DNA from: Candidatus Forterrea multitransposorum CG_2015-17_Forterrea_25_41 | GTDB lineage: Archaea > Iainarchaeota > Iainarchaeia > Iainarchaeales > CSSED10-239 | DNA: 64,000 nucleotides | Direction of reading: 5' to 3' | Assembly (NCBI GenBank): GCA_009392915.1 | Contig: CP045477.1 | Coordinates: 448,001-512,000, forward strand | In this document: piece after piece, positions 1 through 64,000 of the stretch | Layout of the letters: each line of letters opens with the position of its first letter | How positions within the stretch are numbered: the first letter of the stretch is position 1 | Translations under genes and position numbers: made by a program | Notes under the pieces: generated by a model | What the model was told of the DNA's origin: nothing | What the model saw: only the letters and a program-made list of their open reading frames with translations | The model's database searches: none

Positions 1-1
1 T

Positions 2-133
2 TAATTCTTCAAGCATTTCTGTTGCATATTGTTTTAAGCCTTCAGGTATCTGTATAGCTAGAGGAGAATCTTTTTCTACAGCTAACTTTTCTTTTAATTT
101 TATTATTTCTTTTAATATTCTTTCTTCATACAT
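2..133 (-). CDS. partial small hypothetical protein (about 44 aa visible, MYEERILKEIIKLKEKLAVEKDSPLAIQIPEGLKQYATEMLEEL...); C-terminus runs off the window start
   Basis: Manual reverse-complement translation from ATG at 133-131; the frame stays open to position 2; not in the ORF track because it is truncated. Confidence 0.2.
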   Translation of the reverse strand, partial: MYEERILKEIIKLKEKLAVEKDSPLAIQIPEGLKQYATEMLEEL

Positions 134-309
134 ATAATTATCACTTTTTAATATATATTTAAGGGACAAAAATGTTTATAAATATATGATAATTAACTCA
201 TATATTCTTATACTGAAAGAATATTTTTAAGAAAGAAATAAATACTAAAATAATCTATATTATATAACACTTATAACAAAAAAATTAAAAAAAAAGAAAA
301 TGATAAACT

Positions 310-1395
310 ATGAAATCAATATTAATGATAATTACAATAATTTTAATATTCTTTGCAATATACTTTTTTGGACTTTATTTTTCAATAAACAAATTATATT
401 TTTATTTTAATATAAAGCCTCTTTTAAACCCATTAGTAATATCTTTAGTTATCTTTGGTTTAGTTTTTTTAAGTAATTTCTTGCAAGAAAAGTTTAGTAA
501 TTATTTAACACAAGGCCTATACAATGGTGCATATCTTTTATTTGCCTTAGCCTTGATGCTTGTTTTTGTAACTGTTATCTTAGAGGGAATAAAGTTTATC
601 TTTAAGATAAATATCTTAAACCAGACTTTTGGTTTTATAATAATTATAGTTACTTTATTGTTATTTATCTTTTCTTTTATAAATGCCTTAAGCTATAATC
701 AAAAGGAGATTGTTATTAAGAGTGATAAGATATTAGAAAATACAAAAATTATTCATTTATCAGACATTCATCTTTTTGGTATTAACTCTAAACATAGGTT
801 TGAAAATGTTTATAAAAAAGCAATTAAGAATAATCCAGACTATATTGTTATTACAGGAGATTTATTTGATAGACCAGGAAAAATATCTTTAGACACTTTA
901 GAGATTACAAATAAAAATAACATACCTGTTATCTATGCTCATGGAAACCATGACCTTATGTATGGAAAAGAAAAAGTTTTAGATATTTTAAAAGATAGTA
1001 AAGTTATAAATCTTGATACTGATATTTATATAGATGAACAAAGAAACATCACCTTTAGTGGTGTTAGGTATGATAGAGCAAATGACTTTTTAAAAAAAGA
1101 GCTTTCTAAAATAGAGATTGATGCAAATAATTATAATGTTTTATTATACCATGAACCAATTGATATTCCTGTAGCTTCTTCTAAAAAAATAGACTTAATG
1201 CTTTCAGGCCATACTCATGGTGGACAGGCTTTTCCAATAACTCTTTTAGTTAAAGCAATGTATCCTTACTATAGAGGACTTTATGAGTATCAAGATATGA
1301 AAATAATTGTAAGTCAAGGAACAAACTTTTGGGGTCCTAAAATACGTTTAGGAACAAGAAATGAGATAATAACTATTAAACTTGAGAAGATATGA
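310..1395 (+). CDS. membrane-anchored calcineurin-like metallophosphoesterase
   Basis: About 4 N-terminal TM helices followed by phosphoesterase motifs (IIHLSDIHL, VITGDLFDR, GNHD, LSGHTHGGQ). Confidence 0.6.
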   Translation: MKSILMIITIILIFFAIYFFGLYFSINKLYFYFNIKPLLNPLVISLVIFGLVFLSNFLQEKFSNYLTQGLYNGAYLLFALALMLVFVTVILEGIKFIFKINILNQTFGFIIIIVTLLLFIFSFINALSYNQKEIVIKSDKILENTKIIHLSDIHLFGINSKHRFENVYKKAIKNNPDYIVITGDLFDRPGKISLDTLEITNKNNIPVIYAHGNHDLMYGKEKVLDILKDSKVINLDTDIYIDEQRNITFSGVRYDRANDFLKKELSKIEIDANNYNVLLYHEPIDIPVASSKKIDLMLSGHTHGGQAFPITLLVKAMYPYYRGLYEYQDMKIIVSQGTNFWGPKIRLGTRNEIITIKLEKI

Positions 1396-1652
1396 ATGAA
1401 CATTTAACTGAAGTTAAAGATTATCCTAGAAGCTTAAAGGAACTTGCAAATGAGGTTGGTTTTCTAAGGTATAAAGAAACAGCTGAATTTTTAGAATATC
1501 TAAAAGAGAATATTAAGGAACAATCAATTGCTGATTTTAAAAAGGATAGAAAAAAGTTATCCCAAAGATTAGAAGAATGTTCTAAGCATTTAGAGAATGC
1601 AAGAAAAGAAATGGAAGAAGCTTGGAATATCTGCGAGCCTTATATGAAATAA
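1392..1652 (+). CDS. small coiled-coil hypothetical protein, translationally coupled (ATGA overlap) to the phosphoesterase
   Basis: ORF track; 4-nt overlap with the upstream gene; K/E-rich helical sequence. Confidence 0.3.
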   Translation: MNEHLTEVKDYPRSLKELANEVGFLRYKETAEFLEYLKENIKEQSIADFKKDRKKLSQRLEECSKHLENARKEMEEAWNICEPYMK

Positions 1653-1840
1653 TTTTAAAAGAGATTATCCAAATAATTTAACTAGTTCTTTTTTACTCAT
1701 TTTTTTAAAACCATATTTTTTAATATGTTTATTTTGAATATCATTAAGCTTTTGTATATATTCTTCTTTAGGAATAGTTTTAGACTTAATATTGTTTTTC
1801 ATAATTTACATCGGATACATATTATTTATTTTAATAAATT

Positions 1841-3403
1841 TTATTTTCTAATATCTTTCTTTCTTAAAAGCCTATTGTAAGTTATAGCAAACCTATGAGT
1901 CTCATCTCTTATCCTCTGTAAAAGCTTTAAAGCTTTTGATTTTCTTGAAAGCTTAAGAGGAATTAAATTATCTTCTAAAAAGATTTCTTCTTCTTTTTTT
2001 GCAAGAGAGATTAAATTTACTTTTTTATAAAGGTTTAAAGAATCAATTGCTTTCTTAGCAGAAGATAATTGCCCTTTTCCACCATCAATAACAATTAGAT
2101 CAGGAAAATCTTTACCTTCTTTTAAAAGTCTTAAATATCTTCTTTTAACAATCTCTTCAATTGCTAGAAAATCATTATTTCCTTCAAAAGATTTAATCTT
2201 AAATCTTCTATATTCTTTTTTATTTTCTCTTCCCTCTTTAAACTGAACCATAGAACCTACAGTAAACTTTCCTGAAAGATGAGAGATATCAAAACATTCA
2301 ATAACTTTTGGAATTTCTTTTAAAGATAAAGCATTTTTAAGTTCTTCTAAAGCAAAAGTGTTTTCTAAAAATTTAATCTCTATGTTCTTATATGCAAAAT
2401 CTAGAAGTTCTTTTTTTTCTCCAGTCTTTGGAACTATTAATTTTATTTTTTTATTTTTCTTTTTAAAATAATCAATAGTTGATTGTTCTGGAAGATAAGG
2501 TAAAATTATTTCAAGAGATTCTTTCTTTTCTAAATATTTATCTAAAATAAAATCATCTAAAATAGTTTCTTCTTCAAAAACATCTAAAGTATATTCTCTT
2601 TTGTTAACTAAGATTCCTTTTGAAATATTAAATATTACAAAATAAGCTTTATTCTTATGTAAAATATAATTAACTAAATCTTGATTATATGTTTTTGTTT
2701 TTTCAACATTTTGTTTTAAAGATAAATAATCAATGGCATTTATCTGATCTCTTAAAACTAAAGCAGACTCAAAATTATTTTCTTTTGAAAAAAATTCCAT
2801 TCTCTCTTTTAAACTTTTTAAAACATCTTCAGTTTTTCCTTTTAAAAGAGAAGAGATTGTTTCAATAGTTTGAAGATATTCTTCTTTTGATATTTTATTT
2901 ATGCAAGGAGCAGAACATTGTCCTATATGGTATCTTATACAAGGTGTTTTAGGTAAAGTTTTACATGTTCTTAGTTTAAAATATTTATTTATATATTTTA
3001 AAAGATTATCTCGTTTTTCAGCAGAAGTAAATGGTCCAAAAGCTATTTGATAATCTTTTGGTTTTTCTCTTAAAATAAATAATCTTGGGAAAGCTTCTTT
3101 GGTTAAGGAAAGATAAGAGTATTCTTTTGAGTCTTTAAAGATGATGTTGTACCTTGGTTTATGCTTCTTAATTAAATTGTTTTCTAAAAGAAGTGCCTCA
3201 AGTTCGTTTTTTGTAACTATAAAGTCAATTGAGGAGATGTTTTCAACTAAAGCCCTAGTCTTTGGGTCTAAATCTTCTTTTGTAAAGTAACTTGTAACTC
3301 TTTTTTTTAAGTTTTTAGCTTTACCTATATAGATTATCATGTTATTTTTATCTTTATAAAGATAACAACCAGGTTCTATAGGTATTTTTGATAGGTCAAG
3401 CAT
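1841..3403 (-). CDS. uvrC: excinuclease ABC subunit C (UvrC), short form lacking the C-terminal (HhH)2 domain
   Basis: N-terminal GIY-YIG (CYLYKDKNNMIIYIGKAKNLKKRVTSY), UvrB-interaction region and C-terminal RNase H-like endonuclease motif (DETHRFAITYNR); 520 aa ends right after that motif. Confidence 0.8.
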   Translation of the reverse strand: MLDLSKIPIEPGCYLYKDKNNMIIYIGKAKNLKKRVTSYFTKEDLDPKTRALVENISSIDFIVTKNELEALLLENNLIKKHKPRYNIIFKDSKEYSYLSLTKEAFPRLFILREKPKDYQIAFGPFTSAEKRDNLLKYINKYFKLRTCKTLPKTPCIRYHIGQCSAPCINKISKEEYLQTIETISSLLKGKTEDVLKSLKERMEFFSKENNFESALVLRDQINAIDYLSLKQNVEKTKTYNQDLVNYILHKNKAYFVIFNISKGILVNKREYTLDVFEEETILDDFILDKYLEKKESLEIILPYLPEQSTIDYFKKKNKKIKLIVPKTGEKKELLDFAYKNIEIKFLENTFALEELKNALSLKEIPKVIECFDISHLSGKFTVGSMVQFKEGRENKKEYRRFKIKSFEGNNDFLAIEEIVKRRYLRLLKEGKDFPDLIVIDGGKGQLSSAKKAIDSLNLYKKVNLISLAKKEEEIFLEDNLIPLKLSRKSKALKLLQRIRDETHRFAITYNRLLRKKDIRK

Positions 3404-3437
3404 AAATATATAGTTAAGAGAAACATTATAAAAATAG

Positions 3438-4541
3438 TTATCTTGGTCTTTTTGGTCTCTTTATCATTGGGTAACCTTTTGAAGGTTTAATTCTTTTAAG
3501 TTTAAAATCTTTAGAAAATAATCTTTTAAGAAAGCTTTCTTTTTTAACTTTTTGTTTTTCTTTTTTTATTTTTTCTACTTTGTTATTTTCACTAACTTTT
3601 TCTTTTTTAACTTCTTCTTTTGGTCTTAATAATCTTAAATCTTTTTCTTTAATATCTAAAACTTTTTTATTTTTTGTTTTTCCTAAAAGATAATTAATTT
3701 CAATATAAAGACCAGCTTTATTTCTATTTGAAACATTTCTATGAAGATATAGTTCTAATTTTTCATTAGGTGCATAATAAAGAGCATAATTTCCAAAAGG
3801 AATCATTTTTCCATTTTTAGTATGTTCAAAACCAAATTGAACCATAGGCATAAATAAAACTTTTCCTTCTTTTATTTGTGTATGCCCTTGAATGGATAAA
3901 AATTGAGAGGATCTATTATTAGTGTATTTAAGACCAGAAGAATAAACTCCTTCTTGAAATTTAAAATCTAAAATTCCTTCATAACTTGTAATTTTTCCTT
4001 GATCTATTTTTATTGATGCTCCAGCACCTATTTTTTTAGAAGTAACTGAAGATTGTAAAGAGGTTTTATCTAAAGGTTTAATATCTTTTAAAACAAAATT
4101 TGAAATTTCTTTTGAAAAACCAAGTCTTACATCTAAAGGTGTTTTTAAAAGTTTTGATAAATAAAGAGTTGAATAGATTCTTGCAAAAGTTAACTCTGGA
4201 ACTAATTTTCCATTTAAATAAAGATTATTTTTCCCAACTTCAACTGCAAAATTATATTGATTATCTTTTTTAAATTTTTTTCCAAATCTATATTCAAATG
4301 CTTGTTCTATAAATTTTTTAGAAGAAGAATCTGCTTCAAAACCATATGTTTTTGAAGAAAAAACATGTCCTTCTTTATAGATTGTAGGATATAGTTCAGT
4401 TGGGCTTATAAACTGTAAAGATTGAGCAGATATTTTTTGAGAACCAACTATAAGAGATCCAGAAACAGCTAAAGCTGTTAAAATTTTCTTTGGATCTTTT
4501 AAAAAAGATTTAATAAATGTAACTGGTTCTTTAAATTGCAT
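3438..4541 (-). CDS. secreted hypothetical protein (signal peptide, beta-rich, Lys-rich C-terminal tail)
   Basis: N-terminal hydrophobic signal-like segment (ILTALAVSGSLIVGSQKISAQS), alternating hydrophobic pattern, KKEK-rich C-terminus. Confidence 0.35.
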   Translation of the reverse strand: MQFKEPVTFIKSFLKDPKKILTALAVSGSLIVGSQKISAQSLQFISPTELYPTIYKEGHVFSSKTYGFEADSSSKKFIEQAFEYRFGKKFKKDNQYNFAVEVGKNNLYLNGKLVPELTFARIYSTLYLSKLLKTPLDVRLGFSKEISNFVLKDIKPLDKTSLQSSVTSKKIGAGASIKIDQGKITSYEGILDFKFQEGVYSSGLKYTNNRSSQFLSIQGHTQIKEGKVLFMPMVQFGFEHTKNGKMIPFGNYALYYAPNEKLELYLHRNVSNRNKAGLYIEINYLLGKTKNKKVLDIKEKDLRLLRPKEEVKKEKVSENNKVEKIKKEKQKVKKESFLKRLFSKDFKLKRIKPSKGYPMIKRPKRPR

Positions 4542-4724
4542 GATTAATTACTTATTTATATATTATATATAATATATAGAAACAGACATTTAAATATTTA
4601 ATGCTTTATTTTATTAAAAAATAGATATAAATCTTCAAAAATATAATAAATTTAGAAAAAAATAAGAATCAAAACCTTTAAACACTTTCTTACATAATAT
4701 AGTTATTAAGAAAAATTTAGAAGA

Positions 4725-5324
4725 ATGATAATTATGAAAAAAATTAAAGAAAAATTTAACCTAAAACATGAAACTAAAAAACATACGTTAAGAAAATTCA
4801 TTCTAGTTTTTTTAGTATTAATTACATATTTTTTAATAACTTCTTTAAAAATTGGTTTTAAAGAAGGAATTTCAATAACATTATTAACATGGTCTTTTTT
4901 TGTTTTGTCAACTCCGATTGCAGATGCTGGTTTTTTATTAGATTTTCCAATAAGATTAATTACAAAATTAAGAATGGTTTATTCAGAAATAATTGTATGG
5001 GTAATTGCAATAGCTTTAAATATTTTTTATTTTTTTACAAATCCTGAAAGTTATAATCAAACCATACTTCTATCTCTATTTAAACAAATATTATCTCAAC
5101 CATACCCTCTATGGATAATAATTATTCTATCGGGAATAGGAACTTTTCTATCAATAATATTTTTTGATGAACTAATGGATGTTAAGTATCATAAACATAG
5201 AAAAAAATATCACAAACACATTAGTAAATATCAATATATATTATTTGTATTCATTATTCTCTTAATAATTACAATATACTACTTTGTAATCAAACAACTA
5301 GGTATAAATATTCCTTTATTTTAA
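4725..5324 (+). CDS. polytopic membrane protein, unknown function
   Basis: About 5 predicted TM helices; no recognisable motif. Confidence 0.35.
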   Translation: MIIMKKIKEKFNLKHETKKHTLRKFILVFLVLITYFLITSLKIGFKEGISITLLTWSFFVLSTPIADAGFLLDFPIRLITKLRMVYSEIIVWVIAIALNIFYFFTNPESYNQTILLSLFKQILSQPYPLWIIIILSGIGTFLSIIFFDELMDVKYHKHRKKYHKHISKYQYILFVFIILLIITIYYFVIKQLGINIPLF

Positions 5325-5327
5325 AAA

Positions 5328-8150
5328 TTAAGAGAAAAGAGGTTTAAGATACTTTCCAGTATAACTTTTCTTTTCTTTTAAAATTTCTTTTACAGGGCCT
5401 TCAAAGATTATCTCTCCACCTTCATCTCCACCCTCAGGACCTAAATCAATTATCCAATCAGAAGCTTTAATAACATCTAAATTATGTTCAATTACTAAAA
5501 CACTGTTTCCCTTGTCAACAAGTTTATTTAAAACTTCAATTAATTTTTTAACATCATGGAAGTGAAGTCCAGTTGTAGGTTCGTCCAACAAATAAAGAGT
5601 CTTACCAGTATCTCTTTTAGATAACTCTTTTGTAATTTTTATTCTTTGTGCTTCTCCACCAGATAAAGTTACAGAACTTTGTCCAAGCTTAATGTATGAA
5701 AGACCAACATCCATTAATGTTTTTAATTTTCTTTTAAGAGAAGGTATATTTTCAAAGAAAGTATAAGCTTCTTCAACTGACATATCTAAAACATCAGCAA
5801 TTGATTTTCCTTTATATTTTACATCTAAAGTTTCATGGTTATATCTTTTACCTTTACATTCTTCACAATCAACATAAATATCAGGCAAGAAATTCATTTC
5901 AATCTTAATTTGTCCATCTCCAGAACATGCTTCACATCTTCCACCCTTAACATTAAAAGAAAATCTTCCTTGATCATACCCTCTTATTTTTGCTTCTTGA
6001 GTTTGTGCGAAAAGACTTCTGATATCATCAAAGACTTTTGTATATGTTGCAGGATTTGATCTAGGAGTTCTTCCAATAGGAGATTGATCAATAGAAATTA
6101 CTTTATCTATTTTATCTTTATAAATAATTTCTTTATGCTTACCAGGACTTTCTTTAGATTTATAAATATCATTCATTAGTTGTTTATATAAAATATCATA
6201 AATTAAAGTTGATTTTCCTGAACCTGAAACACCAGTAACAGAAGTTAAAACACCAGTTGGTATTTTTACAAAAATATTTTTTAAATTATTTTCTTCAGCT
6301 CCAACAATTTCTATAAAGTCTTTTGGTTTTCTAGTTTCTTTTTTAATTTCAACTTTAAGTTCTTTTGACAAATATTTTCCTGTTAAAGAATTTTTATCAT
6401 TTAAAATTTCTTTAGGAGTTCCTTTTGAAACTATATAACCTCCATGAACACCAGCTCCAGGACCAATATCAATTACATAATCTGCTTTTAAAATAGTTTC
6501 ATCATCATGTTCAACAACAATTACAGTGTTACCTAAATCTCTTAGTTTAAATAAAGTTTCAATTAATTTTTCATTATCTCTTTGGTGAAGTCCAATAGAT
6601 GGTTCGTCCAAGATATATAACACACCTGTAAGGTTAGTTCCTAAGTTGGTTGCAAGTCTTATTCTTTGTGCTTCTCCACCTGAAAGAGTTCCTGCCTTTC
6701 TTGAAAGAGTTAAATATCCTAAACCAACTTTTTCTAAAAATTCTAAACGAGAATTAATTTCTTTTAAAATATGTTTTGCAATTTCTTCTTGTTTTTTTGT
6801 AAGCTTTAAATTTTTAAAAAACAAAATTGCATTATTAACAGACATATCAGTAATATCAATAATTGATTTTCCAGAAATTTTAACAGCTAAGACTTTTCTT
6901 TTAAGTCTTTTTCCATGACATTTAGGACATGGTAAAGTTTTCATATATTTTTCCATTTCTTGTTTTCTATAATCAGACTCTGTTTGATGATAAAGTCTTT
7001 CTGTTTGTGGAATTAAACCCTCCCATACACCACTATATGAAAAGTTAGAAGTTCCATTCTTTCCAGAAAGATTAAAATCAATTGGATTTTCAGAACCATA
7101 CATTAAGATATTATATTGTTTTTTTGTAAAATCCTTAATTGGCATTAAAGGAGTAAAACCATATCTTCTTCCAACAGCACTTAAATGTTGTCCTCTCCAT
7201 CCATCAACAGCATTTCTATAAACAGCAATTGCACCATCTGCAATTGATTTTTCTTTATCAGGAATAATTAAATCAGGATCAAAAATCATTTTAATTCCAA
7301 GACCAGAACACTCTTCACAAGCACCAAATGGAGCATTAAAAGAAAACATCCTAGGTTCAAGTTCTTCAAAGGAAAGACCACATATAGGGCATGCCATTTT
7401 TGAAGAATATATTTGTTCTCTTTTTTCTTTTTGAGAATATATTTTTACAAGTCCATCAGGAGATTTTTTAATAGCATTTGTAACTGCTTCTATAAGTCTT
7501 GATTTTTCTTTTTCTTCAGAAGATATTTTATCAATAACTATTTCAATATCATGTTTTTTATATCTATCTAAAGTTATTGTTTCATCAGTTCTTTTTATTT
7601 CTCCATTAACTCTAACTTTAGTATATCCTTCTTTGTTTAGTTCTTCAAAAACTCTTTCATAAGTTCCTTTTTTTTGTCTAATGATTGGTGAAAGAATAAT
7701 TATTTCATCTTTAAAAGAATCTAAAATATTTTCTGTTAGCTTTTGAGGAGATTGATTTTCTATTTTTTGAGAAGGATGATCAGGACAAAAAGGAGTTCCA
7801 ACTCTTGCATATAATAATCTTAAATAATCATAAACTTCAGTAACTGTTCCAACAGTTGATCTTGGATTTTTAGAAGTTGTTTTTTGTTCAATTGAAATTG
7901 CTGGAGATAAACCATCTATAGAATCTACATCTGGTTTTTTCATCATCCCTAAAAATTGTCTTGCATATGCAGAAAGTGATTCAACATACCTTCTTTGCCC
8001 TTCAGCATAAATAGTATCAAAAGCTAAAGTTGATTTTCCTGAACCTGAAAGACCAGTAATAACAACTAATTTATCTTTTGGTATATTTATATCTATATTT
8101 TTTAGATTGTGCTCTCTTGCACCCTTAATAATAATATCTTTTAATGCCAT
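5328..8150 (-). CDS. uvrA: excinuclease ABC subunit A (UvrA)
   Basis: Two ABC ATPase modules ([10 protein letters not shown] and [10 protein letters not shown] Walker A; LSGGEAQRI signatures twice), Zn-finger CxxC pairs, 940 aa. Confidence 0.92.
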
Positions 8151-8510
8151 GAATTATCTTTCTTTTTAGCTTTAAGTATTTTTATAAAATAAATATAAAT
8201 ATGATTTTTAAATCATATAAAAGTAGTAATATAATATAGAGAGAAAATATTTATAAAAGGATGCAAGGTGCCTGGCCAATAAAGAAAATAAGAAGTTTTA
8301 AAGAAAATCTTTAACTTAAAAGGAGTAGATAAACCCAATAATACATATAAAATTAAAAAATAAGCATAAAATACACTTAAAACCTAAAATATACTAAAAG
8401 TTAACTATTTATTATGTAGTGAATATTTAAAATAAGGTATAAAGATTTATAAAGAGAAAAATACTATTTAAAATATTAAAAGTTTAACAATAAAAATAGA
8501 AAACTATTAA

Positions 8511-8776
8511 GTGTACAGGCACTTACTGGTCGAAAAACAGTTCAAGAAAACATTTAGCTTTATAAAATCTCAAGTCCGCAACCCAAAAAGCATCAAACAC
8601 TTAGGATACTGCTGCTTCCTTCCGGATCTGACAGGGTTTACTAAGATATTCGATCTTAATGGACGAACCGTCAGCAATTTTACAAAGAGTGCCTCCTTGC
8701 TTATTTGCCTTCCAGTAATAATCACTCCGGCTATGTAGATTTCCGGTAACAGGAGACTACAACCCCCCCAGCTAGC
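8511..8776 (-). ncRNA. ffs: signal recognition particle RNA (archaeal 7S-type)
   Basis: GC-rich island in AT-rich DNA; the minus strand carries the universal SRP helix-8 motif CUGUCAGAUCCGGAAGGAAGCAGCAG (compare E. coli 4.5S GUCAGGUCCGGAAGGAAGCAGC with a GGAA tetraloop); length about 270 nt fits archaeal 7S; the ends are approximate. Confidence 0.7.
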
Positions 8777-8884
8777 CTATACAAGTAATTAAAGTGACGA
8801 TACATTTAAAAACACTTTGGACAATATATATAACATAAAAATAATGTATTAATTCACTAAAAAACAAAAAAAGGTGTGTTAATA

Positions 8885-8936
8885 CCTTATATACAAAAAA
8901 GAAGCTTAATTTAAGCTTATTTTAATAATGAGGTGG
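8885..8936 (+). promoter_or_regulatory. ftsZ promoter region: TATA-like box (TTATATAC, 8887-8894), inverted repeat AAGCTTAA-T-TTAAGCTT (8902-8918), SD GAGGTGG (8930-8936)
   Basis: Read directly from the sequence upstream of ftsZ. Confidence 0.45.
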
Positions 8937-8941
8937 ATTGG

Positions 8942-10054
8942 ATGAGATCAATTGTATCAAATGCAGTAGAGCACAAATCTGCAGCTGCTGAGAACATAAA
9001 CGTTAAAGACAGCGAATTTGCAGCCCCAAAGATCATGGTTATGGGAATTGGTGGTGCAGGAAATAATTCTGTAAATAGAATCTGTGCAATGGGTGTTGCA
9101 GGTGCACAACTTGTAGCTATTAACACAGATAGACAACACTTAGGTATCATTTCAGATGATATAACAAAATTATTAATTGGAAAATCAGTAACTAATGGTT
9201 TAGGTGCTGGTGCATACCCTGAAATAGGTGCAAAAGCAGCAGAAGTTTCAAAAGCAGCATTAGAAGAAATCTTAGATGGTGTTGACATGCTTTTCATTAC
9301 TGCCGGAATGGGTGGTGGAACAGGAACAGGTGCAGCTCCAGTAGTAGCTCAAATAGCAAAACAACAAGGTGCAATTGTAATGTGTATAGTAACTTATCCT
9401 TTCGCACTTGAAAGAGCACGTTTAATTAAAGCAGAAGAAGGAATTGACCTTTTAAAAGATATTTGTGACACAGTTGTTGTTATTGATAACAATAGACTTG
9501 TTGAATTAGTTCCAAACCTTCCAATGCAAGATGCTTTCAGAGTAGCTGATGAAGTAATTGCAAGAACAGTAAGAGGAATTACAGAAACAATTACTCAACC
9601 TTCATTAATCAACCTTGATTACGCAGACATAAGAACAGTAATGGGTGGTAAAGGATTATCAGTTATCGCTGTTGGTGAATCACAATCTGTTAACAAAGTT
9701 GAAGAAGTTGTTGAAGACACATTAAAGAATGCTCTTTTAGATGTTGATATAACTGGTGCAACAGGTTGTTTAATCCATATTACAGGTGGAACTGAATTAA
9801 CTTTAGGTGAAGCTAACGCTGTTGGTGAAATGTTAACTGACCAAACAGATTCAAATGCAGCTGTTATCTGGGGTGCAAGAATTGATCCTACTTTTGAGAA
9901 TAAAATAGAAGTAATTGCTATTTTCACAGGTGTAAAATCACCATTCATCAAAGGAAGTAAAATGTTTAGAGGAAAAGATTCACCACAAAGCTACAACGGA
10001 AGTGGCAAAGGTGGAAGATCTTACGATGACAACTATGGATTAGATGTTTTATAA
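8942..10054 (+). CDS. ftsZ: cell division GTPase FtsZ (the track start 8933 is a GTG inside the SD; the ATG at 8942 is preferred)
   Basis: Tubulin/FtsZ signature GGGTGTG (MGGGTGTGAAPVVAQ) and an N-terminal GIGGAGNN motif; GC content clearly above the local average. Confidence 0.9.
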   Translation: MRSIVSNAVEHKSAAAENINVKDSEFAAPKIMVMGIGGAGNNSVNRICAMGVAGAQLVAINTDRQHLGIISDDITKLLIGKSVTNGLGAGAYPEIGAKAAEVSKAALEEILDGVDMLFITAGMGGGTGTGAAPVVAQIAKQQGAIVMCIVTYPFALERARLIKAEEGIDLLKDICDTVVVIDNNRLVELVPNLPMQDAFRVADEVIARTVRGITETITQPSLINLDYADIRTVMGGKGLSVIAVGESQSVNKVEEVVEDTLKNALLDVDITGATGCLIHITGGTELTLGEANAVGEMLTDQTDSNAAVIWGARIDPTFENKIEVIAIFTGVKSPFIKGSKMFRGKDSPQSYNGSGKGGRSYDDNYGLDVL

Positions 10055-10211
10055 GTAAAACATCTTTTCCTTTTTTTCTTTTTTTTATTATTTTTCTATT
10101 TCTTTAAAACACAACAATTTTTTATAAAAATACACTATTTTTATACATTTCTTTACACTATTATATTAGTACTTTTAACAAAAATTACAAAAAAAAGGAG
10201 TTTGAAAACAA

Positions 10212-12125
10212 ATGAAAATAAAAATAACATTTCCAGATGGTTCCATAAAAGAAATTGACTCTGGAAAAACAGCAGAAGAAGTAATAAGAGAAGAGATCGG
10301 TGAAGGTCTTTTAAACGCAAGCATAGCTGTAAAAATAAATAATGATATTAAAGACTTATCAACTCCAATAACGAACGATTGTGATTTTAAAGTACTTACA
10401 ACAAAAGATATAGAAGCAAAAGAAGTTTTATGGCATAGTTCAGCACATATCTTAGCTTATGCTATAGAAAAAATATATCCAGAAGTAAAACTAACTATTG
10501 GACCTGCTATTGAAAATGGTTTTTACTATGATTTAGATTTAGACACACCAATAACAGAAGAAGACTTTGAAAAAATAGAAAAAGAAGCTGAAAAAATAAT
10601 TTCAGAAAAACTACCTTTCATAAGAAAAGAATTTAGCTATCAAGAAGCAAAAGAAATGTTTAAAGATAACCCTTACAAAATAGAAATGATTGAAGATTTA
10701 GAAAAAGAAAATCAACCAATAACATACTATTCTTTAGGAGACTTTAAAGATCTTTGTAGAGGACCACACTTAAAACATTCAGGAAAGGTAAAAGCTTTTA
10801 AAGTTTTAAAAACATCAGGTGCCTACTGGAGAGCAAATTCTAAAAATAAACAATTAAAAAGAGTATATGGTATTTCTTTCTTTTCAAAAGAAGAAATGAA
10901 AGAATACTTAATAAAACAAGAAGAAATTGCAAAAAGAGATCATAGAAAAATAGGAAGAGAACTTGATCTTTATTCTTTCCAAGAAGAAGCACCAGGTATG
11001 CCTTTCTTCCATGATAAAGGTTCTTTTATCTGGAATAAACTAGTTGAGTTTGTTTCACAGATAATGGAAGATAGAGATTATGAAGTTAATAAAACTCCAT
11101 TAATCCTAAACAGAAGTTTATGGCTTCAATCAGGTCACTGGGATCACTATAAAGAAAACATGTATTTTACAAAAATAGATAACCAAGACTTTGCAGTAAA
11201 ACCAATGAATTGTCCAGGAAACATCTTAATCTATAAAGCACATCAATATTCATATAGAGATCTTCCTATAAGAGCAGGAGAGTTTGGTTTAGTTCATAGA
11301 CACGAACTTTCAGGAGTTCTTTCTGGTCTTTTCAGAGTAAGAGCTTTTACTCAAGATGATGCCCATGTCTTCTGTACTGAAGAACAACTAAAAAATGAAA
11401 TTAAAGATTTAATTGATTTCATGGATGTTGTTTATAAAACATTTAACTTCTCTTACAGCATGGAACTTTCAACAAAACCTGATAAAGCTATGGGTGACCC
11501 TAAGATATGGGAAATGGCAGAAAATACTTTAGAAGAAGTTTTAAAAGAAATGAAAAAAGACTTTAAGATAAACCCTGGTGATGGTGCTTTCTATGGTCCA
11601 AAAATAGATTTCCATTTAACAGATGCTATTGGTAGAAAATGGCAATGTGGAACAATACAACTTGATTTCCAAATGCCTGAAAAGTTTGATCTAACATATG
11701 AAGCTGCAGATAACACTAAAAAAAGACCAATTATGCTTCACAGAGCTGTTTTAGGCTCAGTTGAAAGATTTATGGGTATTTTAGTTGAGCATTTTGCAGG
11801 TAAATTTCCACTTTGGATCTCACCTATGCAAGTAATTATCCTTCCAATAGCTGATAGACATAACGAGTATGCAGAAAACCTAAGACAAGCACTTAAAAAA
11901 GAAGGTTTTAGAGCAAAGATTAACGATAAAGCAGAGACAATGAACAAAAAGATAAGGTCTGCTCAACTTGAGAAAATAAACTATATTTTAGTTATTGGAG
12001 ATAAAGAGCAAGAAAACCAAACAATAAATGTAAGAACAAGAGATGAAAAGATTTTAGGTGAGATGAAATTATCTGACCTTATTGAACAAATGAAACAAGA
12101 AATTTTAAAGAAAGAGATTAAATAG
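10212..12125 (+). CDS. thrS: threonyl-tRNA synthetase, bacterial-type (TGS plus N2 editing domain plus class II core)
   Basis: N-terminal TGS fold (KITFPDGSIKE), HSSAHILAYAIEKIYP editing motif, class II motifs (FRVRAFTQDDAHVF, GDGAFYGPKIDF), anticodon-binding C-terminus. Confidence 0.9.
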   Translation: MKIKITFPDGSIKEIDSGKTAEEVIREEIGEGLLNASIAVKINNDIKDLSTPITNDCDFKVLTTKDIEAKEVLWHSSAHILAYAIEKIYPEVKLTIGPAIENGFYYDLDLDTPITEEDFEKIEKEAEKIISEKLPFIRKEFSYQEAKEMFKDNPYKIEMIEDLEKENQPITYYSLGDFKDLCRGPHLKHSGKVKAFKVLKTSGAYWRANSKNKQLKRVYGISFFSKEEMKEYLIKQEEIAKRDHRKIGRELDLYSFQEEAPGMPFFHDKGSFIWNKLVEFVSQIMEDRDYEVNKTPLILNRSLWLQSGHWDHYKENMYFTKIDNQDFAVKPMNCPGNILIYKAHQYSYRDLPIRAGEFGLVHRHELSGVLSGLFRVRAFTQDDAHVFCTEEQLKNEIKDLIDFMDVVYKTFNFSYSMELSTKPDKAMGDPKIWEMAENTLEEVLKEMKKDFKINPGDGAFYGPKIDFHLTDAIGRKWQCGTIQLDFQMPEKFDLTYEAADNTKKRPIMLHRAVLGSVERFMGILVEHFAGKFPLWISPMQVIILPIADRHNEYAENLRQALKKEGFRAKINDKAETMNKKIRSAQLEKINYILVIGDKEQENQTINVRTRDEKILGEMKLSDLIEQMKQEILKKEIK

Positions 12126-12181
12126 TTTCTCTTTATTCTCTTTTCTTTTTTTTTCTTTCGTTTTACTTTTTTTTAAAAAAA

Positions 12182-12481
12182 CTATTCTTCAAAATAATAA
12201 TTATTATCATCTTCAAGCTTTATAGCTTTTCCATTTACTAAAGCAGAAGAAATCTTTTTTCTAGCATCAATTAAAAGTCTATGAAAAGTAGGTTGAGAAA
12301 TATTCATTCTTTCAGCACATTCTTTTTGCTCTAAACCTAAAAAATCTTTAAGCCTAATAGCTTCAATTTCAACAAAGCTTAATACTTCTTCTTCAATTTC
12401 TCTTAAAGGTATTCCAGCTGGTTTAAAATAATTAGAGGATGGTTTATGTGAAATATTTCTCATTCTTCTTTTTCTTGGCAT
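12182..12481 (-). CDS. DUF134/UPF0251 family putative DNA-binding protein (sigma-70 region-4-like HTH)
   Basis: Start MPRKRRMR...YFKPAGIPLREIEEEVLSFVEIEAIRLKDFLGLEQKECAERMNISQPTFHRLL is the hallmark of the DUF134 family. Confidence 0.7.
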   Translation of the reverse strand: MPRKRRMRNISHKPSSNYFKPAGIPLREIEEEVLSFVEIEAIRLKDFLGLEQKECAERMNISQPTFHRLLIDARKKISSALVNGKAIKLEDDNNYYFEE

Positions 12482-12500
12482 ATTTTAAAACCTTTTTTTC

Positions 12501-12857
12501 TTAATGTTTACAAGGAGTATTTAAATCTTTTAAATCAGCTATATTTTCAATTACTTCTTTTAAGAAATTATAATCTCCTGTTTTAAGAATAATATTTTTT
12601 TCTACAAATAAATCAATTGCTTTTTTACCCATACCTTTACTAAAAACTGTATCTATATTATTTTCTAAAATTTGATCTACTGGAGATTTAGAACTATTAT
12701 GATCTAAATAATTTTTAATAATTTTTAATTCTTTTAAAACTGTATCATATATTGCAAAAAAATTACAAGTTCCAAAATGATTGCTTAATTTTGAATCTAA
12801 ATTATTATTATCTTCTAATGAAATTAAAATTTTCATAAATAAATCCTCTAGTATCAT
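12501..12857 (-). CDS. NifX/NifB-C-like (dinitrogenase FeMo-cofactor-binding fold) small protein
   Basis: SNHFGTCNFFAIYD motif (FG.C..F.IYD), typical of the NifX/NafY/MTH1175-like family; about 118 aa. Confidence 0.55.
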   Translation of the reverse strand: MILEDLFMKILISLEDNNNLDSKLSNHFGTCNFFAIYDTVLKELKIIKNYLDHNSSKSPVDQILENNIDTVFSKGMGKKAIDLFVEKNIILKTGDYNFLKEVIENIADLKDLNTPCKH

Positions 12858-12932
12858 TTAATATTTTTAAAATTAAATATTTAATGAATATATATAAATA
12901 TATAAAGAAAAGAAATAAAAGAACTACTCTTT

Positions 12933-13067
12933 TTAAAGAGTAGCTCTTCTTCTAAGACCCCTTCCTTTTGTTTGAGAAACACTTTCTCTTTCAGGATTGC
13001 ATCTTCCTCTTTTCATTCCAGTCATTGATCCTTTTCCATCAGGACCAGTTCCGTCTTTATTCGGCAT
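12933..13067 (-). CDS. 44-aa Gly/Lys-rich micro-protein (DUF5320-like: MPNKDGTGPDGKGSMTGMKRGRCNPERESVSQTKGRGLRRRATL)
   Basis: Manual translation (not in the ORF track); an MPxxDGTGPxGxGPMTGRG-type sequence commonly sits next to DUF134 and NifX-like genes; the stop lies within the inverted repeat GAACTACTCTTT/AAAGAGTAGCTC. Confidence 0.45.
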   Translation of the reverse strand: MPNKDGTGPDGKGSMTGMKRGRCNPERESVSQTKGRGLRRRATL

Positions 13068-13228
13068 ATTAAATTCCTCCTTTTCTTTTATGAATCTATA
13101 TTCATAATCATGTTACGAACAGTTTATAAAGCTATTGAATATATATTCATTTAAATAAAATACAAATATTTATAAAGATAATTAACAACATTAATTTATT
13201 AACAATAATAAATATAGGTGATATTAAT

Positions 13229-14158
13229 ATGGGATTATTTAAAAGAAAAACACCAGTTGTTCAAGAAAAAAAATCAGAATATGGACCAATTAACAGACTT
13301 GTAAGAAATGCTAAAGCAAAATCACAAGCAAAACAAAAAGCAAGAACACTAAAAGAAGTTGCAGAAATTAAATTTAATAAAATAAAAAGTGCTTTAAGAC
13401 TAAGACCTGCAAAAGTAAAAATAACTTATGAAGTTTTATCTAAAGAATATTCTTCTGCAGAAATTAAAAAAATAGATCAAAAACTTGCAATGCTTGAAAA
13501 AAGAGCAGAAGAAAGTCATAAAAGAATACTTGAACTTAAAGGTAAAACATTAAAAGATAATACAAATATCGAAGTTATTAATAGAAAAAAAATTGCACAA
13601 CAACTTCTTAAAGGAGAAGAAGTTAAAAGTATACCTAAAAGAAACGCAATTAATCCTGAAAGCTTAGAGGCAAATAAAGGAACAAAAGCATCTACTAAAA
13701 CCTTAAAAGAAATTGAAGCAGGAGATAAAAAAGTTTTAAAAACAAGAGAACTTGACAAACATTTTACTTCAGAAAAGAAAAGAGCAATGGTTTCAAAAGA
13801 AATAAGAAAAGAAATTGAGAATGCAAGATTAATAAATAAAGAAATTGCAAGTATTCAATCAATAAAATTTAATGACATTATAAAAAATCAACTAAAATCT
13901 TTTGGAACAATAGCAGAAACTAAACAAGCAAGAGAAGAAATTATTAAATCTCTTTACAATAAATATGAAAAAGGAGCAATTAATTTATCTGGTTTAAGAG
14001 ATTTAATTAAATATTTATCTGTTGAAGTTGAGATTGGTAAAAAAATGAATATTATAAATTCTGTTGAAAATGCAAACACTTATCTTTTAGGAAATGCTCA
14101 ACTTATAAATGAAATAAAAGATATTTCTGAAATAAAAAAGAAATTTAAGTTTTTTTAA
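13229..14158 (+). CDS. Lys-rich coiled-coil hypothetical protein
   Basis: ORF track; highly charged K/E-rich, predicted helical; no motif. Confidence 0.35.
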   Translation: MGLFKRKTPVVQEKKSEYGPINRLVRNAKAKSQAKQKARTLKEVAEIKFNKIKSALRLRPAKVKITYEVLSKEYSSAEIKKIDQKLAMLEKRAEESHKRILELKGKTLKDNTNIEVINRKKIAQQLLKGEEVKSIPKRNAINPESLEANKGTKASTKTLKEIEAGDKKVLKTRELDKHFTSEKKRAMVSKEIRKEIENARLINKEIASIQSIKFNDIIKNQLKSFGTIAETKQAREEIIKSLYNKYEKGAINLSGLRDLIKYLSVEVEIGKKMNIINSVENANTYLLGNAQLINEIKDISEIKKKFKFF

Positions 14159-14164
14159 AAAAAA

Positions 14165-14728
14165 TTAAAGTTTCTTTGAATAAATACCCCAAAGATAATC
14201 TTTTTTATCTTTGTGGGTTCCTATTTTTTTTAAATTAAAAGAAAGATGCTTATTAATTGATCTTTTATTTTTTATTGGACTTTCTAAAATCTCACAAATA
14301 TATAATGAAAAGTCTAAAGACTTTGCATGTTTAAACATCTCTTTATTTAAAGACTCTCCAATTTTTGGAAAACTTCTATTTGAGACTAACTGTTTACCAA
14401 AAAGAACTTTATTTTCTTTTAATAATTTTTCATCAACATCTATTTCTTCTAAAAAACTAGGATTAAGTTTAATATATTTCTTTAAACTATAAGCTAAAAA
14501 ATAACCAACAACTTCTTCTTTATTTTTTGCAACAAAAAGGAAAGTATTTTTACATCTTAAAGATTTTAAAAGATTTTCAATTGAGACTTCATAGACTAAA
14601 AAACCATTATCTGTAACTTCTTTTTTATTTATTTTTAAATTATATTCTAAAAGTTGAGATTTTTGTAAATTATATATTTGTAAAATATCGTTTTTTTTAG
14701 CTTTTGTAATATTTATTTCTGAATTCAT
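14165..14728 (-). CDS. hypothetical protein (possible GNAT-like acetyltransferase fold, weak)
   Basis: ORF track; weak resemblance only. Confidence 0.25.
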   Translation of the reverse strand: MNSEINITKAKKNDILQIYNLQKSQLLEYNLKINKKEVTDNGFLVYEVSIENLLKSLRCKNTFLFVAKNKEEVVGYFLAYSLKKYIKLNPSFLEEIDVDEKLLKENKVLFGKQLVSNRSFPKIGESLNKEMFKHAKSLDFSLYICEILESPIKNKRSINKHLSFNLKKIGTHKDKKDYLWGIYSKKL

Positions 14729-14774
14729 AGGTTATTACCAATTAAAATTATATTTTTCTTTTTAAAAAAAAGAA

Positions 14775-14856
14775 TGCAGGGTACAGGATTCGAACCTGTG
14801 AAGCACTAAGCAATGGATTTTGAGTCCATCCCCTTTGACCGCTCGGGAAACCCTGC
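14775..14856 (-). tRNA. tRNA-Leu (anticodon CAA), class II with long variable arm
   Basis: Manual fold: acceptor GCAGGGU/ACCCUGC, anticodon stem AUGGA/UCCAU, loop CUCAAAA, T-arm ACAGG-UUCGAAU-CCUGU; no encoded CCA. Confidence 0.8.
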
Positions 14857-14920
14857 TATATAAATATATTAAGAGAAGATATGTTTTTAAAAAGAAGTTA
14901 AAAGAAAATAATATTTATTG

Positions 14921-15520
14921 TTACTTAAAAAGATTTAAAATTAATAAAAAAACAGACAAAGAAATAAAAAAGAACAATTCAAAGATACCAGTGAAACCAA
15001 ACAAAAATAACATTAAAAGAGAGCCTCCTAAAGTTATTAAAAACCAATTAAAAGATTTTAGATATATTTTCTTATTATAAGAAGAAAGATATTTAGAGAA
15101 TAAAAATAAAGAAAACATTAAGAACAAAGAAAACAAAAAAGCAAATATATTATGAAAATTAAAAAAAGAAGTATTTTTAATTTCATAATCAACAAACTCA
15201 TAATCATTTTCAACAAAAGTGTTATCAATGGTTGGAGTTAAAACAGTCAATACTAAAAAAAGTATTGAAAATAAAAGAAATTTAAAAGATTTTTTATCAT
15301 GATAATTATATTTTTTATAAATATTATATATAGTTATAAATAATAAAATACCAGTTATCAATCCCCAAACTATAAACTTAAGCTTATAATCAAATAGATT
15401 TCCTATCTTACTTAAAGTATACTCAAAAGGAGATTCATTAAAGCTAAACCATAAAGTAAACAAAGGTATGCTTATTATAAAATAAGTTAAAACAGTGTTA
15501 TTAAATTTAGTAAAATACAT
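14921..15520 (-). CDS. polytopic membrane protein, unknown function
   Basis: ORF track; multiple TM helices. Confidence 0.3.
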   Translation of the reverse strand: MYFTKFNNTVLTYFIISIPLFTLWFSFNESPFEYTLSKIGNLFDYKLKFIVWGLITGILLFITIYNIYKKYNYHDKKSFKFLLFSILFLVLTVLTPTIDNTFVENDYEFVDYEIKNTSFFNFHNIFAFLFSLFLMFSLFLFSKYLSSYNKKIYLKSFNWFLITLGGSLLMLFLFGFTGIFELFFFISLSVFLLILNLFK

Positions 15521-15606
15521 ATATATTCTAATATAATATCATGCAATAATTATTAAAAATAGTATTATTTTTAAAATAAAAAAAAATAGAAAAATAATTC
15601 TAAAAA

Positions 15607-16038
15607 TTATTCTTCTAATGAAGTTCTACCTAGATTTTTATTTACACAAACTTTATTTTCACAAGTACAATCTTCTGGAGAGTAAGCTGCCTCATACATG
15701 AAAATCATTGTACAAATTTCTGGTTTTGTAAATTCAGATTCATATTCTTTGTTTATACAAGAAGTTGGATGACAATCAGAAGGCAAAGGAATACAGTCAT
15801 CATCTATTTGACATCCTTGAAATTGATCTAAAGAATCTATTTGTTTTGTAAAAATACCACCATCTTCTGCAATACATTTTTCAGGATAACTTTCTAATAT
15901 AGGATTTCCTGCAGCAACACATTCTTCAAAATTTGTAATTATTAGCTTATCTTTTACAAAAATAACAGGAAGTAAAATTCCAAGTAAAACAACAATAATT
16001 AATAATACAACTCCTAAAATAATATATTTTTTATTCAT
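15607..16038 (-). CDS. membrane-anchored Cys-rich (10 Cys) extracellular protein
   Basis: N-terminal TM anchor (ILGVVLLIIVVLLGILLPVIFV) followed by a Cys-rich ectodomain. Confidence 0.35.
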   Translation of the reverse strand: MNKKYIILGVVLLIIVVLLGILLPVIFVKDKLIITNFEECVAAGNPILESYPEKCIAEDGGIFTKQIDSLDQFQGCQIDDDCIPLPSDCHPTSCINKEYESEFTKPEICTMIFMYEAAYSPEDCTCENKVCVNKNLGRTSLEE

Positions 16039-16084
16039 AATTATACTACACCTTTTTATTTAAAAAAAAGAAAAAAAGAAAAAA

Positions 16085-16963
16085 CTATCTTTTCTTTGAA
16101 TTCTTTTTATTTCTTGAAACTAAATAAACTATCCAACCTAAAAATGCAAATGGAATTATTACAAATAAAAATTTCAATAATGCATTTACACTATTTACAA
16201 AAGATCTTACAAGATCAGATAATTTAACAAGTGCTATATTAGAATAACTGTATTTTTCAGAAATATTTAAATTAATTGTAGAATAATCAACTCTTTGATC
16301 CATGTTCTTTAATGAATCTTCTAAATATTTAATTGTTCTTTCTTGATTAAATATTCTATCATTTAATTCTATTTTATCTGAAATTTTTTCAGCACTATTA
16401 TACATTTCTTGATATCTTAAAAGTCTTTCTCTTTCAACTTCAAGTTCAATTTCTCTATTAGTATAACTTCCAGTTATATCATTTGAATTTTCAGTAAAAT
16501 AAGTAACTTTACCAATCTCTCTTAATTGAGAAACAACAGAATCAAGTTTTGAAGATTCAACTTTAATAGAGTAAGAACCATAATATTCTTCTTTATTACC
16601 ATTTTCTCTTGTATTTAAACTTTCATTTAAAACTATTGAATCAGAAGAAGAAACAATTGACTTTACTTTTGAATCTGCAAGTTTAAATTCTCCACCTTTA
16701 ACTTCTAAAGAAAGACTAGAATTTTTTGTAATTTTTCTATCTTCAACTTCTGGTGCAAAATCTTGACTATAGCTTAAACCATAACCACCAGCATATTCCA
16801 TAGATTTAGAATACATGGCACTATCATTCATTGCAAAAGAATCTCTTGCAGAATAACTAGTTCCATTTGAAACTAAAAAAGTTAAAACTAAGAATGCAAC
16901 AACAACTAAAAGAATTATTAACCAATTTTCTTTTAATCTTATTAATTGTTCTTTAAAGCTCAT
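16085..16963 (-). CDS. bitopic protein with N- and C-terminal TM helices flanking an extracellular coiled-coil region
   Basis: TM at both ends (LIILLVVVAFLVLTFLV and FLFVIIPFAFLGWIVYLV); helical middle. Confidence 0.3.
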   Translation of the reverse strand: MSFKEQLIRLKENWLIILLVVVAFLVLTFLVSNGTSYSARDSFAMNDSAMYSKSMEYAGGYGLSYSQDFAPEVEDRKITKNSSLSLEVKGGEFKLADSKVKSIVSSSDSIVLNESLNTRENGNKEEYYGSYSIKVESSKLDSVVSQLREIGKVTYFTENSNDITGSYTNREIELEVERERLLRYQEMYNSAEKISDKIELNDRIFNQERTIKYLEDSLKNMDQRVDYSTINLNISEKYSYSNIALVKLSDLVRSFVNSVNALLKFLFVIIPFAFLGWIVYLVSRNKKNSKKR

Positions 16964-17092
16964 TTTTTTTATTCACCTCGTAACTATAAGTTTAATTAAC
17001 TAATTATTATATAAAAAGATTTAAAAAGAGGAACAAATACTTAGGAAAAAACCTTAAAGAACATTTCTTTTAAAAAATAAAAAAGATTAAAG

Positions 17093-17175
17093 CGCAGAGG
17101 ACGGGATTCGAACCCGTGTAGTCGTGAGACTCTAGCTTAGCAGGCTAGCGCGTTTGACCACTCTGCCACCTCTGC
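17093..17175 (-). tRNA. tRNA-Ser (anticodon GCU), class II
   Basis: Manual fold: acceptor GCAGAGG/CCUCUGC, anticodon stem CUAGC/GCUAG, loop CUGCUAA, long variable arm, T-arm GGGUUCGAAUCCC. Confidence 0.8.
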
Positions 17176-17247
17176 TCTATTTGTTTTATTCTTCTTATAA
17201 ACAATTAGTAAATATTTATGCTTCTAAAAGTATTTAAAGGTATTTTT

Positions 17248-18150
17248 TTATTTTTTAGAGAAAACCTTTCCTAAAAAAACCTTTTTATTAACACCATACC
17301 TTTTAACATCAATATACCCTTTACCTTCTAATTTTTTAAGGTTTCTTGAAACAGTACCTTTTGGTAAAAAACATTCTTTTGAAAGATTTTTTTGCAAAAT
17401 ACCATTCTTTTCTAAAACAATTTTAATTATTTTTTGCTCATTTTCATTAAGTCCTAAAAGAAGATCTTCAGCTTCTATTTTTTCTTTATTTGAAGAAATT
17501 AAAGATTTTTTCTTTTTTAAAATAAACTTAACTAAAACAAAAAATACAAAAAAAGAAATAAAAAATATCATAAAAAACAAAAACCAATTAAATGGTTTTT
17601 TATCAATCATAGAAGAAAAATGAATTGAATAATTAATATCAAAATAAGAAATTGGCTCATTATAAGTTACTAAAAACTTATTATCTTGTATAGTTACATT
17701 TCTATAATCTAGAGAAAGAGAAATTATTTCTGTTTTTTTAGGTAAAATTAAAGAAAAACTATCCACATATTCTTTAAAAATAGGTAAATAACTAACAGAC
17801 CAAACATTTCCATTCTTAAAAGAATAAACATCAGTTAAATAAATTATTTCAAGAGTTAAAGAATTATCTAAAATACAGCAATTATTTAGATTAATTGTTA
17901 AAGTATTAAATGAATAATTATAATTAATATCTTTATTTGTATTCTTTATCTTAAGATCATAAACAGGAATAATTGGAAGAACAATAGAATCTCCTTTTTT
18001 AATTTCTGTAAATAAAACTATATCGTTTACTTGTAAAATACCATTCTCATTAACAGTAATAGAAGTATCTATTTTTTCTATATTATATGCAAAAGAATTA
18101 ACAGAAAATAAAACAATTAATAATAATAATAAAAAATAATAATTTTTCAT
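17248..18150 (-). CDS. membrane-tethered transcriptional regulator: signal/extracellular domain, TM helix, cytoplasmic winged-HTH (MarR/TrmB-like)
   Basis: N-terminal signal, central TM (WFLFFMIFFISFFVFFVLVKFIL), C-terminal LSKECFLPKGTVSRNLKKLEGKGYIDVKR wHTH-like segment. Confidence 0.45.
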   Translation of the reverse strand: MKNYYFLLLLLIVLFSVNSFAYNIEKIDTSITVNENGILQVNDIVLFTEIKKGDSIVLPIIPVYDLKIKNTNKDINYNYSFNTLTINLNNCCILDNSLTLEIIYLTDVYSFKNGNVWSVSYLPIFKEYVDSFSLILPKKTEIISLSLDYRNVTIQDNKFLVTYNEPISYFDINYSIHFSSMIDKKPFNWFLFFMIFFISFFVFFVLVKFILKKKKSLISSNKEKIEAEDLLLGLNENEQKIIKIVLEKNGILQKNLSKECFLPKGTVSRNLKKLEGKGYIDVKRYGVNKKVFLGKVFSKK

Positions 18151-18229
18151 AATAATATATAGTATATTAAAATATTTAAAATGTATTATTTAATTTTTAT
18201 TAAAAAAAAAAGAAAAAGAAGAGAAATAA

Positions 18230-19753
18230 CTATTCAGTTATCTCTACATCTTCAGAAGCATTTAAAGAAACATACTTTTCTCTATGTCCAAAAGGAATAA
18301 AACCAAATAACTTTCTTTGTTCTTTAACCTTTAAAACATATTCAAGTTTGCTATCTACAGAAACAAGTTCAACATTTCCAATAACATTTTCTGTTTTAAT
18401 ATTATTTTCAATTAAAACATTGTTAATTGGTTTTATTTTTCTAACCTTTTCTTGATTTGAAATATACATTTCAGTCATACTTTCATCTGTAAATACTTCA
18501 TAGTCTTCTAAAGTCTCAATTAAAACATCATCACCTTTTTCTTTTCTAAGGTCTTTTTTAGCTTCAGCATTTATTGAAACATTAGATATCTTTACTTGTT
18601 CTTGAACAATCATTCTATTTTGAAGTTTTTCTTGAGCTTTTTCTGAAAGTGTATCAATTGGAGCAAAAGCTACAACAAAATTTTCAGAAACTATTGTTTT
18701 GTAAAGAGGATCTTGACTATCAACTATTCTTCTATTAACTAAACTTACTTCAATAGAATATTTGTTATCTCTAAATTCTTTCCCAAATACTTTTTCAATT
18801 AAATCTAGATTATTTTTTATAGATACTTGATAATTATAAGTATATACTCTTCTCATTTCAGGTAATACACTATTTGCTTGATTTCTAGTAGCAACTGATG
18901 TATTTGCTGAAACTGATCCAGAACCAGAATTATTTACTTGATTTGAAGCAGAAACAGATGCTCTTACTCTTTCAATATTCTTAATAGATTCTAAATTTTG
19001 TGATGAAGAAACTTGAGTATAAACTTCAGCTTTCACAGTTGAAACATCAATTTCAGAAGATTCATTTACAGAAACACTTGAATCAATTCTTTCTGTTGGA
19101 ACTGTTATACCACCTTCACGATCTACCATTAAATAAACTACTTTATCTGATGTTGATATATCAACTAAAGGAGTCATTTTAAAAACTAAATTATATTCTT
19201 CTTTTAAAAGTTCTTTTGAAGAGATTACTCTTGCATGGATTTTTGAATTATTATAGATAAATCCAGAATTATCGTTTACAACAGGAGTAAATTTAACACT
19301 TAAACCTAATTTATTTTCAGTTACTGGAGGTTTAGGTTTTTCTATAAATTTTTCAATACCAACTTTACATTCTTGTTCAGTTTCAAAAGATCTGATATTG
19401 TTAACTCCACAACCACTTCCACATTCTACAAACTCACAAGAATATTCTATTTCAGATTCTTGATTATAATTTGTTTTAGAATCTTCTTCTTGAACATCTA
19501 CATTAGTATGAACTTCAGAAGATATTACCCACATAGGAATACAAACAGCAGGACAGATTTCATCAATATTTCCTTGAGAATTATCAATTGTATCTATATT
19601 AATATTTGCATTCATATTAAGATTAGGAGTATTATCATCAACTACAATCATTTCTGTTACATAATCTGCATTTATTGGAGGAACAGCTAAAATTCCTACA
19701 GCAAATATAAAAGCTAACAGAATAACTGAAATTATTTTTTTTATAACATTCAT
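18230..19753 (-). CDS. large secreted protein with Cys-rich N-terminal region and S/N-rich middle
   Basis: Signal peptide (IISVILLAFIFAVGILAVPPINA), clustered Cys (CPAVCIP, CEFVECGSGCG). Confidence 0.35.
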   Translation of the reverse strand: MNVIKKIISVILLAFIFAVGILAVPPINADYVTEMIVVDDNTPNLNMNANINIDTIDNSQGNIDEICPAVCIPMWVISSEVHTNVDVQEEDSKTNYNQESEIEYSCEFVECGSGCGVNNIRSFETEQECKVGIEKFIEKPKPPVTENKLGLSVKFTPVVNDNSGFIYNNSKIHARVISSKELLKEEYNLVFKMTPLVDISTSDKVVYLMVDREGGITVPTERIDSSVSVNESSEIDVSTVKAEVYTQVSSSQNLESIKNIERVRASVSASNQVNNSGSGSVSANTSVATRNQANSVLPEMRRVYTYNYQVSIKNNLDLIEKVFGKEFRDNKYSIEVSLVNRRIVDSQDPLYKTIVSENFVVAFAPIDTLSEKAQEKLQNRMIVQEQVKISNVSINAEAKKDLRKEKGDDVLIETLEDYEVFTDESMTEMYISNQEKVRKIKPINNVLIENNIKTENVIGNVELVSVDSKLEYVLKVKEQRKLFGFIPFGHREKYVSLNASEDVEITE

Positions 19754-19985
19754 ATGTTATTACCACCTTTTTATTTTTTGTATAAAATTATATAAAAGAT
19801 TATAACTTACTTTAATTAGCCTTTTAAAAATAATTAAAGCTACATTAAGTTATAAACTACAAAATACTTATAAACTTTATTATTTAAATAGAATAGGTGA
19901 AACATTGCGAAACTTTACGAAAAATAAGCTTAAAAACCAAAGAAAACTATATAATTTTAAAAGTTTTTTAAAAATTAGATAATAA

Positions 19986-20057
19986 GCGCCCCAGGCGGGA
20001 GTCGAACCCGCCCCACAACCTTGACAGGGTCGTATCCTAACCGATAGACTACTGGGG
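19986..20057 (-). tRNA. tRNA-Asp (anticodon GUC)
   Basis: Manual fold: acceptor GCCCCAG/CUGGGGC, anticodon stem CGACC/GGUUG, loop CUGUCAA, T-arm GCGGG-UUCGACU-CCCGC; discriminator G; no CCA. Confidence 0.8.
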
Positions 20058-20174
20058 CTTTTTGTTAAAGATTTTAAATTTATACTAAATAAAATAGTTA
20101 AACTATAAATAAATTAATGCACAAAAACATTTATATTTGTATCTTCTAACAAAATTACATCTAAAAACCATGTA

Positions 20175-20777
20175 TTATTTTATCTTTTTTAAAAAATACC
20201 AAAAAGCAATAAATAACACTACAAAACCAACTAAAAAAATCATTAAAACATTAAAATAATTTAAAACTGATTTTGAAATCTCTTCTCCAAGCTTATAACC
20301 AAGAATTGTTAAAAAAGAAACCCATAAAAAAGATCCTAAAAAAGTGTAAAAAATAAAATCTTTTAAAGGCATTTTTGAAAAACCAGCAGGAATAGAAATA
20401 TACTGTCTTACAACAGGTATTAACCTTCCAAAAAAAGTTGCTGATTTACCATATTTTTTAAAAAACAATTCTGCTTTTTCTAGATGAGAAATATTTATAA
20501 AGAATATTCTTTGGTGTCTTAAAAGATATCTCCTTCCTAAATAATAACCTATAGAATAATTTATTAATGCACCAAAAACAGAACCTAAAGTTCCTAAAAG
20601 AATTACAAGAAATATATTTAAATTACCTACATATGCAAAAGCACCTGCAGGAACCATTATGATCTCTGAAGGAAAAGGAATAAATGAACTTTCAATAGTC
20701 ATTAATAAAAACACCAATAAATGTCCAACAAATCCTGTTAAATAATCAGACAAAAATAAAATCATTTCTTCAAACAT
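20175..20777 (-). CDS. DedA/SNARE-associated family membrane protein
   Basis: Family-typical motifs (PFPSEIIMVPAGAFAY, GRLIPVVRQYISIPAG). Confidence 0.7.
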   Translation of the reverse strand: MFEEMILFLSDYLTGFVGHLLVFLLMTIESSFIPFPSEIIMVPAGAFAYVGNLNIFLVILLGTLGSVFGALINYSIGYYLGRRYLLRHQRIFFINISHLEKAELFFKKYGKSATFFGRLIPVVRQYISIPAGFSKMPLKDFIFYTFLGSFLWVSFLTILGYKLGEEISKSVLNYFNVLMIFLVGFVVLFIAFWYFLKKIK

Positions 20778-20805
20778 AAGTTTTCGTCATTTCTTTTTAA
20801 GATAT

Positions 20806-21510
20806 CTAAACTATATAACTAGATACAAAAAAGATTAAAAGACTTACTGGAAGTAAAAAACATAAATAAATCCAAACTTTCTTTGAATTACTATCAATCT
20901 GTGATAAATAAATTGAAGAAATTATAACATATTCAACTAAATATACAATTGCACAATAATAACTTACAATAAACAAACTAGAATTAGAAGTTAAACCAAC
21001 AACTGAAATATCAACAATTCCAGTTAAACTTTTAACCAAAGAAATTACAACCCCTAAAATCCCAGGAACAATAAAACCACCTGCAAAAAGAATAGTGTAT
21101 TTTTGCATTAAAAGAATTGAAGTTCTTTCATCAAACAATTCTCTTGATTTTAAAAAATCTTTAACTAAATTTTTATAATCTTTAGAAGTAACTGTTCCAG
21201 TAAAAACTGAATATTCTAAAAGATCTAAAAAATTTGAAAGAAAAGAAGAATTATATTTATTTTTTAAAATATTAAACACTTCTTTAGGGGTATGCCCTTT
21301 GTTTATTTTATTTAAAATTAATTTAAATTCAGAAGATATTAATTGATTACTGGAAGATGCAAGCTTTACTAAAATTACTTTTAGATCATTTGTTTTAACA
21401 AACCCAGAGATTCTTAAAACTTCATCAATTAAAGCATCTTCAAATTTCTTTCTCTTAATACTAAAAAAATAATCTCCAAATAAGTAATTTAAATACTTCA
21501 TTAATTTCAT
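20806..21510 (-). CDS. FlaJ/TadC-like (T2SS-F domain) half-protein: cytoplasmic helical domain plus C-terminal TM helices
   Basis: Domain layout and position immediately downstream of the secretion ATPase; weak sequence-level call. Confidence 0.45.
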   Translation of the reverse strand: MKLMKYLNYLFGDYFFSIKRKKFEDALIDEVLRISGFVKTNDLKVILVKLASSSNQLISSEFKLILNKINKGHTPKEVFNILKNKYNSSFLSNFLDLLEYSVFTGTVTSKDYKNLVKDFLKSRELFDERTSILLMQKYTILFAGGFIVPGILGVVISLVKSLTGIVDISVVGLTSNSSLFIVSYYCAIVYLVEYVIISSIYLSQIDSNSKKVWIYLCFLLPVSLLIFFVSSYIV

Positions 21511-21533
21511 AATTAATTAACTCTCATTTTTAT

Positions 21534-22280
21534 TTATGGAAGATTAGCTTTCATTGTTAGGAATATAAACATATCAATTATTGGAAATAAAATAACAATT
21601 ATAAAAATAACAGATAAAGGTGTAAAAGATAATTCTAAAAAATTACTACCAACTAATAAAAACATTAAAAACAAAGCAGGAACAATTGCAGAAACAACAA
21701 TATAGATTAAAGATAAAAGACTTAATTTAGTGGAATAATTTTTAATTAAATAATTTTGTTTTTCAATAATACTTGAAGATAATGTTCTTAAAGATTCAGA
21801 TTTATTTAAAGAACCAGTAGATAAAACATCTTCAATCTGATAAAAAACTCTCTTTAAATCTGAGTTTTCAACACCCACAGAAATAAAAGATTCAGAAAGA
21901 GAATAACCTAAGACATTTACTTTATATAAAACTTTTTTAATAATTTGCCCAATTAAAGAAGAATCAACTCTATTTTCTAAAGCAATTTTTAAAGAAATAT
22001 TCTTATCTAAATCATTTGCAAGGTTATTTAAGAAAAAAGGAATTTCTTTATTTATTTGTCTTTGATGATTTTGAAGCTTAATCTTGTATTTAAAAAAAAT
22101 AATAAAAAAGAACATAAAGAAAAACATAATAAATAAATTAAATAAATAACTATAAGATAAACTAATAACCACTGAATCAATTAATAAAAAAATAATTAAA
22201 ATTATTAAATAGAGAATAATAAATAACAAAAAGTTCTTTCTTGTAAATATTTCTTTCTTTAAAAAAATATAATCAATCAT
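21534..22280 (-). CDS. FlaJ/TadB-like (T2SS-F domain) half-protein; overlaps the ATPase gene by 8 nt
   Basis: N-terminal TMs, central cytoplasmic helical bundle, C-terminal TMs; operon context. Confidence 0.45.
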   Translation of the reverse strand: MIDYIFLKKEIFTRKNFLLFIILYLIILIIFLLIDSVVISLSYSYLFNLFIMFFFMFFFIIFFKYKIKLQNHQRQINKEIPFFLNNLANDLDKNISLKIALENRVDSSLIGQIIKKVLYKVNVLGYSLSESFISVGVENSDLKRVFYQIEDVLSTGSLNKSESLRTLSSSIIEKQNYLIKNYSTKLSLLSLIYIVVSAIVPALFLMFLLVGSNFLELSFTPLSVIFIIVILFPIIDMFIFLTMKANLP

Positions 22281-24036
22281 AATCTTTTCTAATTAATATT
22301 TCATCAATTATTTTTTCTTGTTTCTTATAAACTTTAAGATAATCTTTTTTATTTTTAATATCAAATGCAAATTTTAATTTATCATAGATTTTAATAGAAT
22401 CATTAACTTTAATTAATTTATTTTTATAAATATCAAAATAAAATAAAACATTTAAAGAAATTTTTCCATCTTTATATATAACTTCACAGATTTCAGTAAT
22501 ATTTCTTAAATCAATAGATTTACCTTTTAAATATTTATTATATCTTCTTTGAGTTATAATTAAATCAATTACACCTAAATCAGTTTCTAAAACACCATAT
22601 GACTTAAACCTTAATAGAGCTTCATTAGCACTTTGAGAATGGAAAGTTGTATATGTACCTTTTGCTTGACCACAAAGCATAGATTCAATTAAATATTTTG
22701 ATTCTTCTCTACTTCTAATTTCTCCAATAACAACTCTATCAGGTCTCATTCTTAAAGTGTTTATAACTAAACTTTCAAGATTAATTCCAATCTCAGGATT
22801 TACAAGTGTAAAAACTTTATGTTTATGAGGGATATTTATCTCTCTAACTTCTTCAACAACAACAAATCTTTCATCTAAAGGAACAAAAGAAAGTAAAGTG
22901 TTTAAAGTGGTTGTTTTTCCAGAACCAGTATTTCCAACAACAATTATATTTGAATCTGTTAAAAAACAAAGACTTAAAAAAACTAAAGCTTCTTTTGAAA
23001 CTGTATTAAAAGAGATTAAATCTTTAATTGTAAATGGTTTTTGAGAAAATTTTCTAATAGTAATACAAGCACTTTCAGTTATTGGGTTTATAACTGCATT
23101 AAGTCTTGAATTATCTTTAAGATAAGTATCTAAAATTGGATTTTTTAAAGTAATATATTTATTTGAGTGCCAAGAAAGTTTATTAATTAAATCCCTTATT
23201 ACTTGAGAAGAAGAATAAGAAAGATTACTTTCAAGCCAACCATAATATTTATGATAAACATAAAGTGATTTTCCTTCTCCAATAATTACAATTTCTTCAA
23301 GATAAGGATCTTTTAATATTTCTGTTAATGGTCCATAATTATAAAGATTATTAAAAGAAATATCTATAATATAATTAAATTGATCTTCTTCAAGCTCTAT
23401 GTTATTAACATAACAATAATCAATTAATTCTTTTTCAATATCTTCTTTTATTCTTTCAGTTGAAACTTTTTCAATATATTCTGTTCTAGTTTTATAAGAA
23501 TCTAAAATAAAGTTAATAACTTCAATTTCTTGGATTGAAAGATTTTGATGAAAAATTAAATATCTTTTAGAAGAATCTTTCATTTCAAATACATTTTTAG
23601 AAATATTTCTTAAGATTTCTTTTTTTAAATCTAAAACAACATAACCTAAATATCTATTAAGAATATATTTCTTTTCATCATCAGTAAACTCATCCATTAT
23701 CTTTAATAAAGCAGGATTATTTTTATAACAAAACATAGAAAAAGAACTTAAAGCACATAAATCACATTTATAAGCTTTATTTTTTCTTAAGATAATAGCA
23801 TTATGTGGACAAGCTTTAAGACACTCACCACACCCATCACATTTTTCAGAATCAATTGCTACAACGCCTTTAGAAACATAATAAATAGCATTTTTTTTAC
23901 AAGCTTTAATACAAGGAGCATCTTTACAATTGGTACAATTGAATACACAAGAAGAGTCTTTTTTTGTAAAATTGTAAGGACAATTTAGAAAAACATCTGT
24001 ATCTTTGATAAAATCTTCTGTTTTCTTAAGATACAT
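22273..24036 (-). CDS. FlaI/VirB11/PilB-family secretion ATPase fused to an N-terminal 2x[4Fe-4S] ferredoxin-like domain
   Basis: N-terminus: CTNCKDAPCIKAC and the canonical CDGCGECLKACP (CxxCxxCxxxCP). ATPase core: Walker A VVGNTGSGKTTTLN, Walker B/Glu RPDRVVIGEIRSREE, His box TTFHSQSA. Confidence 0.75.
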   Translation of the reverse strand: MYLKKTEDFIKDTDVFLNCPYNFTKKDSSCVFNCTNCKDAPCIKACKKNAIYYVSKGVVAIDSEKCDGCGECLKACPHNAIILRKNKAYKCDLCALSSFSMFCYKNNPALLKIMDEFTDDEKKYILNRYLGYVVLDLKKEILRNISKNVFEMKDSSKRYLIFHQNLSIQEIEVINFILDSYKTRTEYIEKVSTERIKEDIEKELIDYCYVNNIELEEDQFNYIIDISFNNLYNYGPLTEILKDPYLEEIVIIGEGKSLYVYHKYYGWLESNLSYSSSQVIRDLINKLSWHSNKYITLKNPILDTYLKDNSRLNAVINPITESACITIRKFSQKPFTIKDLISFNTVSKEALVFLSLCFLTDSNIIVVGNTGSGKTTTLNTLLSFVPLDERFVVVEEVREINIPHKHKVFTLVNPEIGINLESLVINTLRMRPDRVVIGEIRSREESKYLIESMLCGQAKGTYTTFHSQSANEALLRFKSYGVLETDLGVIDLIITQRRYNKYLKGKSIDLRNITEICEVIYKDGKISLNVLFYFDIYKNKLIKVNDSIKIYDKLKFAFDIKNKKDYLKVYKKQEKIIDEILIRKDYD

Positions 24037-24140
24037 CTATAATTTAATTATAGAATAAAAAGATTAATAAATAGATCCTAAAATCTATAAAACAGGTTTT
24101 TTAAAAAGATATTTATATCTATCTATATTTAAATATAAGT

Positions 24141-25061
24141 ATGGAAGATGAATATATTATTATTTCAACAAACAAAGAAAAAGCCCAAGCAACAACAATT
24201 GCAAATAAACTAAATCTTACACTTGGAGATATTAATATAAAACAAGTTCAAGGTTCAGAAACAAGTGTTGATGTTAAAAGTTATGTAAATTATAAAAAAG
24301 TATTTTTAATATATAACATATCTCAACCAGTAAATGAATCAATAATGCAACTTTTATTTATAGCTGATGCCATAAGAAAAGAAGGTGCTGAAAAAATATA
24401 TTTAATTACTTCTTATCTTCCTTACACTAAAATAAAATATAGAACAGAATATAAATTAAATTTTAGTTTATTTTCAAGACTTTTACAAGAAACAAATATT
24501 GATAAAATATATACTTTTGGTCTTTATTCTCCAAAAATAAGTTTTTATCTTAAAATACCTCTTTACAATGTTCCTTTAATAAATCTTTTTTCAAAAGTTA
24601 TTGAAGATAATTTCACTAAAAATAAAAATCTAATAATAACTACAATAGATTATGAAATGCAAGAAACTTCAAAAGATATTGCTAAAAAAACAAAATCAGA
24701 AGTTATTTTTCCAACAAAAGACATAATTAACAATAAAATTAAATTTAATATCTCAGGAAATGTTAATGGAAAAGATATTTTAATAATTTCAGATTCAATA
24801 TTTACTGGAGAAAACATTATTGAATATTCAAACTATTTAACACTTAAGGGTGCAAAAAACATATCAGTTATAGCAACACATGGTATTTTAGATAAAAAAG
24901 CAATACCTCTAATTGAAAAATCTGTGATTAAACAAATATATGTAATTAATCATAATTATCAAAAATCAGAAAAAATAAAAATAGTTTCAACAACTAAGAT
25001 AATTGAAGAAATTATTAAAAGAACTGTAGATAAAAAGAACCTTAAAAACGTATTAAAATGA
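24141..25061 (+). CDS. divergent ribose-phosphate pyrophosphokinase (PRPP synthetase) homolog, probably non-catalytic
   Basis: Strong similarity to the Prs N-domain (VFLIYNISQPVNESIMQLLFIADAIRKEGAEKIYLITSYLPY) but the catalytic ARQDRK and the PRPP-loop DDxxDTxGT are replaced (TKIKYR; ISDSIFTGEN). Confidence 0.5.
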   Translation: MEDEYIIISTNKEKAQATTIANKLNLTLGDINIKQVQGSETSVDVKSYVNYKKVFLIYNISQPVNESIMQLLFIADAIRKEGAEKIYLITSYLPYTKIKYRTEYKLNFSLFSRLLQETNIDKIYTFGLYSPKISFYLKIPLYNVPLINLFSKVIEDNFTKNKNLIITTIDYEMQETSKDIAKKTKSEVIFPTKDIINNKIKFNISGNVNGKDILIISDSIFTGENIIEYSNYLTLKGAKNISVIATHGILDKKAIPLIEKSVIKQIYVINHNYQKSEKIKIVSTTKIIEEIIKRTVDKKNLKNVLK

Positions 25062-25132
25062 TTTAAATATCTTTCTATACTATATAATATATACTTGTTT
25101 TTGTAAACAATAATTAAAGGTTGTGATGAAAA

Positions 25133-25612
25133 ATGATAAAAAGTGGAATGAAAAACCAAAATGAAAATAATGATAATTATTTAACAATTATCCTTGATGA
25201 TGGGGATGAAGTTGTTTATTGTGTAGAATCTGCTTTTAAAGAAAACTCTATCAAGAAAGCTATATTAGTTTCTGCAGATGGAAAACTAAGAGATTCAAAA
25301 ATGGCAATCTCAAGAGCAGGAAACCTAAGACAAAGAATATATTCAGAACCTTTAAAGATTAAACAAGTTTCAGGAGAATTTAATAAAATAAATGATGATT
25401 ATTTTGGAGATGTTAACATCTCTCTTGAAAAAGACCCAATCCATACTGTAAGTGGAGCTTTACTTAAAGGAATTGCAGATGGAGAAGTAACAATTAGATT
25501 TAAAATAATTAAAGATCTTGATTATCAACCTAATAATACAAAAACAATGGTTAAAGAAAAAATAATACAAGAAACTGTTAAAAAAGAACCTAAGCCTATG
25601 ATTATAGCTTAG
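25133..25612 (+). CDS. DUF296/PPC-domain protein
   Basis: Overall similarity to the PPC (DUF296) fold: an ...AILVSADGKL...AISRAGN...VSGALLKG-IADGEVTIRF pattern. Confidence 0.45.
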   Translation: MIKSGMKNQNENNDNYLTIILDDGDEVVYCVESAFKENSIKKAILVSADGKLRDSKMAISRAGNLRQRIYSEPLKIKQVSGEFNKINDDYFGDVNISLEKDPIHTVSGALLKGIADGEVTIRFKIIKDLDYQPNNTKTMVKEKIIQETVKKEPKPMIIA

Positions 25613-26376
25613 TTTTTTTCTATTTTTTTATATATTTTTAAAATTATTTTTCTTATATTTCTTTTTAGTTTGTTTTTAAAATTTGGATTATTCTTACAAT
25701 AGTTATAAGAATATATTATAAAAAGCAAAAAAACAATTACAAAAAAATAAACTAAAGTATAATCTTTTTCTTCTTCTTTATAGACTACTATTTTTTCTAA
25801 CCTAAAGGGAAGATAACTTTGAGAAAAATCATCTGTTAAATAACTAAAGTTTCTATCAATAATATAAAATTTATTTAAAGATTCTGAAAATACACTATTT
25901 GTTTTAATTATATCTTTTGGAAAATCATAATAAACATTTAAATCATGTAAAGAATAAGTTACAAATAAATAATCTTGATAGTCTTTTTTAGAAATTACCC
26001 TTAAATGAATTTCTTTCTTTGAAATATTTAAAGAATCGTAAAGTTGAGTATAACCAGAAATATTTAAATCTTTTTTTAAAGAAATTTCTTTTTCAGAAAT
26101 AATTTTAAGTTCTGGAAGAGAATCATATTCTTTTAATATCTGCTCATATCTTAAAGAATCATTAGCATCTATTATGGAAAAATCAATTAATGGAAAATCT
26201 AAAAGATAATTATTAAATTCATTTTTTAAAAGATTATAATCTTTTTCTAAAAGATAAAGATTACTTTCAAAATCACTTGCATAAATAAAAGGTGTAAAAA
26301 ATAAGAAGAAGATAAATATTAAGATACAAAAGTAAGATTGTTTAAATAAAGAATTAAGTAAATCTTTATTATTCAT
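25609..26376 (-). CDS. hypothetical secreted/membrane protein
   Basis: ORF track; N-terminal hydrophobic segment, C-terminal TM. Confidence 0.3.
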   Translation of the reverse strand: MNNKDLLNSLFKQSYFCILIFIFFLFFTPFIYASDFESNLYLLEKDYNLLKNEFNNYLLDFPLIDFSIIDANDSLRYEQILKEYDSLPELKIISEKEISLKKDLNISGYTQLYDSLNISKKEIHLRVISKKDYQDYLFVTYSLHDLNVYYDFPKDIIKTNSVFSESLNKFYIIDRNFSYLTDDFSQSYLPFRLEKIVVYKEEEKDYTLVYFFVIVFLLFIIYSYNYCKNNPNFKNKLKRNIRKIILKIYKKIEKN

Positions 26377-26415
26377 TATAAAAATATTAGTTATTAGAAA
26401 ACTATTTAATTATTA

Positions 26416-27180
26416 CTATTTTTTAAAACCAGATATAAAAAATAAAGTTTTCTTTTCAAAAACTTTAAATAACTCAAATCCCTTAAACTCAGGAGAATAT
26501 TTAAGAAGAGAAATATTTTCTTCTAAAAACCATTTTTTAACTTCTTTGATAGTATGGTAAGACTCAAAAGGAACTAAATATCTATCATAAATAGAATTTT
26601 TTGGAGCATTCTTTAATGGTTTTAATAAAAAAGAATGATTAAAATAATAATCTAGTTTTTTAGGATCTTTTGAAAAGAAAGTATGTAGTAAAAACCTAAT
26701 AATTCTATACCTTAATCTTGCAAATTTATGATAAAGTGCAATAGTTATGACACCATTTTTTTTTAAAAGAGAAGTTAGTTTTTTAAAACCTTTAAAAGCA
26801 TCTTCTGTATGATGTAAAACCCCTATTGAAAAAATATAATCAAATGTTCCTAAATCACTTAAATCATCATTTAAAATATCTTTTTGAAAAATTTTAATAT
26901 TTAATTTTTCATCAATTACTCTCTTTCTAAGAACAGACAACTGTCCAGAAGATAGATCAATTGAAGTAACCTTTGCCCCTTTTTTTGCAAGAAAAATAGA
27001 TTTTTCTCCAGTTCCACATCCAGCATCTAGTATTTTTTTACCTCTTAGGTCTTTTAAGTCTGCTTTAGAGTAAGAAATAATACCAGAAATTAGTTTATTA
27101 TGTTTTTTTCTTTGACGATTAGTATAAAGTTTAATTAAAGGATAATTATAGTTATCATAATAATTTTTTACTTCTTTCAT
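26416..27180 (-). CDS. class I SAM-dependent methyltransferase
   Basis: Motif I ILDAGCGTGEKSIFLAKKGAKVTSIDLS; 4-nt overlap with the upstream HAD gene. Confidence 0.7.
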   Translation of the reverse strand: MKEVKNYYDNYNYPLIKLYTNRQRKKHNKLISGIISYSKADLKDLRGKKILDAGCGTGEKSIFLAKKGAKVTSIDLSSGQLSVLRKRVIDEKLNIKIFQKDILNDDLSDLGTFDYIFSIGVLHHTEDAFKGFKKLTSLLKKNGVITIALYHKFARLRYRIIRFLLHTFFSKDPKKLDYYFNHSFLLKPLKNAPKNSIYDRYLVPFESYHTIKEVKKWFLEENISLLKYSPEFKGFELFKVFEKKTLFFISGFKK

Positions 27181-27836
27181 AATTTAATCAAAGACTTTAG
27201 TTTATTTAAAGTTATTTCTTTAGTACTTTTTACAATTAAAGAAGCTTTTAATTTTTTAAAATCAGAAACTGTAGTAAATTCTGATAACACACCTACAGAT
27301 TTTAGACCAGCTCTATGAATAGAAACAATACCTTGAAGAGAATCTTCTATTCCTACACATTCATTAGATGAAAGTTTTAAAAAAGTTAAAGGATTATAAA
27401 AAGCATCTTTGTAAGGTTTATGTCTTTTAATATCTTCAGAAGTTAAAATTAAATCAAAATAATCTAAAAGATTAAATTTATTAAGTAAAAACAAAATATT
27501 TTCTTTTTCATTTGAAGAAGAAATAACAATTTTAATATTATTTTTCTTTAATGTTTTTAAAAGATTAATTATACCTGGGTTAGGTTTTATTTCTTTTAAG
27601 AAAGAATAAAAAATATCATGTTTTTCAGAAATATAATCTGAAAGCTTTATTGAAAGATTATATTTTTTATTTACATATTTTAGAAAATCTTTAGTTGTTG
27701 TTGCAAGATTTTCTTTTTGTTCTTTTTTTGTAAATTTTATATTATATTTTTTAAAAAAAAGTTCTCTAGTCTTAAGATAATATTTAGCAGAGTTAAATAA
27801 TACTCCATCAAAATCAAAAATAACAGCTTTTAACAT
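27177..27836 (-). CDS. HAD-superfamily hydrolase (beta-phosphoglucomutase/phosphatase-like)
   Basis: Motif I MLKAVIFDFDGVL, motif II ISSSN, motif IV GIEDS. Confidence 0.65.
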   Translation of the reverse strand: MLKAVIFDFDGVLFNSAKYYLKTRELFFKKYNIKFTKKEQKENLATTTKDFLKYVNKKYNLSIKLSDYISEKHDIFYSFLKEIKPNPGIINLLKTLKKNNIKIVISSSNEKENILFLLNKFNLLDYFDLILTSEDIKRHKPYKDAFYNPLTFLKLSSNECVGIEDSLQGIVSIHRAGLKSVGVLSEFTTVSDFKKLKASLIVKSTKEITLNKLKSLIKL

Positions 27837-27908
27837 AAATTTACACCTATAAAAAAAATGATTAATAATAAAAAAAAAGAAAAAAGAAAAAATGATTTTA
27901 AAAAAAAA

Positions 27909-28370
27909 TTATCTATCTTTCCATGCAACAAGACCTATTATTACTAAATATGCAATTCCAACAAAAATATTTACTATTGGAATAATAGCTAAAATAGGTA
28001 CTAAAGCAAGCCATCCAGGATACTTTCTTTTCTCAAAGATTCTCCACATGGATATTAAAGCTAGAACCATTACAGCAGCCCATCCTAAAACAGGAACTAA
28101 TAGTAAGAATATTAATGCCCAATGGAATCCACCAAGCTCTAAGATCATTGCATAATTTGCAATTGGGATCCATGCAAGCCAAGCTTTTTTATATTTTAAT
28201 TTTTTTCCAATAGTTTGGAATGCAAGTGCTGTATAAATATATAAAGCAACACCAACTATACCAGCTAATAAAGCCATACCAGCAATTAAAGCAATTATAC
28301 CACCTAATGCTTCAGGACTAGCTGTCATATTAGTGCTATCAACTGCAGCAAATAACATATTTGAAAACAT
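27909..28370 (-). CDS. small polytopic membrane protein, GC-rich relative to its surroundings
   Basis: 4 TM helices; compositionally distinct (clearly higher GC). Confidence 0.4.
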   Translation of the reverse strand: MFSNMLFAAVDSTNMTASPEALGGIIALIAGMALLAGIVGVALYIYTALAFQTIGKKLKYKKAWLAWIPIANYAMILELGGFHWALIFLLLVPVLGWAAVMVLALISMWRIFEKRKYPGWLALVPILAIIPIVNIFVGIAYLVIIGLVAWKDR

Positions 28371-28475
28371 TTATTACGCCTCCGTTTTTAATTGTAATTT
28401 ATAACATATATAACATATAAAAGATTTATAAAGGTATTATTTTTAAAAATACCCTTAAATTTCTTTTAAAAACCC

Positions 28476-28946
28476 TTAAATTTCATCTACAGAATAAACA
28501 AAATCTAAATCTATTTTATCATATGAGAATAATTCTTCATCTTTAAAAAATCTTGCAATTTCAATATCTGAAGAAACTTGTGAATCTGAAGCATGTACAA
28601 CATTACATTGCCCACTTAAAGAATAATCTCCTCTAATAGTTCCAGCTTCTGCTTCATAACCTTTTGTAACACCTACAAGATTTCTTACAACAGTAATAGC
28701 ATTTACACCTTCAATTACAAGTAAAACAGAAGGAGCACTTTGCATAAATCTTTTTAAATGAGGGAAAAAAGGCTTATCTTTTAAATGAAAATAATGTTCA
28801 CCTATTAAGTCATCATTTAAGTGCATCATTTTAAGTCCTACAAGTTTTAGTCCTTTTCTTTCAAATCTATGTAGGATTTCTCCAACAAGACCTCTATTTA
28901 ATGAATCTGGTTTAAAAATAACTAATGTTCGTTCCATATTTGACAC
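28476..28946 (-). CDS. ndk: nucleoside diphosphate kinase
   Basis: LVIFKPDS, GLVGEIL...ERKGLKLVG, active-site NVVHASDS; SD GAGGTG 7 nt upstream. Confidence 0.85.
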   Translation of the reverse strand: MSNMERTLVIFKPDSLNRGLVGEILHRFERKGLKLVGLKMMHLNDDLIGEHYFHLKDKPFFPHLKRFMQSAPSVLLVIEGVNAITVVRNLVGVTKGYEAEAGTIRGDYSLSGQCNVVHASDSQVSSDIEIARFFKDEELFSYDKIDLDFVYSVDEI

Positions 28947-28954
28947 CTCTAAAT

Positions 28955-30145
28955 TTATTTTCTTTCTAAAATGTATATGTATCTATTGATTTTTGAATCG
29001 TTTGCAGCTGCATAAAAAATAGGATTTTCAATTGAAATTTGGTTTGTAATTTTTGATGTATCTAAATAATCAAAACCATTATTTAAAAATACAGAATCAG
29101 AGACTTTTAATAATTGATTATCATATGTCTTAAGTTCTGGTAAGATACAAACAATTCTTGTTTTTGGTTTTAAATTACTATAAAGATTTCTAAATAAATC
29201 AGAATAAAGTTTATTTAAAGAATCAACTATACTTTTAGCTCTTAAAAAATTTGGTAATTTAGAGATAAAAGGACCCATGTATGGTTCAAAAACAACTCCG
29301 TCTACAGAAAAATTAAGTTTAGATGAATCACCATGAAGTACAGTAAAATCATTTGTATATTTAAAATAAGAAACAGCCCAGGCTAAATTTTTCTTAGAGC
29401 TTATAACTTTTTCTCTTTCTTTGTCAATTCCTAAAACATTATATCCTTTAGATAAACCTTCTATTAAAAAATTTCCAAAACCACAAAAAGGGTCTAAAAT
29501 TCTTTTTCCTTTTTTAAGACCTAAAATATTTATCATTATTTTAATAAGTCTAAAAGAAGTTGAATATAATTTTTCTTGTTCAGGTCTTAAAGTATCTTTT
29601 TTAATTATATCTTTAGGAGAATAACAAACAACTGCATATCCTAAATAATATTTATTATCAACTTTTGTAAAAAAGATTTCAAAACCTTTATCTAAAGAAT
29701 AAGAAAAATAATTATTAGGATTAATAATTGTGTTTTCTTTTTTATCTTTAAACTTTTTTGCTTTTTTTAAAACACCTTTAACTTTCTCTAGTTTAAATTG
29801 TTCTTTAAAAGATTGTTTTAAAAAATCAAGATCATCTTGAGAAATAAATTTATGTGAGATTCCATAATTAAATTTATTTGAATAATCTTTATCAAAAAAA
29901 TTTAAAAAATCACTAGATAGTTTATTAGAACTATAAAAGACTTTATAGATCCTTGTAGTTCCACCTAAATCATCTATGATTTTTGAAAAATCTACTTTTT
30001 GTTTAAAATCAAAAATAGCATAAGTATCTGTACTTGTAATATAAGAAAAGGAAATATTATTTAGTTTAAAATAAGAAAATACCTCAAGTATTGATAATTT
30101 ATAATCCCTTCCAAATAAAAATAAGTACATATATTTCAAACACAA
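28955..30145 (-). CDS. THUMP-domain RNA (guanine-N2) methyltransferase, Trm14/TrmN-like
   Basis: N-terminal THUMP-like region plus UPF0020 methylase motifs (ILDPFCGFGNFLIEG, VLGIDKE). Confidence 0.65.
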   Translation of the reverse strand: MCLKYMYLFLFGRDYKLSILEVFSYFKLNNISFSYITSTDTYAIFDFKQKVDFSKIIDDLGGTTRIYKVFYSSNKLSSDFLNFFDKDYSNKFNYGISHKFISQDDLDFLKQSFKEQFKLEKVKGVLKKAKKFKDKKENTIINPNNYFSYSLDKGFEIFFTKVDNKYYLGYAVVCYSPKDIIKKDTLRPEQEKLYSTSFRLIKIMINILGLKKGKRILDPFCGFGNFLIEGLSKGYNVLGIDKEREKVISSKKNLAWAVSYFKYTNDFTVLHGDSSKLNFSVDGVVFEPYMGPFISKLPNFLRAKSIVDSLNKLYSDLFRNLYSNLKPKTRIVCILPELKTYDNQLLKVSDSVFLNNGFDYLDTSKITNQISIENPIFYAAANDSKINRYIYILERK

Positions 30146-30190
30146 TTGTTTTTATTTTTTTTAAAAAAATGAAAAAATAAAAGAAGAAAA

Positions 30191-30919
30191 TTACTTCTTC
30201 TTTTTATCATCTTTTTTAGCAGCAGGAGCAGCTTTACCAGCTGGAGCTTTTGAATCTTTACCAGCAACAACTTTACCTTTTGCAGCTTTAAGTTCTTGAG
30301 CTTTTGCTTCTTCTGCTTTCTTTTCTTCTTCTGCCATAGCAGCAAGTTTTCTTCTCTTCTTTGTAGTTCCAACAGATTTTAAGTTGTCTTTATTTTCTTC
30401 AATTACAACTTTCATTCTACAAGGAAGTTTAGAATCAAGTCTTTCAAAGACTTTTTTTACAAATTCAACATTTGCTTCATCAACTAAAACACTAAATAAT
30501 TTTTGATTAGATTTAACTCTTGCAGCAACACCAACAACTTTTCCAAAAGGGCATTGACTCATACCTTGTTGAATTCTGTCGGCTTTAGCACCTTGAGCTT
30601 GTTTATTTTCTCTTAAGAAAAATTGAGGATATACTCTTAATTTCATATAGAAATTTTGAGCAGTTAATTTTTTATTTAAGTTTCTTACAACAGTTGTTCT
30701 TACAGATTCTAAAGCTGAATCTCTAATTTGTATTTTTTCAGAAGTTACATAATGAACTACATGAGAATATTGTTTTTCTCCAAAACCCATATGGTATTGT
30801 CTAACTTTAATACCTGGAGTTCCGCCTACATAGTTCTTTCTATGCACTCTTTTTGCAACTCTTGTATATGCTCTTTTATTTACTTTTGGATTATAACAAT
30901 GTCCTGGTCTAACACCCAT
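30191..30919 (-). CDS. rpl10e: 50S ribosomal protein L10e (uL16) with a roughly 65-aa Lys/Ala-rich C-terminal extension
   Basis: MGVRPGHCYNPKVNKRAYTRVAKRVHRKNYVGGTPGIKVRQYHMG is the L10e hallmark; TATA TTTATAAA and SD GGTGA upstream; tail ...AKAQELKAAKGKVVAGKDSKAPAGKAAPAAKKDDKKKK. Confidence 0.85.
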   Translation of the reverse strand: MGVRPGHCYNPKVNKRAYTRVAKRVHRKNYVGGTPGIKVRQYHMGFGEKQYSHVVHYVTSEKIQIRDSALESVRTTVVRNLNKKLTAQNFYMKLRVYPQFFLRENKQAQGAKADRIQQGMSQCPFGKVVGVAARVKSNQKLFSVLVDEANVEFVKKVFERLDSKLPCRMKVVIEENKDNLKSVGTTKKRRKLAAMAEEEKKAEEAKAQELKAAKGKVVAGKDSKAPAGKAAPAAKKDDKKKK

Positions 30920-31080
30920 AAATACTCACCTATAATTTTAAATTTTTTTATAAATTAACTCCTTTATTTTAAAGTTTTACTTAGTAACAAAGAAATTGTC
31001 TAATATAATATATATATAGAAAAGTATATAAAGTAATATTTTAGAAGTAAAAATAAGATTAAAACTTAATTAAATTGAAA

Positions 31081-31148
31081 GTAAGAACAGGGATCTGTTA
31101 TATAGGATAACAGTGTGCTCTTACCTTCTTCTTTCTGCCTTTTTTTTC
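31081..31148. terminator. nested inverted repeat (GTAAGA...CTGTTAT-N5-ATAACAG...TCTTAC) followed by a T8 run; terminator-like element or small structured RNA between the pilus operon and rpl10e
   Basis: Read from the sequence; strand assignment ambiguous. Confidence 0.3.
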
Positions 31149-31290
31149 TATTTGTGAAATTAGGTAATAGATTACCGTAAATATTATTGATAAAACTCTT
31201 TTTATAGGTATGGGGGTTGTAAAAAAAAACTAAAATAAGAAAAAAGTTTAGAAAACTAAACTCTTTTATGTTGAAGATAAATTAATAAAA

Positions 31291-33081
31291 TCATCCATAA
31301 GTAGTTGCTTTAATACTTTTAACTACACCACTTACAAGAACCCAGCCACCCCATTGACCAGTATTTCTGGATGAATTGGTTACAGATAAAGTCCAACCAG
31401 GTTCACTGTCACCAACTTCCCAATATTTACATTTTTTAGAAGAACCAAAAGCTTCTACTTTAATATTATAATTACCAGCAGGAACTTTCCAAGATCCATC
31501 TTTATCAGTTGCAAGTTGTGAACCACCATATTTAAGATATAAACCATCATTTCCATAATCATTAGTTATTGAACAAACATATGAAGCACTTGTTGAAGAA
31601 TAATTAAAAGTGAGACCTGCTTGAGAAGTATCATTTTCAGAAGCTAAACTAACTACTCCTTCTAAAACTAAATTACCTTGTGTACTTAAACCCTGGTAAA
31701 AGAAACCTGCAGAAGACCAAAATTCATTTAATTTAACACCACCACCTGAGAACGCAGGCTGAGCTACAACTGTACCACCTGATTGCGACCAACCAGACAA
31801 ACTAGTAATACTAGTTTGATTTAATAAAACTACAGCAGGAGCTGATAGAACAAGATTAATACTTGAACTTGTTGCTGTTCTTGAAGCACCATCTGTTACA
31901 GTTACTCTAATATATTTTGTACCAGTAGTTGAAAATGAATAAGTTGGATTTGAAACTGAAGTTCCAAAAACAATCCAAGTACTTTGATTTGTACTATATT
32001 CCCAGGAATAATTAGATACTCCAGAAACTGCATTACTTACAGAAGAATTAAAACTTATTGTTTGACCAGTATCATAATTTGTACCAGTTGTTGGAGAAGT
32101 AACACTTACAGCTAAAGGATCACTAATTAAAATATTACTAACAGTATCAGAATAAACTTGATTAATAGGAGAAGGTCTTGAAGCATCTGTAACTAAAACT
32201 CTAAACTCATAAGTCCCACCTGTTGCAAAACCATTTGTTGTAGTATAACTATTAGAACCAAAGTTAGTCCAACCAGTACTGTTTCTATTATACTGCCATT
32301 GATAAGATTTAGTACCAATTGCATTTGAAACACCTACATCAAATATTATTCCTTCACTAAGATTATAAACATCACTTGCATCAGGAGTATAAATAGTTGC
32401 TGTTAATGGAAGAACAACTGTAAAATCTTCACTTGAAGTTGAAATATCTCCAGTTCCAGAATCTGTTACTTTATAATAAATAGTATAGCTTCCTGTTGAA
32501 GATAAAGTTTGAGATAAAGAAGCACAATTAGTACCAACTGCAGTATTAGTATCATTTGAGTTTAATATCCATTCACAAGAAACTGTTGAAACATTATTAT
32601 CATAATTTCCAGTAAATGAAATTGTTTCATTATTATTCCAAGTAGTTCTTGACATTGTAATACTTGAAGATAACAAATCTAAAATATTTATTCCAATTGT
32701 TTGAGAATCACTTGAAGAATCAAAATCATCTAAAGTATCTAATTTAATTGAATAATCATTAAATACTGAAAAAGAATAACTTGTATTACAATCAGTACTA
32801 AAAGATGTAAATGATGGTAAGTCAGCTCTCTTATGACTCCAATTACAAGTTACATTTCCAACATTATTACTATATGAAGAATTAAAATTAATTGTTTTTG
32901 TAACATTATAATTTGATTCTTCTGTTGGATTTAATATTGTTGATGAAAAATCATCAAAAATTTCAACAAATAAATCATCACTAAAAGTTCCTTCATCATC
33001 ATTTGCAATTACTAAAATTTCATAAATTCCAGGAGTTGTAAAAGTATAAGAAATATCACACAAGGTATCTGAAGGATTCAT
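31291..33081 (-). CDS. S/T-rich, beta-rich repeat (PKD/Ig-like) surface adhesin-like domain; lacks its own signal peptide. The frame continues upstream through 46 sense codons to a single TAA that terminates the pilin-like ORF
   Basis: ORF track plus manual frame check (see findings); composition SSYSN, TGT, repeated roughly 90-aa modules. Confidence 0.5.
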   Translation of the reverse strand: MNPSDTLCDISYTFTTPGIYEILVIANDDEGTFSDDLFVEIFDDFSSTILNPTEESNYNVTKTINFNSSYSNNVGNVTCNWSHKRADLPSFTSFSTDCNTSYSFSVFNDYSIKLDTLDDFDSSSDSQTIGINILDLLSSSITMSRTTWNNNETISFTGNYDNNVSTVSCEWILNSNDTNTAVGTNCASLSQTLSSTGSYTIYYKVTDSGTGDISTSSEDFTVVLPLTATIYTPDASDVYNLSEGIIFDVGVSNAIGTKSYQWQYNRNSTGWTNFGSNSYTTTNGFATGGTYEFRVLVTDASRPSPINQVYSDTVSNILISDPLAVSVTSPTTGTNYDTGQTISFNSSVSNAVSGVSNYSWEYSTNQSTWIVFGTSVSNPTYSFSTTGTKYIRVTVTDGASRTATSSSINLVLSAPAVVLLNQTSITSLSGWSQSGGTVVAQPAFSGGGVKLNEFWSSAGFFYQGLSTQGNLVLEGVVSLASENDTSQAGLTFNYSSTSASYVCSITNDYGNDGLYLKYGGSQLATDKDGSWKVPAGNYNIKVEAFGSSKKCKYWEVGDSEPGWTLSVTNSSRNTGQWGGWVLVSGVVKSIKATTYG

Positions 33082-33219
33082 TCTTACTTGTGATCCACCT
33101 GCAATTGTATGATACCATTCACAAGAAACACTTCCTCTTTGATAAAGTGTATCAGTTTCAAAAGAAACAGAAGTGTTTACTCTGAATGAATCAAAATTTG
33201 TAACATTTGAAAAGAAAAT

Positions 33220-33744
33220 TTAAGAAGATGGAAGTTCTACAGCACATTTTCTTAAATCAATTGTTTTTTTAGGACAAGTAGAGTTTGATAAAGTAAAAAC
33301 CTTTAAATCTAAAGGATCAATTATTTCTCCAGAATCAACATTAATATCAGAATTTACAATTGTAAAATCAGTTGTTGATTTTAATTTTTTAATTTCTCCA
33401 GATAAAATAGGATTATCAAAATTACCATACATTTTTAGAACATTTGAAGAATTTTGAGAAGTTCCTTGAATATTTAAAGAAAGATTATAAAAATCAATAG
33501 GGGTTGGGTTTCTTAATAAAACTTCAATATTTCCAGTAGTTGAATCAAGATTACAAGATTCTACAACTAAATTATACTTAATACAATCCATTCTAGAAAC
33601 TTCTTGTAATTGATCTTGTGAAACATCTAATTTTTCTCTAACAGATGTTTTTGACCAAGATAAAAATCCTGCAACTAAAACAGCTGTTACCAAGATTAAT
33701 AAAACTACAGAAATTATTGCCGAAATTGATTTTTTTCTATTCAT
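33220..33744 (-). CDS. type IV pilin-like protein (class III signal peptide); probably the N-terminal part of a pilin-adhesin fusion
   Basis: MNRKKS|ISAIISVVLLILVTAVLVAGFLSW: basic residues, a small residue at -1, a hydrophobic helix (archaeal prepilin signature); in frame with the downstream adhesin ORF. Confidence 0.55.
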   Translation of the reverse strand: MNRKKSISAIISVVLLILVTAVLVAGFLSWSKTSVREKLDVSQDQLQEVSRMDCIKYNLVVESCNLDSTTGNIEVLLRNPTPIDFYNLSLNIQGTSQNSSNVLKMYGNFDNPILSGEIKKLKSTTDFTIVNSDINVDSGEIIDPLDLKVFTLSNSTCPKKTIDLRKCAVELPSS

Positions 33745-33830
33745 AAATATCTTTTTTAAAATATAATATAATTATAGATATTATAGAAACTATTTTAAAG
33801 GTATCTTTATTCTTTTAAAAAAATAAATAT

Positions 33831-34172
33831 TTAAAAAGAAATAATATCATTTATTTTTATAAAAGAAATATCTGTTTCAATTGGAAGTTCAATTATATAT
33901 TTAGCTTTCTTTTTTGGAGAATAAAAAGTAAAAGGTCTTAATCTTTTTTTAATATCAATAACTTTTTTATTTGAATCTAGAAAAAGAACATTTATTGAAT
34001 AGAAAACAAAAAGCATATGAATTGAAGAGCCTACAATAGATTCATATTCTCTTTTAAAAATAAGACCAAAATCAAATTTCTTTCTTGGAAAAAACATAAG
34101 TCCAAGTCCTTGTTTTAAAGGAGAAATTATTTTCTTTTTTTTAATTATTATTTTATTATTAACTTTTATCAA
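33831..34172 (-). CDS. DUF192 (COG1430) family small protein
   Basis: GLGLMFF...FGLIF...IHMLFV.YSINVLFLD...YIIELP matches the DUF192 consensus. Confidence 0.5.
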   Translation of the reverse strand: MIKVNNKIIIKKKKIISPLKQGLGLMFFPRKKFDFGLIFKREYESIVGSSIHMLFVFYSINVLFLDSNKKVIDIKKRLRPFTFYSPKKKAKYIIELPIETDISFIKINDIISF

Positions 34173-34178
34173 AAATAA

Positions 34179-35330
34179 TCACACTTTTTTTTTTAAACTT
34201 ACCCTATATAAAATAACAAAATCAATATCAGATTTTCTAATCTCAAAATCAAAAAATACAGCATCTGGTACAAAAATAGCATACTCTGCACAAGAAAGAC
34301 CACATTCACTTTGATCAAAAGGTAAAAAATATAGATTATTACTATATGTTTTATCTAGAATATATTTAGAACTAATAGATTTTAAAGCAATGACTTCAGA
34401 AATATTTACTTGTTCTAGCTGATTACGATTCATATAGGTAATAGTGTCAATTAAAACACTCTCAGCATCTGGTTTTGGAACAGCAATTTGAAAGATTAAA
34501 ATTGTAAATATAAAAAATATGAAAATATATTTGATAAAATTAAAACTACTTTCTTCTTTTATTGCAAACATTATAAAAGAAATAAAGATAGAAAGAACAA
34601 TTGCCATATAAAGAAGGAAATTATCAAAAAATATTCTTGTTATTAAATCTTGATCTGCATACCATAAAAAATTATTACCTAGTATAATATTTATGAATAA
34701 AATTACAACTAAAAAGATTACAAATAAAACAATGGATAAATAATATAAATTTAAAAAATATTTTTTCTTTTGTGTTTCTTCTTTAAAAATAGAAATATCT
34801 TTTGAAATATTTAAAAGAACTCTATCAAGAGGTATAGAACTTTCTTTAAAAGTCTTTAACAATATTAAAGTGTGAGTGATTATTGGACTTTTAATAGTCT
34901 CATTAATACCTGATAAAGCATTTTCAAAATCATCTCCCCAAGAAACTCTATTTGCTATTCTTTTTATTTCTGTATCAATTGAACCATAAACATTTGATGT
35001 TGTGATATTGTTTAATGATATTGATAAATTATTTGTAGATTTATACTCTCTCGATAAATCTTGTAAAAAGAATGTAAAAGAAGTTTCAATTGCTTTCTTT
35101 TTAAAGTGTTTTAAAACATATTCTAAAACAAAACCTAAAAAACTTACGAAAAAACCAAAAAAGAAAACTGCATAGTATAATTCAGTATGAAGAAAATATT
35201 TATTTGATAAATGAACAATTAAAAGACCAGATAAAATACTTGCAAGAATTAATATTTGGTATTCATAATTATAAATTAATAGTTTTAATTTAATATTCAT
35301 TTTATCTAAAAATTTATTTTTTTCTATCAT
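34179..35330 (-). CDS. FlaJ/TadC-like polytopic membrane protein (T2SS-F-like half)
   Basis: TM helices flanking a cytoplasmic helical region; operon context. Confidence 0.4.
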   Translation of the reverse strand: MIEKNKFLDKMNIKLKLLIYNYEYQILILASILSGLLIVHLSNKYFLHTELYYAVFFFGFFVSFLGFVLEYVLKHFKKKAIETSFTFFLQDLSREYKSTNNLSISLNNITTSNVYGSIDTEIKRIANRVSWGDDFENALSGINETIKSPIITHTLILLKTFKESSIPLDRVLLNISKDISIFKEETQKKKYFLNLYYLSIVLFVIFLVVILFINIILGNNFLWYADQDLITRIFFDNFLLYMAIVLSIFISFIMFAIKEESSFNFIKYIFIFFIFTILIFQIAVPKPDAESVLIDTITYMNRNQLEQVNISEVIALKSISSKYILDKTYSNNLYFLPFDQSECGLSCAEYAIFVPDAVFFDFEIRKSDIDFVILYRVSLKKKV

Positions 35331-35346
35331 TTAAAAATCAATCTCT

Positions 35347-36189
35347 TCATTTATATAAAATCCCAATTAATACAAATTCAATTACTGCAAATATTATTGA
35401 AAAAATCAACAATGATTCTTTTAATAAAAAATAATCTGTAAAAGTTATAAAAAATATTATTAAAATAACAATAAAAAAGAAAAATAAAAATATTGACATT
35501 AAAAATAAAATATTAATTCTACTTTTCTTTTGTTCACTTAACTCTCTTTTAGATTGTTCTAAATTAGTTAAGAAATCAAGAATAACTTGATTTAAGTCTT
35601 CTTTTTGATCAATAACTTCAATTAATTTTCTAAAGAAGTTTTTTTCAACTTCAGAATATGTTTCAGAAATTATTGATTTAAAAGTATCTTTAAGATTATG
35701 ATTTCTTTTATTTAAAGCAATTATTTTCTTTGCTTCTCTGCTTAATATATCATTATTTTCTAAGTTTTCAAAAACATTCAATACATCTTTAATAGTTAGA
35801 TTTTCATCTCTTAAAACAGATAAATGTTTTATAGATCTTTGAAATTCACTACCAATTTCTTTTTTTATATTATTTAAAATAAAAAAAGGATATTTAAATA
35901 AAAGTAAAAAAATCATAAAAGCAAAAGTAAAAGAAATAAAAATAGTTATAAAAAAACTAAAAAGATTAAACAATATTCCAAGTCTAATCATTAAATAAAT
36001 AAAAGCAAACTCTATAACTATTAAAAAAAATATAGAAATAAAAGAAATATTTGAAATATAACTAATAGAATCTTCATTGATACCAGTATATTCTAAAACT
36101 CTATCAAAATTTTTAAAAGTACCTTTAAATTGCATAACAATATCTTTTAAGAAAAATAAAGATATACTTGTTAAGAATTTACTAAACAT
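35347..36189 (-). CDS. FlaJ/TadB-like polytopic membrane protein (T2SS-F-like half)
   Basis: N-terminal TMs, cytoplasmic helical domain (EIGSEFQRSIKHLSVLRDENLTIKDVLNVF), C-terminal TMs; starts 7 nt after the upstream stop. Confidence 0.4.
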   Translation of the reverse strand: MFSKFLTSISLFFLKDIVMQFKGTFKNFDRVLEYTGINEDSISYISNISFISIFFLIVIEFAFIYLMIRLGILFNLFSFFITIFISFTFAFMIFLLLFKYPFFILNNIKKEIGSEFQRSIKHLSVLRDENLTIKDVLNVFENLENNDILSREAKKIIALNKRNHNLKDTFKSIISETYSEVEKNFFRKLIEVIDQKEDLNQVILDFLTNLEQSKRELSEQKKSRINILFLMSIFLFFFFIVILIIFFITFTDYFLLKESLLIFSIIFAVIEFVLIGILYK

Positions 36190-36196
36190 ATTTTTT

Positions 36197-39100
36197 TCAC
36201 TTTATATCGAGTCTTTTAAACAACTCGTCCTTTTCATAATTATATTGAGAGATAATACTATTAAAATCTTTGTAATTGTATACTTTTGAATCCTTCATCC
36301 ATCTCATAAGTTTCTTTTTCTTTAAAAAATCAACAACATTTATTGAAGAAGATAAAAGATTAATATTGTATTTATTTTCGGATATTTCTAAATCTACAAC
36401 TACACTTTCATTTTTATTAATTATTTCTTTAATATTTACAATTTGATAAGTTTCTTTAAAACCTTGTTTAATTCTTTTAATTTCTATTAGAATAGATTTT
36501 TGATTAACCATTTTTAATTGTTCAATAAATTTATCAGCAACATTTGGTTTTATTGAAAAGATATTTAAGTTATACCAAGAAACATCAAAAATATCTTCTC
36601 CAAACTCATCAATTGCAATAATATCTGGTTTCTGAGAAATTGTTTGTTCAATAATTAAACGTTTACTTAAATCTGCATTATTTGTAAAAATTCTATTAAT
36701 CCATTCTTTTTGAGGAAGTTTAAATCTATCGTATGCCTGAACAGTTATAATTTTCTGATCAGGATAAAATAAAAGTATAGAATTATAAATTACAAAAGAA
36801 TCATCAACATCATGTAAAATAACTTTATAGTTTTCTGAAATTGCAGACCAGATATATGAAAATACATCTACAGAACCAATAGATGTATTAACTAAAGCAA
36901 CAGGTGTTAATGGTTCATCAAGATATTTTTTAATTACAAAAGAAGAACCTTTACTACTAGTATCTCCTAAAGAATAAAGACCTTCAACTTTATAACCATT
37001 AGGTAAATATCCATCAATCACAGGATGTTCTGGAGTTATATAGATACCCATATTTTTAGTTAAAATAGTTACAAAGTTATTTAACTCAATAATATCTTTA
37101 AAACTAATATTTGTTTTTAAAACACCATACTCTACATGGTAAACTATAAGATTTGATTTTTCACCAGAACAACTAACTTCAATTATTTTTTTATCAAGTA
37201 AAAGATTAGTTAAAATACCTAACCCAAAAAATTCTCTTTGAATAAATTTAAGATAAAGTTTTTGTTGTAATTTACCTAAACTATAAGATAATTTTTCAAC
37301 AGAAATATCAAATATTTTTTGAATATATTTATCAAGACTATGTTTATCTCCATTAAAAGAATAATAGTTTTTATCGATTGTATTAAAAAATACTTTTTTT
37401 AATTGAATATATTCTTTTTCTTGTTCACTATTAAGTTCTGGTTGTACTAAATTATAGAAAAGACCTTTAGTATTATCATAATGTATTGTAACATATGTAA
37501 AATCATCTATAGAATATTTATCAAAAATATTTTTTATATTTTCTTCAAATGAAGCAATAGGATCTTGATACACTAAAGAAGAAAATAGAGAATTGTCAGA
37601 AGATAATTTTTCTTGATATATTTCTTTATTTATTTTAACAGGATTTTTTCCAGCATCTTTTGGAAGGATATAATCCATACCTTTTTCTCTTAAGTCTTTA
37701 AATTTTTCTGCAATTAAATCATTTTTAACTTTCGGAGTTAATTTTACTTCTTTGATAATTTTAATTTCTTGTTCTTTTGGTAATGATTCTTTTTTAATTG
37801 TTTTAGATATTTTTTCATCATCATTATCTTCATCAGAATAATTCTCTTTTGAAGTAACTTTTTCTTCTCTTATAGAAGGAGAAATATATTTTTTATTTTT
37901 GTTTGAAATTTTAGATTTATCTTTTTTATTTTTAGGAGAAGAAATTTCTCTCATACCTTTATATATTCTTTCATCATCTTCTTTAGATAAATCAACATCA
38001 GAAAATACTTTTTTAACATCTTCTTCATCTTTATCTATTTTCTCATTTAAAACATTAACATCAAATTTTTCTTTTTCTTTTTCTTCTAAAGTTTTTGATT
38101 TTTTTAATTTAGAAATATTATTTTCAATTTCAGAATTTAATTTTACTTGATTATTATCAATTACAAAATTTGGTGTTTTTTCAGAAGATTCATTTGTTTT
38201 AATTTCAGAAGATAAAGAAGAATCTTCATTTAAAACTTTTAAATCATTTTTTGAATCTTTATCATATACAGAAAACTTATCTTCAACAGTGTTAGATAAA
38301 TCTTTAACATCATCTTCAATTGCAAAAATATCTGGAACTTCAATTTCTTCAAATAAACCATTAGCCTCACCTAAAGAAGAATTATTTAAATGAGAACTAG
38401 AATTTTTAGAATCTATTTCTAAATTACCTGTGTTTTTAGGAAAATCATTTGAATTTGCTAAAGTTTCTTTATTTTGAGAATCTTTATTTTTATTTACAGA
38501 TAAATGATCTATTTTTGAATATAAATTTTTAACATCATACTTTGGAAAATCAATTTTACTTTTTTTAGGTTTATCATCTAAAAAAGAAAATGATTCTAAA
38601 TAAACTTCTTGATCAAGTTTACTTGCTTTTTTATTTAATTGATCTAATAAATCATCTACATTTTCATTTTTTGATTTTACTTCTGAAAAAATATCATTTG
38701 ATTCTTTACTTTCAGAATATTCTTTTGGTTTAGATACATTTTCTAAAATATCTTTCAAAAGAGACATGGTTTTTTTATTATTATTTGATTCATCAAAATT
38801 TATTTCTTTTTTAATTGAATTATCAATATGATCTATTTTAGGCTCACTTATTAAAAATGAATTTGAAGGTTTTATTTTTTTTTCAGAAGATGAATCCGAA
38901 AGTAGTAGTTCATGAGATGAATCAGGGAGTAATAATTCATTATTAATTTTTGATGAAATTAATTTATTAGATGTTGATTTTTTATCAACTTTATCTAAAG
39001 GAACTTCTTTTTTAAAAATATTAGAATTATCAACCTTATCTAAAGGAACTTCTTTTTTAGAAATATTAGAATTATCAACTTTATCTAAAGGAACTTCTTT

Positions 39101-39547
39101 TTTAGAAATATTAGAATTATCAACTTTATCTAAAGGAACTTCTTTTTTAGAAATATTAGAATTATCAACTTTATCTAAAGGAACTTCTTTTTTAGAAATA
39201 TCTAAATTATCAACTTTATCTAAAAGAATCTTTTTTTTTCTAAAAGGATTAAAATCTTTATATTTTTCTTCAATATCAGAAGTGTCAACTTTTAAGTTTA
39301 CTTTCTTAACATCATTATAATTTTTATTTAAAGAAAAATCATCTTTTTTAGTTTCTGGTAAAACTACATCAAATTTTTGTAATTTTTTAGAATTACTATT
39401 ATTTTTTAAAGAACTATCAATTTTATCTTCTTTTAAAGAACTATCAAATTTATTATTTTTTACAGAATCTGAAGCTTTAGATATAGATTTAGATAGAGGA
39501 ATTCTTTTAATAACCTTAAAACCAGAAAAATTATCCTCTCCACCCAT
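36197..39547 (-). CDS. giant FlaI/PilB-like pseudo-ATPase: roughly 650-aa disordered K/D/S/E-rich N-terminal region with 5x DKVDNSNISKKEVPL repeats, plus a C-terminal FlaI N-domain and a degenerate ATPase domain with no P-loop
   Basis: C-terminal half aligns with the active ATPase at 22273-24036 (LLLDKKIIEVSCSGEKSNLIVYHVEYGVLKTNISF vs ILKDPYLEEIVIIGEGKSLYVYHKYYGWLESNLSY), but Walker A GNTGSGKTT is replaced by HDVDDSFVI and Walker B RPDRVVIGEIRSREE by KPDIIAIDEFGEDI. Confidence 0.6.
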   Translation of the reverse strand: MGGEDNFSGFKVIKRIPLSKSISKASDSVKNNKFDSSLKEDKIDSSLKNNSNSKKLQKFDVVLPETKKDDFSLNKNYNDVKKVNLKVDTSDIEEKYKDFNPFRKKKILLDKVDNLDISKKEVPLDKVDNSNISKKEVPLDKVDNSNISKKEVPLDKVDNSNISKKEVPLDKVDNSNIFKKEVPLDKVDKKSTSNKLISSKINNELLLPDSSHELLLSDSSSEKKIKPSNSFLISEPKIDHIDNSIKKEINFDESNNNKKTMSLLKDILENVSKPKEYSESKESNDIFSEVKSKNENVDDLLDQLNKKASKLDQEVYLESFSFLDDKPKKSKIDFPKYDVKNLYSKIDHLSVNKNKDSQNKETLANSNDFPKNTGNLEIDSKNSSSHLNNSSLGEANGLFEEIEVPDIFAIEDDVKDLSNTVEDKFSVYDKDSKNDLKVLNEDSSLSSEIKTNESSEKTPNFVIDNNQVKLNSEIENNISKLKKSKTLEEKEKEKFDVNVLNEKIDKDEEDVKKVFSDVDLSKEDDERIYKGMREISSPKNKKDKSKISNKNKKYISPSIREEKVTSKENYSDEDNDDEKISKTIKKESLPKEQEIKIIKEVKLTPKVKNDLIAEKFKDLREKGMDYILPKDAGKNPVKINKEIYQEKLSSDNSLFSSLVYQDPIASFEENIKNIFDKYSIDDFTYVTIHYDNTKGLFYNLVQPELNSEQEKEYIQLKKVFFNTIDKNYYSFNGDKHSLDKYIQKIFDISVEKLSYSLGKLQQKLYLKFIQREFFGLGILTNLLLDKKIIEVSCSGEKSNLIVYHVEYGVLKTNISFKDIIELNNFVTILTKNMGIYITPEHPVIDGYLPNGYKVEGLYSLGDTSSKGSSFVIKKYLDEPLTPVALVNTSIGSVDVFSYIWSAISENYKVILHDVDDSFVIYNSILLFYPDQKIITVQAYDRFKLPQKEWINRIFTNNADLSKRLIIEQTISQKPDIIAIDEFGEDIFDVSWYNLNIFSIKPNVADKFIEQLKMVNQKSILIEIKRIKQGFKETYQIVNIKEIINKNESVVVDLEISENKYNINLLSSSINVVDFLKKKKLMRWMKDSKVYNYKDFNSIISQYNYEKDELFKRLDIK
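38991..39230 (-). repeat. five near-perfect 45-nt tandem repeats (unit TTATCTAAAGGAACTTCTTTTTTAGAAATATTAGAATTATCAAC), in-frame within the pseudo-ATPase gene
   Basis: Seen directly; encodes (DKVDNSNISKKEVPL)x5. Confidence 0.9.
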
Positions 39548-39630
39548 AAATATGCCTTCTTTAAAATATATTTTAATATATAGATATTAGTTCATTAGAT
39601 TTATAAATCTTTAGATATTTTTTAATAGCT

Positions 39631-40362
39631 TCAAATAACAAAAGAAATAATTTTTGGAATAATTTCAAAAACATATAAAAGAATTAGAAAGATATAACTT
39701 ACTAGGATTAATATAATAAATGGAATTAAAGGAGAAAACCACACCTTAGAAATATTATGATTTTTAGCAATAACTTTAATTTTTTTAATTTCATTTTCTG
39801 GTTCAATATTTGGCATAAAAACAATTTTTGAAATTAATTTATTATTTTCTACATACAATTTTTCTAAAGGAGTATAAAAATTATTTACTTTTTTTAAAGA
39901 TAAAGGAACCCCTAAAAACATTAGATATAATGATTTAAAAAAATTATATTTAGGAAAATTTCTTGAAAATAAATTATATAAAAATAAGAAAACAGGTATA
40001 AGTAAAGTTAAAACTAAAGCAAAAAAGAAAATAAACATTGGAAAATATATATCAAAAATATTTGTAAATGATATTGCAAAAATAGTATAAAGATCCCCTT
40101 CTCCTATATATGTAAAATAACTAATCTTTCCTAAAACATAAAAAATTAATAAAAATATAAAACTTACAGCAAGTTGTATTAAATAACCTTTCCATAAAAT
40201 AAAATCTGTTTTAAAAACAAAAATACCTAAATAAAGAATACTAAAGATGGCTAAGAAAAATAAAGACATTATATTTATTTCTCTATACTTAATATCTTGA
40301 TAAGTTACATACAATAAAATAATTATAGAAAAAATAATTATTGGTAAATAAATATAATCCAT
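39631..40362 (-). CDS. A24-family prepilin/preflagellin peptidase (FlaK/PibD-like)
   Basis: Polytopic; first catalytic Asp in YQDIKYREINI, second in IGEGDLYT (a GxGDxK-like motif). Confidence 0.55.
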   Translation of the reverse strand: MDYIYLPIIIFSIIILLYVTYQDIKYREINIMSLFFLAIFSILYLGIFVFKTDFILWKGYLIQLAVSFIFLLIFYVLGKISYFTYIGEGDLYTIFAISFTNIFDIYFPMFIFFFALVLTLLIPVFLFLYNLFSRNFPKYNFFKSLYLMFLGVPLSLKKVNNFYTPLEKLYVENNKLISKIVFMPNIEPENEIKKIKVIAKNHNISKVWFSPLIPFIILILVSYIFLILLYVFEIIPKIISFVI

Positions 40363-40369
40363 AAGTTAT

Positions 40370-41281
40370 CTATATTGATCTTTTTGTAAGATACATTAAA
40401 TCTTTATAAGCTTTAACTTTTGTTTTTCTTGCAGTTGATCTTTCAAAAAGATTATCAGTATAATTTCCAGGAGGTCCTACTGATTTAATTTTTTTATTTT
40501 TAATTTTATTTAAAAGAATCTTATTCTTTAAATTATCATCATCTTTATCAAAAAAAGAAGTATTTAGATCAATTGTTAAAATACCACTACCAATCTCAGA
40601 AACATTATAACTTCCAGAACCAGCTGTAATATAGTTTGACATTTTACCAAGCTTAATTGCTGCTTCAAATTTATAAACAACATCATAACTTTTTTGATCA
40701 ATTTTATGAGTTAAATATTCACTAAAACTTGAAAGTCCTAAAGTCTTAAAAAACCTATGAAGCTCTAAATAATCTAAAATATGTCTTAATTTTCTTAAGA
40801 AAAAAGAATCATGCATATAATAAGATAAATACCCAATTGTTCCAGTATATGCTTCAACACCAATTTTTTTTTCTTTAATAATTTTTTCTAATTTATCAAG
40901 TCCTAAAATATAAGTTGCAGAATTTGATATAAGTCCAAAAGGATGTGCAATTGTTATTAAATATCTTTTTTTATAACAAAAATCAATTAATCTTTTAAGA
41001 GAAACTTTATCTTCATAAAGTATAGAATAATTATAAATACTAGCATCTTCAGAAAAAACTAAAACTTCTCCAGAATCAGTTAATATTTTAATACCTGGAA
41101 TTAATAATTTATCTTTTGGTTTAAATTTTAAAAGTTCAAAATATGCTTTTCTAGGATCTAAATAATTATATTCAGTTATAGCTGTACCTAAAAGATTATT
41201 TTCAGAAACTACTTTCCAATATTTTTTTGCAGACTCTTTATTTTTAAAAAGATGAGTATGCATGTCAATATTATATAACAT
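40370..41281 (-). CDS. PHP-family or metal-dependent phosphoesterase-like protein
   Basis: N-terminal IDMHTHL metal-binding motif, additional His/Asp motifs (AHPFG); tight operon context with the peptidase. Confidence 0.4.
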   Translation of the reverse strand: MLYNIDMHTHLFKNKESAKKYWKVVSENNLLGTAITEYNYLDPRKAYFELLKFKPKDKLLIPGIKILTDSGEVLVFSEDASIYNYSILYEDKVSLKRLIDFCYKKRYLITIAHPFGLISNSATYILGLDKLEKIIKEKKIGVEAYTGTIGYLSYYMHDSFFLRKLRHILDYLELHRFFKTLGLSSFSEYLTHKIDQKSYDVVYKFEAAIKLGKMSNYITAGSGSYNVSEIGSGILTIDLNTSFFDKDDDNLKNKILLNKIKNKKIKSVGPPGNYTDNLFERSTARKTKVKAYKDLMYLTKRSI

Positions 41282-41435
41282 ATATTAATATATGAACCTA
41301 TTAATATATATTTATTTTGCTTATATAATATATTACTTATGATGATTATTTAAAAATTTATATAAAAAATTACTATTTAAAATAATTTTTAAAAAAAAAT
41401 ATTAATTTTAAAAAAAACAAGGATGTGAATAAAAA

Positions 41436-42740
41436 ATGAAATTAAAATGTTTAGGAGCCGGAAATGAAGTTGGTAGAAGTGGTTTTTTACTTTACGGTTC
41501 TGATAAAATTTTATTTGATTATGGATTAAAATTAAATCCAAAATATCTAAATGAAAAATCTGAAAAAGTAGATTTTGAAGGAAATGTTGAAGAACCTATA
41601 AAAATAACAGAATACTTAGATGCAGTAATTCTTAGTCACGCGCACTTAGATCATTCTGGAGACATACCTTCTCTTTATAAAAAATATAATCCAAATCTTT
41701 TTTTAACTCAAGCAACTTTAGATTTATCTTCTCTTTTATGGAAAGATACTTTAAAAATTGCAAAATATGAACAAAAAACACCACCTTTTGAAAAAGAAGA
41801 TATGTATGCTGCACAAGATAGTGCTTTCTTTTTAAAACTTAATAAACCTACAGAAATTACAAAGAATTCAAAATTAACTTTTTATGATGCAGGACACATT
41901 ACTGGAAGTGTAATTTCAGTAATTGAAATGGATGGCAAAAAAGTAATGTATACTGGAGATTTTAGAGCTGAAGAAAGTTCATTATTTGCAGGATATGATA
42001 GAAATATACCAGAAGTAGATTATTTAATAATTGAAAGTACATATGGTTCTGAAAATCATATACCTAGAAAAAAAATAGAAGAAGATTTAATTAAAGAGAT
42101 TCAAGATACTTTAAAGAAAAGAGGAATGGTAATGCTTGCATCTTTTGCAATTGAAAGAAGTCAAGAACTAATAAGCCTTATGCATAAATATAAAATTAAA
42201 GCTCCAATATATGTTGATGGAATGGGAGTTAAAGCAACAGACATATTCTTAAACTACCCTGAATTTTTTAAAGATTATAAAGATTTTAAAAAATCAACTA
42301 AAGAAGTAAATTTTATAAGAAATAGCAAAATTAGAAAAAGTTTACTTAGAGAAACAAAACCATCAATTATTATAACTACAGCTGGAATGCTAGAAGGAGG
42401 ACCAATACTTCTTTATCTTAAAGAATTTGGTGATGATCCTAAAAACAAATTAATAACTACTGGATATCAAGTAGATGGTACAAATGGAAGTAGACTAAAA
42501 GAAACAGGTAAACTTTTCATTGATGGTGACTTATATCAACCAAGATGTGAAATTAAACATGCAAGTTTTTCAGGTCATCCAGGAAGAGATGAACTTATTA
42601 AATTTGTTAAAAAAGTAAAACCTAAGAAAGTAGTTTGTGTACATGGGGATCCATCCTCAATTGTAGATTTTAGAAAAACACTTGAAAAAGATGGTTTTGA
42701 AACTATTGCTCCAATGACTGGAGAAATAATTGATTTATAG
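41436..42740 (+). CDS. beta-CASP metallo-beta-lactamase ribonuclease (archaeal aCPSF2-type, no KH domains)
   Basis: HAHLDHSG motif, beta-CASP motifs, C-terminal GHPGRDELIKFV and VHGDP. Confidence 0.8.
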   Translation: MKLKCLGAGNEVGRSGFLLYGSDKILFDYGLKLNPKYLNEKSEKVDFEGNVEEPIKITEYLDAVILSHAHLDHSGDIPSLYKKYNPNLFLTQATLDLSSLLWKDTLKIAKYEQKTPPFEKEDMYAAQDSAFFLKLNKPTEITKNSKLTFYDAGHITGSVISVIEMDGKKVMYTGDFRAEESSLFAGYDRNIPEVDYLIIESTYGSENHIPRKKIEEDLIKEIQDTLKKRGMVMLASFAIERSQELISLMHKYKIKAPIYVDGMGVKATDIFLNYPEFFKDYKDFKKSTKEVNFIRNSKIRKSLLRETKPSIIITTAGMLEGGPILLYLKEFGDDPKNKLITTGYQVDGTNGSRLKETGKLFIDGDLYQPRCEIKHASFSGHPGRDELIKFVKKVKPKKVVCVHGDPSSIVDFRKTLEKDGFETIAPMTGEIIDL

Positions 42741-43491
42741 AAAAGTGATATATAACATGAAGAGATTTTGTCCAAAATGTGGAAAAGAAATAACTGAAGA
42801 TGAAATGATTGATAATTTTTGTATTGATTGTTACATGTCAGAAAATGAACTTATAAAAATACCAGAAATAGACATTTCTCTTTGTGTTAAATGTTTTAAA
42901 ATAAAGATGGGTAAAAAATGGTATAATAATTTTGAAGATCTTGAAGAAGATATTTCAAAAAGTATTAAATCAAATATTTTAATACAACCAAAAAAATCTA
43001 CAAAAGTAAATATCGATCTTGAAAATAACATTCATTTTGCAGAAATTACAGTAAACACCATTATTGGAAATAAATTTAAAGAATTAAAATATAATGTAAA
43101 TATTAATGTTAAGAAAGATACTTGTCTTACATGTTCTAGAATTGCTGGAAATTATTATACAACAATTATACAAATTAGGTTTAATGATAAGAAATTACAA
43201 AAACTTATTTTAGATAAACTAATTAAAGAAATTTATGAAATAATTAATGCAATAAATGAAAAAACAAGTAGACCTTCTGCAAATATAAATATCATAAAAG
43301 AAGTTCCTCAAAAAAATGGAATTGACTTTTATACAGATAATTTAAAGTACAGTAGAAATATTGGTATTCATTTAATGAAACATAAAAGCGCAATTGAAAG
43401 AAAATATTCCAAAAGTCTTGTAGGAATTGATAAAGACGGTAAAGATCTTACAAGAACAACTATTTGTATACACTTTGGAAATAAAGAATAA
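42730..43491 (+). CDS. NMD3-family protein (archaeal homolog of the 60S export adaptor)
   Basis: CPKCGK...CIDCY and CVKCFK Zn-ribbon pairs, CLTCSRIAGNYYTTIIQIR matching the NMD3 C..C....YY..I.Q.R motif; overlaps the RNase gene by 11 nt. Confidence 0.55.
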   Translation: MIYRKVIYNMKRFCPKCGKEITEDEMIDNFCIDCYMSENELIKIPEIDISLCVKCFKIKMGKKWYNNFEDLEEDISKSIKSNILIQPKKSTKVNIDLENNIHFAEITVNTIIGNKFKELKYNVNINVKKDTCLTCSRIAGNYYTTIIQIRFNDKKLQKLILDKLIKEIYEIINAINEKTSRPSANINIIKEVPQKNGIDFYTDNLKYSRNIGIHLMKHKSAIERKYSKSLVGIDKDGKDLTRTTICIHFGNKE

Positions 43492-43492
43492 A

Positions 43493-44149
43493 TTATTTAA
43501 GTTTCCTTAACTGGGAAACTTTTCCTTTCATGGAAATTACTAATAATTTATCTTTTTTTTCAAGAACCATTTTATCTTCAGTAAATAAAAATTTTCCTTG
43601 TCTGTAAAGACCAATTGTTCTTGTATCTCCTGGAATTTTATCATTAAAAAATTTAACAGTCTGTCCAATATATCTTGAATTATCATCTAAAGCAATTTCT
43701 ACAATTTCAGCATCTCCTTTAGAAAAGAAAGATAAATCTAAAACATCAGGCTGAGTTACAAGTTGTGCAATGTATCCAGCAGCAGCAGCTTCTGGATGAA
43801 TTACAATATCAATACCTAGTTTTTTAATAATTGGACCATGATAATGAACTTTACTTAAAGAAACAGCAACTGTTTTAACTCCTAATTCTTTTGACATAAG
43901 ACCTATAATTAAATTTGTTTCATCAGTCTCTGTTAAAGAAATTAAAACAGCAGCTCTATCAATTCCTGCTTTTTCTAAAACAGAAGGTTCTGTACCGTCT
44001 CCAGTTATAGAAATAATATCTAAATCATTTGCAACTTTTTGACTTCTTAAAGTATCTTTTTCAACAACAACCACATCATGATTTTCAGAGATTAATAATT
44101 CTGTTACATAATAACCTAGATTACCACAACCAACAATTATAATATACAT
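43493..44149 (-). CDS. trkA: TrkA/KtrA K+ transport NAD-binding regulatory subunit (RCK N plus C)
   Basis: MYIIIVGCGNLGYYVTELL Rossmann motif; 218 aa. Confidence 0.8.
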   Translation of the reverse strand: MYIIIVGCGNLGYYVTELLISENHDVVVVEKDTLRSQKVANDLDIISITGDGTEPSVLEKAGIDRAAVLISLTETDETNLIIGLMSKELGVKTVAVSLSKVHYHGPIIKKLGIDIVIHPEAAAAGYIAQLVTQPDVLDLSFFSKGDAEIVEIALDDNSRYIGQTVKFFNDKIPGDTRTIGLYRQGKFLFTEDKMVLEKKDKLLVISMKGKVSQLRKLK

Positions 44150-44215
44150 ATTTATTTCTTCTTTTTAATTTTTTAATATTAAATATAATAGATGTTTAGA
44201 TTTATAAATGTATTT

Positions 44216-45679
44216 TTAAATTAAATATTTTCTTGAAAAAATAATCCCTATTATTGATAATAAAGGAATAATTTCAAGTCTTCCAACCCACATATTAATA
44301 ATAAGCATAACTTTTAGAGCAGAAGGCATATAACTATTTGTAAGTCCAGTTGTTATACCAACATTGCTTTGTGCAGAAATAACTTCAAAAACACTTTCTT
44401 GAAGAGAATATCCATAAAAAGTAAACATTAAAACACCAATTAAAATAAAAATTATAAAAATAAATATTAAAAAATATACAGATCTTAATCTTGCATTATC
44501 TATAAGTTCCCCATTATATTTTTTTGAAAAATATGCAATATTTGGAAGATTAATTTGTCTTATTTTCCAAAAAATAGATTTTAAAGATAAAATTAATCTA
44601 TCAACTTTAATTCCACCAGTTGTTGAGTTTGTAGAAGCTCCTGTAAACATTAATATTAAAAAAATCACTAAAATAAAAGGTGAGAAAGATAAAATTTGTT
44701 CACTTGCAAAAGTTGAGAAACCCCCACAAGACATCATACCTACAACAGTTAAAAGTATTGTTACAAAATCAATTGAGCCATTTAATTTAAAAAAAATTAA
44801 TAAAGCAGCAATAAGCATAATTAAAAGCATATAAATAAATTGTTTATCATTTAAATAAACCTTAAAACTTTTCTTTAAATAAAATTTATAGTGTAAAATA
44901 AAAGAACTTGCACCTAAAATCATAATTATAATCAAAGTAATATATATTGGAACATTTCCAATTGATAAAAGACTTTGAGAATTAGATTGAGAACCTGTAG
45001 TTGAAACTGCAGACATTGAATAATTAAAAGAATCAAATAAAGACATTCCAAAAATATTTAAAAAAATAACTCCTAATAAAGTTACTACTAAATAAATTAC
45101 CCACATATTTATTATGGTATTTTTAAAACTTGGAGAAATTCTATCATGCCCTTCTGCAGAAATTAATTTTGAAGATCCTCTAGTACCTTTTACAATTCCA
45201 AAAAAAGCTAAAACTACAATTCCAAGTCCACCTATCCATGAAATAAAAGATCTCCAAAGAGAAAGACTTTTAAGAGAAGGAACTAAGTTATCATACATTG
45301 TAAGTCCAGTTGTTGTTAAAGAAGACATGGATTCAAAATAAGAATCAAGTAAAGATAATTCAGAAGATAAGAAATAAAATGGTAAAGATGCAAAAAAAGC
45401 ATAGATTATCCATACAAAAACAACAACTATTAAAGATTGTGTTAAAGTAATACTAAATAGATTATCATTTCCTAAGAAAACTTTTTTTTTAGTAGACTTT
45501 AATAAAAGATAACCTGTTAATAAAGCAAAAAAGAATATTAGTAAATATACAAAAGAAACTCTTAAACTTTCTTTTAAAAATAAAGAAAGAATAAATGGAA
45601 ACAGAAATGTAAAACTACTATAGAATAAAATTTGACCAGTAGAATTTAAAACATTCTTATAATTCCAATAATAACTCAT
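44216..45679 (-). CDS. trkH: TrkH/KtrB K+ transporter membrane subunit
   Basis: Four pore-loop repeats with T/SxGxT-like filters (LTTTGLT, VSTTGSQ, ASTNSTTGGIK, SNVGITTGL). Confidence 0.8.
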   Translation of the reverse strand: MSYYWNYKNVLNSTGQILFYSSFTFLFPFILSLFLKESLRVSFVYLLIFFFALLTGYLLLKSTKKKVFLGNDNLFSITLTQSLIVVVFVWIIYAFFASLPFYFLSSELSLLDSYFESMSSLTTTGLTMYDNLVPSLKSLSLWRSFISWIGGLGIVVLAFFGIVKGTRGSSKLISAEGHDRISPSFKNTIINMWVIYLVVTLLGVIFLNIFGMSLFDSFNYSMSAVSTTGSQSNSQSLLSIGNVPIYITLIIIMILGASSFILHYKFYLKKSFKVYLNDKQFIYMLLIMLIAALLIFFKLNGSIDFVTILLTVVGMMSCGGFSTFASEQILSFSPFILVIFLILMFTGASTNSTTGGIKVDRLILSLKSIFWKIRQINLPNIAYFSKKYNGELIDNARLRSVYFLIFIFIIFILIGVLMFTFYGYSLQESVFEVISAQSNVGITTGLTNSYMPSALKVMLIINMWVGRLEIIPLLSIIGIIFSRKYLI

Positions 45680-45880
45680 AATTTTTCTTTTTAATAATAT
45701 ATTTTATAATATATAGCAGATAGTAAAGATTTTTAAAGATATATTTTATATATACTAAAAAAAAGAAGAAGAAAAAAGGAGAAAATAAAGAGATGTTTTA
45801 TTTTTATAAAAAAATTAAATAAAACATCTAAGATATAACTTTATTTAAAATAACTAAGATTTCAAAAAAATAACTAAAAA

Positions 45881-45952
45881 CTATTTCTTTTTAGTTTTTT
45901 TTGCAGTCTCTTTAGCAGCTGGTTTTGCTTTAGCTTTAGCTTTTTGAGCCAT
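45881..45952 (-). CDS. 23-aa Lys/Ala-rich micro-ORF (MAQKAKAKAKPAAKETAKKTKKK) preceded by a strong SD AGGGGTGA
   Basis: Manual translation; SD 8 nt upstream; not in the ORF track. Confidence 0.25.
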   Translation of the reverse strand: MAQKAKAKAKPAAKETAKKTKKK

Positions 45953-46002
45953 TTTTTAGTTCACCCCTTTTTTTAAAGAATCAATTAAAACGTAATTCCA
46001 TT

Positions 46003-46197
46003 TTAATAGTCATCATCATCGTCGAAATCATCATCGTCTTCTTCTTCATAACTTGGTTTCTTTGGTGAAGGTTGTTTTTTAAAATCATTAAGATCTTCTT
46101 CAAAATCTTCATCAAATTCTTCCTCGTCAAAATCCTCATCATCGTAACTTTTTCCCATTGTAATAAATGATTTATTCATAATGACCATTTCCTCCAA
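46003..46197 (-). CDS. small hyper-acidic protein (D/E/F-rich; C-terminus DDDDFDDDDDY); the true start is probably the ATG at 46188 or 46179 after SD GGAGG
   Basis: The track start is a TTG; the downstream ATGs have a GGAGG SD. Confidence 0.4.
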   Translation of the reverse strand: MEEMVIMNKSFITMGKSYDDEDFDEEEFDEDFEEDLNDFKKQPSPKKPSYEEEDDDDFDDDDDY

Positions 46198-46450
46198 ATA
46201 ACTATCAATAAAAAATATGATTTATTGATATATATTTAAAAGAACAGACTTAGTTTTTAAACTTAATGCTAGTTGAAAAAGTAGAGTAAAGATTTAAATA
46301 CTTAACCATAGTATATTTAATCAAATATAATAAAATATTAAAAACCCTTATTTTAGAAATAGTTTAAAAAGAGAATACAAGAAATAAAGAAAAAAAGAAC
46401 TCTAAATACTTATTATTAAAGCATTTAAAGTTAATTGTTAAAGACAGATT

Positions 46451-47779
46451 TTATGGATTTAATCTATCTGTGTCCCTTGGAAGGAAAGTAACTTCACGTA
46501 CATTCTTCATATCAAGCATAAGCATTAAAAATCTTGTAGGACTAATAGCAAAACCACCATGAGGAGGACAACCATATCTAAAGAAATTTAAATAATCTTG
46601 TATTAAATCAAGATTAATTTTTTTCTCAATAGCTTGTTCTCTTAAAATATCTGTCCTGTGTTCTCTTTGAGCACCAGTAGTTACTTCTACACCTTTCCAT
46701 ATTAGATCAAAACTTTTTGTAAGCCCACCTTCTTTTTTCATATGGTAAAATGGTCTTGCAGAATATGGATAGTCTTTTATGAAAACAAATTCATGATTAA
46801 AAGTTTCTTTTACATATTCAAAAATTAATTTTTCACCATCAGCATCCAAATCATCTTCTGGTCCCTTATAACCTTTTTTTCTTACAATCTCTTGTGCTTC
46901 TTTCATTGTAAGTCTTGGAAAAGGAAGAGAAGGAACTATAACTTCCTGATTGAAAATATTTTTTATTTCTTCACCATATTCTTCTTTTATTCTTCCTATA
47001 AAATAATTTATCCAGGATTCTTCTAAATGCATTACATCTTCATGAGAATCAATATAAGATATTTCCATATCAATCATTGTAAACTCTGTATCATGTCTAG
47101 ATGTATGAGATGGGTTTGCTCTGAAAACTGGATTGATTTCAAAAATTTTTTCAAAACCAGCAGACATGGCCATCTGTTTATAAAATTGCGGAGATTGTGC
47201 AAGGTATGCTTTTTTTCCAAAATAATCTACAGAGAAAAGTTCTGCACCAGATTCACTTGGAGCACCCATAAACTTAGGAGTATGTATCTGTATAAAATCA
47301 TTCTTTGCCCAAAATTCTCTCATAGCCTTTTCCATGAAAGTACCTATCTTAAATATTAAAAGATTTTTAGGTTTTCTTAAATCAATCCATCTATAATCAA
47401 GTCTTTTTGATAGATCCGCAGAATCTTTTCCTAAAACAACTTGTATTGGAAGATTAACATCTGCAGTTGAAAGAATTTCTATATTGTTTACTAAAAGTTC
47501 AATTTTATTTTCAGTAACCTCTTGACCTTTTACATTTCCTTTTTGAACAATTCCTTTAACTGAAATTACTGATTCTCTTGTAATATTTTTAATTTCTTCA
47601 AAAGAAGGAGAATCACTAGTTACTACAAGTTGCACTATTCCGGAGTAATCTCTTAAAAGTAAAAAAGCTATTTTGCTTTGTGCTCTTATTTCATGTACAA
47701 AACCTTTAAGTAAAACTTCTTGTGAAACCTTATCATTTAACTGATTAATTTTTATTCTTTCCATTTTTAAAAACCTCAT
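46451..47779 (-). CDS. aspS: aspartyl-tRNA synthetase, archaeal/eukaryal type (the ATG at 47764 may be the true start)
   Basis: OB-fold anticodon-binding N-domain plus class II motifs (FRANPSHTSRHDTEFTMIDME, GGFAISPTR); 440 aa typical of archaeal AspRS. Confidence 0.9.
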   Translation of the reverse strand: MRFLKMERIKINQLNDKVSQEVLLKGFVHEIRAQSKIAFLLLRDYSGIVQLVVTSDSPSFEEIKNITRESVISVKGIVQKGNVKGQEVTENKIELLVNNIEILSTADVNLPIQVVLGKDSADLSKRLDYRWIDLRKPKNLLIFKIGTFMEKAMREFWAKNDFIQIHTPKFMGAPSESGAELFSVDYFGKKAYLAQSPQFYKQMAMSAGFEKIFEINPVFRANPSHTSRHDTEFTMIDMEISYIDSHEDVMHLEESWINYFIGRIKEEYGEEIKNIFNQEVIVPSLPFPRLTMKEAQEIVRKKGYKGPEDDLDADGEKLIFEYVKETFNHEFVFIKDYPYSARPFYHMKKEGGLTKSFDLIWKGVEVTTGAQREHRTDILREQAIEKKINLDLIQDYLNFFRYGCPPHGGFAISPTRFLMLMLDMKNVREVTFLPRDTDRLNP

Positions 47780-47962
47780 AAAACTATCTTTTATGTCAAA
47801 TATATATATTATAATTAAAATAATTTATATATGTTACTAATAAGATAAAATGTATAAGAAAATAGAAAAATAGAAGATTAAATTAAAAATTATTTTTTAT
47901 ATTTAGAAAAAAAACATTAATACCATTAAATAACAGTATCTTGCTTTTTTTCCAAATAAAAA

Positions 47963-48235
47963 TTATCTATTCTTAAATAAAACAACAAATTGTATAATTA
48001 CTAAAATTGCAATTACAGCCCACCAAATAATATTTACTAAATCAACATTTTTACAAGTATCTAATGCATTCATTACTGGTAAACTACAATTACTTATTTT
48101 TTCAACAAAAGTAATATAATTACTTCCAAAAAAACCATAATCAACATTAATTATTTTTACATACCTTAATGCAAAAAGTATAGCTGCAATAAACACCCAC
48201 ACAAAACTAAATACCTTTATTTTATTTTTATTCAT
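47963..48235 (-). CDS. small 2-TM membrane protein
   Basis: ORF track; hydrophobic. Confidence 0.3.
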   Translation of the reverse strand: MNKNKIKVFSFVWVFIAAILFALRYVKIINVDYGFFGSNYITFVEKISNCSLPVMNALDTCKNVDLVNIIWWAVIAILVIIQFVVLFKNR

Positions 48236-48304
48236 AATTTATTTTCCCCTTATTATTTTTTATTTTTTAAATTATTTAACAATAATTAATATTTTTAAAA
48301 ATAT

Positions 48305-48589
48305 TTAAACTAATCCAAAAAATTTTAAAATTAACATAATTCCTAAACCAGCAAGACCAAAGATACCTGATATAATTATTGTTAACCAGAAAGGTAGTTT
48401 AATACCTATAATTGTACAAAATATAAAACCTGCAATACCAATTATACTGTTCAATATAAAATTTTTAAAAAATACTAAAAATAAAATTGTTAATACTATT
48501 AAAACAATACCTATAATTAAACTAATAGGATTATTTACTAAATTATTAATACCAACACCAACACTTTGACTAATTATATTTGCATCCAT
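48305..48589 (-). CDS. small 3-TM membrane protein (Gly-rich helices)
   Basis: ORF track; hydrophobic. Confidence 0.3.
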   Translation of the reverse strand: MDANIISQSVGVGINNLVNNPISLIIGIVLIVLTILFLVFFKNFILNSIIGIAGFIFCTIIGIKLPFWLTIIISGIFGLAGLGIMLILKFFGLV

Positions 48590-48770
48590 ATTTATTTTCT
48601 CCTATATTCTTTAAATTTAAAATAAAAAAAGTTGTTATTAAAGTTATAATATTTTAAACAATATACATAAGATGTAATACAAACAGTGTATAAAGTGGCT
48701 TATTTTAAGAAAACAAACAAAAATTAGAAAATAATAAAATATTTAATATAAATTGTAAAATAAATTAAAG

Positions 48771-48845
48771 CAGACCGAGTGGGATTTGAACCCACGATCC
48801 CAAGCTTAGGAGGCTTGTGCGTTATCCTGACTACGCTACCGGCCT
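48771..48845 (-). tRNA. tRNA-Arg (anticodon CCU)
   Basis: Manual fold: D-arm GCGU/ACGC, anticodon stem CAAGC/GCUUG, loop CUCCUAA, T-arm GUGGG-UUCAAAU-CCCAC, acceptor AGGCCGG/UCGGUCU with two G-U pairs. Confidence 0.7.
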
Positions 48846-48988
48846 TTTATTTTAAAGAAAAAAAGAATAAAATATAAAATACTAACCTTTTTAAATCATT
48901 GCAATATTACAAATATATAAGTATACTTAAATTTATATTATATTTGTTTTATATATTATTATAGAAAAATCAATCAAGATAGATATTT

Positions 48989-49552
48989 ATGGCAAAAAAC
49001 ATTCTTATTTTCCTAGGACCACAAGGAAGTGGTAAAAGTACTCAAGCAGAAATTGTTGCAAAAGAAAAAAAATATGTACACATCACAGAATCAGATCTTT
49101 TACATGAATTTGTTAAAAAAAATAACAAAGAATCAAAAATGGTAAAAGAAATGATGAAAAAAGGAGAAATGGTTCCTTTTGAGATAACATGTAAAATTAC
49201 TTTTGAAAAAATAGATAAAATTAAATCAAAAAATATTATTCTAGATGGTTTTCCAAGACTTTTAGATCAAACACATGTTCTTGATTATTATATCTATAAA
49301 GAAAATCATAATCTTTTAGGAATAGTATACATTGATTTACCTAAAAAAGAATGTGTAAAAAGATTACTTTTAAGAAAAAGAGAAGATGATACTTTAAAAG
49401 TAATAAATACAAGATTAAAAATTTATTTTGAAAAAACTAAAAAAGTACTTGACCATTATCAAGAAAAAAAGAAATTAATTAAAATTAATGGAAATCAAGT
49501 TATTGATAAAGTTTCAAAAGAAATATTTAAAAAATTAAAAAACATAGTGTGA
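48989..49552 (+). CDS. adk: adenylate kinase (bacterial/eukaryal-type short form)
   Basis: P-loop LGPQGSGKSTQAE; about 187 aa. Confidence 0.75.
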   Translation: MAKNILIFLGPQGSGKSTQAEIVAKEKKYVHITESDLLHEFVKKNNKESKMVKEMMKKGEMVPFEITCKITFEKIDKIKSKNIILDGFPRLLDQTHVLDYYIYKENHNLLGIVYIDLPKKECVKRLLLRKREDDTLKVINTRLKIYFEKTKKVLDHYQEKKKLIKINGNQVIDKVSKEIFKKLKNIV

Positions 49553-49556
49553 AATT

Positions 49557-51170
49557 ATGTCAGATCAAAGAATTATTGAAAATATCAGAAAATTAAAATC
49601 ATTAGGAATGCCTGATAAAGAAATAATCGAGAATCTTGTAAACATAGGTTTATCCCCTGACGAAAGTGCAAAATTAATAAATGATTCTGGTAAAGAAAAA
49701 GAAGAAAGTGAACTTCAAACAAAAATTAAAGAAATAAAAGATAAACCTAAAAAAGAAAAAACAAAAGAAGTAACTCCAAAAAAGAAAGAAGAAATACCAA
49801 ATGATTTCTTTTCAGATGATCAAGGAGAAATAATTGATTCACCAATTAACAATGATACTGATGATGATATCTTAGAAGACGATACTTCAAAAGAATTAAA
49901 CAAATTAAAAAATATATCTTCAAAAGAAAAAAATGATGAGTTAAGTTTTGATATAGATTTAAAAGAAGATAAAAAAGAAGAACCTGATCTTTATAAGAAA
50001 TACAAAGAAGATGAAAATGAAGATTTATATAAAAAATATGTTACAACAAATGAAAAACCAAACCAAGTAGAAGTTAATAATACTGGAGATGTTTGGCAAA
50101 AAGGATTACTTGCAACCATTAACTCTAAATTAACAGAACTTGAAAATAAACAAAAATCTATTGAAGATGCAATTAAATTAAAAATAGAAAATGAAATGGA
50201 TAATATCCAAAAATATCAAGAAAAAACACAACAAGAAACAAAACAAATAACCAGTAAAATAATTTCATCTGAAACAGATAAATTAAATGCAAAAATTGTA
50301 ACAGAAGTTGCAAAACTAAAAATTGCAGAAGCAAAAATAAATAATAAAATACAAATAATTGAAGAAGATAAAGGAAAAATACAAGAACTTTCAAAAGATT
50401 TTGAATCATTAAAAAAAGATTTAAAAGATAATATTATAGAAACTAAAAAAAGAACAGACTCAATTGTATCTAGAACAGAAGAAAGTCTTTCAAAAATAAT
50501 TACAACAACAACAGTTAAACTTAATGAAAAAATTAAAGAAATCAATAGCACTTTAGCATTACAATCAAAAATAACAGAAGGACTTGTTAAAAATACTCAA
50601 AATACATTATCAACAGAAATTAAAAAATTAATAGAGTTCCAAAAAGATATAAAAACACAAATTGATCCTAAAAAAATATATGATAAAATTAGTGAACTTG
50701 AAGACTTTAAGATTAAACTTGCAAATAGATATGAAGAAAGATTTGAAACTGTTAAAACTGAATTTTTACATAAAGCAAAAATTGCAATAAAATCTGAAAT
50801 TGAAAACGATTTAAAAGAGTTAAACCAAATCAAAGAAGAAGTTGTTTCAAAAACAGATCCAGAAAGAATAGAAAAGAAACTTGTAGAACTTAGAAAACTT
50901 GAAGAAGAACTAGTAGCATCAGTTGATACAAAAATAGAACAATCTTTAAAAATATATCAAGCATCAATAACTAAAGAATTTAAAGATAAAATGGTTGAAA
51001 TTGATAACTATAAAAACAGTTTAGAAAAAAGCAAATTATTAGTTGACGAATTAAAAGATAAAATAAAAGAAATAGATAAATTTAAACAACAGTTTATTGC
51101 TGTAATTGATGAAAATATCGAAAAGATGAATCAAAATATGAAGATTCTTCTAGAACAAAAAAAAGGTTAG
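49557..51170 (+). CDS. long coiled-coil K/E-rich hypothetical protein
   Basis: ORF track; heptad-rich; starts 5 nt after adk. Confidence 0.35.
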   Translation: MSDQRIIENIRKLKSLGMPDKEIIENLVNIGLSPDESAKLINDSGKEKEESELQTKIKEIKDKPKKEKTKEVTPKKKEEIPNDFFSDDQGEIIDSPINNDTDDDILEDDTSKELNKLKNISSKEKNDELSFDIDLKEDKKEEPDLYKKYKEDENEDLYKKYVTTNEKPNQVEVNNTGDVWQKGLLATINSKLTELENKQKSIEDAIKLKIENEMDNIQKYQEKTQQETKQITSKIISSETDKLNAKIVTEVAKLKIAEAKINNKIQIIEEDKGKIQELSKDFESLKKDLKDNIIETKKRTDSIVSRTEESLSKIITTTTVKLNEKIKEINSTLALQSKITEGLVKNTQNTLSTEIKKLIEFQKDIKTQIDPKKIYDKISELEDFKIKLANRYEERFETVKTEFLHKAKIAIKSEIENDLKELNQIKEEVVSKTDPERIEKKLVELRKLEEELVASVDTKIEQSLKIYQASITKEFKDKMVEIDNYKNSLEKSKLLVDELKDKIKEIDKFKQQFIAVIDENIEKMNQNMKILLEQKKG

Positions 51171-51178
51171 AAGTAAAT

Positions 51179-53002
51179 TTAACTTCTAACACTACTTTTA
51201 TGTTTTGTTTTAATAACTCCTGTTGTAAAAAGAATTATTAAAAGTAAAGCTAAAAATATTATACCAAGTAAAATAGATTTAGATAATGTGAAAAAACCTG
51301 TTATAGGGTTTACATCGTCATCATCATATTTTACTAAAGCATCTTTAACTTTTAAAGTTACTGGTTTTGATGTAACAGCTCCAGAATTACTATAGAAAAC
51401 AAAACTGATTTCATATTCTTGAGCAGGTATGTCTCCTGAAATTATTTTTCCAGAAATAACTCTTGATGATTTTTTAGGAATATATGTATATTGATCAATT
51501 TCATAACTTATTTCTTGAGGAAGACCAACAATATCTATTCTTGAAATAGTTATATCTTTATCATCAAAGTTATAAATCTCAAATGAAAAATCTTTAGAAC
51601 CATTTACATCAACTGAAAGTTCTTTTGGGAATGATAAAAATTCAATTTTAAAAATGTCTTTTTGTCTAAAAGAAGTTACATTTAAAACAAATCTTTCAGA
51701 AAAGTTAGATTGATTAGATGCAATAAGTTCAATTTGAGAGCTTTTCTCAACAGTATTTCTACCAGCAGAAACATTAAATACAACAGTCATTGTTGTGTTT
51801 GGAGAAAGTGTTACTCTTTCACTCATATCATTGATTTTAATATCATTTGAAGAAATAAAATCAAAATATATAGTTTCTAAAACATCTCCTTTATTTTCAA
51901 CAACAGCAGTAATATTATAAGATTTACCAATCTCTAAAAGGAAAGAAGATTGTAAAAGTCTTATTTCAAGATTACTTTCTGGTTGTACTAAAAATCTTAA
52001 ATTTCTAGTAGTAGTTGTTCTTTCATCAAAGAAAGATAACTCAACAGGATAATCTCCTGAAGAAATTTCTTGAGTTGCTAAGAAAGTTATAGATACTTCT
52101 TTTAATTCATAAGGAGCAAGTTTAACTTCTCTATTTGAAAAAGAAATTTCTAAAGAATTATCTGATTCTTGAGATATAAAAATATGTTTATTTTTATTAG
52201 AAGTATTTTTAATTGTAAAATCTAAAGTATATTCTTCTCCTTTTGTAAGTAAATGAGTTGTTGATTGAACACCAACTACTGTAAAATCAGGAGTTAAAAC
52301 TTCTTGACAATCTGAAACATAAACATTAAATGTTTTCTTTGAAGTTATTTCATCATTTGAAATTGTTAAAGTAATTAAATGACTACCTGTGCTTGCATTA
52401 AAAGTTTCTATTTGAATAGGAATTTCTACATCGTCTTTTAAATATCTATTATTTCCACCTTTAATATTTGCAATAATAGTATCACTTGATAATGAAAGAT
52501 TATAGAAATCATTCATTGAAACATCTTCAAAAGTTAAAATTACTTCTTGAGCATTATTATTACAATAAGAAGTTCTTGATAAATCAACTTCAAATTTACC
52601 ATCTTCAGAATCATCATCAACATCTATTCTTAAAGAATAATCTCTAATACTGTTTGTTTTCATATCTTTTACAAAGAAAGTAACATCTGAAGATCCATCA
52701 TCTAAAGATTTAATAATAAATGAACTATCAATTGAAGAAAATTGATTAAATGTAAATACTTTTGAAAAATCACATTCAAGTTCATCTTCATCACAGAAAG
52801 TATATACTAATACTTCTTGAGATGTTGAATTATTATTTTCAATTGTAAAATTTATTTTTAAAGTATCATCATCCATCATAGAATAACTATTTTTTTCAAA
52901 ACTAACATTTATTTGGTCTATAGGCTCTGAAAAAACACCAACACTTAAAAGTGCTAAAACCACTAAAATTATTCCAAAAAATAAATAATATTTTTTATTC
53001 AT
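51179..53002 (-). CDS. large cell-surface protein: signal peptide, multiple beta-sandwich-like modules, C-terminal TM anchor plus basic tail
   Basis: N-terminal signal (FGIILVVLALLSVGVFS), C-terminal LGIIFLALLLIILFTTGVIKTKHKSSVRS. Confidence 0.45.
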   Translation of the reverse strand: MNKKYYLFFGIILVVLALLSVGVFSEPIDQINVSFEKNSYSMMDDDTLKINFTIENNNSTSQEVLVYTFCDEDELECDFSKVFTFNQFSSIDSSFIIKSLDDGSSDVTFFVKDMKTNSIRDYSLRIDVDDDSEDGKFEVDLSRTSYCNNNAQEVILTFEDVSMNDFYNLSLSSDTIIANIKGGNNRYLKDDVEIPIQIETFNASTGSHLITLTISNDEITSKKTFNVYVSDCQEVLTPDFTVVGVQSTTHLLTKGEEYTLDFTIKNTSNKNKHIFISQESDNSLEISFSNREVKLAPYELKEVSITFLATQEISSGDYPVELSFFDERTTTTRNLRFLVQPESNLEIRLLQSSFLLEIGKSYNITAVVENKGDVLETIYFDFISSNDIKINDMSERVTLSPNTTMTVVFNVSAGRNTVEKSSQIELIASNQSNFSERFVLNVTSFRQKDIFKIEFLSFPKELSVDVNGSKDFSFEIYNFDDKDITISRIDIVGLPQEISYEIDQYTYIPKKSSRVISGKIISGDIPAQEYEISFVFYSNSGAVTSKPVTLKVKDALVKYDDDDVNPITGFFTLSKSILLGIIFLALLLIILFTTGVIKTKHKSSVRS

Positions 53003-53017
53003 ATCTAATCATTTTCC

Positions 53018-53827
53018 TTATTTTTTATTTATATGTCTTATGTATCTAGTTGAGAAAGATAAAACTAAAACAACTAAAAATACAACTAAAAGTATTTTAA
53101 AATATATAGAATCTAAAAAATCTCCTATAAATTTAAGAGAAAAATAACCTGACAAAGGATTATTTTCTAAAATATTAATTTCTTTATTAAATATTAAATT
53201 ATTACAAGTGTAGATAACATTTATTTTATTTTCATACTCTGAATATATAGTACTGTATAAATATTCTGAATTATTTGAAATACTTATTTCTTTTTCTTCA
53301 GTTAAATTAGCACCTATAATATCTGTAATTTTTACTAATTTTATATCATCAGAAGAATTTTTAAATAACATTTTTAAGTTAATAGAACCATCTTCTAAAT
53401 TATCATAAGATAAATCTAAAGATAAATCTTCACAATTTTTATTAAATACTTGATTTATTGTAAAATATTCAACAAATCTATTACCTGCAAAAGAAGTCTC
53501 TATACTTGCAGTATAAGTTTGAGATAAAGAATTATTCAAAGGATATAACTTATAAGTTATTGTTTTATACTCATTTGGAAGTAAAAGTACCTTTTCAACA
53601 GAAAGGTCTGAAGTAAATGGAGAAGTATTTAACTTTATATCAAAGTATACAGCTTCAGATAGAAAATTGTATAAAACAACCTCTTTTTCAATAGCTTCAT
53701 CAGTTAAGTACACGTTATTTTGAAGAGATATAACTGAATTTGAACCTTGAAGAGAGCTTGAGAAAACTAAAGTTATGATTATTGAAGATACTATAAAAAA
53801 CATTAAATTTTTTATATATTTTTTCAT
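53018..53827 (-). CDS. smaller cell-surface protein with the same signal-ectodomain-C-terminal-TM-anchor architecture
   Basis: N-terminal signal, C-terminal FKILLVVFLVVLVLSFSTRYIRHINKK. Confidence 0.4.
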   Translation of the reverse strand: MKKYIKNLMFFIVSSIIITLVFSSSLQGSNSVISLQNNVYLTDEAIEKEVVLYNFLSEAVYFDIKLNTSPFTSDLSVEKVLLLPNEYKTITYKLYPLNNSLSQTYTASIETSFAGNRFVEYFTINQVFNKNCEDLSLDLSYDNLEDGSINLKMLFKNSSDDIKLVKITDIIGANLTEEKEISISNNSEYLYSTIYSEYENKINVIYTCNNLIFNKEINILENNPLSGYFSLKFIGDFLDSIYFKILLVVFLVVLVLSFSTRYIRHINKK

Positions 53828-54212
53828 AATTCTTTAAATCTCCTTATATTTTTTTATTATTAAATTTTTTAAAAGTTTTTGGGGAAAAAGGTTAAAAAGA
53901 AGGTAAGATAGTCTTTGTTAAATGAAGTTAATTTTTTATTAACTTATTAACTGTAAGGATTTGTTATTATATATCTTAAGAAGAAAAAGATTTATAAAGG
54001 AATCTATTTATTATGTATAGTTAAATAATTACTTATATTTAAAAACCTTATTATATCTTTTATGATTAATAATAGATATTAAAAAAGACTATAACTTCTA
54101 GCTTTCCTCTCTGGATCTTAAAGTATATAGCATTCTCCAGAATAAAGATAACTATAATCTGTAAAGATTAATTATCTATATATTTAACATATCATATAAG
54201 AATCTAAAATAT

Positions 54213-57200
54213 TTATTTTAAATTTAAACCAATAACAGAAGTATGTTCCTTTAAAGTTACACCAATAATCTGATCTGCACCAGAAACAAAAGCACCATTG
54301 TGAGATACAGAGATAATAGTTGTATCTTTTGCAAGTTCTTTTACAAAATTAAGTAAAGTTCCTGCATTATAATCATCTAAAGCAGCATCAACTTCATCTA
54401 AAATATAGAAAGGAGCTTTTCTATAAGCATAAAGAGAGAAAATAAAAGCAAGAGCAGTAATTGTCTTTTCTCCACCAGACATTATATCTATATCTTTTGT
54501 TTTACCATTCTTTGTAATATTTATCAAAAGCTTAGAAGTTAAGATATCATCTCCTTCTAAAACAAGTTCACCAGATAAAAGTTTTGACATTTGTTTAATA
54601 ATATTTTTAAATTCTTTATTAATCTTATTAAAACAATCAATAAACACTGTTTTTTTCTTTAAATTTATTTCATTTAACATACTTTCAACTTCTTCTTTTT
54701 CTTTTGAAAGTATACTACATTTTTCTAAAATTTCATCATATTCTTTTGCAAGCTTTCCATAAGAATCAATTGCATTAAAATTAATATTTCCTAAAGCATT
54801 CTTATCTCTTTTAACTTTTCTTAATTCAGAACTAATTTCTTCAAGAGAGATTTCATCCATTAAAACCATATCTTCTTCTTTAAGATCTAAAAGTTTTAAA
54901 TTTTGTTCAATTTGGTTTGCTTTACTTTGGTTTGTTGAAATTAATATCTTTAAGTTATTTAAAGAAAGATTAAGATCTGATATTTGAGAATCATAAAGAT
55001 ATATCTTTTGTGAAATTTCAGTAATTCTTTTAGAAACATCTTGTTTTTCAGAATAAAGTTTATTTTTCTTAATATCTTCTTCTTCAAAATCATTTGAAAT
55101 TTTTATAAGTCTGTTTTCAATATCTTGTTTTCTATCTTCAAGAATTGTAATTTCTTCTTTAAGTTTTGATATTTTATTAGTATTTATTTCAATATAATCT
55201 TTTTTATTTAATATTTTTTCTTGTAAAATCTTTTCATCAGAAGATTTTGAAATAACGCTTTGTTCTAAAAGATTAATTTCTGAGATTAAATCATCATATT
55301 CATTTCTTAGAGAATCATTAATACTTACATTAAATTTTTTTAATTTAATTTCTAAAGATTCCTTTTTTTCTGAAATTTTAGAAATATCATTTTCAAGAGA
55401 AGAGATTTCATTTTCAAGAGAAGAGATGTCTGTTGAAACTCTTAAGATTGTTGTTTGGTTTGTTTTAGTTAAGCTTTCTTCGTTTAATTTTTCAGTTAAA
55501 TCTTGTTTAATTGCTTTTTTTGTGTTTATTGAAATATTTAAAGATTCTTTTTTATCTTTAAAAGAATTTATTTCTTTTAAAAGAGAAGAATTTTCTTCAA
55601 TTAAAGAAGCATATTCTTCTTTTTTATTTTTAAGATCAGATTCTATTTTTAAAATATCAGACTCAAGTTTAGAAGTATCTTTATAGAGAATCTTTCTAAA
55701 AGAAAAACCATCAAAATAATAATCTTTTAAAGAAAGAGAAGGTTTTTTAGAACCTAAGCTATTCTTAAAATAAGAAGCTAATTCTTTTTGTCCAAGATTT
55801 AAGGCACTTAATATTACAAAAGATAAATTATAATCAATATTTGAAAGTATTTTTTTAATTTCACTATCATCTTTTAAAACAACATAAGAAACATAAAAAG
55901 ATTTTTCTGAATCTGAAAGAGAAATTACTTCATCTAAAAAACCAATAAATGTTTTAAAGTCTGAAACTTTTTCTTTAATCTCTTTTCTTTTATCTGTTAT
56001 ATTTGAAGAAGAAGATAAATCTTTCTTTAAAGAAGATAAATCAATCTTTAAATTATTAAGAGTATTTTCTAATGTTTGTTTTTTAATTATATTATTTTCT
56101 AAATTTTTTTCTTTATCTTCAAGTTCTTTAAAAATTAAAGAGATTTCTTTTTCAAGAGAAGATATTTCTTCAGTTAGAGATTTTGATTTTTCTGTAAAAG
56201 ATTGAACTCTTGAAACAATTTCTTTATTTTGTTTTTCTAAATTTTCTTTTTGTAAAGAAAAAGCATTAAGTCTACTTTTTTTCTCAAAGAAAAGATCTTG
56301 TTTTTCATTTAAAGATTTATTTTCAAGAGATAATTTTTCATAAAGCTCTTCTTGCATAGCTTTAATCTCTTCAAATTCTCTTTTATTTTTATCTAAATCT
56401 ATTTTTAAAGCATCTTTAGTTTTTTGTTTTTCAGAAATTTTAGTTTTAATATTTGAAACAATTATTTTAATTTCATCAATTTCTTTTACAAAAGAAGATA
56501 GTTCTTGTGAAGCTTTATTATTTTCAGAAATTAAATAATTTAAATTATTTTTTGAAGAATTTAAAGAATTTGTAACTATTTCTTTAGAAGCATTAATTTC
56601 AGATAATTGTTTTCCAATGGTTGTTTGTACTTTTTCAGAATGAGCAATTAATTCTTGATTTATTTGTTCTAATTTTTCATCAAGTTCTTTTGTTTTTAAA
56701 TTACCATCTTGTTTTTCTATGGTCAAAAGATTAAGTTTTTCTTCTTTTTCTTCTAAATCATTTCCATAATCATTTATTTCTTGAGTATACAAATCAATTT
56801 GTTTTTTATAAAGATTATAATTATATTTATTTTCTAAAGTTTCAAGTTCTTTATACTTAATAGCATTATCTTTTTCTTCTCTTAATTGTTCAACATATGG
56901 CTTTCTTTCATTTAAAGCAATGTTTACTTTATCAAGTCTTTCTTTTACTTTTTTTAAATTAACTTCAGCTTCTTTTTTTCTAGCATCAAAAAGAGAAATT
57001 CCTGAAACATCATCAATGATTGTTCTTCTCTCTTCTGAATTAAGATTTATAATTTTTGTAACATCTCCTTGCTGTACTGTGTTAAAACCATCAGTATCAA
57101 GACCTAATTCGTTTAAATAAGACATTATTTCATGAAGAGCTTGTTTTTTACCATTTAGAGAAAAAATAGATTTACCTTCTTTATCAATCTCTCTTGAAAC

Positions 57201-57461
57201 TTCAATTTCTTGATCTTCGTTTTTTAAAACTGCTCTTACAAGAGCAGTATTTGCTTTTGTATGATGATTAATAAGGTTTGTAAGTTTATCAACTCTTAAT
57301 CTTTTAAGAGAAGTTGCTCCAAAAACAAAAAGTAAAGCATCTACTATATTACTTTTTCCAGAACCATTAGGCCCAACAACAATATGTAGTCCTTTATCAA
57401 AAGGTATTTTAGTATATTCAAAGGATTTGAAATTTTTAATAATAAGTTCTTTTAATTGCAT
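54213..57461 (-). CDS. smc: SMC-family chromosome-segregation ATPase
   Basis: N-terminal Walker A VVGPNGSGKSNIVDA, a roughly 900-aa coiled coil with a degenerate central hinge, C-terminal signature MSGGEKTITALA, Walker B ILDEVDAALD; no CxxC hook, so SMC rather than Rad50. Confidence 0.65.
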   Translation of the reverse strand: MQLKELIIKNFKSFEYTKIPFDKGLHIVVGPNGSGKSNIVDALLFVFGATSLKRLRVDKLTNLINHHTKANTALVRAVLKNEDQEIEVSREIDKEGKSIFSLNGKKQALHEIMSYLNELGLDTDGFNTVQQGDVTKIINLNSEERRTIIDDVSGISLFDARKKEAEVNLKKVKERLDKVNIALNERKPYVEQLREEKDNAIKYKELETLENKYNYNLYKKQIDLYTQEINDYGNDLEEKEEKLNLLTIEKQDGNLKTKELDEKLEQINQELIAHSEKVQTTIGKQLSEINASKEIVTNSLNSSKNNLNYLISENNKASQELSSFVKEIDEIKIIVSNIKTKISEKQKTKDALKIDLDKNKREFEEIKAMQEELYEKLSLENKSLNEKQDLFFEKKSRLNAFSLQKENLEKQNKEIVSRVQSFTEKSKSLTEEISSLEKEISLIFKELEDKEKNLENNIIKKQTLENTLNNLKIDLSSLKKDLSSSSNITDKRKEIKEKVSDFKTFIGFLDEVISLSDSEKSFYVSYVVLKDDSEIKKILSNIDYNLSFVILSALNLGQKELASYFKNSLGSKKPSLSLKDYYFDGFSFRKILYKDTSKLESDILKIESDLKNKKEEYASLIEENSSLLKEINSFKDKKESLNISINTKKAIKQDLTEKLNEESLTKTNQTTILRVSTDISSLENEISSLENDISKISEKKESLEIKLKKFNVSINDSLRNEYDDLISEINLLEQSVISKSSDEKILQEKILNKKDYIEINTNKISKLKEEITILEDRKQDIENRLIKISNDFEEEDIKKNKLYSEKQDVSKRITEISQKIYLYDSQISDLNLSLNNLKILISTNQSKANQIEQNLKLLDLKEEDMVLMDEISLEEISSELRKVKRDKNALGNINFNAIDSYGKLAKEYDEILEKCSILSKEKEEVESMLNEINLKKKTVFIDCFNKINKEFKNIIKQMSKLLSGELVLEGDDILTSKLLINITKNGKTKDIDIMSGGEKTITALAFIFSLYAYRKAPFYILDEVDAALDDYNAGTLLNFVKELAKDTTIISVSHNGAFVSGADQIIGVTLKEHTSVIGLNLK

Positions 57462-57559
57462 TAATAATCAAGGATTTATAATTTTATATTTAGTAAATAT
57501 ACTAAAATATATTATACCAAAATATATTTAAATACTACAATAAAGAAAAAAAAAGAAAA

Positions 57560-58852
57560 TTAGAAGAAATTTTCATTCTTCTTAATTTCTGTCTTTCCAT
57601 ACATATAAGGAACTAAAACTTCAGGAACTTTTATGTTTCCTTCCTTTGTTTGGAAGTTTTCAATAATAGCAACTAAAGTTCTTTGAGTAGGTATAGCTGT
57701 ATTATTTAAAGTATGAACATAATACTTTTCCCCTTGCTTTGTTTTTCCTTTAATGTTAAGACCAATTGCTTGAGCTTCTGTAAGATTTGAACAAGAACCA
57801 AGCTCTATAAAACCATTTCTTCTTGGAGAATGTGCTTCTAAGTCTATTTGTCTGTATTTCATGTCACCTAAATCTCCAGAACAAATCTCTAAAATTCTTA
57901 TTGGAAGACCTAAGCCTTTAAAGATCTCTATAGAGTTATTTTTAAGTTCTTCAAATATTTTTTCAGATTCATCTGCTTTACAGATTACAACTTGCTCTAT
58001 CTTATCAAATTGATGAAGACGGAAAAGACCTCTTTCTTCAATACCATGAGCTCCAATCTCTTTTCTAAAACATGAAGTATAAGAGTAAAGTTTTAAAGGT
58101 AATTTTTCTTCAGGAATAGTCTTATCCATAAACATTGAGATTAATGGATGCTCTGAAGTTCCTATCATGTAAAGGTCTTCATTTTCTATTTTATAGACCA
58201 TATCTTTAAAGAAAGTAAAATCAATAACACCATCACATGCTTTTTTATTAATCATTAATGGTGGTAGGACGTATGTATATCCTTTCTTTGCTAAGATATC
58301 TTGAGCATACCTTATTAAAGCATTGTTAAGTAAAGCAAGATCTCCTAAAAGATAATAAAAGCCTTTACCAGAGTTATCTCTTGAAGAATCAAAGTCTACA
58401 ATGTTTAGTTTTTCTGCAATCTCAGCATGACCTTTTATTTCAAAATCAAAGTCTCTTATTTTCCCATACTCTTCAGTTACAACATTTTCTTTATCATCTT
58501 TACCTATTGGTGTTTCTTTACTTATAAGGTTTGGTATTTGATTTAAGAGCGTATCAATTTCTTCTTTTTGTGTTTTTAAAACAACATCCATTTCTTTTAT
58601 TTTTTCAGGTAAAGCTTTAACTTCAGCTAAGACATCGCTTGCATCTTGACCATTATGTTTTCTTTTTGCAACTTCTTCAGTTAAGATGTTTCTTTGATTT
58701 CTTAATTGATTTGCTTTTTTTAAAGTCTCTCTGTATTCTATATCTAAAGCAATTAATTTTTCTAGGGAAGAAACCTTATGCTCCTGGAATTTCTTCTTTA
58801 AGTTTTCAATAACTGCTTCTTTGTTTTCTCTTATATATTTTATGTCAAGCAT
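57560..58852 (-). CDS. serS: seryl-tRNA synthetase
   Basis: N-terminal coiled-coil arm, class II core (FRKEIGAHGIEERGLFRLHQFDKIEQ, GSCSNLTEAQAIGLN). Confidence 0.9.
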   Translation of the reverse strand: MLDIKYIRENKEAVIENLKKKFQEHKVSSLEKLIALDIEYRETLKKANQLRNQRNILTEEVAKRKHNGQDASDVLAEVKALPEKIKEMDVVLKTQKEEIDTLLNQIPNLISKETPIGKDDKENVVTEEYGKIRDFDFEIKGHAEIAEKLNIVDFDSSRDNSGKGFYYLLGDLALLNNALIRYAQDILAKKGYTYVLPPLMINKKACDGVIDFTFFKDMVYKIENEDLYMIGTSEHPLISMFMDKTIPEEKLPLKLYSYTSCFRKEIGAHGIEERGLFRLHQFDKIEQVVICKADESEKIFEELKNNSIEIFKGLGLPIRILEICSGDLGDMKYRQIDLEAHSPRRNGFIELGSCSNLTEAQAIGLNIKGKTKQGEKYYVHTLNNTAIPTQRTLVAIIENFQTKEGNIKVPEVLVPYMYGKTEIKKNENFF

Positions 58853-58943
58853 AGTAATTTCCTCCTTTTACACTTTTTATGTTAAAATATATATATATTT
58901 ATTATATCAAAACAAATATAAATAGAAAATAAAAAGAAAAAAC

Positions 58944-61592
58944 CTAAGATTCTATTTTCCAGAATCTTTTAGATTTGTTTATTTTCTTTAATAAATCATA
59001 AATAATTACAAAAAATAAACCAATAGAAATAGCAACAACCCATTCAATAAACATTAAAGGAGTTGTTCCAAAAGATACATTTAATGGAGTATAAATAATT
59101 ATAACTGTTGCAGCAATAGAAATTAAGGATGCATAAAATAAATATTTGTTAACTAATGGAGATCTATTTAAAACTCCTTTTCTAAAAGACCTAAAATTAA
59201 AAGCACCTAATATCTCAAGCATAATTAAAGTTAAAAGTGCAGTTGTTGCTGCATGAACTTGATTTAAACCTAAAATATTAAAAGTTATATAGTATACAGT
59301 TAAAGTAAATAATGTCATTAAGATACCAGAAAAGAAAAGTAAAATTAATAGATTTTTAGTTAAGATTTGTCTTTTAATTGGTTTCTCATTCATAATATCA
59401 TTTGAAGATGGATTAAACCCTAAAGCTATTGCTGGAAGATTATCAGTTACAATATTCATAAATAAAATTTGAAGTGGTAAAAGAATAGGTATTGGCCATC
59501 CAAAATTACTAGCAAGCAAAACACCAAAGATAACTATAAATAATTCAGAAAAATTACAAGAAAGTTGATAAGTCATAAACTTTCTAATATTTGTAAAAAT
59601 TGTTCTTCCTTCTTTTACAGCATAAACAATTGTTGCAAAATTATCATCCTTTAAAGTTAAATCAGCAACAGATCTTGAAACATCAGTTCCTGCAATACCC
59701 ATTGCAACTCCAACATGTGCTTCTTTTAAAGCAGGAGCATCATTTACACCATCTCCTGTCATGGTTACAATTTCTCCATTTTCTTTTAAAGCTTTAACAA
59801 TTCTTAATTTATGTTCAGGTCTTACTCTTGCAAAAACAGAAACATCTTTTATAATTTGTTTTAATTCTTCATCTGAAAAATCATCAATTTGAAAACCTTC
59901 TAAAACTTTTCCATCTAAAAGTCCAATTTCTTTTGCAATTGCAATTGCTGTTTCTTTATTATCACCAGTAATCATTTTAACATTTATACCAGCTCTTCTA
60001 CAAAGAGAAATTGTATCTTTAACTTCTTCTCTTGGAGGATCTTCCATTCCAACAAAACCAATAAATATTAATTCTGATTCAAGATCATTATAATTCTTAT
60101 CTTTATAAGCAAACGCTAAAGTCCTTAAAGCTCTTTTTGTCATTTCTTGGTTTTCTGCTAATATTTTTTTAACATCTGATTCTGTTATTTTATAGACTTT
60201 TTCATTTTTTAGAATATGTGTACATTTCTTTAAAACATATTCAATCGCACCCTTAACATACACTTCTTTATTTTCATCTTTAGAAATTAAAACACTCATC
60301 ATTTTTCTTTCAGAAGAAAATGGAATTTCTTCATCTCTAACAATATTAAAATCTTCTTTATAAATACCTGCTTTTGAAGCTAAAACTAAAAGAGAAGCTT
60401 CTGTTGGAGTTCCTGTAATTTTAAAATAATTTTCATTTTCAATTTCTGAAATATAAGAATCATTACAAAGAACTGAAGATTTTAAAAGAAGAGATAAATC
60501 TTTTTCTTTTACAAGATCAATTTCTTTTTTATTATTTAAAAATAAACCATGTTTTTCATAACCAACACCAGTAACATCAAATAATTTGTTATCAATATAT
60601 ATTTTTCTTACAGTCATTTCTCCTTTTGTAATAGTTCCTGTTTTATCTGAACAAATAACTGTTGTTTCTCCTAAAGTTTCAATGATTGACATTCTACTTA
60701 CAACTGCATTCTTTTGTGCCATTCTATAAGCACCTGAAGAAAGAGTAGTTACTAAAACAACAGGAAGACCTTCTGGGAAAGATGCAACTGAAATTGCAAT
60801 AACAAGTATCAATACTTCAACTATAACTTCACTTGTAATAACTGGAGACTTTAATAAAACTAGAATACCTGTTAAGATAGATAAAGAGAGACCAATAAAT
60901 GCAAGAACTTTTGTGATTTTATTTATTTTTTTCTGTAACAATATTTCTTTTTCGGTTCCAGAAATTAATTTTGCAATCTTTCCAAACTTTGTATTCATTC
61001 CTGTATGTGTAACTTTTAAAATAGCTTTTCCTGAAACTACAAAAGATCCCATAAAAGCTTTATTTTCATCAGTTAATTCTTTTTCAGTTGAGATTGTTTT
61101 TCTAACTTCTTTAGATTCTCCTGTAAGAATAGATTCATTTAAAGAAATATTTTTTTCACTTATCAAAACACCATCAGCAGGAACTCTTTCTCCTGTTCTT
61201 AAAATTAAATAATCTCCAGGCACAATTTCACTTGAAGGTATTTCTATTTCTTTTGAGTCTCTAATAACTAAAGAAACAGAAGTTATCATTTTTTTAAGAG
61301 CAGAAACTGCTTTTTCAGCTCTGTATTCTTGGAAAAAACCTACCCCCACAACTAAAAGGATAACTGCTATAACTGTATAACCAGTTGCTGTTTTTCCAAC
61401 TAAAAAAGATAAAAAAGAAGCTGCAAGTAAAAGATAAACTATAAAGTTTGATTTAACTTGTCTTAAAAGAATATCATACCATTTAATTTTATTTACTTCT
61501 ATGATTTCATTAAGACCATATTGTTTTAAATTTTCTTTAGCTTCCTTTGTAGTTAACCCTGTATACTTCATAAATATCTTTATTTTAAACAA
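58944..61592 (-). CDS. P-type cation-transporting ATPase (type II, Ca2+/cation)
   Basis: TGES, CSDKTGTIT phosphorylation site, KGA, MITGDN, GDGVNDAPALKEA; 10 TMs. Confidence 0.85.
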   Translation of the reverse strand: MFKIKIFMKYTGLTTKEAKENLKQYGLNEIIEVNKIKWYDILLRQVKSNFIVYLLLAASFLSFLVGKTATGYTVIAVILLVVGVGFFQEYRAEKAVSALKKMITSVSLVIRDSKEIEIPSSEIVPGDYLILRTGERVPADGVLISEKNISLNESILTGESKEVRKTISTEKELTDENKAFMGSFVVSGKAILKVTHTGMNTKFGKIAKLISGTEKEILLQKKINKITKVLAFIGLSLSILTGILVLLKSPVITSEVIVEVLILVIAISVASFPEGLPVVLVTTLSSGAYRMAQKNAVVSRMSIIETLGETTVICSDKTGTITKGEMTVRKIYIDNKLFDVTGVGYEKHGLFLNNKKEIDLVKEKDLSLLLKSSVLCNDSYISEIENENYFKITGTPTEASLLVLASKAGIYKEDFNIVRDEEIPFSSERKMMSVLISKDENKEVYVKGAIEYVLKKCTHILKNEKVYKITESDVKKILAENQEMTKRALRTLAFAYKDKNYNDLESELIFIGFVGMEDPPREEVKDTISLCRRAGINVKMITGDNKETAIAIAKEIGLLDGKVLEGFQIDDFSDEELKQIIKDVSVFARVRPEHKLRIVKALKENGEIVTMTGDGVNDAPALKEAHVGVAMGIAGTDVSRSVADLTLKDDNFATIVYAVKEGRTIFTNIRKFMTYQLSCNFSELFIVIFGVLLASNFGWPIPILLPLQILFMNIVTDNLPAIALGFNPSSNDIMNEKPIKRQILTKNLLILLFFSGILMTLFTLTVYYITFNILGLNQVHAATTALLTLIMLEILGAFNFRSFRKGVLNRSPLVNKYLFYASLISIAATVIIIYTPLNVSFGTTPLMFIEWVVAISIGLFFVIIYDLLKKINKSKRFWKIES

Positions 61593-61658
61593 AAATCAGT
61601 TGTTATAATATATGTTGTATATTATATTTATAAAGATATCTTTTAGAAATTATAAAAA

Positions 61659-63359
61659 TTAAACCTCTTCAAAATGAAGGTCTTCTCTGTTTTCAAAAGA
61701 AGAAATATGTTTAAACTTTTCTTCTAAAAATTTCTTTTTATTAAAACCGTGTTTTTCAATCATTGAAGAAATATGCTCTCCACCTAAAAGATCAGGCATA
61801 ATAACATGAGTTGCACCTTCTTTATAAAGACTAAAAGTATTCTCTACATTATTAGAAGTTACAATAATTATTAAATCTTTATTAATCTCTTTTATTTTAT
61901 TAATAAACATTATATTTGATTCATAACTAGAAATAATAGATATAACCATCTTAGTTTCTTTTAGATTAAGATCATCTAAAAGTTCCATGTTTGTAACATC
62001 CCCATAGATACATGGAATTCTTCTTCTTGTAAGTTTTTGAATAGTTAAAGGATCATAATCAACTATTAAAAAATTAATATTATTTCTTTTAAAATGTTTT
62101 AAAAGATCATGGCCTACTCTATCATAACCAAAGACAATAACATCGTGAGGTTTATCTTGATTGTAAGATGCATCATCAACTTTCTTTCCTTGTTTTTCAA
62201 ATATTTTTAAATATTTTGAAATATATGGAAAGATCTTATCAGCATAAATAATCATGTAACTTGAACCAGCCATTGTTATTAAACCAACAGCAGTAACTAA
62301 AGAAAGAATAGTAGTATCAACATGTCCTACAGTTACACCAAGAGCAACTAAAATTAAAGAAAATTCACTAATCTGTGCAACAGTTAAACCTGCTAAAAAA
62401 CCATTTCTTCTTGAATATCCTAATTTACCCATTAGAATAATAACAATTAAAGGATTTCCAATTAAAACAAATAAAGATAAAAGAATAATTGGTACAATGT
62501 ATAAACCTACACTTGAAAAATTCATTTGGTATCCTAAAAGTATAAAGAAAATTACAATAAAGAAATCTCTTATAGGTCTCATTCTAGAACTAATCTCATG
62601 CCTGTAAGGAGACATTGAAAGAGTCATTCCTGCTAAAAAAGCTCCAACTTCAATTGAGAAATTAAAAAAATGAAATACAGCAGATAAAATTAAAGCCCAA
62701 CTTATTGAAAAAAGAATTAAAAGTTCTTGAGATTTTGCTAAAAATTTTGTAAATCTTGGAAGAACATATAAACCTATTAAAAAGAAAATTACAACTAGTA
62801 AAATACCTATTAAAACAGTTTTTATAATTTCAAAAGTAATATTTGTTCCTTGAGAACCTGCAATTGAAGATACAACCATTAATATTAATACAGCTAAGAT
62901 GTCTTGAACTATTAAAAAACCAATAGAAATTTTACCATATAGTCTATTTGTATCTCCTCTATCAGAAAGAAGTTTCATAATAATAATAGTACTACTAAAG
63001 GTAAGAGCTATTGCAATATAAATAGAAATTACTGTTGAAAAACCTAAAAGTATAGATACTAAAAAACCTATTACAGAAGTAAAAATAACTTGACCTAAAC
63101 CAGTAATTAAAGAAACCTTTCCAACTTCTTTTATAATTTTTGGATTTAAGTGAAGCCCTACAACAAACAATAAAAGAGCAATACCAATTTTTGAAAATAA
63201 TTCAATTGTTGATATGTTTGATAAGATATTTAAAGCAGAAACAATAATTCCAGTAACAATATACCCTATAAGTAAAGGTTGTTTTAATTTTTGCATAATT
63301 AAACCAACTAAGGTTGCAATTCCGATAATAAGGGCAATTTCAAAAAATACTTGAATCAT
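61659..63359 (-). CDS. CPA2-family monovalent cation:proton antiporter with C-terminal RCK/TrkA-N domain (KefB-like)
   Basis: Roughly 12-TM Na_H_Exchanger domain plus C-terminal VIVFGYDRVGHDL Rossmann motif. Confidence 0.8.
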   Translation of the reverse strand: MIQVFFEIALIIGIATLVGLIMQKLKQPLLIGYIVTGIIVSALNILSNISTIELFSKIGIALLLFVVGLHLNPKIIKEVGKVSLITGLGQVIFTSVIGFLVSILLGFSTVISIYIAIALTFSSTIIIMKLLSDRGDTNRLYGKISIGFLIVQDILAVLILMVVSSIAGSQGTNITFEIIKTVLIGILLVVIFFLIGLYVLPRFTKFLAKSQELLILFSISWALILSAVFHFFNFSIEVGAFLAGMTLSMSPYRHEISSRMRPIRDFFIVIFFILLGYQMNFSSVGLYIVPIILLSLFVLIGNPLIVIILMGKLGYSRRNGFLAGLTVAQISEFSLILVALGVTVGHVDTTILSLVTAVGLITMAGSSYMIIYADKIFPYISKYLKIFEKQGKKVDDASYNQDKPHDVIVFGYDRVGHDLLKHFKRNNINFLIVDYDPLTIQKLTRRRIPCIYGDVTNMELLDDLNLKETKMVISIISSYESNIMFINKIKEINKDLIIIVTSNNVENTFSLYKEGATHVIMPDLLGGEHISSMIEKHGFNKKKFLEEKFKHISSFENREDLHFEEV

Positions 63360-63434
63360 GTTTTATACACTATTAATAACTTTTTATAAATATATAAAAA
63401 TATAATATAAAACATTTAAAAACAGAACTAATTA

Positions 63435-64000
63435 TTAGTTTTTAAAAATAAGAAACCTTCTTTTTTCAAGGAAAATATTTTTTTTAAAATAAAGATATAA
63501 ACCAAAAAATAATATTGAAAAACCAAGAAAATAACCAGCTAAAACATCTGTAAACCAGTGAATATTAATTATTATTCTTGAAAATCCCATAAAAATAAAT
63601 AATAGTAAAGAAATAATTGAAATAAATTTGTTATTTTTATAAAACAAGAAAAAAATAAAACCAAAAAGAACAACACCCATAGTTGCATGTCCACTTGGAA
63701 AACTTAAAGTTGTAAGAAAAAGATTATCAGGTCTAATTCTTCCAATAATGTGTTTTAAAGAATAAACTATTAAAAGATCTAAAAAAACTAAAACATAGAG
63801 AAGATTAATTTCTTTATGTTTATTTAATAAACTTAAATAAATAGTTAATAGAATAACAATTATTAAAACACCATAAACAGAACCAATTGCAGAGATTATT
63901 TTTGCAAAAGAATAAGTAAAAGTATTTGTTAAATCAACTGTGCTACTGCTTACAAAATTATCTAATGAATTTGTAAGATTTATTTTAAATAAAACTAATA
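63435..64000 (-). CDS. PAP2-family phosphatase (partial; N-terminus beyond the window end)
   Basis: Motif 3 SRIIINIHWFTDVLAG in the tracked ORF; manual upstream translation gives motif 2 FPSGHAT in the same frame, so the gene extends 5' past 63680. Confidence 0.55.
   Translation of the reverse strand, partial: LVLFKINLTNSLDNFVSSSTVDLTNTFTYSFAKIISAIGSVYGVLIIVILLTIYLSLLNKHKEINLLYVLVFLDLLIVYSLKHIIGRIRPDNLFLTTLSFPSGHATMGVVLFGFIFFLFYKNNKFISIISLLLFIFMGFSRIIINIHWFTDVLAGYFLGFSILFFGLYLYFKKNIFLEKRRFLIFKN

Follow-up and report, generated by a model that had tools for sequence, protein, structure and literature searches.

The open reading frame at positions 22273–24036 in Candidatus Forterrea multitransposorum raises the question of what an iron-sulfur module is doing at the N-terminal end of an ATPase that builds surface filaments. 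Positions are those of the window, i.e. the entire 64,000 nt stretch of contig CP045477.1 that was analyzed, and the ATPase gene, its parts and the two platform genes are on the minus strand. Type IV filament (TFF) ATPases are among the best-studied prokaryotic motors, and regulation enters at their N-terminal extensions, e.g. by c-di-GMP via MshEN. To our knowledge, an Fe-S polyferredoxin input on a T4P/T2SS ATPase has not been described. In this tiny, symbiont-type DPANN archaeon, a secretion/pilus ATPase with complete catalytic motifs is joined in one frame to a genuine Fe-S module of the ferredoxin type. The fusion is conserved and undescribed, and suggests that the building of surface filaments is tied to the redox or iron-sulfur state of the cell.

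The gene, a polyferredoxin-TFF assembly ATPase fusion, is a single frame of 587 aa that starts with ATG and has in-frame stops just upstream. The protein is identical to NCBI NCP72030.1 and is found unchanged on 38 contigs. It has matches to Pfam Fer4 families and to T2SSE, and the AF2 model of the full 587 aa chain has a mean pLDDT of 92.9. The initial annotation had considered that the N-terminal region might belong to a separate upstream open reading frame brought in by a frameshift. This is rejected, as the frame is uninterrupted, stops lie in frame upstream of it, and homologues share the fusion and can be aligned from M1.

The Fe-S module encompasses residues 17–108 (23713..23988) and has 12 conserved cysteines; C30 is not conserved. 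The initial annotation had pointed to two cysteine clusters, CTNCKDAPCIKAC and CDGCGECLKACP, and both are present, at residues 34–46 and 66–77, respectively. The first is Cys group II, CxxCx4CxxxC (C34, C37, C42 and C46; 23899..23937), which aligns with the tCqqCddapCisvC motif of 9MQX_E. The second is Cys group III, CxxCxxCxxxCP (C66, C69, C72 and C76-P77; 23806..23841). The count was incomplete however, because C19-P20 and C91/C94/C103 had been missed and there are 12 conserved cysteines, not 8. C19-P20 (23977..23982) is the sole remnant of group I, of which C19 is the fourth cysteine; relatives have CxxCxxCxxxCP at this location. Group IV is partial (residues 91–108; 23713..23766) and consists of CxxCx8C, with C91, C94 and C103, followed by N107-P108 in place of the fourth Cys-Pro.

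In FdnH, NarH and DmsB the ligands of one cluster are the first three cysteines of one group and the last cysteine of the partner group. From these structures, the predicted ligand sets here are C19 with C91/C94/C103, C34/C37/C42 with C76, and C66/C69/C72 with C46, so that C19 is the predicted fourth ligand of the C91/C94/C103 cluster. Twelve of the 16 cysteines of four-cluster subunits are kept. Those absent are cysteines 1–3 of group I and cysteine 4 of group IV, and three [4Fe-4S] clusters are therefore predicted. The module had been proposed to be a 2x[4Fe-4S] dicluster ferredoxin. The ferredoxin-type character and the in-frame fusion hold, but the module does not have the form of a simple bacterial-type ferredoxin, i.e. 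a domain of about 55 residues with two CxxCxxCxxxCP motifs and nothing more. It is predicted to be a trimmed four-cluster polyferredoxin of the DmsB/HycB/WOR5-S type. The module descended from a four-cluster unit of this type, and one terminal cluster was lost in this lineage.

Analysis with Pfam shows five Fer4 families (Fer4_6, Fer4, Fer4_11, Fer4_9 and Fer4_7) each above its gathering cut-off within residues 33–95; Fer4_11 covers residues 33–95 with 30.8 bits (cut-off 26.2). The double-ferredoxin fold spans all four Cys groups, and the N-domain alone is modelled confidently (pLDDT 92.8). In alignments with solved holo-proteins, the cysteines of the module fall on the Cys motifs that bind clusters. 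The top structural matches are HycB and AOR-type polyferredoxins, and the strong structural neighbours are Fe-S proteins only, with no zinc ribbons. A zinc-ribbon or tetracysteine site, which the initial annotation had weighed against cluster binding, does not agree with neighbours that are cluster-binding subunits, nor with a loss of cysteines by ligand set. Bacterial PilB and GspE do have a tetracysteine Zn site, which is located in the C-terminal domain, and its existence counts for a Zn site. However, the two CxxC pairs of the PilB/GspE type are not found in the C-terminal ATPase domain of the Forterrea protein, where the cysteines are isolated (positions 324, 357, 455 and 517) and form no CxxC pair.

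Among 82 homologues C19 (with P20), C46, C66, C69, C72, C91, C94 and C103 are invariant, and the cluster ligand positions are the most conserved positions. The Fe-S module is more highly conserved than the N-terminal domain (NTD) of the ATPase and is under strong purifying selection.

The distribution of ferredoxin-ATPase fusions, also raised in the initial annotation, is broad. The same architecture is seen in over 100 clusters of homologues with identities as low as about 35%, and the fusion defines one DPANN clade (Iainarchaeota, Micrarchaeota). When 110 N-termini of the family are compared, 56 have 16 cysteines, 46 have the pattern "...CCCCCCCCCCCC." and two have "...C...CCCC.CCC.". Each loss consists of the first three cysteines of one group and the last cysteine of the partner group. 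Relatives with 16 cysteines have the fourth cysteine of group IV, where the Forterrea protein has Asn. The lost cysteines are replaced mainly by hydrophobic residues, i.e. I/V in the Forterrea protein and V, I, L and F in 8-Cys forms, with N107 as the exception. The region of the lost cysteines is retained, not deleted.

The 8-Cys forms are nested inside the 12-Cys clade in an NJ tree (computed without support values), and this sub-clade has lost the ligands of one internal cluster. Another sub-clade is devoid of the whole Fe-S module and has kept the operon; its proteins start around the residue 109–160 linker. Gene fission in this sub-clade is rejected, as the upstream gene encodes a protein of about 1200 aa with no Fe-S motif, and no CxxCxxCxxxC open reading frame that could represent a separate ferredoxin gene is present within ±6 kb of the module-less ATPases. 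Thirty ordinary CpaF/TadA-type ATPases served as controls and also as outgroups of the tree. These came from a profile search of genome contigs with the family alignment, which picked up generic ATPase motifs. Among the matches listed, none of the 30 controls has a Cys-rich N-terminus (0/30) and there are no members of the fusion family.

The module is followed by a linker, a small beta-rich region at residues 109–160 (23557..23712). This is the least conserved region of the protein and contains the invariant G131 of an "LGW" motif. Alignment to Archaeoglobus fulgidus GspE (2OAP) and FlaI (4II7) places the ATPase NTD at residues 161–290 (23167..23556). The catalytic RecA-like C-terminal domain (CTD) is at residues 291–500 (22537..23166), and a beta/alpha tail, residues 501–587, together with the stop codon ends the gene (22273..22536). 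The T2SSE match covers residues 294–498 (E-value 2e-35, 122.4 bits, cut-off 24.9). A complete catalytic apparatus had been claimed, and this is fully borne out: Walker A (GNTGSGKTT, 368–376), the acidic Asp/Glu box (VVVEEVREI, 392–400, with the Glu pair E395/E399), the Walker B region and the His box (TTFHSQSA, 463–470) are all intact. The sequence RPDRVVIGEIRSREE is at residues 431–445, and RPDRVVIGEIR occupies 431–441. K374, T375, E395, E399, R431-D433 and H466 are invariant among the 82 homologues.

The best solved relatives by sequence are afGspE 2OAP (E-value 9e-45), FlaI 4II7 (7e-37) and CpaF 8RKD (2e-34). Foldseek matches of the NTD and RecA-like CTD fold to the same three structures have E-values of 1e-29 to 3e-33 and target-normalised TM scores of 0.66–0.77. 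The designation "FlaI/VirB11-type" is thus correct at the superfamily level but not below it. The FlaI/ArlI equivalog NF058587 of NCBIfam gives 175.2 bits (cut-off 550), the VirB11 equivalog TIGR02788 gives 137.7 (cut-off 249.95) and the TadA equivalog TIGR03819 gives 146.8 (cut-off 373.15). The gene context is of pilus type, and the archaellum genes looked for (FlaH, a single FlaJ, FlaF/G and archaellins) are found neither beside the gene nor in related loci. A bona fide FlaI, VirB11 or TadA is rejected, since the equivalog scores are far under the cut-offs and the gene context is wrong.

Neighbours of the ATPase gene are two split T2SSF genes, a VTT/DedA gene, a PRPP synthetase gene and a PCC-domain gene. 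Platform gene 1 (21534..22280) has a weak T2SSF match and is translationally coupled to the ATPase gene, whose stop codon overlaps the ATG of the platform gene by 8 nt (ATGATTGA). Platform gene 2 (20806..21510) matches T2SSF above the cut-off. The first platform protein has no cysteines and the second has only two; there is thus no obvious cofactor site for passing electrons across the membrane. At the position of platform gene 1, the related loci L081, L083, L085 and L088 have T2SSF genes, and the two-platform arrangement is kept in all four. The trio of the ATPase gene and two T2SSF genes is kept from 98% down to about 35% identity. The gene encodes the ATPase that drives assembly in a minimal type IV filament machine of archaea, made up of this ATPase and a membrane platform from two genes. 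In the Albers-lab 2026 classification, archaeal TFF "system 1" and DPANN 4A loci typically have a pair of platform genes, and the Forterrea locus displays this arrangement of an ATPase with two separate platform genes.

No other CxxCxxCxxxC Fe-S open reading frame is present in the window or within ±6–8 kb in six related loci (the search was for this motif). Around the locus, neither the window nor the six related loci show an oxidoreductase partner, i.e. a molybdo/tungstopterin enzyme or a hydrogenase, and no conserved neighbouring redox partner gene was found across them. A pilin-like open reading frame and a prepilin peptidase are encoded 9–16 kb from the ATPase gene. There is also a second filament locus with a conserved, catalytically dead ATPase paralogue (36197–39547).

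The best explanation, to which we would give a little less than an even chance, is that the polyferredoxin may act as a redox- or integrity-dependent input or adaptor domain of the filament ATPase. The proposal is by analogy with the N-terminal regions of the superfamily. The redox state of the clusters, or whether they are intact or have been lost to O2, oxidants or a shortage of iron, would set the engagement of the motor, and the hexameric motor, when engaged with the platform, would polymerise pilins. Where a DPANN cell lives by fermentation and lacks a respiratory chain, the signal would probably be reported by the cytoplasmic ferredoxin pool or by exposure to oxygen. Filament assembly, and with it attachment to hosts or surfaces, would be permitted only when conditions are suitably reducing. 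An input or adaptor role is supported by the lack of a nearby CxxCxxCxxxC Fe-S open reading frame in the window and related loci. It also agrees with the life style of DPANN relatives, which are ferredoxin-linked fermenters that have type IV pili and lack an electron transport chain, and the requirement for AapX in Sulfolobus Aap pilus assembly is a precedent.

Redox or O2 sensing by the module, as suggested in the initial annotation, is what we infer by this analogy. Counting against sensing, a row of three or four clusters typifies an electron wire, and known Fe-S sensors usually have one cluster. In favour of an input or adaptor role, the 8-Cys sub-clade has dispensed with an internal cluster and another sub-clade has shed the module, which indicates that a continuous path for electrons is dispensable and that the module is accessory. 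Loss of the module or of a cluster in sub-clades fits a dispensable structural decoration equally well, and since the operon was kept throughout these losses, a structural role is nearly as plausible as sensing.

A purely structural Fe-S adaptor, comparable to that of ABCE1/Rli1, is somewhat unlikely but is the strongest alternative. The clusters would be permanent and redox-silent, and would rigidify an N-terminal module that docks the ATPase on the cytoplasmic face of the two-part platform or aids oligomerisation; nothing would be sensed. This fits the replacement of lost cysteines mostly by hydrophobic residues in a region that is retained, the confident model of the Forterrea module after such losses, and the 8-Cys sub-clade, in which any wire would be broken. 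The absence of a conserved redox partner gene nearby agrees as well. ABCE1 itself is a weak structural match of the module (Foldseek E-value 0.26), and HycB and AOR-type polyferredoxins, the top structural matches, mediate oligomerisation into filaments. However, an oxygen-labile and biosynthetically costly three-cluster module is an expensive choice of adaptor in a reduced genome, and it is the cluster ligands that are the most conserved positions. The sub-clade that has the same operon and no module argues that the module is not a mechanically essential adaptor.

An electron conduit is improbable. Here the module would be a working wire that takes electrons from, or gives them to, a partner at the machine's base, i.e. 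ferredoxin, an AapX-like oxidoreductase encoded in trans, or ultimately the filament or the host. In favour are the fold, which is seen in subunits dedicated to electron transfer, and the genetic requirement for AapX, an Fe-S/FAD oxidoreductase, in a different pilus of archaea. The three predicted clusters that are retained would also be contiguous in the canonical chain, as in NarH and FdnH. Against this are the lack of an oxidoreductase or CxxCxxCxxxC open reading frame in the window and within ±6–8 kb of the six related loci, platform proteins with zero and two cysteines, the 8-Cys and module-less variants, and the lack of electron transport chains in these lineages. Still more improbable is a form of this proposal in which the hexameric motor, with its 18 predicted [4Fe-4S] clusters (6 x 3) in a ring at the foot of the filament machine, would be a true electron-transfer device. 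It would pass ferredoxin electrons of the symbiont to a trans partner, the filament or the host, or electron flux would set the direction of assembly and disassembly without a retraction ATPase; the dead ATPase paralogue of the second filament locus could dock there. Finally, the alternative that no clusters are bound has almost no probability. The N-terminal region would in this case be a zinc ribbon, a tetracysteine site or a Cys-rich leader that arose by chance, or else a small ferredoxin gene and an ATPase gene would have been joined by an error of gene calling or assembly. DPANN MAGs can hold assembly errors, but this alternative is effectively refuted by the uninterrupted frame and its identical copies, the fusion common to the homologue clusters, the Fer4 matches and structural neighbours, and the retained CxxCxxCxxxCP spacing with cysteines lost one cluster's worth at a time.

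If the input or adaptor role is true, an Fe-S polyferredoxin input would be a new regulatory principle for the ATPase superfamily. It would couple the assembly of filaments, with which DPANN archaea are thought to attach to hosts and surfaces, directly to the redox, oxygen or iron-sulfur state of the cell. The host organisms have not been cultured, and what the module does is entirely inferred. The question of Fe-S clusters in pilus assembly is made more tractable by the natural 16-, 12- and 8-Cys forms and the module-less variants, which constitute a ready-made mutational series.

Compared with known systems, A. fulgidus GspE (2OAP), FlaI/ArlI (4II7) and CpaF/TadA (8RKD) have the same NTD and RecA-like CTD, all catalytic motifs, and T2SSF genes downstream. 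None has an Fe-S module, whereas the Forterrea protein adds about 110 N-terminal residues that constitute the polyferredoxin. N-terminal regions in the T4P/T2SS ATPase superfamily are the site of partners and signals, e.g. GspE N1, which binds GspL, and the N-terminus of FlaI, and the MshEN domain of MshE/PilB binds c-di-GMP. MshEN and GspE N1 are likewise extra domains N-terminal to the NTD-CTD core of the same motor superfamily, and differ from the Fe-S polyferredoxin here in that their ligand is a second-messenger nucleotide or another protein. ABCE1/Rli1, a mechanochemical ATPase, has an N-terminal 2x[4Fe-4S] domain whose role is structural and does not involve catalytic redox chemistry. 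It resembles the Forterrea protein in having a ferredoxin-like Fe-S domain N-terminal to such an ATPase. However, it is an ABC ATPase with two clusters, whereas the Forterrea protein is a RecA-like secretion ATPase of a family with a predicted three or four.

The relatives of the module itself are four-cluster subunits, i.e. WOR5-S (6X6U_B), the AOR polyferredoxins (9MQX_E and 8C0Z) and HDCR HycB3/4 (7QV7), and further electron-transfer subunits such as PsrB (2VPW_B), FdnH (1KQF_B) and NarH/DmsB. In contrast to these, the Forterrea module has only 12 cysteines and has lost one terminal cluster. The four-cluster subunits are free-standing beside catalytic oxidoreductase or hydrogenase subunits, whereas the module is covalently joined to a motor ATPase.

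Full-text searches of the literature and a targeted reading of two archaeal TFF censuses turned up no mention of a ferredoxin-fused TFF ATPase. The latest census reports no evidence for ATPase gene fusions, and the fusion clade thus appears to have been overlooked. An analogous case is AapX (Saci_2316), annotated as an Fe-S oxidoreductase (arCOG07320), deletion of which abolishes the Aap pili of Sulfolobus acidocaldarius. Here too an Fe-S protein belongs with a type IV pilus machine of archaea, but the likeness is by analogy only. AapX is a separate, membrane-anchored protein with homologues that have an FAD-binding domain, whereas the Forterrea module is fused to the ATPase. Alongside AapX, the fusion provides a second, independent case in which an Fe-S protein is linked, this time covalently, to the pilus machinery of an archaeon.

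The open reading frame at window positions 22273–24036 (minus strand) encodes a predicted 587 amino acid protein, here termed the Fdx-ATPase, that joins a polyferredoxin module to a type IV filament (TFF) assembly ATPase. The window is archaeal, as shown by an archaeal SRP RNA found in it, and is very AT-rich (GC about 20–32%). All motifs quoted for this locus in the initial annotation are present: the Cys motifs CTNCKDAPCIKAC (residues 34–46) and CDGCGECLKACP (66–77), the Walker A motif GNTGSGKTT (368–376) and the ATPase motifs RPDRVVIGEIRSREE (431–445) and TTFHSQSA (463–470). Pfam analysis places the secretion ATPase family T2SSE at residues 294–498 (E = 2e-35) and finds five ferredoxin families (Fer4_6, Fer4, Fer4_11, Fer4_9 and Fer4_7) above their gathering cut-offs within residues 33–95. 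The frame is unbroken, starts with ATG and has in-frame stops immediately upstream, and the identical protein (NCBI NCP72030.1, "Flp pilus assembly complex ATPase component [archaeon]") is found on 38 contigs in public databases. The fusion is therefore real, as was originally proposed, and a separate upstream reading frame, a frameshift or an assembly artefact is rejected. Cluster mates of NCP72030.1 carry the name Candidatus ainarchaeum; the phylum of Iainarchaeum is Iainarchaeota, in the kingdom Nanobdellati, the equivalent of DPANN.

AF2 models the full-length protein with confidence (pLDDT 92.9, pTM 0.78), and its closest solved relatives are A. fulgidus GspE 2OAP (sequence E = 9e-45; Foldseek E = 3e-33, TMt 0.73), FlaI 4II7 and CpaF. 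Equivalog scores are 175 for FlaI (cut-off 550), 147 for TadA (cut-off 373) and 138 for VirB11 (cut-off 250). These are far under the cut-offs, thus the earlier label "FlaI/VirB11-type" is correct only at the superfamily level, and a bona fide FlaI, TadA or VirB11 is rejected.

A homologue search, with representatives clustered at 90% identity, gives more than 100 proteins that have both Fer4 and T2SSE, at identities down to about 35%. Names on these are Iainarchaeum/ainarchaeum, Diapherotrites, Micrarchaeota or simply "archaeon". Alignment of 110 N-termini shows 16 Cys in four groups in 56 of them, with the spacing CxxCxxCxxxC (I), CxxCx4-6CxxxC (II), CxxCxxCxxxC (III) and CxxCx5-8CxxxC (IV). 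The query is among 46 that display the pattern ...CCCCCCCCCCCC; two display the 8-Cys pattern ...C...CCCC.CCC., and the other six are apparently N-terminally truncated.

In four-cluster ferredoxins (FdnH, NarH, DmsB) the ligands of a cluster are Cys 1 to 3 of one group and the last Cys of its partner group, I being paired with IV and II with III. Compared with these canonical sets, the 110-sequence alignment shows that the query clade lacks exactly I-1, I-2, I-3 and IV-4, i.e. one ligand set, and that the 8-Cys clade additionally lacks II-1, II-2, II-3 and III-4, a second set. By naive arithmetic, random four-Cys losses among 16 positions would place both events on canonical sets with a probability of ~(4/1820) x (3/495), roughly 1e-5. 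At most of the lost Cys positions a hydrophobic residue is present, I/V in the query and V, I, L or F in the 8-Cys forms; at group IV the fourth Cys of the query is N107 and the Pro after it is kept. C19, C46, C66, C69, C72, C91, C94 and C103 are invariant in 82 full-length sequences. In conservation the Fe-S module ranks second among the regions of the protein, with a mean identity of 61% in the near group and 45% in the far group, compared with 56% and 29% for the ATPase N-terminal domain (NTD).

Because Cys are lost as whole ligand sets and the retained ligands are conserved, the query is predicted to bind three [4Fe-4S] clusters, with ligands C19 + C91/94/103, C34/37/42 + C76 and C66/69/72 + C46. 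The dicluster ferredoxin of the initial annotation thus holds as an Fe-S ferredoxin module, recognized by Fer4 families, but not in its number of clusters, as the 12-Cys pattern predicts three. From these patterns we conclude that the module descends from a four-cluster ancestor via loss of a terminal cluster. The 8-Cys sub-clade, P0018/P0021 (locus L089, 6001–7839), keeps the module, with V/I/L and F in place of the internal-cluster ligands (II Cys 1–3 and III Cys 4), and Fer4 is no longer detected in P0021 by precomputed Pfam. These forms are natural 'cluster knock-outs' that could serve for testing function.

An exhaustive search with query residues 1–290 against 1.84 billion 50%-identity representatives gave 7 hits at E <= 1e-30 and 62 at E <= 1e-10. 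Among the matches listed, roughly 20–25 proteins, as read from the table, span the junction between ferredoxin and NTD; the rest are free-standing ferredoxins or ordinary ATPases. A Cys-rich N-terminus is found in none of the 30 generic archaeal and bacterial relatives listed, which include other Micrarchaeota, Woesearchaeota and Iainarchaeum genomes. The phylogenetic distribution was followed on a neighbor-joining tree without support values, built from 144 sequences over 266 query positions of the ATPase core. The 110 fused sequences all group in a single clade, and every generic relative lies outside it. The 12-Cys clade together with P0078 forms one branch, within which the 8-Cys forms are nested, and the second branch beside it is almost wholly 16-Cys.

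Three unfused tips within the fused clade are truncated gene calls. P0100, P0118, P0119 and P0120 are a genuinely module-less sub-clade whose sequences start around a conserved "GW" linker motif. In the two looked up, P0119 and P0100, the operon is kept (ATPase, T2SSF membrane platform genes, PAC2), and there is neither an upstream ferredoxin gene nor an Fe-S-motif open reading frame within +/-6 kb; this therefore looks like secondary loss and not fission. Other archaeal and bacterial relatives (P0083, P0087, P0102 and P0105; L009, L004, L014 and L017) have long N-terminal extensions of other kinds, in open reading frames of 836–1189 aa without Cys motifs. Elaborated N-termini seem common among TFF ATPases.

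The Fdx-ATPase gene ends in an 8-nt overlap (ATGATTGA) between its stop codon and the start ATG of the following gene, and the two genes directly after it encode T2SSF platform proteins by Pfam, the first as a weak match. This trio is kept at 54% (L083), 39% (L081) and 35% (L085) identity to the query. Archaeal TFF "system 1" is marked by two platform genes, as are some DPANN 4A loci. Neither a pilin nor a peptidase gene is part of the operon itself; in M. maripaludis the pilus ATPase and two membrane proteins are likewise encoded apart from the pilin/peptidase locus. A PAC2-family (proteasome assembly chaperone-like) gene is located just past the platform genes in each of the four loci examined from 16-Cys and module-less members (L081 11701–12441, L085 11737–12480, L087 10290–11051 and L088 9203–9958). 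The query's clade lacks it and has a VTT/DedA gene downstream instead.

Genes at 24141–25612 (plus strand) and 20175–20777 (minus strand) flank the operon in the window. Synteny of the flanks extends across the 12-Cys clade (54–59% ATPase identity; L083, L084, L089): upstream are a divergently transcribed PRPP synthetase and a PCC-domain gene, which L089 also has, and downstream is VTT/DedA (L083, L084). This synteny suggests a stable chromosomal position and not a mobile island.

A second TFF locus is found at 31291–40362, with all genes on the minus strand. It contains a prepilin peptidase (39631–40362; Peptidase_A24 and Arc_PepC_II), a 1116-aa open reading frame (36197–39547), two T2SSF platform genes (35347–36189 and 34179–35330), a possible DUF192 open reading frame (33831–34097) assigned by eye and by position only, L091 having DUF192 there, a pilin-like open reading frame (33220–33744) with N-terminus MNRKKSISAIISVVLLILVTAVLVAGF and without a Pfam match, and a PKD-domain protein (31291–33081). 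DUF192 genes recur beside these DPANN filament loci, some close to the operon of the Fdx-ATPase and others immediately following the locus of the dead ATPase (L081 842–1195, L085 6838–7143, L090 12574–12924 and L091 14546–14896).

The C-terminal ~340 residues of the 1116-aa sequence share homology with secretion ATPases (E = 1.3e-13 in comparison with the Fdx-ATPase), with Walker A, the Glu pair, GE(I/V)R and the His box all replaced. The N-terminal ~650 residues are low-complexity and K/D/S/N-rich, and contain a 45-bp tandem repeat (38982–39239; 5.7 copies, 96% matches) that encodes the repeated peptide KKEVPLDKVDNSNIS. Walker A is missing in 17/17 relatives (41–73% identity; 14 of them 757–835 aa), as are the other catalytic motifs in the seven aligned. 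Given these replacements and the absence of Walker A throughout the relatives, the sequence is apparently an ATPase paralogue that is conserved and catalytically dead. Its gene directly follows that of the prepilin peptidase in both relatives looked up, and two T2SSF genes come next in one of them, L091. Judged by motifs, no filament ATPase in the window other than the Fdx-ATPase is catalytically intact, and the dead paralogue may serve as scaffold or partner of the Fdx-ATPase.

The fusion is conserved and situated in a pilus-type operon, its cluster ligands are selected as whole sets, and the Cys patterns give four, three, two or no clusters depending on lineage. Partners and signals act on the N-terminal regions of the secretion ATPase superfamily, e.g. 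GspL on GspE N1, c-di-GMP on MshEN, and the FlaI N-terminus. In DPANN relatives metabolism is fermentative, with ferredoxin-linked 2-oxoacid oxidoreductases; these relatives have type IV pili but no electron transport chain. These N-terminal inputs and the fermentative setting, together with the missing internal cluster of the 8-Cys forms and the module-less sub-clade, lead us to favor, tentatively, an accessory input or adaptor role for the Fe-S module. The redox state or integrity of its clusters would gate engagement of the motor with the platform, and filament assembly would thereby be tied to reducing conditions. A redox-silent structural adaptor, like the Fe-S domain of ABCE1, is nearly as plausible as redox gating. 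A working electron conduit is unlikely: no neighboring redox enzyme or partner gene is found at any locus examined, the platform proteins are Cys-poor (none in the first, only two in the second), the missing internal cluster of the 8-Cys variants would interrupt any wire, and one sub-clade lacks the module. A non-cluster site or an artefact is essentially excluded.

Both parts of the Fdx-ATPase are known, the TFF ATPase and the DmsB/HycB-type polyferredoxin, and automated pipelines have already labelled both domains. Their combination appears undescribed: ferredoxin and Fe-S go unmentioned in the 2016 census of archaeal T4P systems, the latest census of archaeal TFF systems reports no sign of fusions of ATPase genes, and other full-text literature searches found no ferredoxin-fused TFF ATPase. 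The fusion would surprise specialists, and its natural forms make up a series with 16, 12 or 8 Cys or no module, with the caveat that the hosts are uncultured and that we infer the function. AapX, an annotated Fe-S oxidoreductase, is required for assembly of the Aap pilus in Sulfolobus and is the nearest functional precedent for an Fe-S module on a pilus machine, by analogy.

Follow-up and report, generated by a model that had tools for sequence, protein, structure and literature searches.

Drosophila RpL22 and RpL23a carry Ala/Lys/Pro-rich N-terminal extensions. Mosquito RPS6 is a similar case, in which a Lys/Ala/Glu-rich, histone H1-like tail is retained on assembled ribosomes (PMC548281). 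In Parcubacteria (CPR), the ribosomal protein uS19 has a C-terminal region of ∼25 amino acids that is rich in Ala and Lys (PMC9297842). Here we describe a tail of ∼60 residues, likewise rich in Lys and Ala, at the C terminus of an archaeal uL16 protein. This extension is genuine and translated, and selection maintains it. Among ribosomal proteins, uL16 comes last in completing the peptidyl-transferase/A-site region, and it borders the factor-binding center. The protein occupies the cleft that separates H38 from H89, where the P-stalk and eL40 are close by (PMC6579518), and in bacteria its C-terminal residues touch bL25 (PMC4881015).

The DNA that was analyzed, hereafter called the window, is a 64,000-nucleotide stretch of contig CP045477.1 from Candidatus Forterrea multitransposorum. 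The RNA genes of the window are those for SRP RNA and four tRNAs, and there is no rRNA gene among them.

An archaeal uL16 protein with a C-terminal extension

The complete uL16 gene occupies positions 30191..30919 on the minus strand, for which the ORF list and the translation give 242 codons followed by a TAA stop. The translated protein ends in ...KVVIEENKDNLKSVGTTKKRRKLAAMAEEEKKAEEAKAQELKAAKGKVVAGKDSKAPAGKAAPAAKKDDKKKK*. Direct reading of the sequence also reveals a Shine–Dalgarno-like motif, GGTGA (30926..30930, minus strand), located 6 nt 5′ of the ATG. The product of the ORF is ribosomal protein uL16 (archaeal/eukaryotic L10e; PF00252, TIGR00279). The Pfam Ribosomal_L16 model (PF00252) matches residues 24–172 (E = 1.3e-22, 80.6 bits versus a cutoff of 27.9), and the archaeal uL16 equivalogs of NCBIfam, which have 172–181 positions, match with E values down to 7.9e-49 and end at residues 178–181. 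A score of 165 bits is obtained with NF003239 (cutoff 91), and the remaining NCBIfam uL16 sub-models score under their own narrow cutoffs, as is expected with a divergent DPANN sequence. A database homologue from ‘Candidatus (I)ainarchaeum sp.’ (P0001/L001) is 99% identical.

The conserved globular core comprises residues 1–180 (30380..30919, minus strand), as delimited by profile ends, PDB alignments, Foldseek, and hhalign. AlphaFold2 models most blocks within residues 41–170 of this core with pLDDT values of 82–93. The predicted structure has the alpha/beta fold of uL16, since its top Foldseek matches are archaeal and eukaryotic uL16 proteins, the best of which are those of M. acetivorans, P. 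furiosus, H. marismortui, and T. kodakarensis (E values down to 5e-17). The uL16 chains of solved archaeal ribosomes in the PDB are all 164–182 amino acids long. An earlier note on this DNA had given ∼170–180 amino acids as the length of archaeal L10e. These chains align to query residues 1–178 and none continues past residue 178, such that the tail is absent from the uL16 of all solved archaeal ribosomes. Because the family profiles and the solved chains both stop near residue 180, ∼61–65 residues of the protein are surplus. The earlier note had reported an extension of 65 amino acids within positions 30191–30400. The translation that it quoted is correct, and the interval brackets the tail DNA (30194..30379) together with the stop codon (30191..30193).

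A false extension might in principle arise from a frameshift introduced during sequencing or assembly, or from a stop codon that was missed, and the only ground for suspecting such an artifact is the prior that low-complexity, A-rich DNA is error-prone. However, the reading frame and the stop context (…KKK*) are identical in dozens of independent assemblies (NCBI, JGI, ENA, Logan). Tail lengths of relatives differ by whole codons, substitutions between them are mostly synonymous, and dN/dS ratios are low. Moreover, an alternative-frame ORF at 30136..30372 is Leu/Lys-rich and unlike any uL16 tail. The concern about a frameshift, which the earlier note had also voiced, is refuted by these observations, and we assign a negligible probability to an artifact.

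Modular architecture of the tail

In the modular anatomy of the tail, only the junction with the core and the C-terminal tip are consistently basic, and the middle is variable. The junction module, KSVGT-T-KKRRK-L (residues 181–192; 30344..30379, minus strand), is composed of S-[VIL]-G-T and, after it, a patch of basic residues of the NLS type. Its mean identity among 44 sequences is 0.83, versus 0.74 for the core. In this alignment G184 and T185 never vary, positions 187–191 are at least 93% basic, and in a set of 82 sequences S182, G184, and T185 are near-invariant.

The junction merges into a charged segment rich in Glu, Lys, and Ala (residues 188–214; 30278..30358, minus strand), which AlphaFold2 predicts to be a single alpha-helix. 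The confidence of this prediction, made with the 82-sequence alignment, is moderate (pLDDT ∼70). The segment, AEEEKKAEEAKAQELKAAK, contains i/i+4 Glu–Lys pairs and may be an ER/K-type single-helix spacer. Sequence identity in the segment is just 0.36–0.40 inside the clade, and in a distant clade the helix segment is not conserved and reads LPSKAIEEKVVEV.

Based on AlphaFold2 and the alignment, the distal tail (residues 215–242; 30194..30277, minus strand) is disordered and rich in Lys, Ala, and Pro. It has pLDDT values of 32–47 and no predicted secondary structure, its identity is 0.27, and in-frame indels are frequent. In relatives, the distal tail consists of tandem 18–63-nt repeats, including five perfect 18-nt copies in one locus (L004) and repeats of 21–63 nt in another (L007). 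At the very end of the protein is a lysine cluster, KKKK (residues 239–242; 30194..30205, minus strand), that is encoded by AAA AAG AAG AAG. K240 and K241 are kept in 86–91% of sequences. A KK end is found in 34 of 39 Iainarchaeota uL16 proteins (87%) but in only 15 of 225 other ORFs from the same loci (7%; Fisher p = 8e-26), and composition alone would produce such an end in ∼5% of cases.

Overall, the tail has the properties of an intrinsically disordered, lineage-specific ribosomal-protein extension, in that it is of low complexity, hydrophilic, and predicted to be disordered. Hydrophobic residues account for ∼7% of the tails in a survey of the family. The earlier note had described the entire tail as H1-like. 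This description fits the last ∼28 residues, and there only in the sub-clade to which the window belongs, but it does not fit the first half, a Glu/Lys/Ala segment of mixed charge for which a helix is predicted.

Distribution among archaea

The tail is characteristic of Iainarchaeota, the DPANN phylum that includes this genome. It is present in 87 of 90 database homologues, and alignment with related archaea, a check that the earlier note had suggested, reveals it in all 50 Iainarchaeota species representatives (GTDB) over a core identity range of 40–99%. Two of these 50 genes are cut by contig ends after the tail has already begun, and the 48 complete genes encode tails of 47–92 amino acids. 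Among the next 30 archaeal species, 24 have only 0–8 extra residues. Woese-, Pace-, and Nanoarchaeota have no such tail, nor do cultured archaea. Similar uL16 tails occur in Micrarchaeota and in some Thermoplasmatota, which probably reflects recurrent gain, and those of other archaeal lineages are acidic or Ala-rich, with a quite different make-up.

Net charge of the tail varies from −12 to +14 across the homologues, many of which have neutral or net-negative tails, and its composition can be A/G/P-rich, E/K-rich, or T/D/K-rich depending on the lineage. Given this range, the strongly basic character of the tail in the window's sub-clade (net charge of +10 to +12) is a trait of the sub-clade and not of uL16 tails in general. 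Because so many tails are neutral or negative, bulk electrostatic RNA binding is also excluded as a conserved role of the middle.

These data also bear on the proposal, made in the earlier note, that uL16 moonlights as a nucleoid protein, with the free or ribosome-bound protein compacting DNA via its H1-like tail. We found nothing in favor of this role beyond the Lys/Ala/Pro-rich composition that the distal 28 residues share with the H1 C-terminal domain, the positive charge of the sub-clade's tails, and the existence of a separate gene for a 23-amino-acid Lys/Ala peptide in the same genomes. In most of the family, however, the tails are weakly charged or acidic. Neither a linker-histone domain nor another DNA-binding domain is present, S/TPKK motifs are lacking, and no Pfam or NCBIfam family of any kind matches the tail. 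Furthermore, the protein that bears the tail is an essential part of the ribosome, present in stoichiometric amounts, and its core lies buried with H38 and H89 on either side (PMC6579518). The H1 resemblance of mosquito RPS6 was judged to be convergent, and that tail remains on the ribosome. A nucleoid function for uL16 is therefore very improbable.

When a 56-amino-acid tail was searched alone against 5.8 billion proteins, 16 word candidates were recovered, none of them at E ≤ 10. Likewise, the isolated tail matched no family in Pfam (up to E 10) or NCBIfam. The earlier note had allowed that the tail might prove to be common in its lineage and already described. It is indeed common, but we found no published description of it in the searchable literature, a provisional result given that subscription journals largely lie outside that literature. 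As a lineage-specific ribosome extension, the uL16 tail is thus apparently undescribed.

Composition and selective maintenance

Ala and Lys make up 24% and 31% of the tail, compared to 3.5% and 10.8% of the other 48 long ORFs in the window, and the tail is the most Ala-rich 60-amino-acid stretch of the entire window. None of the other window ORFs has a comparable K/A-rich tail. In 291 kb of Iainarchaeota loci, comparable tails were flagged in 46 of 305 ORFs, and 45 of these 46 ORFs encode uL16. A genome-wide habit of adding K/A-rich tails to proteins was rejected on these grounds. Mutational bias was also rejected as the origin of the composition. Ala is enriched sevenfold in the tail of a genome with ∼24% GC, whereas GC3 is 0.11 in the tail, the same as in the core, and the Ala content of tails from 48 species shows no relation to genome GC (rho = −0.06). 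We conclude that the tail composition is a product of selection and not of drift. In four comparisons with dS values of ∼0.6–1.0, the tail/core dN/dS ratios are 0.10/0.08, 0.24/0.21, 0.18/0.18, and 0.14/0.16. The ratios of the tail thus equal those of the core and show purifying selection within the lineage.

Selection could also act in a more permissive manner. Slippage might add hydrophilic repeats to an exposed C terminus, with selection only keeping the stretch harmless, meaning soluble and disordered, and the resulting tail would at most serve as an entropic bristle against the aggregation of ribosomes. Such tolerated growth of low-complexity sequence is consistent with the recent tandem repeats that make up the middle of the tail in L004 and L007, with the wide spread of composition, net charge, and length, and with the differently composed acidic or Ala-rich tails on uL16 of other archaeal lineages. 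It does not readily account for the absence of even one loss in 50 species, or for dN/dS ratios in the tails of close relatives that are as low as those of the core. Conservation of the junction exceeds that of the core, the terminal KK is kept specifically, and the Ala enrichment opposes the mutational bias of genomes with 24–26% GC. On balance, we view mere tolerance as a rather unlikely explanation.

A proposed arrangement on the ribosome

The reading that we favor, with a probability of about one-half, is that the tail is a ribosome-bound extension with an rRNA-docked base and a flexible tip, positioned on the A-site/factor side of the large subunit. Its position there and the contacts of its tip are inferred. 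In the earlier note, the tail was raised as a possible rRNA-binding extension that makes up for lost rRNA expansion segments. Judging by homology, the uL16 of this archaeon presumably takes its place in the 50S subunit with H38 on one side and H89 on the other. The bacterial contacts would, by analogy, also indicate the direction taken by the archaeal C terminus. To our knowledge, bL25 is missing from archaea, and we know of no solved ribosome structure from the ultra-small DPANN archaea.

In solved archaeal ribosomes, basic NLS-type motifs of the ribosomal proteins bind helical junctions of the rRNA (10.1101/671966). In the arrangement proposed here, the K-S-[VIL]-G-T junction and its five Lys/Arg residues would most likely rest on 23S/5S rRNA beside the uL16 core. 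The charged helix of ∼27 residues may then act as a spacer, and the flexible low-complexity stretch after it would be free to vary in sequence, evolving through in-frame slippage of short repeats. The helix would span ∼40 Å, and the chain could extend up to ∼100 Å beyond it. Finally, the terminal Lys-Lys(-Lys) might contact rRNA or an incoming tRNA through transient electrostatic interactions at the A-site/factor-binding side.

A related possibility is that the flexible tail offers its terminal lysine cluster to one specific partner at the factor-binding center and serves as a basic equivalent to the acidic stalk. Candidate partners include the acidic C-terminal tails of aP1, a translation GTPase, a hibernation or assembly factor, and the tRNA elbow. 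Stalk proteins employ the same logic, in which a conserved tip is carried on a variable spacer, as it is in the uL16 tail. In addition, the P-stalk base adjoins uL16 (PMC6579518), and KK/KKK ends arose or persist on unrelated spacers in Iainarchaeota, Micrarchaeota, and Thermoplasmatota. A tip of two or three lysines is, however, a motif of very low information. Lysine is generally common near the C termini encoded by these AT-rich genomes, and K or R is found at two of the last three positions in 43 of 225 other ORFs. Recruitment of a specific partner therefore seems unlikely to us.

A Lys/Ala-rich micro-ORF in the window

The earlier note had also pointed to a separate Lys/Ala micro-ORF of 23 amino acids preceded by a strong Shine–Dalgarno sequence. 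This ORF, MAQKAKAKAKPAAKETAKKTKKK, is present at 45881..45952 on the minus strand, with GGGGTGA at 45961..45967. The same type of Shine–Dalgarno motif precedes the uL16 gene. Equivalent ORFs of 22–24 amino acids with the same Shine–Dalgarno sequence are located near uL16 in three other species (L005, L006, L007). The micro-ORF is real, and its relation to the uL16 tail is only compositional. No such micro-ORF was found beside AspRS homologues in 80 metagenome loci with up to 65% identity, and neither four micro-ORF peptides nor an acidic 64-amino-acid ORF matched a Pfam or NCBIfam family. A family search with the tail, the micro-ORF, and the 64-amino-acid ORF returned a single compositional near-miss, to the mycobacterial Rv3852 family (E = 0.08).

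It is conceivable, although quite doubtful, that the KK-tipped uL16 tail forms a ‘basic stalk’ by the acidic P-stalk and catches negatively charged ligands at the A-site entrance, with the 22–24-amino-acid K/A peptide and its KKK end as a soluble version. Candidate ligands would be tRNA or the aEF1A ternary complex, the acidic stalk tails, and an assembly or hibernation factor. If this idea is true, then Iainarchaeota, Micrarchaeota, and some Thermoplasmatota would have a new translation accessory element in common, and the free K/A peptide, for example, would be a previously unrecognized ribosome-associated micro-protein.

Implications

A selected appendage of 50–90 residues that is found phylum-wide and is located at the A-site/factor side would represent a structural specialization of ultra-small DPANN ribosomes. 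The K-S-[VIL]-G-T junction, the low-complexity tail, and the KK end together provide an easily scored synapomorphy of Iainarchaeota. Because concatenated ribosomal-protein phylogenies routinely include uL16 as a marker, these tails need to be trimmed. They will also be missed by trypsin-based metaproteomics.

Comparison with known systems

The uL16 protein of eukaryotes (RPL10) has an extension of ∼45 amino acids that begins with ...SRKWGFTKF at the same site, directly after the last core beta-strand. There is a superficial likeness at the start, where K-W-G-F-T of eukaryotes can be compared with K-S-V-G-T of Iainarchaeota, but the eukaryotic extension is not of low complexity and has no KK end. 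When 82 Iainarchaeota-type sequences were aligned with six eukaryotic sequences by hhalign, the alignment covered query residues 1–176 (profile columns 3–178) and ended at the last core strand. Foldseek alignments that extend past the core are poor (rmsd of 7–8 Å), and homology of the two extensions was rejected.

The C-terminal domain of H1 contains ∼40% lysine, almost no acidic residues, and S/TPKK-type motifs. The distal 28 residues of the uL16 tail are like this domain in being disordered and rich in Lys, Ala, and Pro (36% K, 25% A, 7% P), but they include 11% D and no S/TPKK motif. Unlike H1, the protein has no winged-helix globular domain, 11–15% of the residues are acidic (D+E is 15% for the whole tail), the first half is a predicted mixed-charge helix, and net charge is not conserved across the family. 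With no Linker_histone match, the tail does not belong to the linker histone H1/H5 family.

The stalk proteins aP1/P1/P2 possess an Ala/Glu/Lys/Gly/Pro-rich hinge and an acidic and hydrophobic tip that binds GTPases. The uL16 tail shares with them a variable hinge and a short conserved terminal motif, presumably likewise on the factor-binding side, an analogy that concerns design only, as the uL16 tip is an oligo-lysine. The junction KKRRK is a classical monopartite NLS-like cluster of the type described for archaeal uL3, uL15, uL18, and uS12 (10.1101/671966). However, uL16 is not among the proteins described, and its motif occurs specifically in Iainarchaeota, where it forms the base of a long disordered tail.

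Similar to the tail of mosquito RPS6, the uL16 tail is a lineage-specific, Lys/Ala/Glu-rich C-terminal stretch of low complexity that diverges much faster than the core. The mosquito tail is found in an insect, on the small subunit, is 100–170 amino acids long, and has no reported junction motif or terminal KK, whereas the uL16 tail is archaeal, belongs to a protein beside the A site, and is conserved at the phylum level. The uS19 protein of Parcubacteria is likewise a universal ribosomal protein lengthened at its C terminus by Ala/Lys-rich sequence in an ultra-small, reduced-genome, and probably symbiotic lineage, but it is a different protein, of bacteria and of the small subunit, with an addition of ∼25 amino acids rather than 47–92. 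The uL16 tail is a prokaryotic counterpart to the long-unexplained H1-like tails of insect ribosomal proteins and to the Ala/Lys tail of CPR uS19, a parallel that gives a hint of some shared pressure on symbionts with reduced genomes.

The uL16 gene and its C-terminal tail

The tailed protein is a member of the uL16 (L10e) family. Its gene (30191..30919, minus strand, from the ORF list and translation) encodes 242 residues and has a GGTGA Shine-Dalgarno motif 6 nt upstream of the start, and residues 24–172 match Pfam Ribosomal_L16. NCBIfam archaeal uL16 equivalogs (172–181 positions) stop at query residues 178–181, and all solved archaeal uL16 chains in the PDB have 164–182 aa, with matches that never extend beyond residue 178. 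Since family profiles and solved chains end by residue 181, the tail of ∼65 residues described in the earlier note is real, and the sequence quoted there matches the translation exactly.

The tail contains 24% Ala and 31% Lys, compared with 3.5% and 10.8% across the window's 48 remaining long ORFs. Ile, Asn, and Phe are abundant in those ORFs and absent from the tail. The GC content of the window is ∼24%, and the third-position GC of the tail (0.11) equals that of the core (residues 1–180). Among window ORFs, only uL16 carries such a terminus.

The order uL16, ∼396-aa RMKL/UPF0020-like methyltransferase, nucleoside diphosphate kinase is common to the window (28476–30919, minus strand) and a locus of another Iainarchaeota species (L007, 3001–5549, plus strand), whose uL16 is ∼70% identical. 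The 370-nt spacer upstream of uL16 holds a locally GC-richer patch (…ggcagaaagaagaaggtaagagcacactgttatcc…; 31100–31200, minus strand) in extremely AT-rich surroundings, and this patch has no Rfam match at the gathering threshold. Elsewhere in the window, an archaeal SRP RNA (8512–8783, minus strand) scores 118 bits, and four tRNAs are present (Leu-CAA, Ser-GCT, Asp-GTC, and Arg-CCT). A mechanically called ORF on the opposite strand (8511..8738) overlaps the SRP RNA and is probably spurious, and a long ORF (8933..10054) adjoins it within a GC-richer 8–12 kb stretch.

The tail is conserved and under selection

A search of 5.8 billion proteins revealed the tail in 87 of 90 homologues. Full-length homologues have 216–276 aa, come from NCBI, JGI, ENA, and Logan assemblies, and are labelled Candidatus Iainarchaeum or Diapherotrites by their sources. 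Among GTDB genomes, 'Candidatus ainarchaeum sp. STF1_257' is nearest (99% identity), and the taxonomic placement is Archaea; Nanobdellati (DPANN); Iainarchaeota. In a codon-level comparison among species 72–90% identical (dS ∼0.6–1.0), dN/dS values for tail and core were 0.10 and 0.08 for the window versus L002, 0.24 and 0.21 for the window versus L003, 0.18 and 0.18 for L002 versus L003, and 0.14 and 0.16 for L006 versus L007. The tail lengths compared (55, 57, 59, and 62) differ by whole codons. These low ratios and whole-codon differences indicate that the tail is translated in the given frame and constrained like the core among close relatives. The possibility that the tail is an artefact is refuted by the same observations, together with its recovery from independent assemblies. 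We have high confidence that the tail is a genuine ribosomal extension that is under selection and defines the lineage.

One genome per GTDB species was scanned, the best 80 loci (L001–L080) were kept, and each match was extended to its stop codon. The best 50 loci all belong to Iainarchaeota-type MAGs (40–99% identity), and all 50 have the extension. Two of these genes are cut by contig ends after the tail has begun and were left out of the length range; in the 48 complete genes, 47–92 aa (median 66) follow the S-[VIL]-G-T junction. Among the next 30 loci, 24 carry only 0–8 extra residues (Woesearchaeota, Pacearchaeota, Nanoarchaeota, Methanospirillum, Methanosarcinales, Thermoplasmata, and Archaeoglobaceae). 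Six loci depart from this pattern: L056, with an acidic tail of 52 aa; L060, L061, and L079, with Ala-rich tails of 16–18 aa; and the Thermoplasmatota-type L076 and L080, with Ala/Lys/Glu/Gly tails of 79–81 aa ending in KKK or GGKK. A core-only phmmer search of 1.84 billion cluster representatives, which is free of bias from tail words, found many more divergent archaeal uL16 proteins with low-complexity tails of 50–90 aa, often ended by a Lys cluster, and others with acidic tails; those with names come from Candidatus Micrarchaeota, Candidatus Thermoplasmatota, and archaea of mine drainage. All 50 Iainarchaeota-type loci are extended and most next-best loci are not; the tail is thus a character of the whole phylum Iainarchaeota and turns up again in a small number of other lineages without cultivated members.

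Two side observations concern these relatives. L076 (JAJPHT010000026.1) is a 'Proteobacteria bacterium' MAG contig, probably a mis-binned archaeal one, with an archaeal uL16 whose 80-aa tail has almost the same design as the one in L080, a Thermoplasmatota MAG; both tails hold a …VVAIGSTGE… segment reminiscent of the junction. A distant Iainarchaeota clade (P0075–P0086 among database homologues, L036–L050) has a second addition, a basic insertion of ∼14–17 residues near the N-terminus (e.g., GKRLRIGAGGHSRVAKK; columns 14–30 of the homologue alignment), which is lineage-specific and absent from the window protein.

Conserved and variable parts of the tail

Across 44 aligned sequences of the clade that includes the window, mean identity is 0.83 at the junction (residues 181–192, KSVGTTKKRRKL) versus 0.74 in the core. 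G184 and T185 never vary, and at least 93% of sequences have basic residues at positions 187–191. Identity is 0.36–0.40 over residues 193–214 and 0.27, with many gaps, over 215–234; conservation rises again to 86–91% at the final lysines. S182, G184, T185, and K240 are still nearly invariant in a set of 82 sequences. From that alignment, AlphaFold2 predicts a single helix at 188–214 (pLDDT about 70) and disorder at 215–242 (pLDDT 32–47). A KK end occurs in 34 of 39 uL16 proteins versus 15 of 225 other ORFs of the same GTDB loci (Fisher p = 8e-26); the frequency expected from composition by itself is ∼5%. This type of terminus is specific to uL16, which accounts for 45 of the 46 ORFs flagged among 305 in 291 kb of Iainarchaeota flanks.

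The variable part in relatives is assembled from in-frame tandem repeats, such as five 100%-identical 18-nt units in L004 (781–870), each encoding KDAKNT, and tandem units of 21–63 nt in L007 (3600–3756). No DNA repeat underlies the tail of the window protein. The very recent duplications in relatives show that slippage-driven length change is still ongoing. In a rival reading, low complexity would be a tolerated product of slippage, with at most a bristle role for the tail. Composition alternates among Ala/Gly/Pro-rich, Glu/Lys-rich, and Thr/Asp/Lys-rich forms; tail Ala shows no relation to genome GC (rho = −0.06), and tails with 34–46% Ala are found in genomes of 26–28% GC. Selection, not drift under mutation bias, therefore sets tail composition. 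Family members keep the junction motif and its basic patch, a hydrophilic and disordered character (hydrophobic residues make up ∼7% of tails), a length of ∼50–90 residues, and the terminal Lys-Lys.

Net charge ranges from −12 to +14 among database homologues and from −7 to +12 (median +4) in 48 GTDB species; strongly basic tails (+10 to +12) occur only in the low-GC subclade L001–L008, which includes the window. A linker histone identity was rejected, since the protein has no globular domain or S/TPKK motif, acidic residues are present, and charge is not conserved. Of the earlier interpretation, the genuine uL16 extension stands and the histone-H1 likeness holds only in part. A nucleoid moonlighting role is a rival reading of the tail.

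Possible function

Helices H38 and H89 of 23S rRNA flank the cleft that houses uL16, with the base of the P-stalk adjacent (PMC6579518), and bacterial uL16 C-terminal residues touch bL25, a 5S-rRNA-binding protein absent from archaea (PMC4881015). Based on this position and these contacts, we propose, with moderate to low confidence, that the junction (KSVGT plus KKRRK) would dock on rRNA adjoining the core, the helix would serve as a spacer, and the flexible remainder would project from the A-site/factor side, where its oligo-lysine tip could make transient RNA contacts. The K/A/E-rich H1-like tail of mosquito RPS6 can stay on mature ribosomes (PMC548281). Alternatively, the tail could bind, as a tethered ligand, a partner protein at the stalk.

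A Lys/Ala-rich micro-ORF

The earlier note also reported a separate 23-aa KA-rich micro-ORF with a strong Shine-Dalgarno motif, and we find it (MAQKAKAKAKPAAKETAKKTKKK) at 45881..45952 (minus strand), with GGGGTGA 8 nt upstream. Equivalent ORFs in the same AAAGGGGTGAAA context exist in three other Iainarchaeota species: L005 (MVVKKKAAKKPAAKKTVKKKKK, 5810, plus strand), L006 (MVAKKKPAAKKTTAKPKAKAKKK, 5744, plus strand), and L007 (MVAKKKVAKKAPAKKAPAKKTKKK, 5839, plus strand). These three lie ∼2.1 kb downstream from the uL16 end, past the methyltransferase and nucleoside diphosphate kinase genes, unlike the window micro-ORF, which is ∼15 kb from uL16. The products have 22–24 aa, are Lys/Ala-rich, and end in KKK, and the GGGGTGA motif is conserved in all four species. 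In 160 loci, a stricter Lys/Ala composition filter yielded no further ORF, and the few extra matches to a looser Shine-Dalgarno-anchored filter were unrelated Arg-rich peptides. Pfam and NCBIfam gave no family match to the micro-ORF peptides. The micro-ORF looks like a real conserved gene and may encode an unannotated micro-protein. Its product is similar in sequence to the end of the uL16 tail, and a functional link between them is speculation. Immediately upstream on the same strand is a 64-aa extremely acidic ORF (…DDEDFDEEEFDEDFEED…EEEDDDDFDDDDDY; 46003–46197, minus strand) with no match in Pfam or NCBIfam; this pairing of acidic and basic small-protein genes may or may not be meaningful.

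Comparison with known systems

The eukaryote-specific uL16 extension occupies the same position as the Iainarchaeota tail and shares a K-x-x-G-T-like start, and no homology between them is detectable. In the literature searched, which covered few subscription-journal papers, no paper describes such a tail on uL16 for Iainarchaeota, Diapherotrites, or DPANN, so its apparent novelty is provisional. Of known features, those most like it in kind are the H1-like tail of mosquito RPS6 (PMC548281) and, in Parcubacteria, an Ala/Lys-rich region of ∼25 aa at the C-terminus of uS19 (PMC9297842). Parcubacteria, like the hosts of the uL16 tail, are a radiation of ultra-small organisms with reduced genomes. 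The position of uL16 implies that the tail adjoins the functional center of the large subunit. It falls within a known category, lineage-specific disordered ribosomal-protein extensions, for which its modular conservation pattern is unusually clear.

Follow-up and report, generated by a model that had tools for sequence, protein, structure and literature searches.

The locus described here lies on the minus strand of a 64,000-nucleotide stretch of the genome of the tiny uncultured archaeon Candidatus Forterrea multitransposorum (contig CP045477.1, positions 448,001 to 512,000), which is called the window throughout, and it consists of a pilin gene followed in the same frame by an adhesin-like ORF in a pilus operon. 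From 33744 to 31291 there is a single reading frame of 817 codons with one internal stop, a TAA at 33222..33220. The 174-codon ORF before the stop (33744..33223) reads MNRKKSISAIISVVLLILV...KCAVELPSS, and past the TAA another 642 codons (33219..31294) follow without a stop; the ORF listed for this second part starts at ATG 33081 and has 596 aa. The junction produced by readthrough would read ...ELPSS-X-IFFSNVTNFDSFR. The initial annotation, made from the letters alone, had placed the 174-aa and 596-aa ORFs in one minus-strand frame, and this was confirmed by our frame check, in which the TAA was the sole break. It was also right in stating that in-frame ATG, GTG and TTG are all absent from the 46 codons after the TAA (33219 to 33082), that the downstream ORF is rich in serine, threonine and asparagine, and that this ORF has no hydrophobic N-terminus or signal peptide. 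The features of the locus are collected in Table 1.

Table 1. Features of the pilin-adhesin gene and of the neighbouring pilus genes, with positions in the window.
Feature	Position	Strand	Remarks
Pilin module, 174 codons	33223..33744	-	Class III signal peptide, alpha-1 helix, beta-sandwich head
In-frame TAA	33220..33222	-	In the pilin/PKD linker; from CAA (Gln) by a C>T transition
46 codons without stop or start	33082..33219	-	Encode the first four beta-strands (N-terminal half) of PKD-like domain 1
First downstream ATG	33079..33081	-	Conserved internal Met (VRMNP) of PKD domain 1, no genuine start
Five PKD/Ig-like beta-sandwich repeats	31837..33219	-	Residues 176-636 of the fused protein; Pfam, AlphaFold, Foldseek
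C-terminal beta-sandwich module of about 180 aa, presumed ligand-binding end	31294..31836	-	Predicted; AlphaFold strands 640-811
TGA, true end of the ancestral gene	31291..31293	-	
DUF192 gene	33831..34172	-	Pfam PF02643, E=2.9e-9; syntenic in all related loci
Two T2SSF (TadC/FlaJ-like) membrane platform genes	34179-35330, 35347-36189	-	Pfam PF00482
Secretion/assembly ATPase, 1116 aa	36197..39547	-	FlaI-like at residues 668-955; NCBIfam NF058587, E=1.9e-30
Archaeal prepilin peptidase (A24 family)	39631..40362	-	Pfam Arc_PepC_II E=5.8e-10, Peptidase_A24 E=2.2e-4

The A24 peptidase, the FlaI-like ATPase (whose N-terminus is a tandem-repeat region) and the two T2SSF genes lie directly upstream of the pilin gene on the same strand, and this operon order is syntenic in all relatives. 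No second pilin gene was found in the window operon; the related loci often hold both a short pilin and long modular pilins. A six-frame scan of the window gave three minus-strand pairs of open stretches (at least 80 codons each) that are parted by one stop. Two of these pairs are ordinary neighbour genes (T2SSF/DUF192 and 28370/27908), so same-frame adjacency by itself is unremarkable, and it is the protein content that lifts the pilin/adhesin pair above chance adjacency.

The ancestral gene is a modular type IV pilin, in which a pilin module of 170 aa is followed by a flexible, disordered linker, five PKD-like domains and a beta-sandwich end. The pilin module begins with a class III signal peptide (MNRKKS, followed by ISAIIS..., at 33744..33727), and the leader runs into the hydrophobic alpha-1N feature (MNRKKS-ISAIISVVLLILVTAVLVAGFL); among the relatives, the leader ends in G, A or S (residue -1). 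Two cysteine pairs, C54/C64 and C157/C167, are present in the pilin head. In the AlphaFold model of the continuous orthologue P0001, helices at residues 2-31 and 43-56 precede a beta head at 60-153, the linker has a pLDDT <50 at residues 169-173, and beta domains with a pLDDT of mostly 80-93 extend over residues 185-633. None of the Pfam pilin families matched this module, even at E≤10 (Pilin_N, PF07790, was sought), and the sole match to a pilin model was a faint one to NCBIfam UpsA (E=0.052, 13.7 bits against a cutoff of 130). The PKD repeats align with one another; repeat 5 reaches 37.9 bits with Pfam PKD_4 (cutoff 27), and repeat 1 is slightly under the threshold of PF00801 (22.3 against 23.5 bits). 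With the whole model, the Foldseek matches were generic strings of Ig-like domains. The C-terminal module had no family match in Pfam or NCBIfam; it is swapped in close relatives, P0005 and P0008 carrying PF12733 and PF21722 there, and dS and dN of the C-terminal part far exceed those of the pilin part. The single fused polypeptide, which is the feature of a modular pilin, is present in the ancestral gene and in P0001, P0003, P0004, P0005 and P0008, and the window copy is cut at the linker by the TAA.

The segment that directly follows the stop belongs to the first PKD domain. The Pfam PKD match on the post-stop frame spans residues 12-86, the first 46 post-stop codons align to the N-terminal half of the next repeat (E=0.001), and in the AlphaFold model of P0001 the post-stop segment forms strands at residues 185-188, 192-195, 207-214 and 219-221. 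This arrangement bears on the possibility that the locus makes two functional proteins, the second being translated separately, either with ATG 33081 as its start or through reinitiation past the TAA. The 596-aa protein is annotated by gene callers and an SD-like GGTG lies 14 nt 5' of this ATG, both of which would agree with a separate start. However, the methionine of VRMNP is invariant across all continuous orthologues, the GGTG encodes a conserved Gly-Gly, and its spacing exceeds the 7-10 nt at which such a motif stands 5' of the start of other window genes. In addition, the product from ATG 33081 is predicted to miss four strands of PKD domain 1 and would be made without a signal peptide, whereas other large ectodomain proteins at related loci bear a class III signal peptide of their own. 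On these grounds, we consider two separate proteins very improbable, and the public 596-aa 'hypothetical protein' (e.g. NCP79195.1) is a truncated gene-caller artefact that starts within a PKD domain.

The same TAA was found in JGI 3300007985, JGI 3300008094, NCBI GCA_009993835.1, ENA ERZ27293359 and Ga0210028, which are 99.93-100% identical over 12.5 kb, and the 174-aa product is indexed in 96 blocks. Since an identical TAA occurs in at least five independent assemblies, obtained from different samples and with different pipelines, the sequencing or assembly error that the initial annotation had named among the causes of the stop is excluded. The code of the window is the standard one, as had also been proposed at first, because TAA is the commonest stop: all three stops are in use, TAA terminates 28 of the 48 window ORFs (uL16 and NDK among them) at positions that agree with the relatives, and an in-frame TAA splits none of the other window genes. 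An altered genetic code was rejected on these counts. The commonest terminator context in the window is a TAA followed by A. Apart from the in-frame stop itself, nothing favours an artefact at 33220-33222 or a TAA that is read as a sense codon, and the chance of either can practically be neglected.

Comparison with related genomes was helpful for the origin of the stop. In six related lineages the gene is uninterrupted and its protein, of 811-934 aa, shares the pilin N-terminus and the PKD array (P0001, 813 aa; L012, 811 aa; P0003, 814 aa; P0004, 815 aa; P0005, 933 aa; P0008, 934 aa). In a seventh lineage (P0006/L020) the junction is read through, but a frameshift is present near the C-terminus. 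The census covers about 11 lineages; a profile search for further family members yielded only one partial protein (P0057). The initial annotation had taken the pilin and adhesin ORFs for one gene cut by a single stop and had called for a comparison with orthologues, in which two consistently separate genes, the second with its own signal peptide, would have spoken for the opposite; the ORF was found to be continuous in the six lineages, and no such consistent division into two genes was seen. At the site itself, TCT TCT CAA ATT is present in L008-L010, L012, L013 and L016, and TCT TCT TAA ATT in the window, L001-L004 and L011; the residue at the stop position in the continuous orthologues is Gln, Lys, Thr, Glu or Asp. 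As the nearest relatives have CAA, the window TAA is a derived C>T change, and a recent nonsense mutation is thus the best supported among the causes listed at first. Classical phase variation, which was also listed, is left unsupported by the lack of a repeat tract at the site. There is no hypermutable simple repeat at the switch sites of the window (TCT TCT TAA ATT) and L005 (ACT TAA ATT), and the shift site of L018 has only (CCTG)x2.

A new finding here is that the same linker was hit independently in two further lineages, once by a TAA and once by a frameshift to TGA, within four codons. In L005, L006 and L007 a TAA stands two codons further 3' than the window stop, where L020 has TTA; in L018, L026 and L027 a frameshift leads to an immediate TGA one codon 5' of the window stop. 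Since three independent cuts fall within four codons of one linker, the position of the stop is not random, and the linker position looks selected and not accidental. Plain decay also happens in this gene, as the lesions of L019 (a 7-nt deletion at about aa 324) and L020 (a 2-nt deletion at about aa 766) show, each coming from a single short contig. These frameshifts elsewhere in the gene, together with the fast evolution of the PKD and C-terminal parts (omega 0.4-1.7), would suit neutral pseudogenisation, in which random decay goes on and the three linker lesions coincide by chance. Against this stands the clustering, as a uniform model gives p = 5e-4 to 9e-4 for at least three of five disruptions within four codons, and p is lower still with the real nonsense target, about 1% of the possible nonsense paths falling in the 10-codon linker. 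Furthermore, multiple lesions were found in no lineage and there is purifying selection on the interrupted branches, so that neutral decay by itself appears improbable.

The interruptions are young. Every interrupted lineage is a clonal tip, and the nearest relative of each, at a dS of 0.1-0.26, is uninterrupted. Within the window population, which is clonal, none of the 9 SNPs of L003 falls in the gene. Branch-specific counts gave S=10 and N=5 for the PKD region of the window and S=33 and N=16 for the L018 branch, with a neutral N:S of 3.4. Neither pairwise dN/dS nor the branch counts revealed a nonsynonymous excess that would point to relaxed selection downstream, although the power of these measures is low for very young lesions, and a very young pseudogene would agree with this result. 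Only one lesion is present in each interrupted lineage, and the relaxed selection and multiple lesions by which a pseudogene is recognised were not seen. All three interrupted lineages retain a downstream frame of 638-766 codons with no second lesion. The genome has 24% GC and about 5% of random substitutions would yield a stop; the three intact downstream frames speak against a silent relic in so far as, at this composition, either all the cuts must be very recent or the frame is still used.

A pilin module that stands alone, at a length of about 175 aa, is a natural architecture of this family. The family comprises 46 clusters at 50% identity, and an exhaustive search found the pilin module always N-terminal. 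In 17 of the 43 near-full-length clusters (at least 150 aa), that is about 40%, it is a stand-alone protein of 163-179 aa, and the natural pilin C-termini lie 3-7 residues past the last Cys. At the syntenic locus L023/L024 (P0014) only a 174-aa pilin is encoded, with no ectodomain ORF, and P0016 (L031) adjoins a 799-aa Laminin_G_3 ORF. No split genes were found among the distant short pilins that were inspected (P0014, P0015 and P0019); the long pilin-like genes found with P0015 (L028) and P0019 (L033) are separate, and every one of them has a leader of its own. At L028 and L033, pairs that seem to share a frame in fact have many stops between them.

Taken together, we consider it probable that the three linker cuts are young, recurrent and selected truncations, by which a short pilin is made and an unexpressed relic is left behind. 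In the window lineage, a C>T mutation turned the linker codon CAA into TAA, with the result that translation stops seven residues past the final cysteine of the pilin part. The 174-aa module would then be the entire translated product, equivalent to the stand-alone pilins of related archaea, and it would be expected to assemble into pili. The 1.9 kb downstream would be a young adhesin relic that has not decayed so far; having no export of its own, it is probably silent, with trace translation at most. The three linker cuts suggest that selection favours, at least transiently, a clean loss of the ectodomain in which a functional pilin is kept. The selective agent may be the cost of a 640-aa appendage on each subunit, escape from a virus that uses the ectodomain as receptor or from a partner that recognises it, or a change of host or partner.

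Another explanation, which we regard as unlikely, is leaky termination, in which the linker stop of the window and of L005 would be read through at low frequency and that of L018 would be bypassed by a +1 shift at GCC UGA A. The short pilin, as the major product, and the long pilin-adhesin, as the minor one, would then co-assemble through the pilin module, which is identical in both. With the cuts at precisely these positions, both products would be well formed; the frames downstream have remained intact, and N:S is well under the neutral value on the interrupted branches. As the window operon has only one pilin gene, and in relatives the short and long forms, whose pilin modules are nearly identical, often come from separate genes, a mixture of the two forms might be a functional design. 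The GCC UGA A of L018 also resembles UCC UGA U, which we take to be the antizyme +1 shift site. No text matching the antizyme shift site was found in PMC5009743. However, a recoding site is known by a conserved stop, context and stimulatory signal, and here conservation of the stop is lacking: sense codons stand at this place in the nearest relatives, and each cut is confined to a clonal tip. The RNA around the interruptions was considered as a stimulating element and rejected: the window junction has a stronger fold than shuffled sequences (z=-2.6), but RNAalifold on nine lineages gave no consensus pairs and no shared structure or sequence motif, and the window fold is therefore treated as incidental. 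Also against leaky termination, the only documented archaeal cases are Sec and Pyl for readthrough, and fucA1 and some viruses for frameshifting (PMC8211752). It is further opposed by the terminator itself, TAA-A being the commonest and presumably efficient context in the genome, and by the three different lesions, which would require three different bypass mechanisms. If true, it would be the first standard-amino-acid readthrough of a stop described in Archaea and a new way to dose a pilus adhesin, in which the ratio of adhesin-bearing to plain subunits is set by the stop. The locus is a concrete, sequence-defined site at which leaky termination yielding two forms of a structural subunit can be tested in Archaea.

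DPANN archaea are thought to depend on other cells or to live in attachment to them, and the obvious organs of contact are their surface filaments, which have hardly been described so far. At this locus, the adhesin end has been swapped among close relatives and the whole ectodomain has been shed three times independently at one hinge, which points to strong and fluctuating selection on what the pilus displays.

One known system with which these truncations can be compared is that of phase-variable or contingency adhesin genes such as Neisseria pilC, which is switched by a poly-G frameshift. As in such genes, small lesions have repeatedly and independently turned off a pilus-associated adhesin function and spared the filament subunit, and the lesions are young and lie at the tips of the tree. 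Unlike them, the site has no hypermutable repeat, rapid reversal is not open to the two point mutations and the small indel, and the lesions cluster by position in the linker and not in a repeat. Structural subunits that are extended by readthrough or frameshifting are known from the Q-beta coat/A1 and phage tail G/GT proteins, and frameshifted tail and capsid decoration proteins of phages follow the same logic as leaky termination would. The locus is similar to Q-beta coat/A1 and G/GT in that the stop or frame change ends a self-sufficient module and the accessory domain follows in frame, but differs from them in that no conserved stimulatory signal was found and its stop is not conserved among relatives. 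With respect to archaeal recoding (Sec, Pyl and the fucA1 -1 PRF), no archaeal case is documented in which a UAA is read through with a standard amino acid (PMC8211752).

Among archaeal type IV and adhesion pili, Makarova et al. 2016 catalogued Sulfolobus Aap and Ups, Haloferax PilA and Methanococcus EpdE, and large class III proteins in archaeal pilus loci were predicted to be adhesins or minor pilins (PMC4858521). DPANN, Diapherotrites, PKD and DUF192 are not mentioned there. The present locus shares with these pili a class III leader, an A24 peptidase, a FlaI/VirB11-type ATPase and a TadC/FlaJ protein in one locus, whereas its pilin module forms a small family of its own with only the faint UpsA similarity to the catalogued pilins. 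Modular type IV pilins were defined by Raynaud et al. 2021 in bacteria, with PilB/PilC of S. sanguinis, CofB of ETEC and TcpB of V. cholerae (PMC8179133). Like them, the gene described here lies in a pilus operon. Unlike them, it is archaeal (DPANN) and has no Pfam or InterPro pilin signature, and in several lineages it is apparently the only pilin of the operon and not a minor pilin beside a major one. It also differs in being cut recurrently at the linker, for which no description was found in the literature on those bacterial pilins. The locus can be regarded as an archaeal counterpart, in Iainarchaeota (DPANN), of the bacterial modular pilins.

In the window, 174 codons, one TAA and then 642 open codons run in a single frame to a TGA, as the initial annotation had proposed for the pilin-like gene and the adhesin ORF downstream of it. 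Its reading that the 46 codons 3' of the TAA hold no start was also confirmed, as no in-frame ATG, GTG or TTG was found in them and the first ATG is at 33081. Same-frame adjacency by itself is a weak sign, since the minus-strand genes of the window (24% G+C) contain two more same-frame pairs with one separating stop. The Pfam PKD match covers residues 12-86 of the post-stop frame, so the first ATG (residue 47) falls inside a domain. Post-stop codons 1-46 correspond by alignment to the next repeat's N-terminal half, and they make up strands 1-4 of PKD domain 1 in an AlphaFold model of a continuous orthologue.

Coordinates of the pilin-PKD gene, its linker lesions (positions in codons after CxV) and other features
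Locus	Feature	Position	Strand	Remark
Window	pilin module, 174 residues	33744..33223	minus	
Window	in-frame TAA	33222..33220	minus	
Window	open frame, 642 codons	33219..31294	minus	
Window	C-terminal module	31294-31836	minus	
Window	terminal TGA	31293..31291	minus	
Window, L001-L004, L011	TAA	linker position 6		CAA in nearest relatives
L005/L006/L007	TAA (...LPDFET*ILSPS...)	linker position 8		TTA in close relative L020
L018/L026/L027	frameshift, immediate TGA (GCC TGA AAT ATT)	linker position 5		PKD frame resumes at +1
Window	uL16/L10e	30191-30919	minus	
Window	second T2SSF and DUF192 genes	33831-35330	minus	TGA at 34179-34181
Window	pilus ATPase	36197-39547	minus	repeats at about 39000-39250
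Window	overlapping opposite-strand ORFs	8917-10054		8917-9297 minus, 8933-10054 plus (GTG start)
L018	extra stand-alone pilin, 175 aa	3977-4504		upstream of pilin-PKD gene
L020	second pilin start	4403-4624		downstream of pilin-PKD gene, before contig end
L028	pilin-like fusion	2283-3650		
L033	three pilin genes	1-5482		ENA ERZ23495671

The TAA is real and not an artefact, and the genetic code is standard. In the collection searched, 96 blocks index the exact 174-aa product. Sequencing or assembly error was ruled out by the same TAA in all assemblies from JGI (two samples, plus Ga0210028), NCBI (GCA_009993835.1) and ENA, with 99.93-100% identity over the locus. A non-standard code was likewise ruled out, as TAA terminates 28 of the 48 ORFs in the window (TGA 10, TAG 10); the commonest stop context there is TAA-A.

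Directly upstream (5') of the gene, its strand encodes DUF192, a pair of T2SSF (TadC/FlaJ-like) proteins, a FlaI-like ATPase of 1116 aa and an archaeal A24 prepilin peptidase; ribosomal protein uL16/L10e is the 3' neighbour. The N-terminal residues (MNRKKS|ISAIISVVLLILV...) follow the pattern of a class III signal peptide, with S, A or G at residue -1 of the leader in relatives; none of the curated pilin models matched, apart from a faint UpsA hit. Related loci were found in MAGs named Candidatus Iainarchaeum or 'ainarchaeum' (phylum Iainarchaeota, DPANN group). The N-terminal extension of the ATPase carries five tandem 15-aa repeats (KKEVPLDKVDNSNIS), whose copy number varies among strains that are almost identical elsewhere (protein length 1116 aa in the window, 1101 in L002, 1079 in L008). 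The uL16/L10e protein has a Lys/Ala/Glu-rich C-terminal tail of ~65 residues (...AEEAKAQELKAAKGK...KKDDKKKK), kept in the L018 relative. The second T2SSF and DUF192 genes share one frame with a single TGA between them, probably by chance; the DUF192 start differs between gene callers (113 vs 88 aa). Elsewhere in the window two opposite-strand ORFs overlap.

That the two ORFs are one gene was upheld by orthologues that are continuous across the junction: P0001 (813 aa, 88% identical), the L012 protein (811 aa), P0003 (814 aa) and P0004 (815 aa). P0005 and P0008 (933-934 aa) are also continuous with a different C-terminal module, and P0006 (765 aa) reads through the junction and ends early by a frameshift near the C-terminus. 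Continuous orthologues match the window gene in the N-terminus and PKD array, and have Gln, Lys, Thr, Glu or Asp at the stop position. Since the nearest relatives read TCT TCT CAA ATT vs TCT TCT TAA ATT in the window, the TAA is a derived C>T transition.

Among about 11 lineages, six were intact, three were cut in the linker and two elsewhere. PKD domain 2 of L019 has lost 7 nt, and in L020 an A6 tract near the C-terminus is shortened to A4; one short contig supports each of these two lesions. The L005/L006/L007 protein is 55% identical to that of the window, and the L018/L026/L027 frameshift was confirmed in an independent Logan assembly. Under uniform lesion placement, finding three or more of the five lesions inside a four-codon stretch has p = 5e-4 to 9e-4; the 10-codon linker accounts for only ~1% of possible single-step nonsense paths. 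In the P0001 model the linker is the sole low-confidence stretch between pilin head and PKD domain 1 (pLDDT <50 at 169-173).

Every interrupted lineage is essentially clonal and its nearest relatives are uninterrupted (dS about 0.1-0.26, except L018 at about 0.7), so the lesions are tip events. The pilin module had a dN/dS of about 0.2, the PKD array one of 0.4-0.5 and the C-terminal module one of 0.4-1.7. Branch-specific counts downstream of the lesions revealed no relaxed selection (S=10, N=5 in the window; 33 and 16 in L018; 9 and 15 in L005; 12 and 15 in its sister L020; neutral N:S = 3.4), which fits very young lesions or a frame still in use. The C-terminal module has been exchanged between close relatives (L012, L013, L021, L018). 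Between L008 and L013 the pilin modules hardly differ (dS 0.009), yet the C-terminal modules do, one being a ~180-aa beta-sandwich and the other ~300 aa, Cadherin-like and Gly-rich; a third variant occurs in L012. The pattern suggests that the binding end is swapped by cassette-like recombination.

When the 174-aa module was used as query in an exhaustive HMMER search, 46 clusters at 50% identity were recovered, with the module N-terminal in every one. Among the 43 near-full-length clusters (>=150 aa), 17 were stand-alone (163-179 aa) and 26 fused to extensions, for total lengths of 259-2867 aa. At the syntenic locus of a relative with 42% identity, a 174-aa pilin stands alone before uL16. Natural stand-alone pilins end 3-7 residues past the last Cys, and the three truncated products 6-9. 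By these comparisons, the short product is a natural form of the pilin family. Long ectodomain proteins at other relatives' loci bear their own class III leader, which underlines that the downstream ORF of the window presumably cannot be exported by itself. At L033 a 178-aa short pilin is flanked on both sides by a long modular pilin; each of the two long proteins has an uncharacterised C-terminal module, and one also carries RCC1 repeats. The pilin modules of the short gene and the downstream long gene are identical over an extended stretch, which indicates a recent duplication or gene conversion that may keep short and long subunits compatible. L018 and L020 contain additional pilin sequences (table). 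Another modular pilin architecture occurs in L028, from a related archaeon, whose pilus locus encodes a class III, pilin-like N-terminus joined to an FGE-sulfatase-like domain.

An attractive alternative is that a leaky linker stop doses a minor long subunit, given that relatives encode short and long forms as separate genes and that the operon in the window contains a single pilin gene. We consider this unlikely, because a conserved recoding signal is absent: the window junction RNA folds somewhat better than shuffles (z=-2.6), but no structure is shared among nine lineages, and the three linker lesions have no common sequence motif, only their position. In archaea, recoding is established solely for Sec, Pyl, the fucA1 -1 frameshift and some viral cases (2021 review, PMC8211752).

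We favour loss of the long form over leakage. A hinge nonsense mutation in the window lineage would have turned an ancestral modular pilin gene into a stand-alone pilin, with the adhesin part downstream of the stop as a young relic. Three independent clean cuts in one hinge, all at tips, fit recurrent, probably transient selection for ectodomain shedding, for which ectodomain cost, viral or partner recognition and host change are candidate causes. The public 596-aa 'hypothetical protein' P0002 starts at a Met inside a PKD domain and is best read as the 3' portion of the interrupted 817-codon gene. The ancestral gene is an archaeal counterpart of the bacterial modular type IV pilins (PMC8179133).
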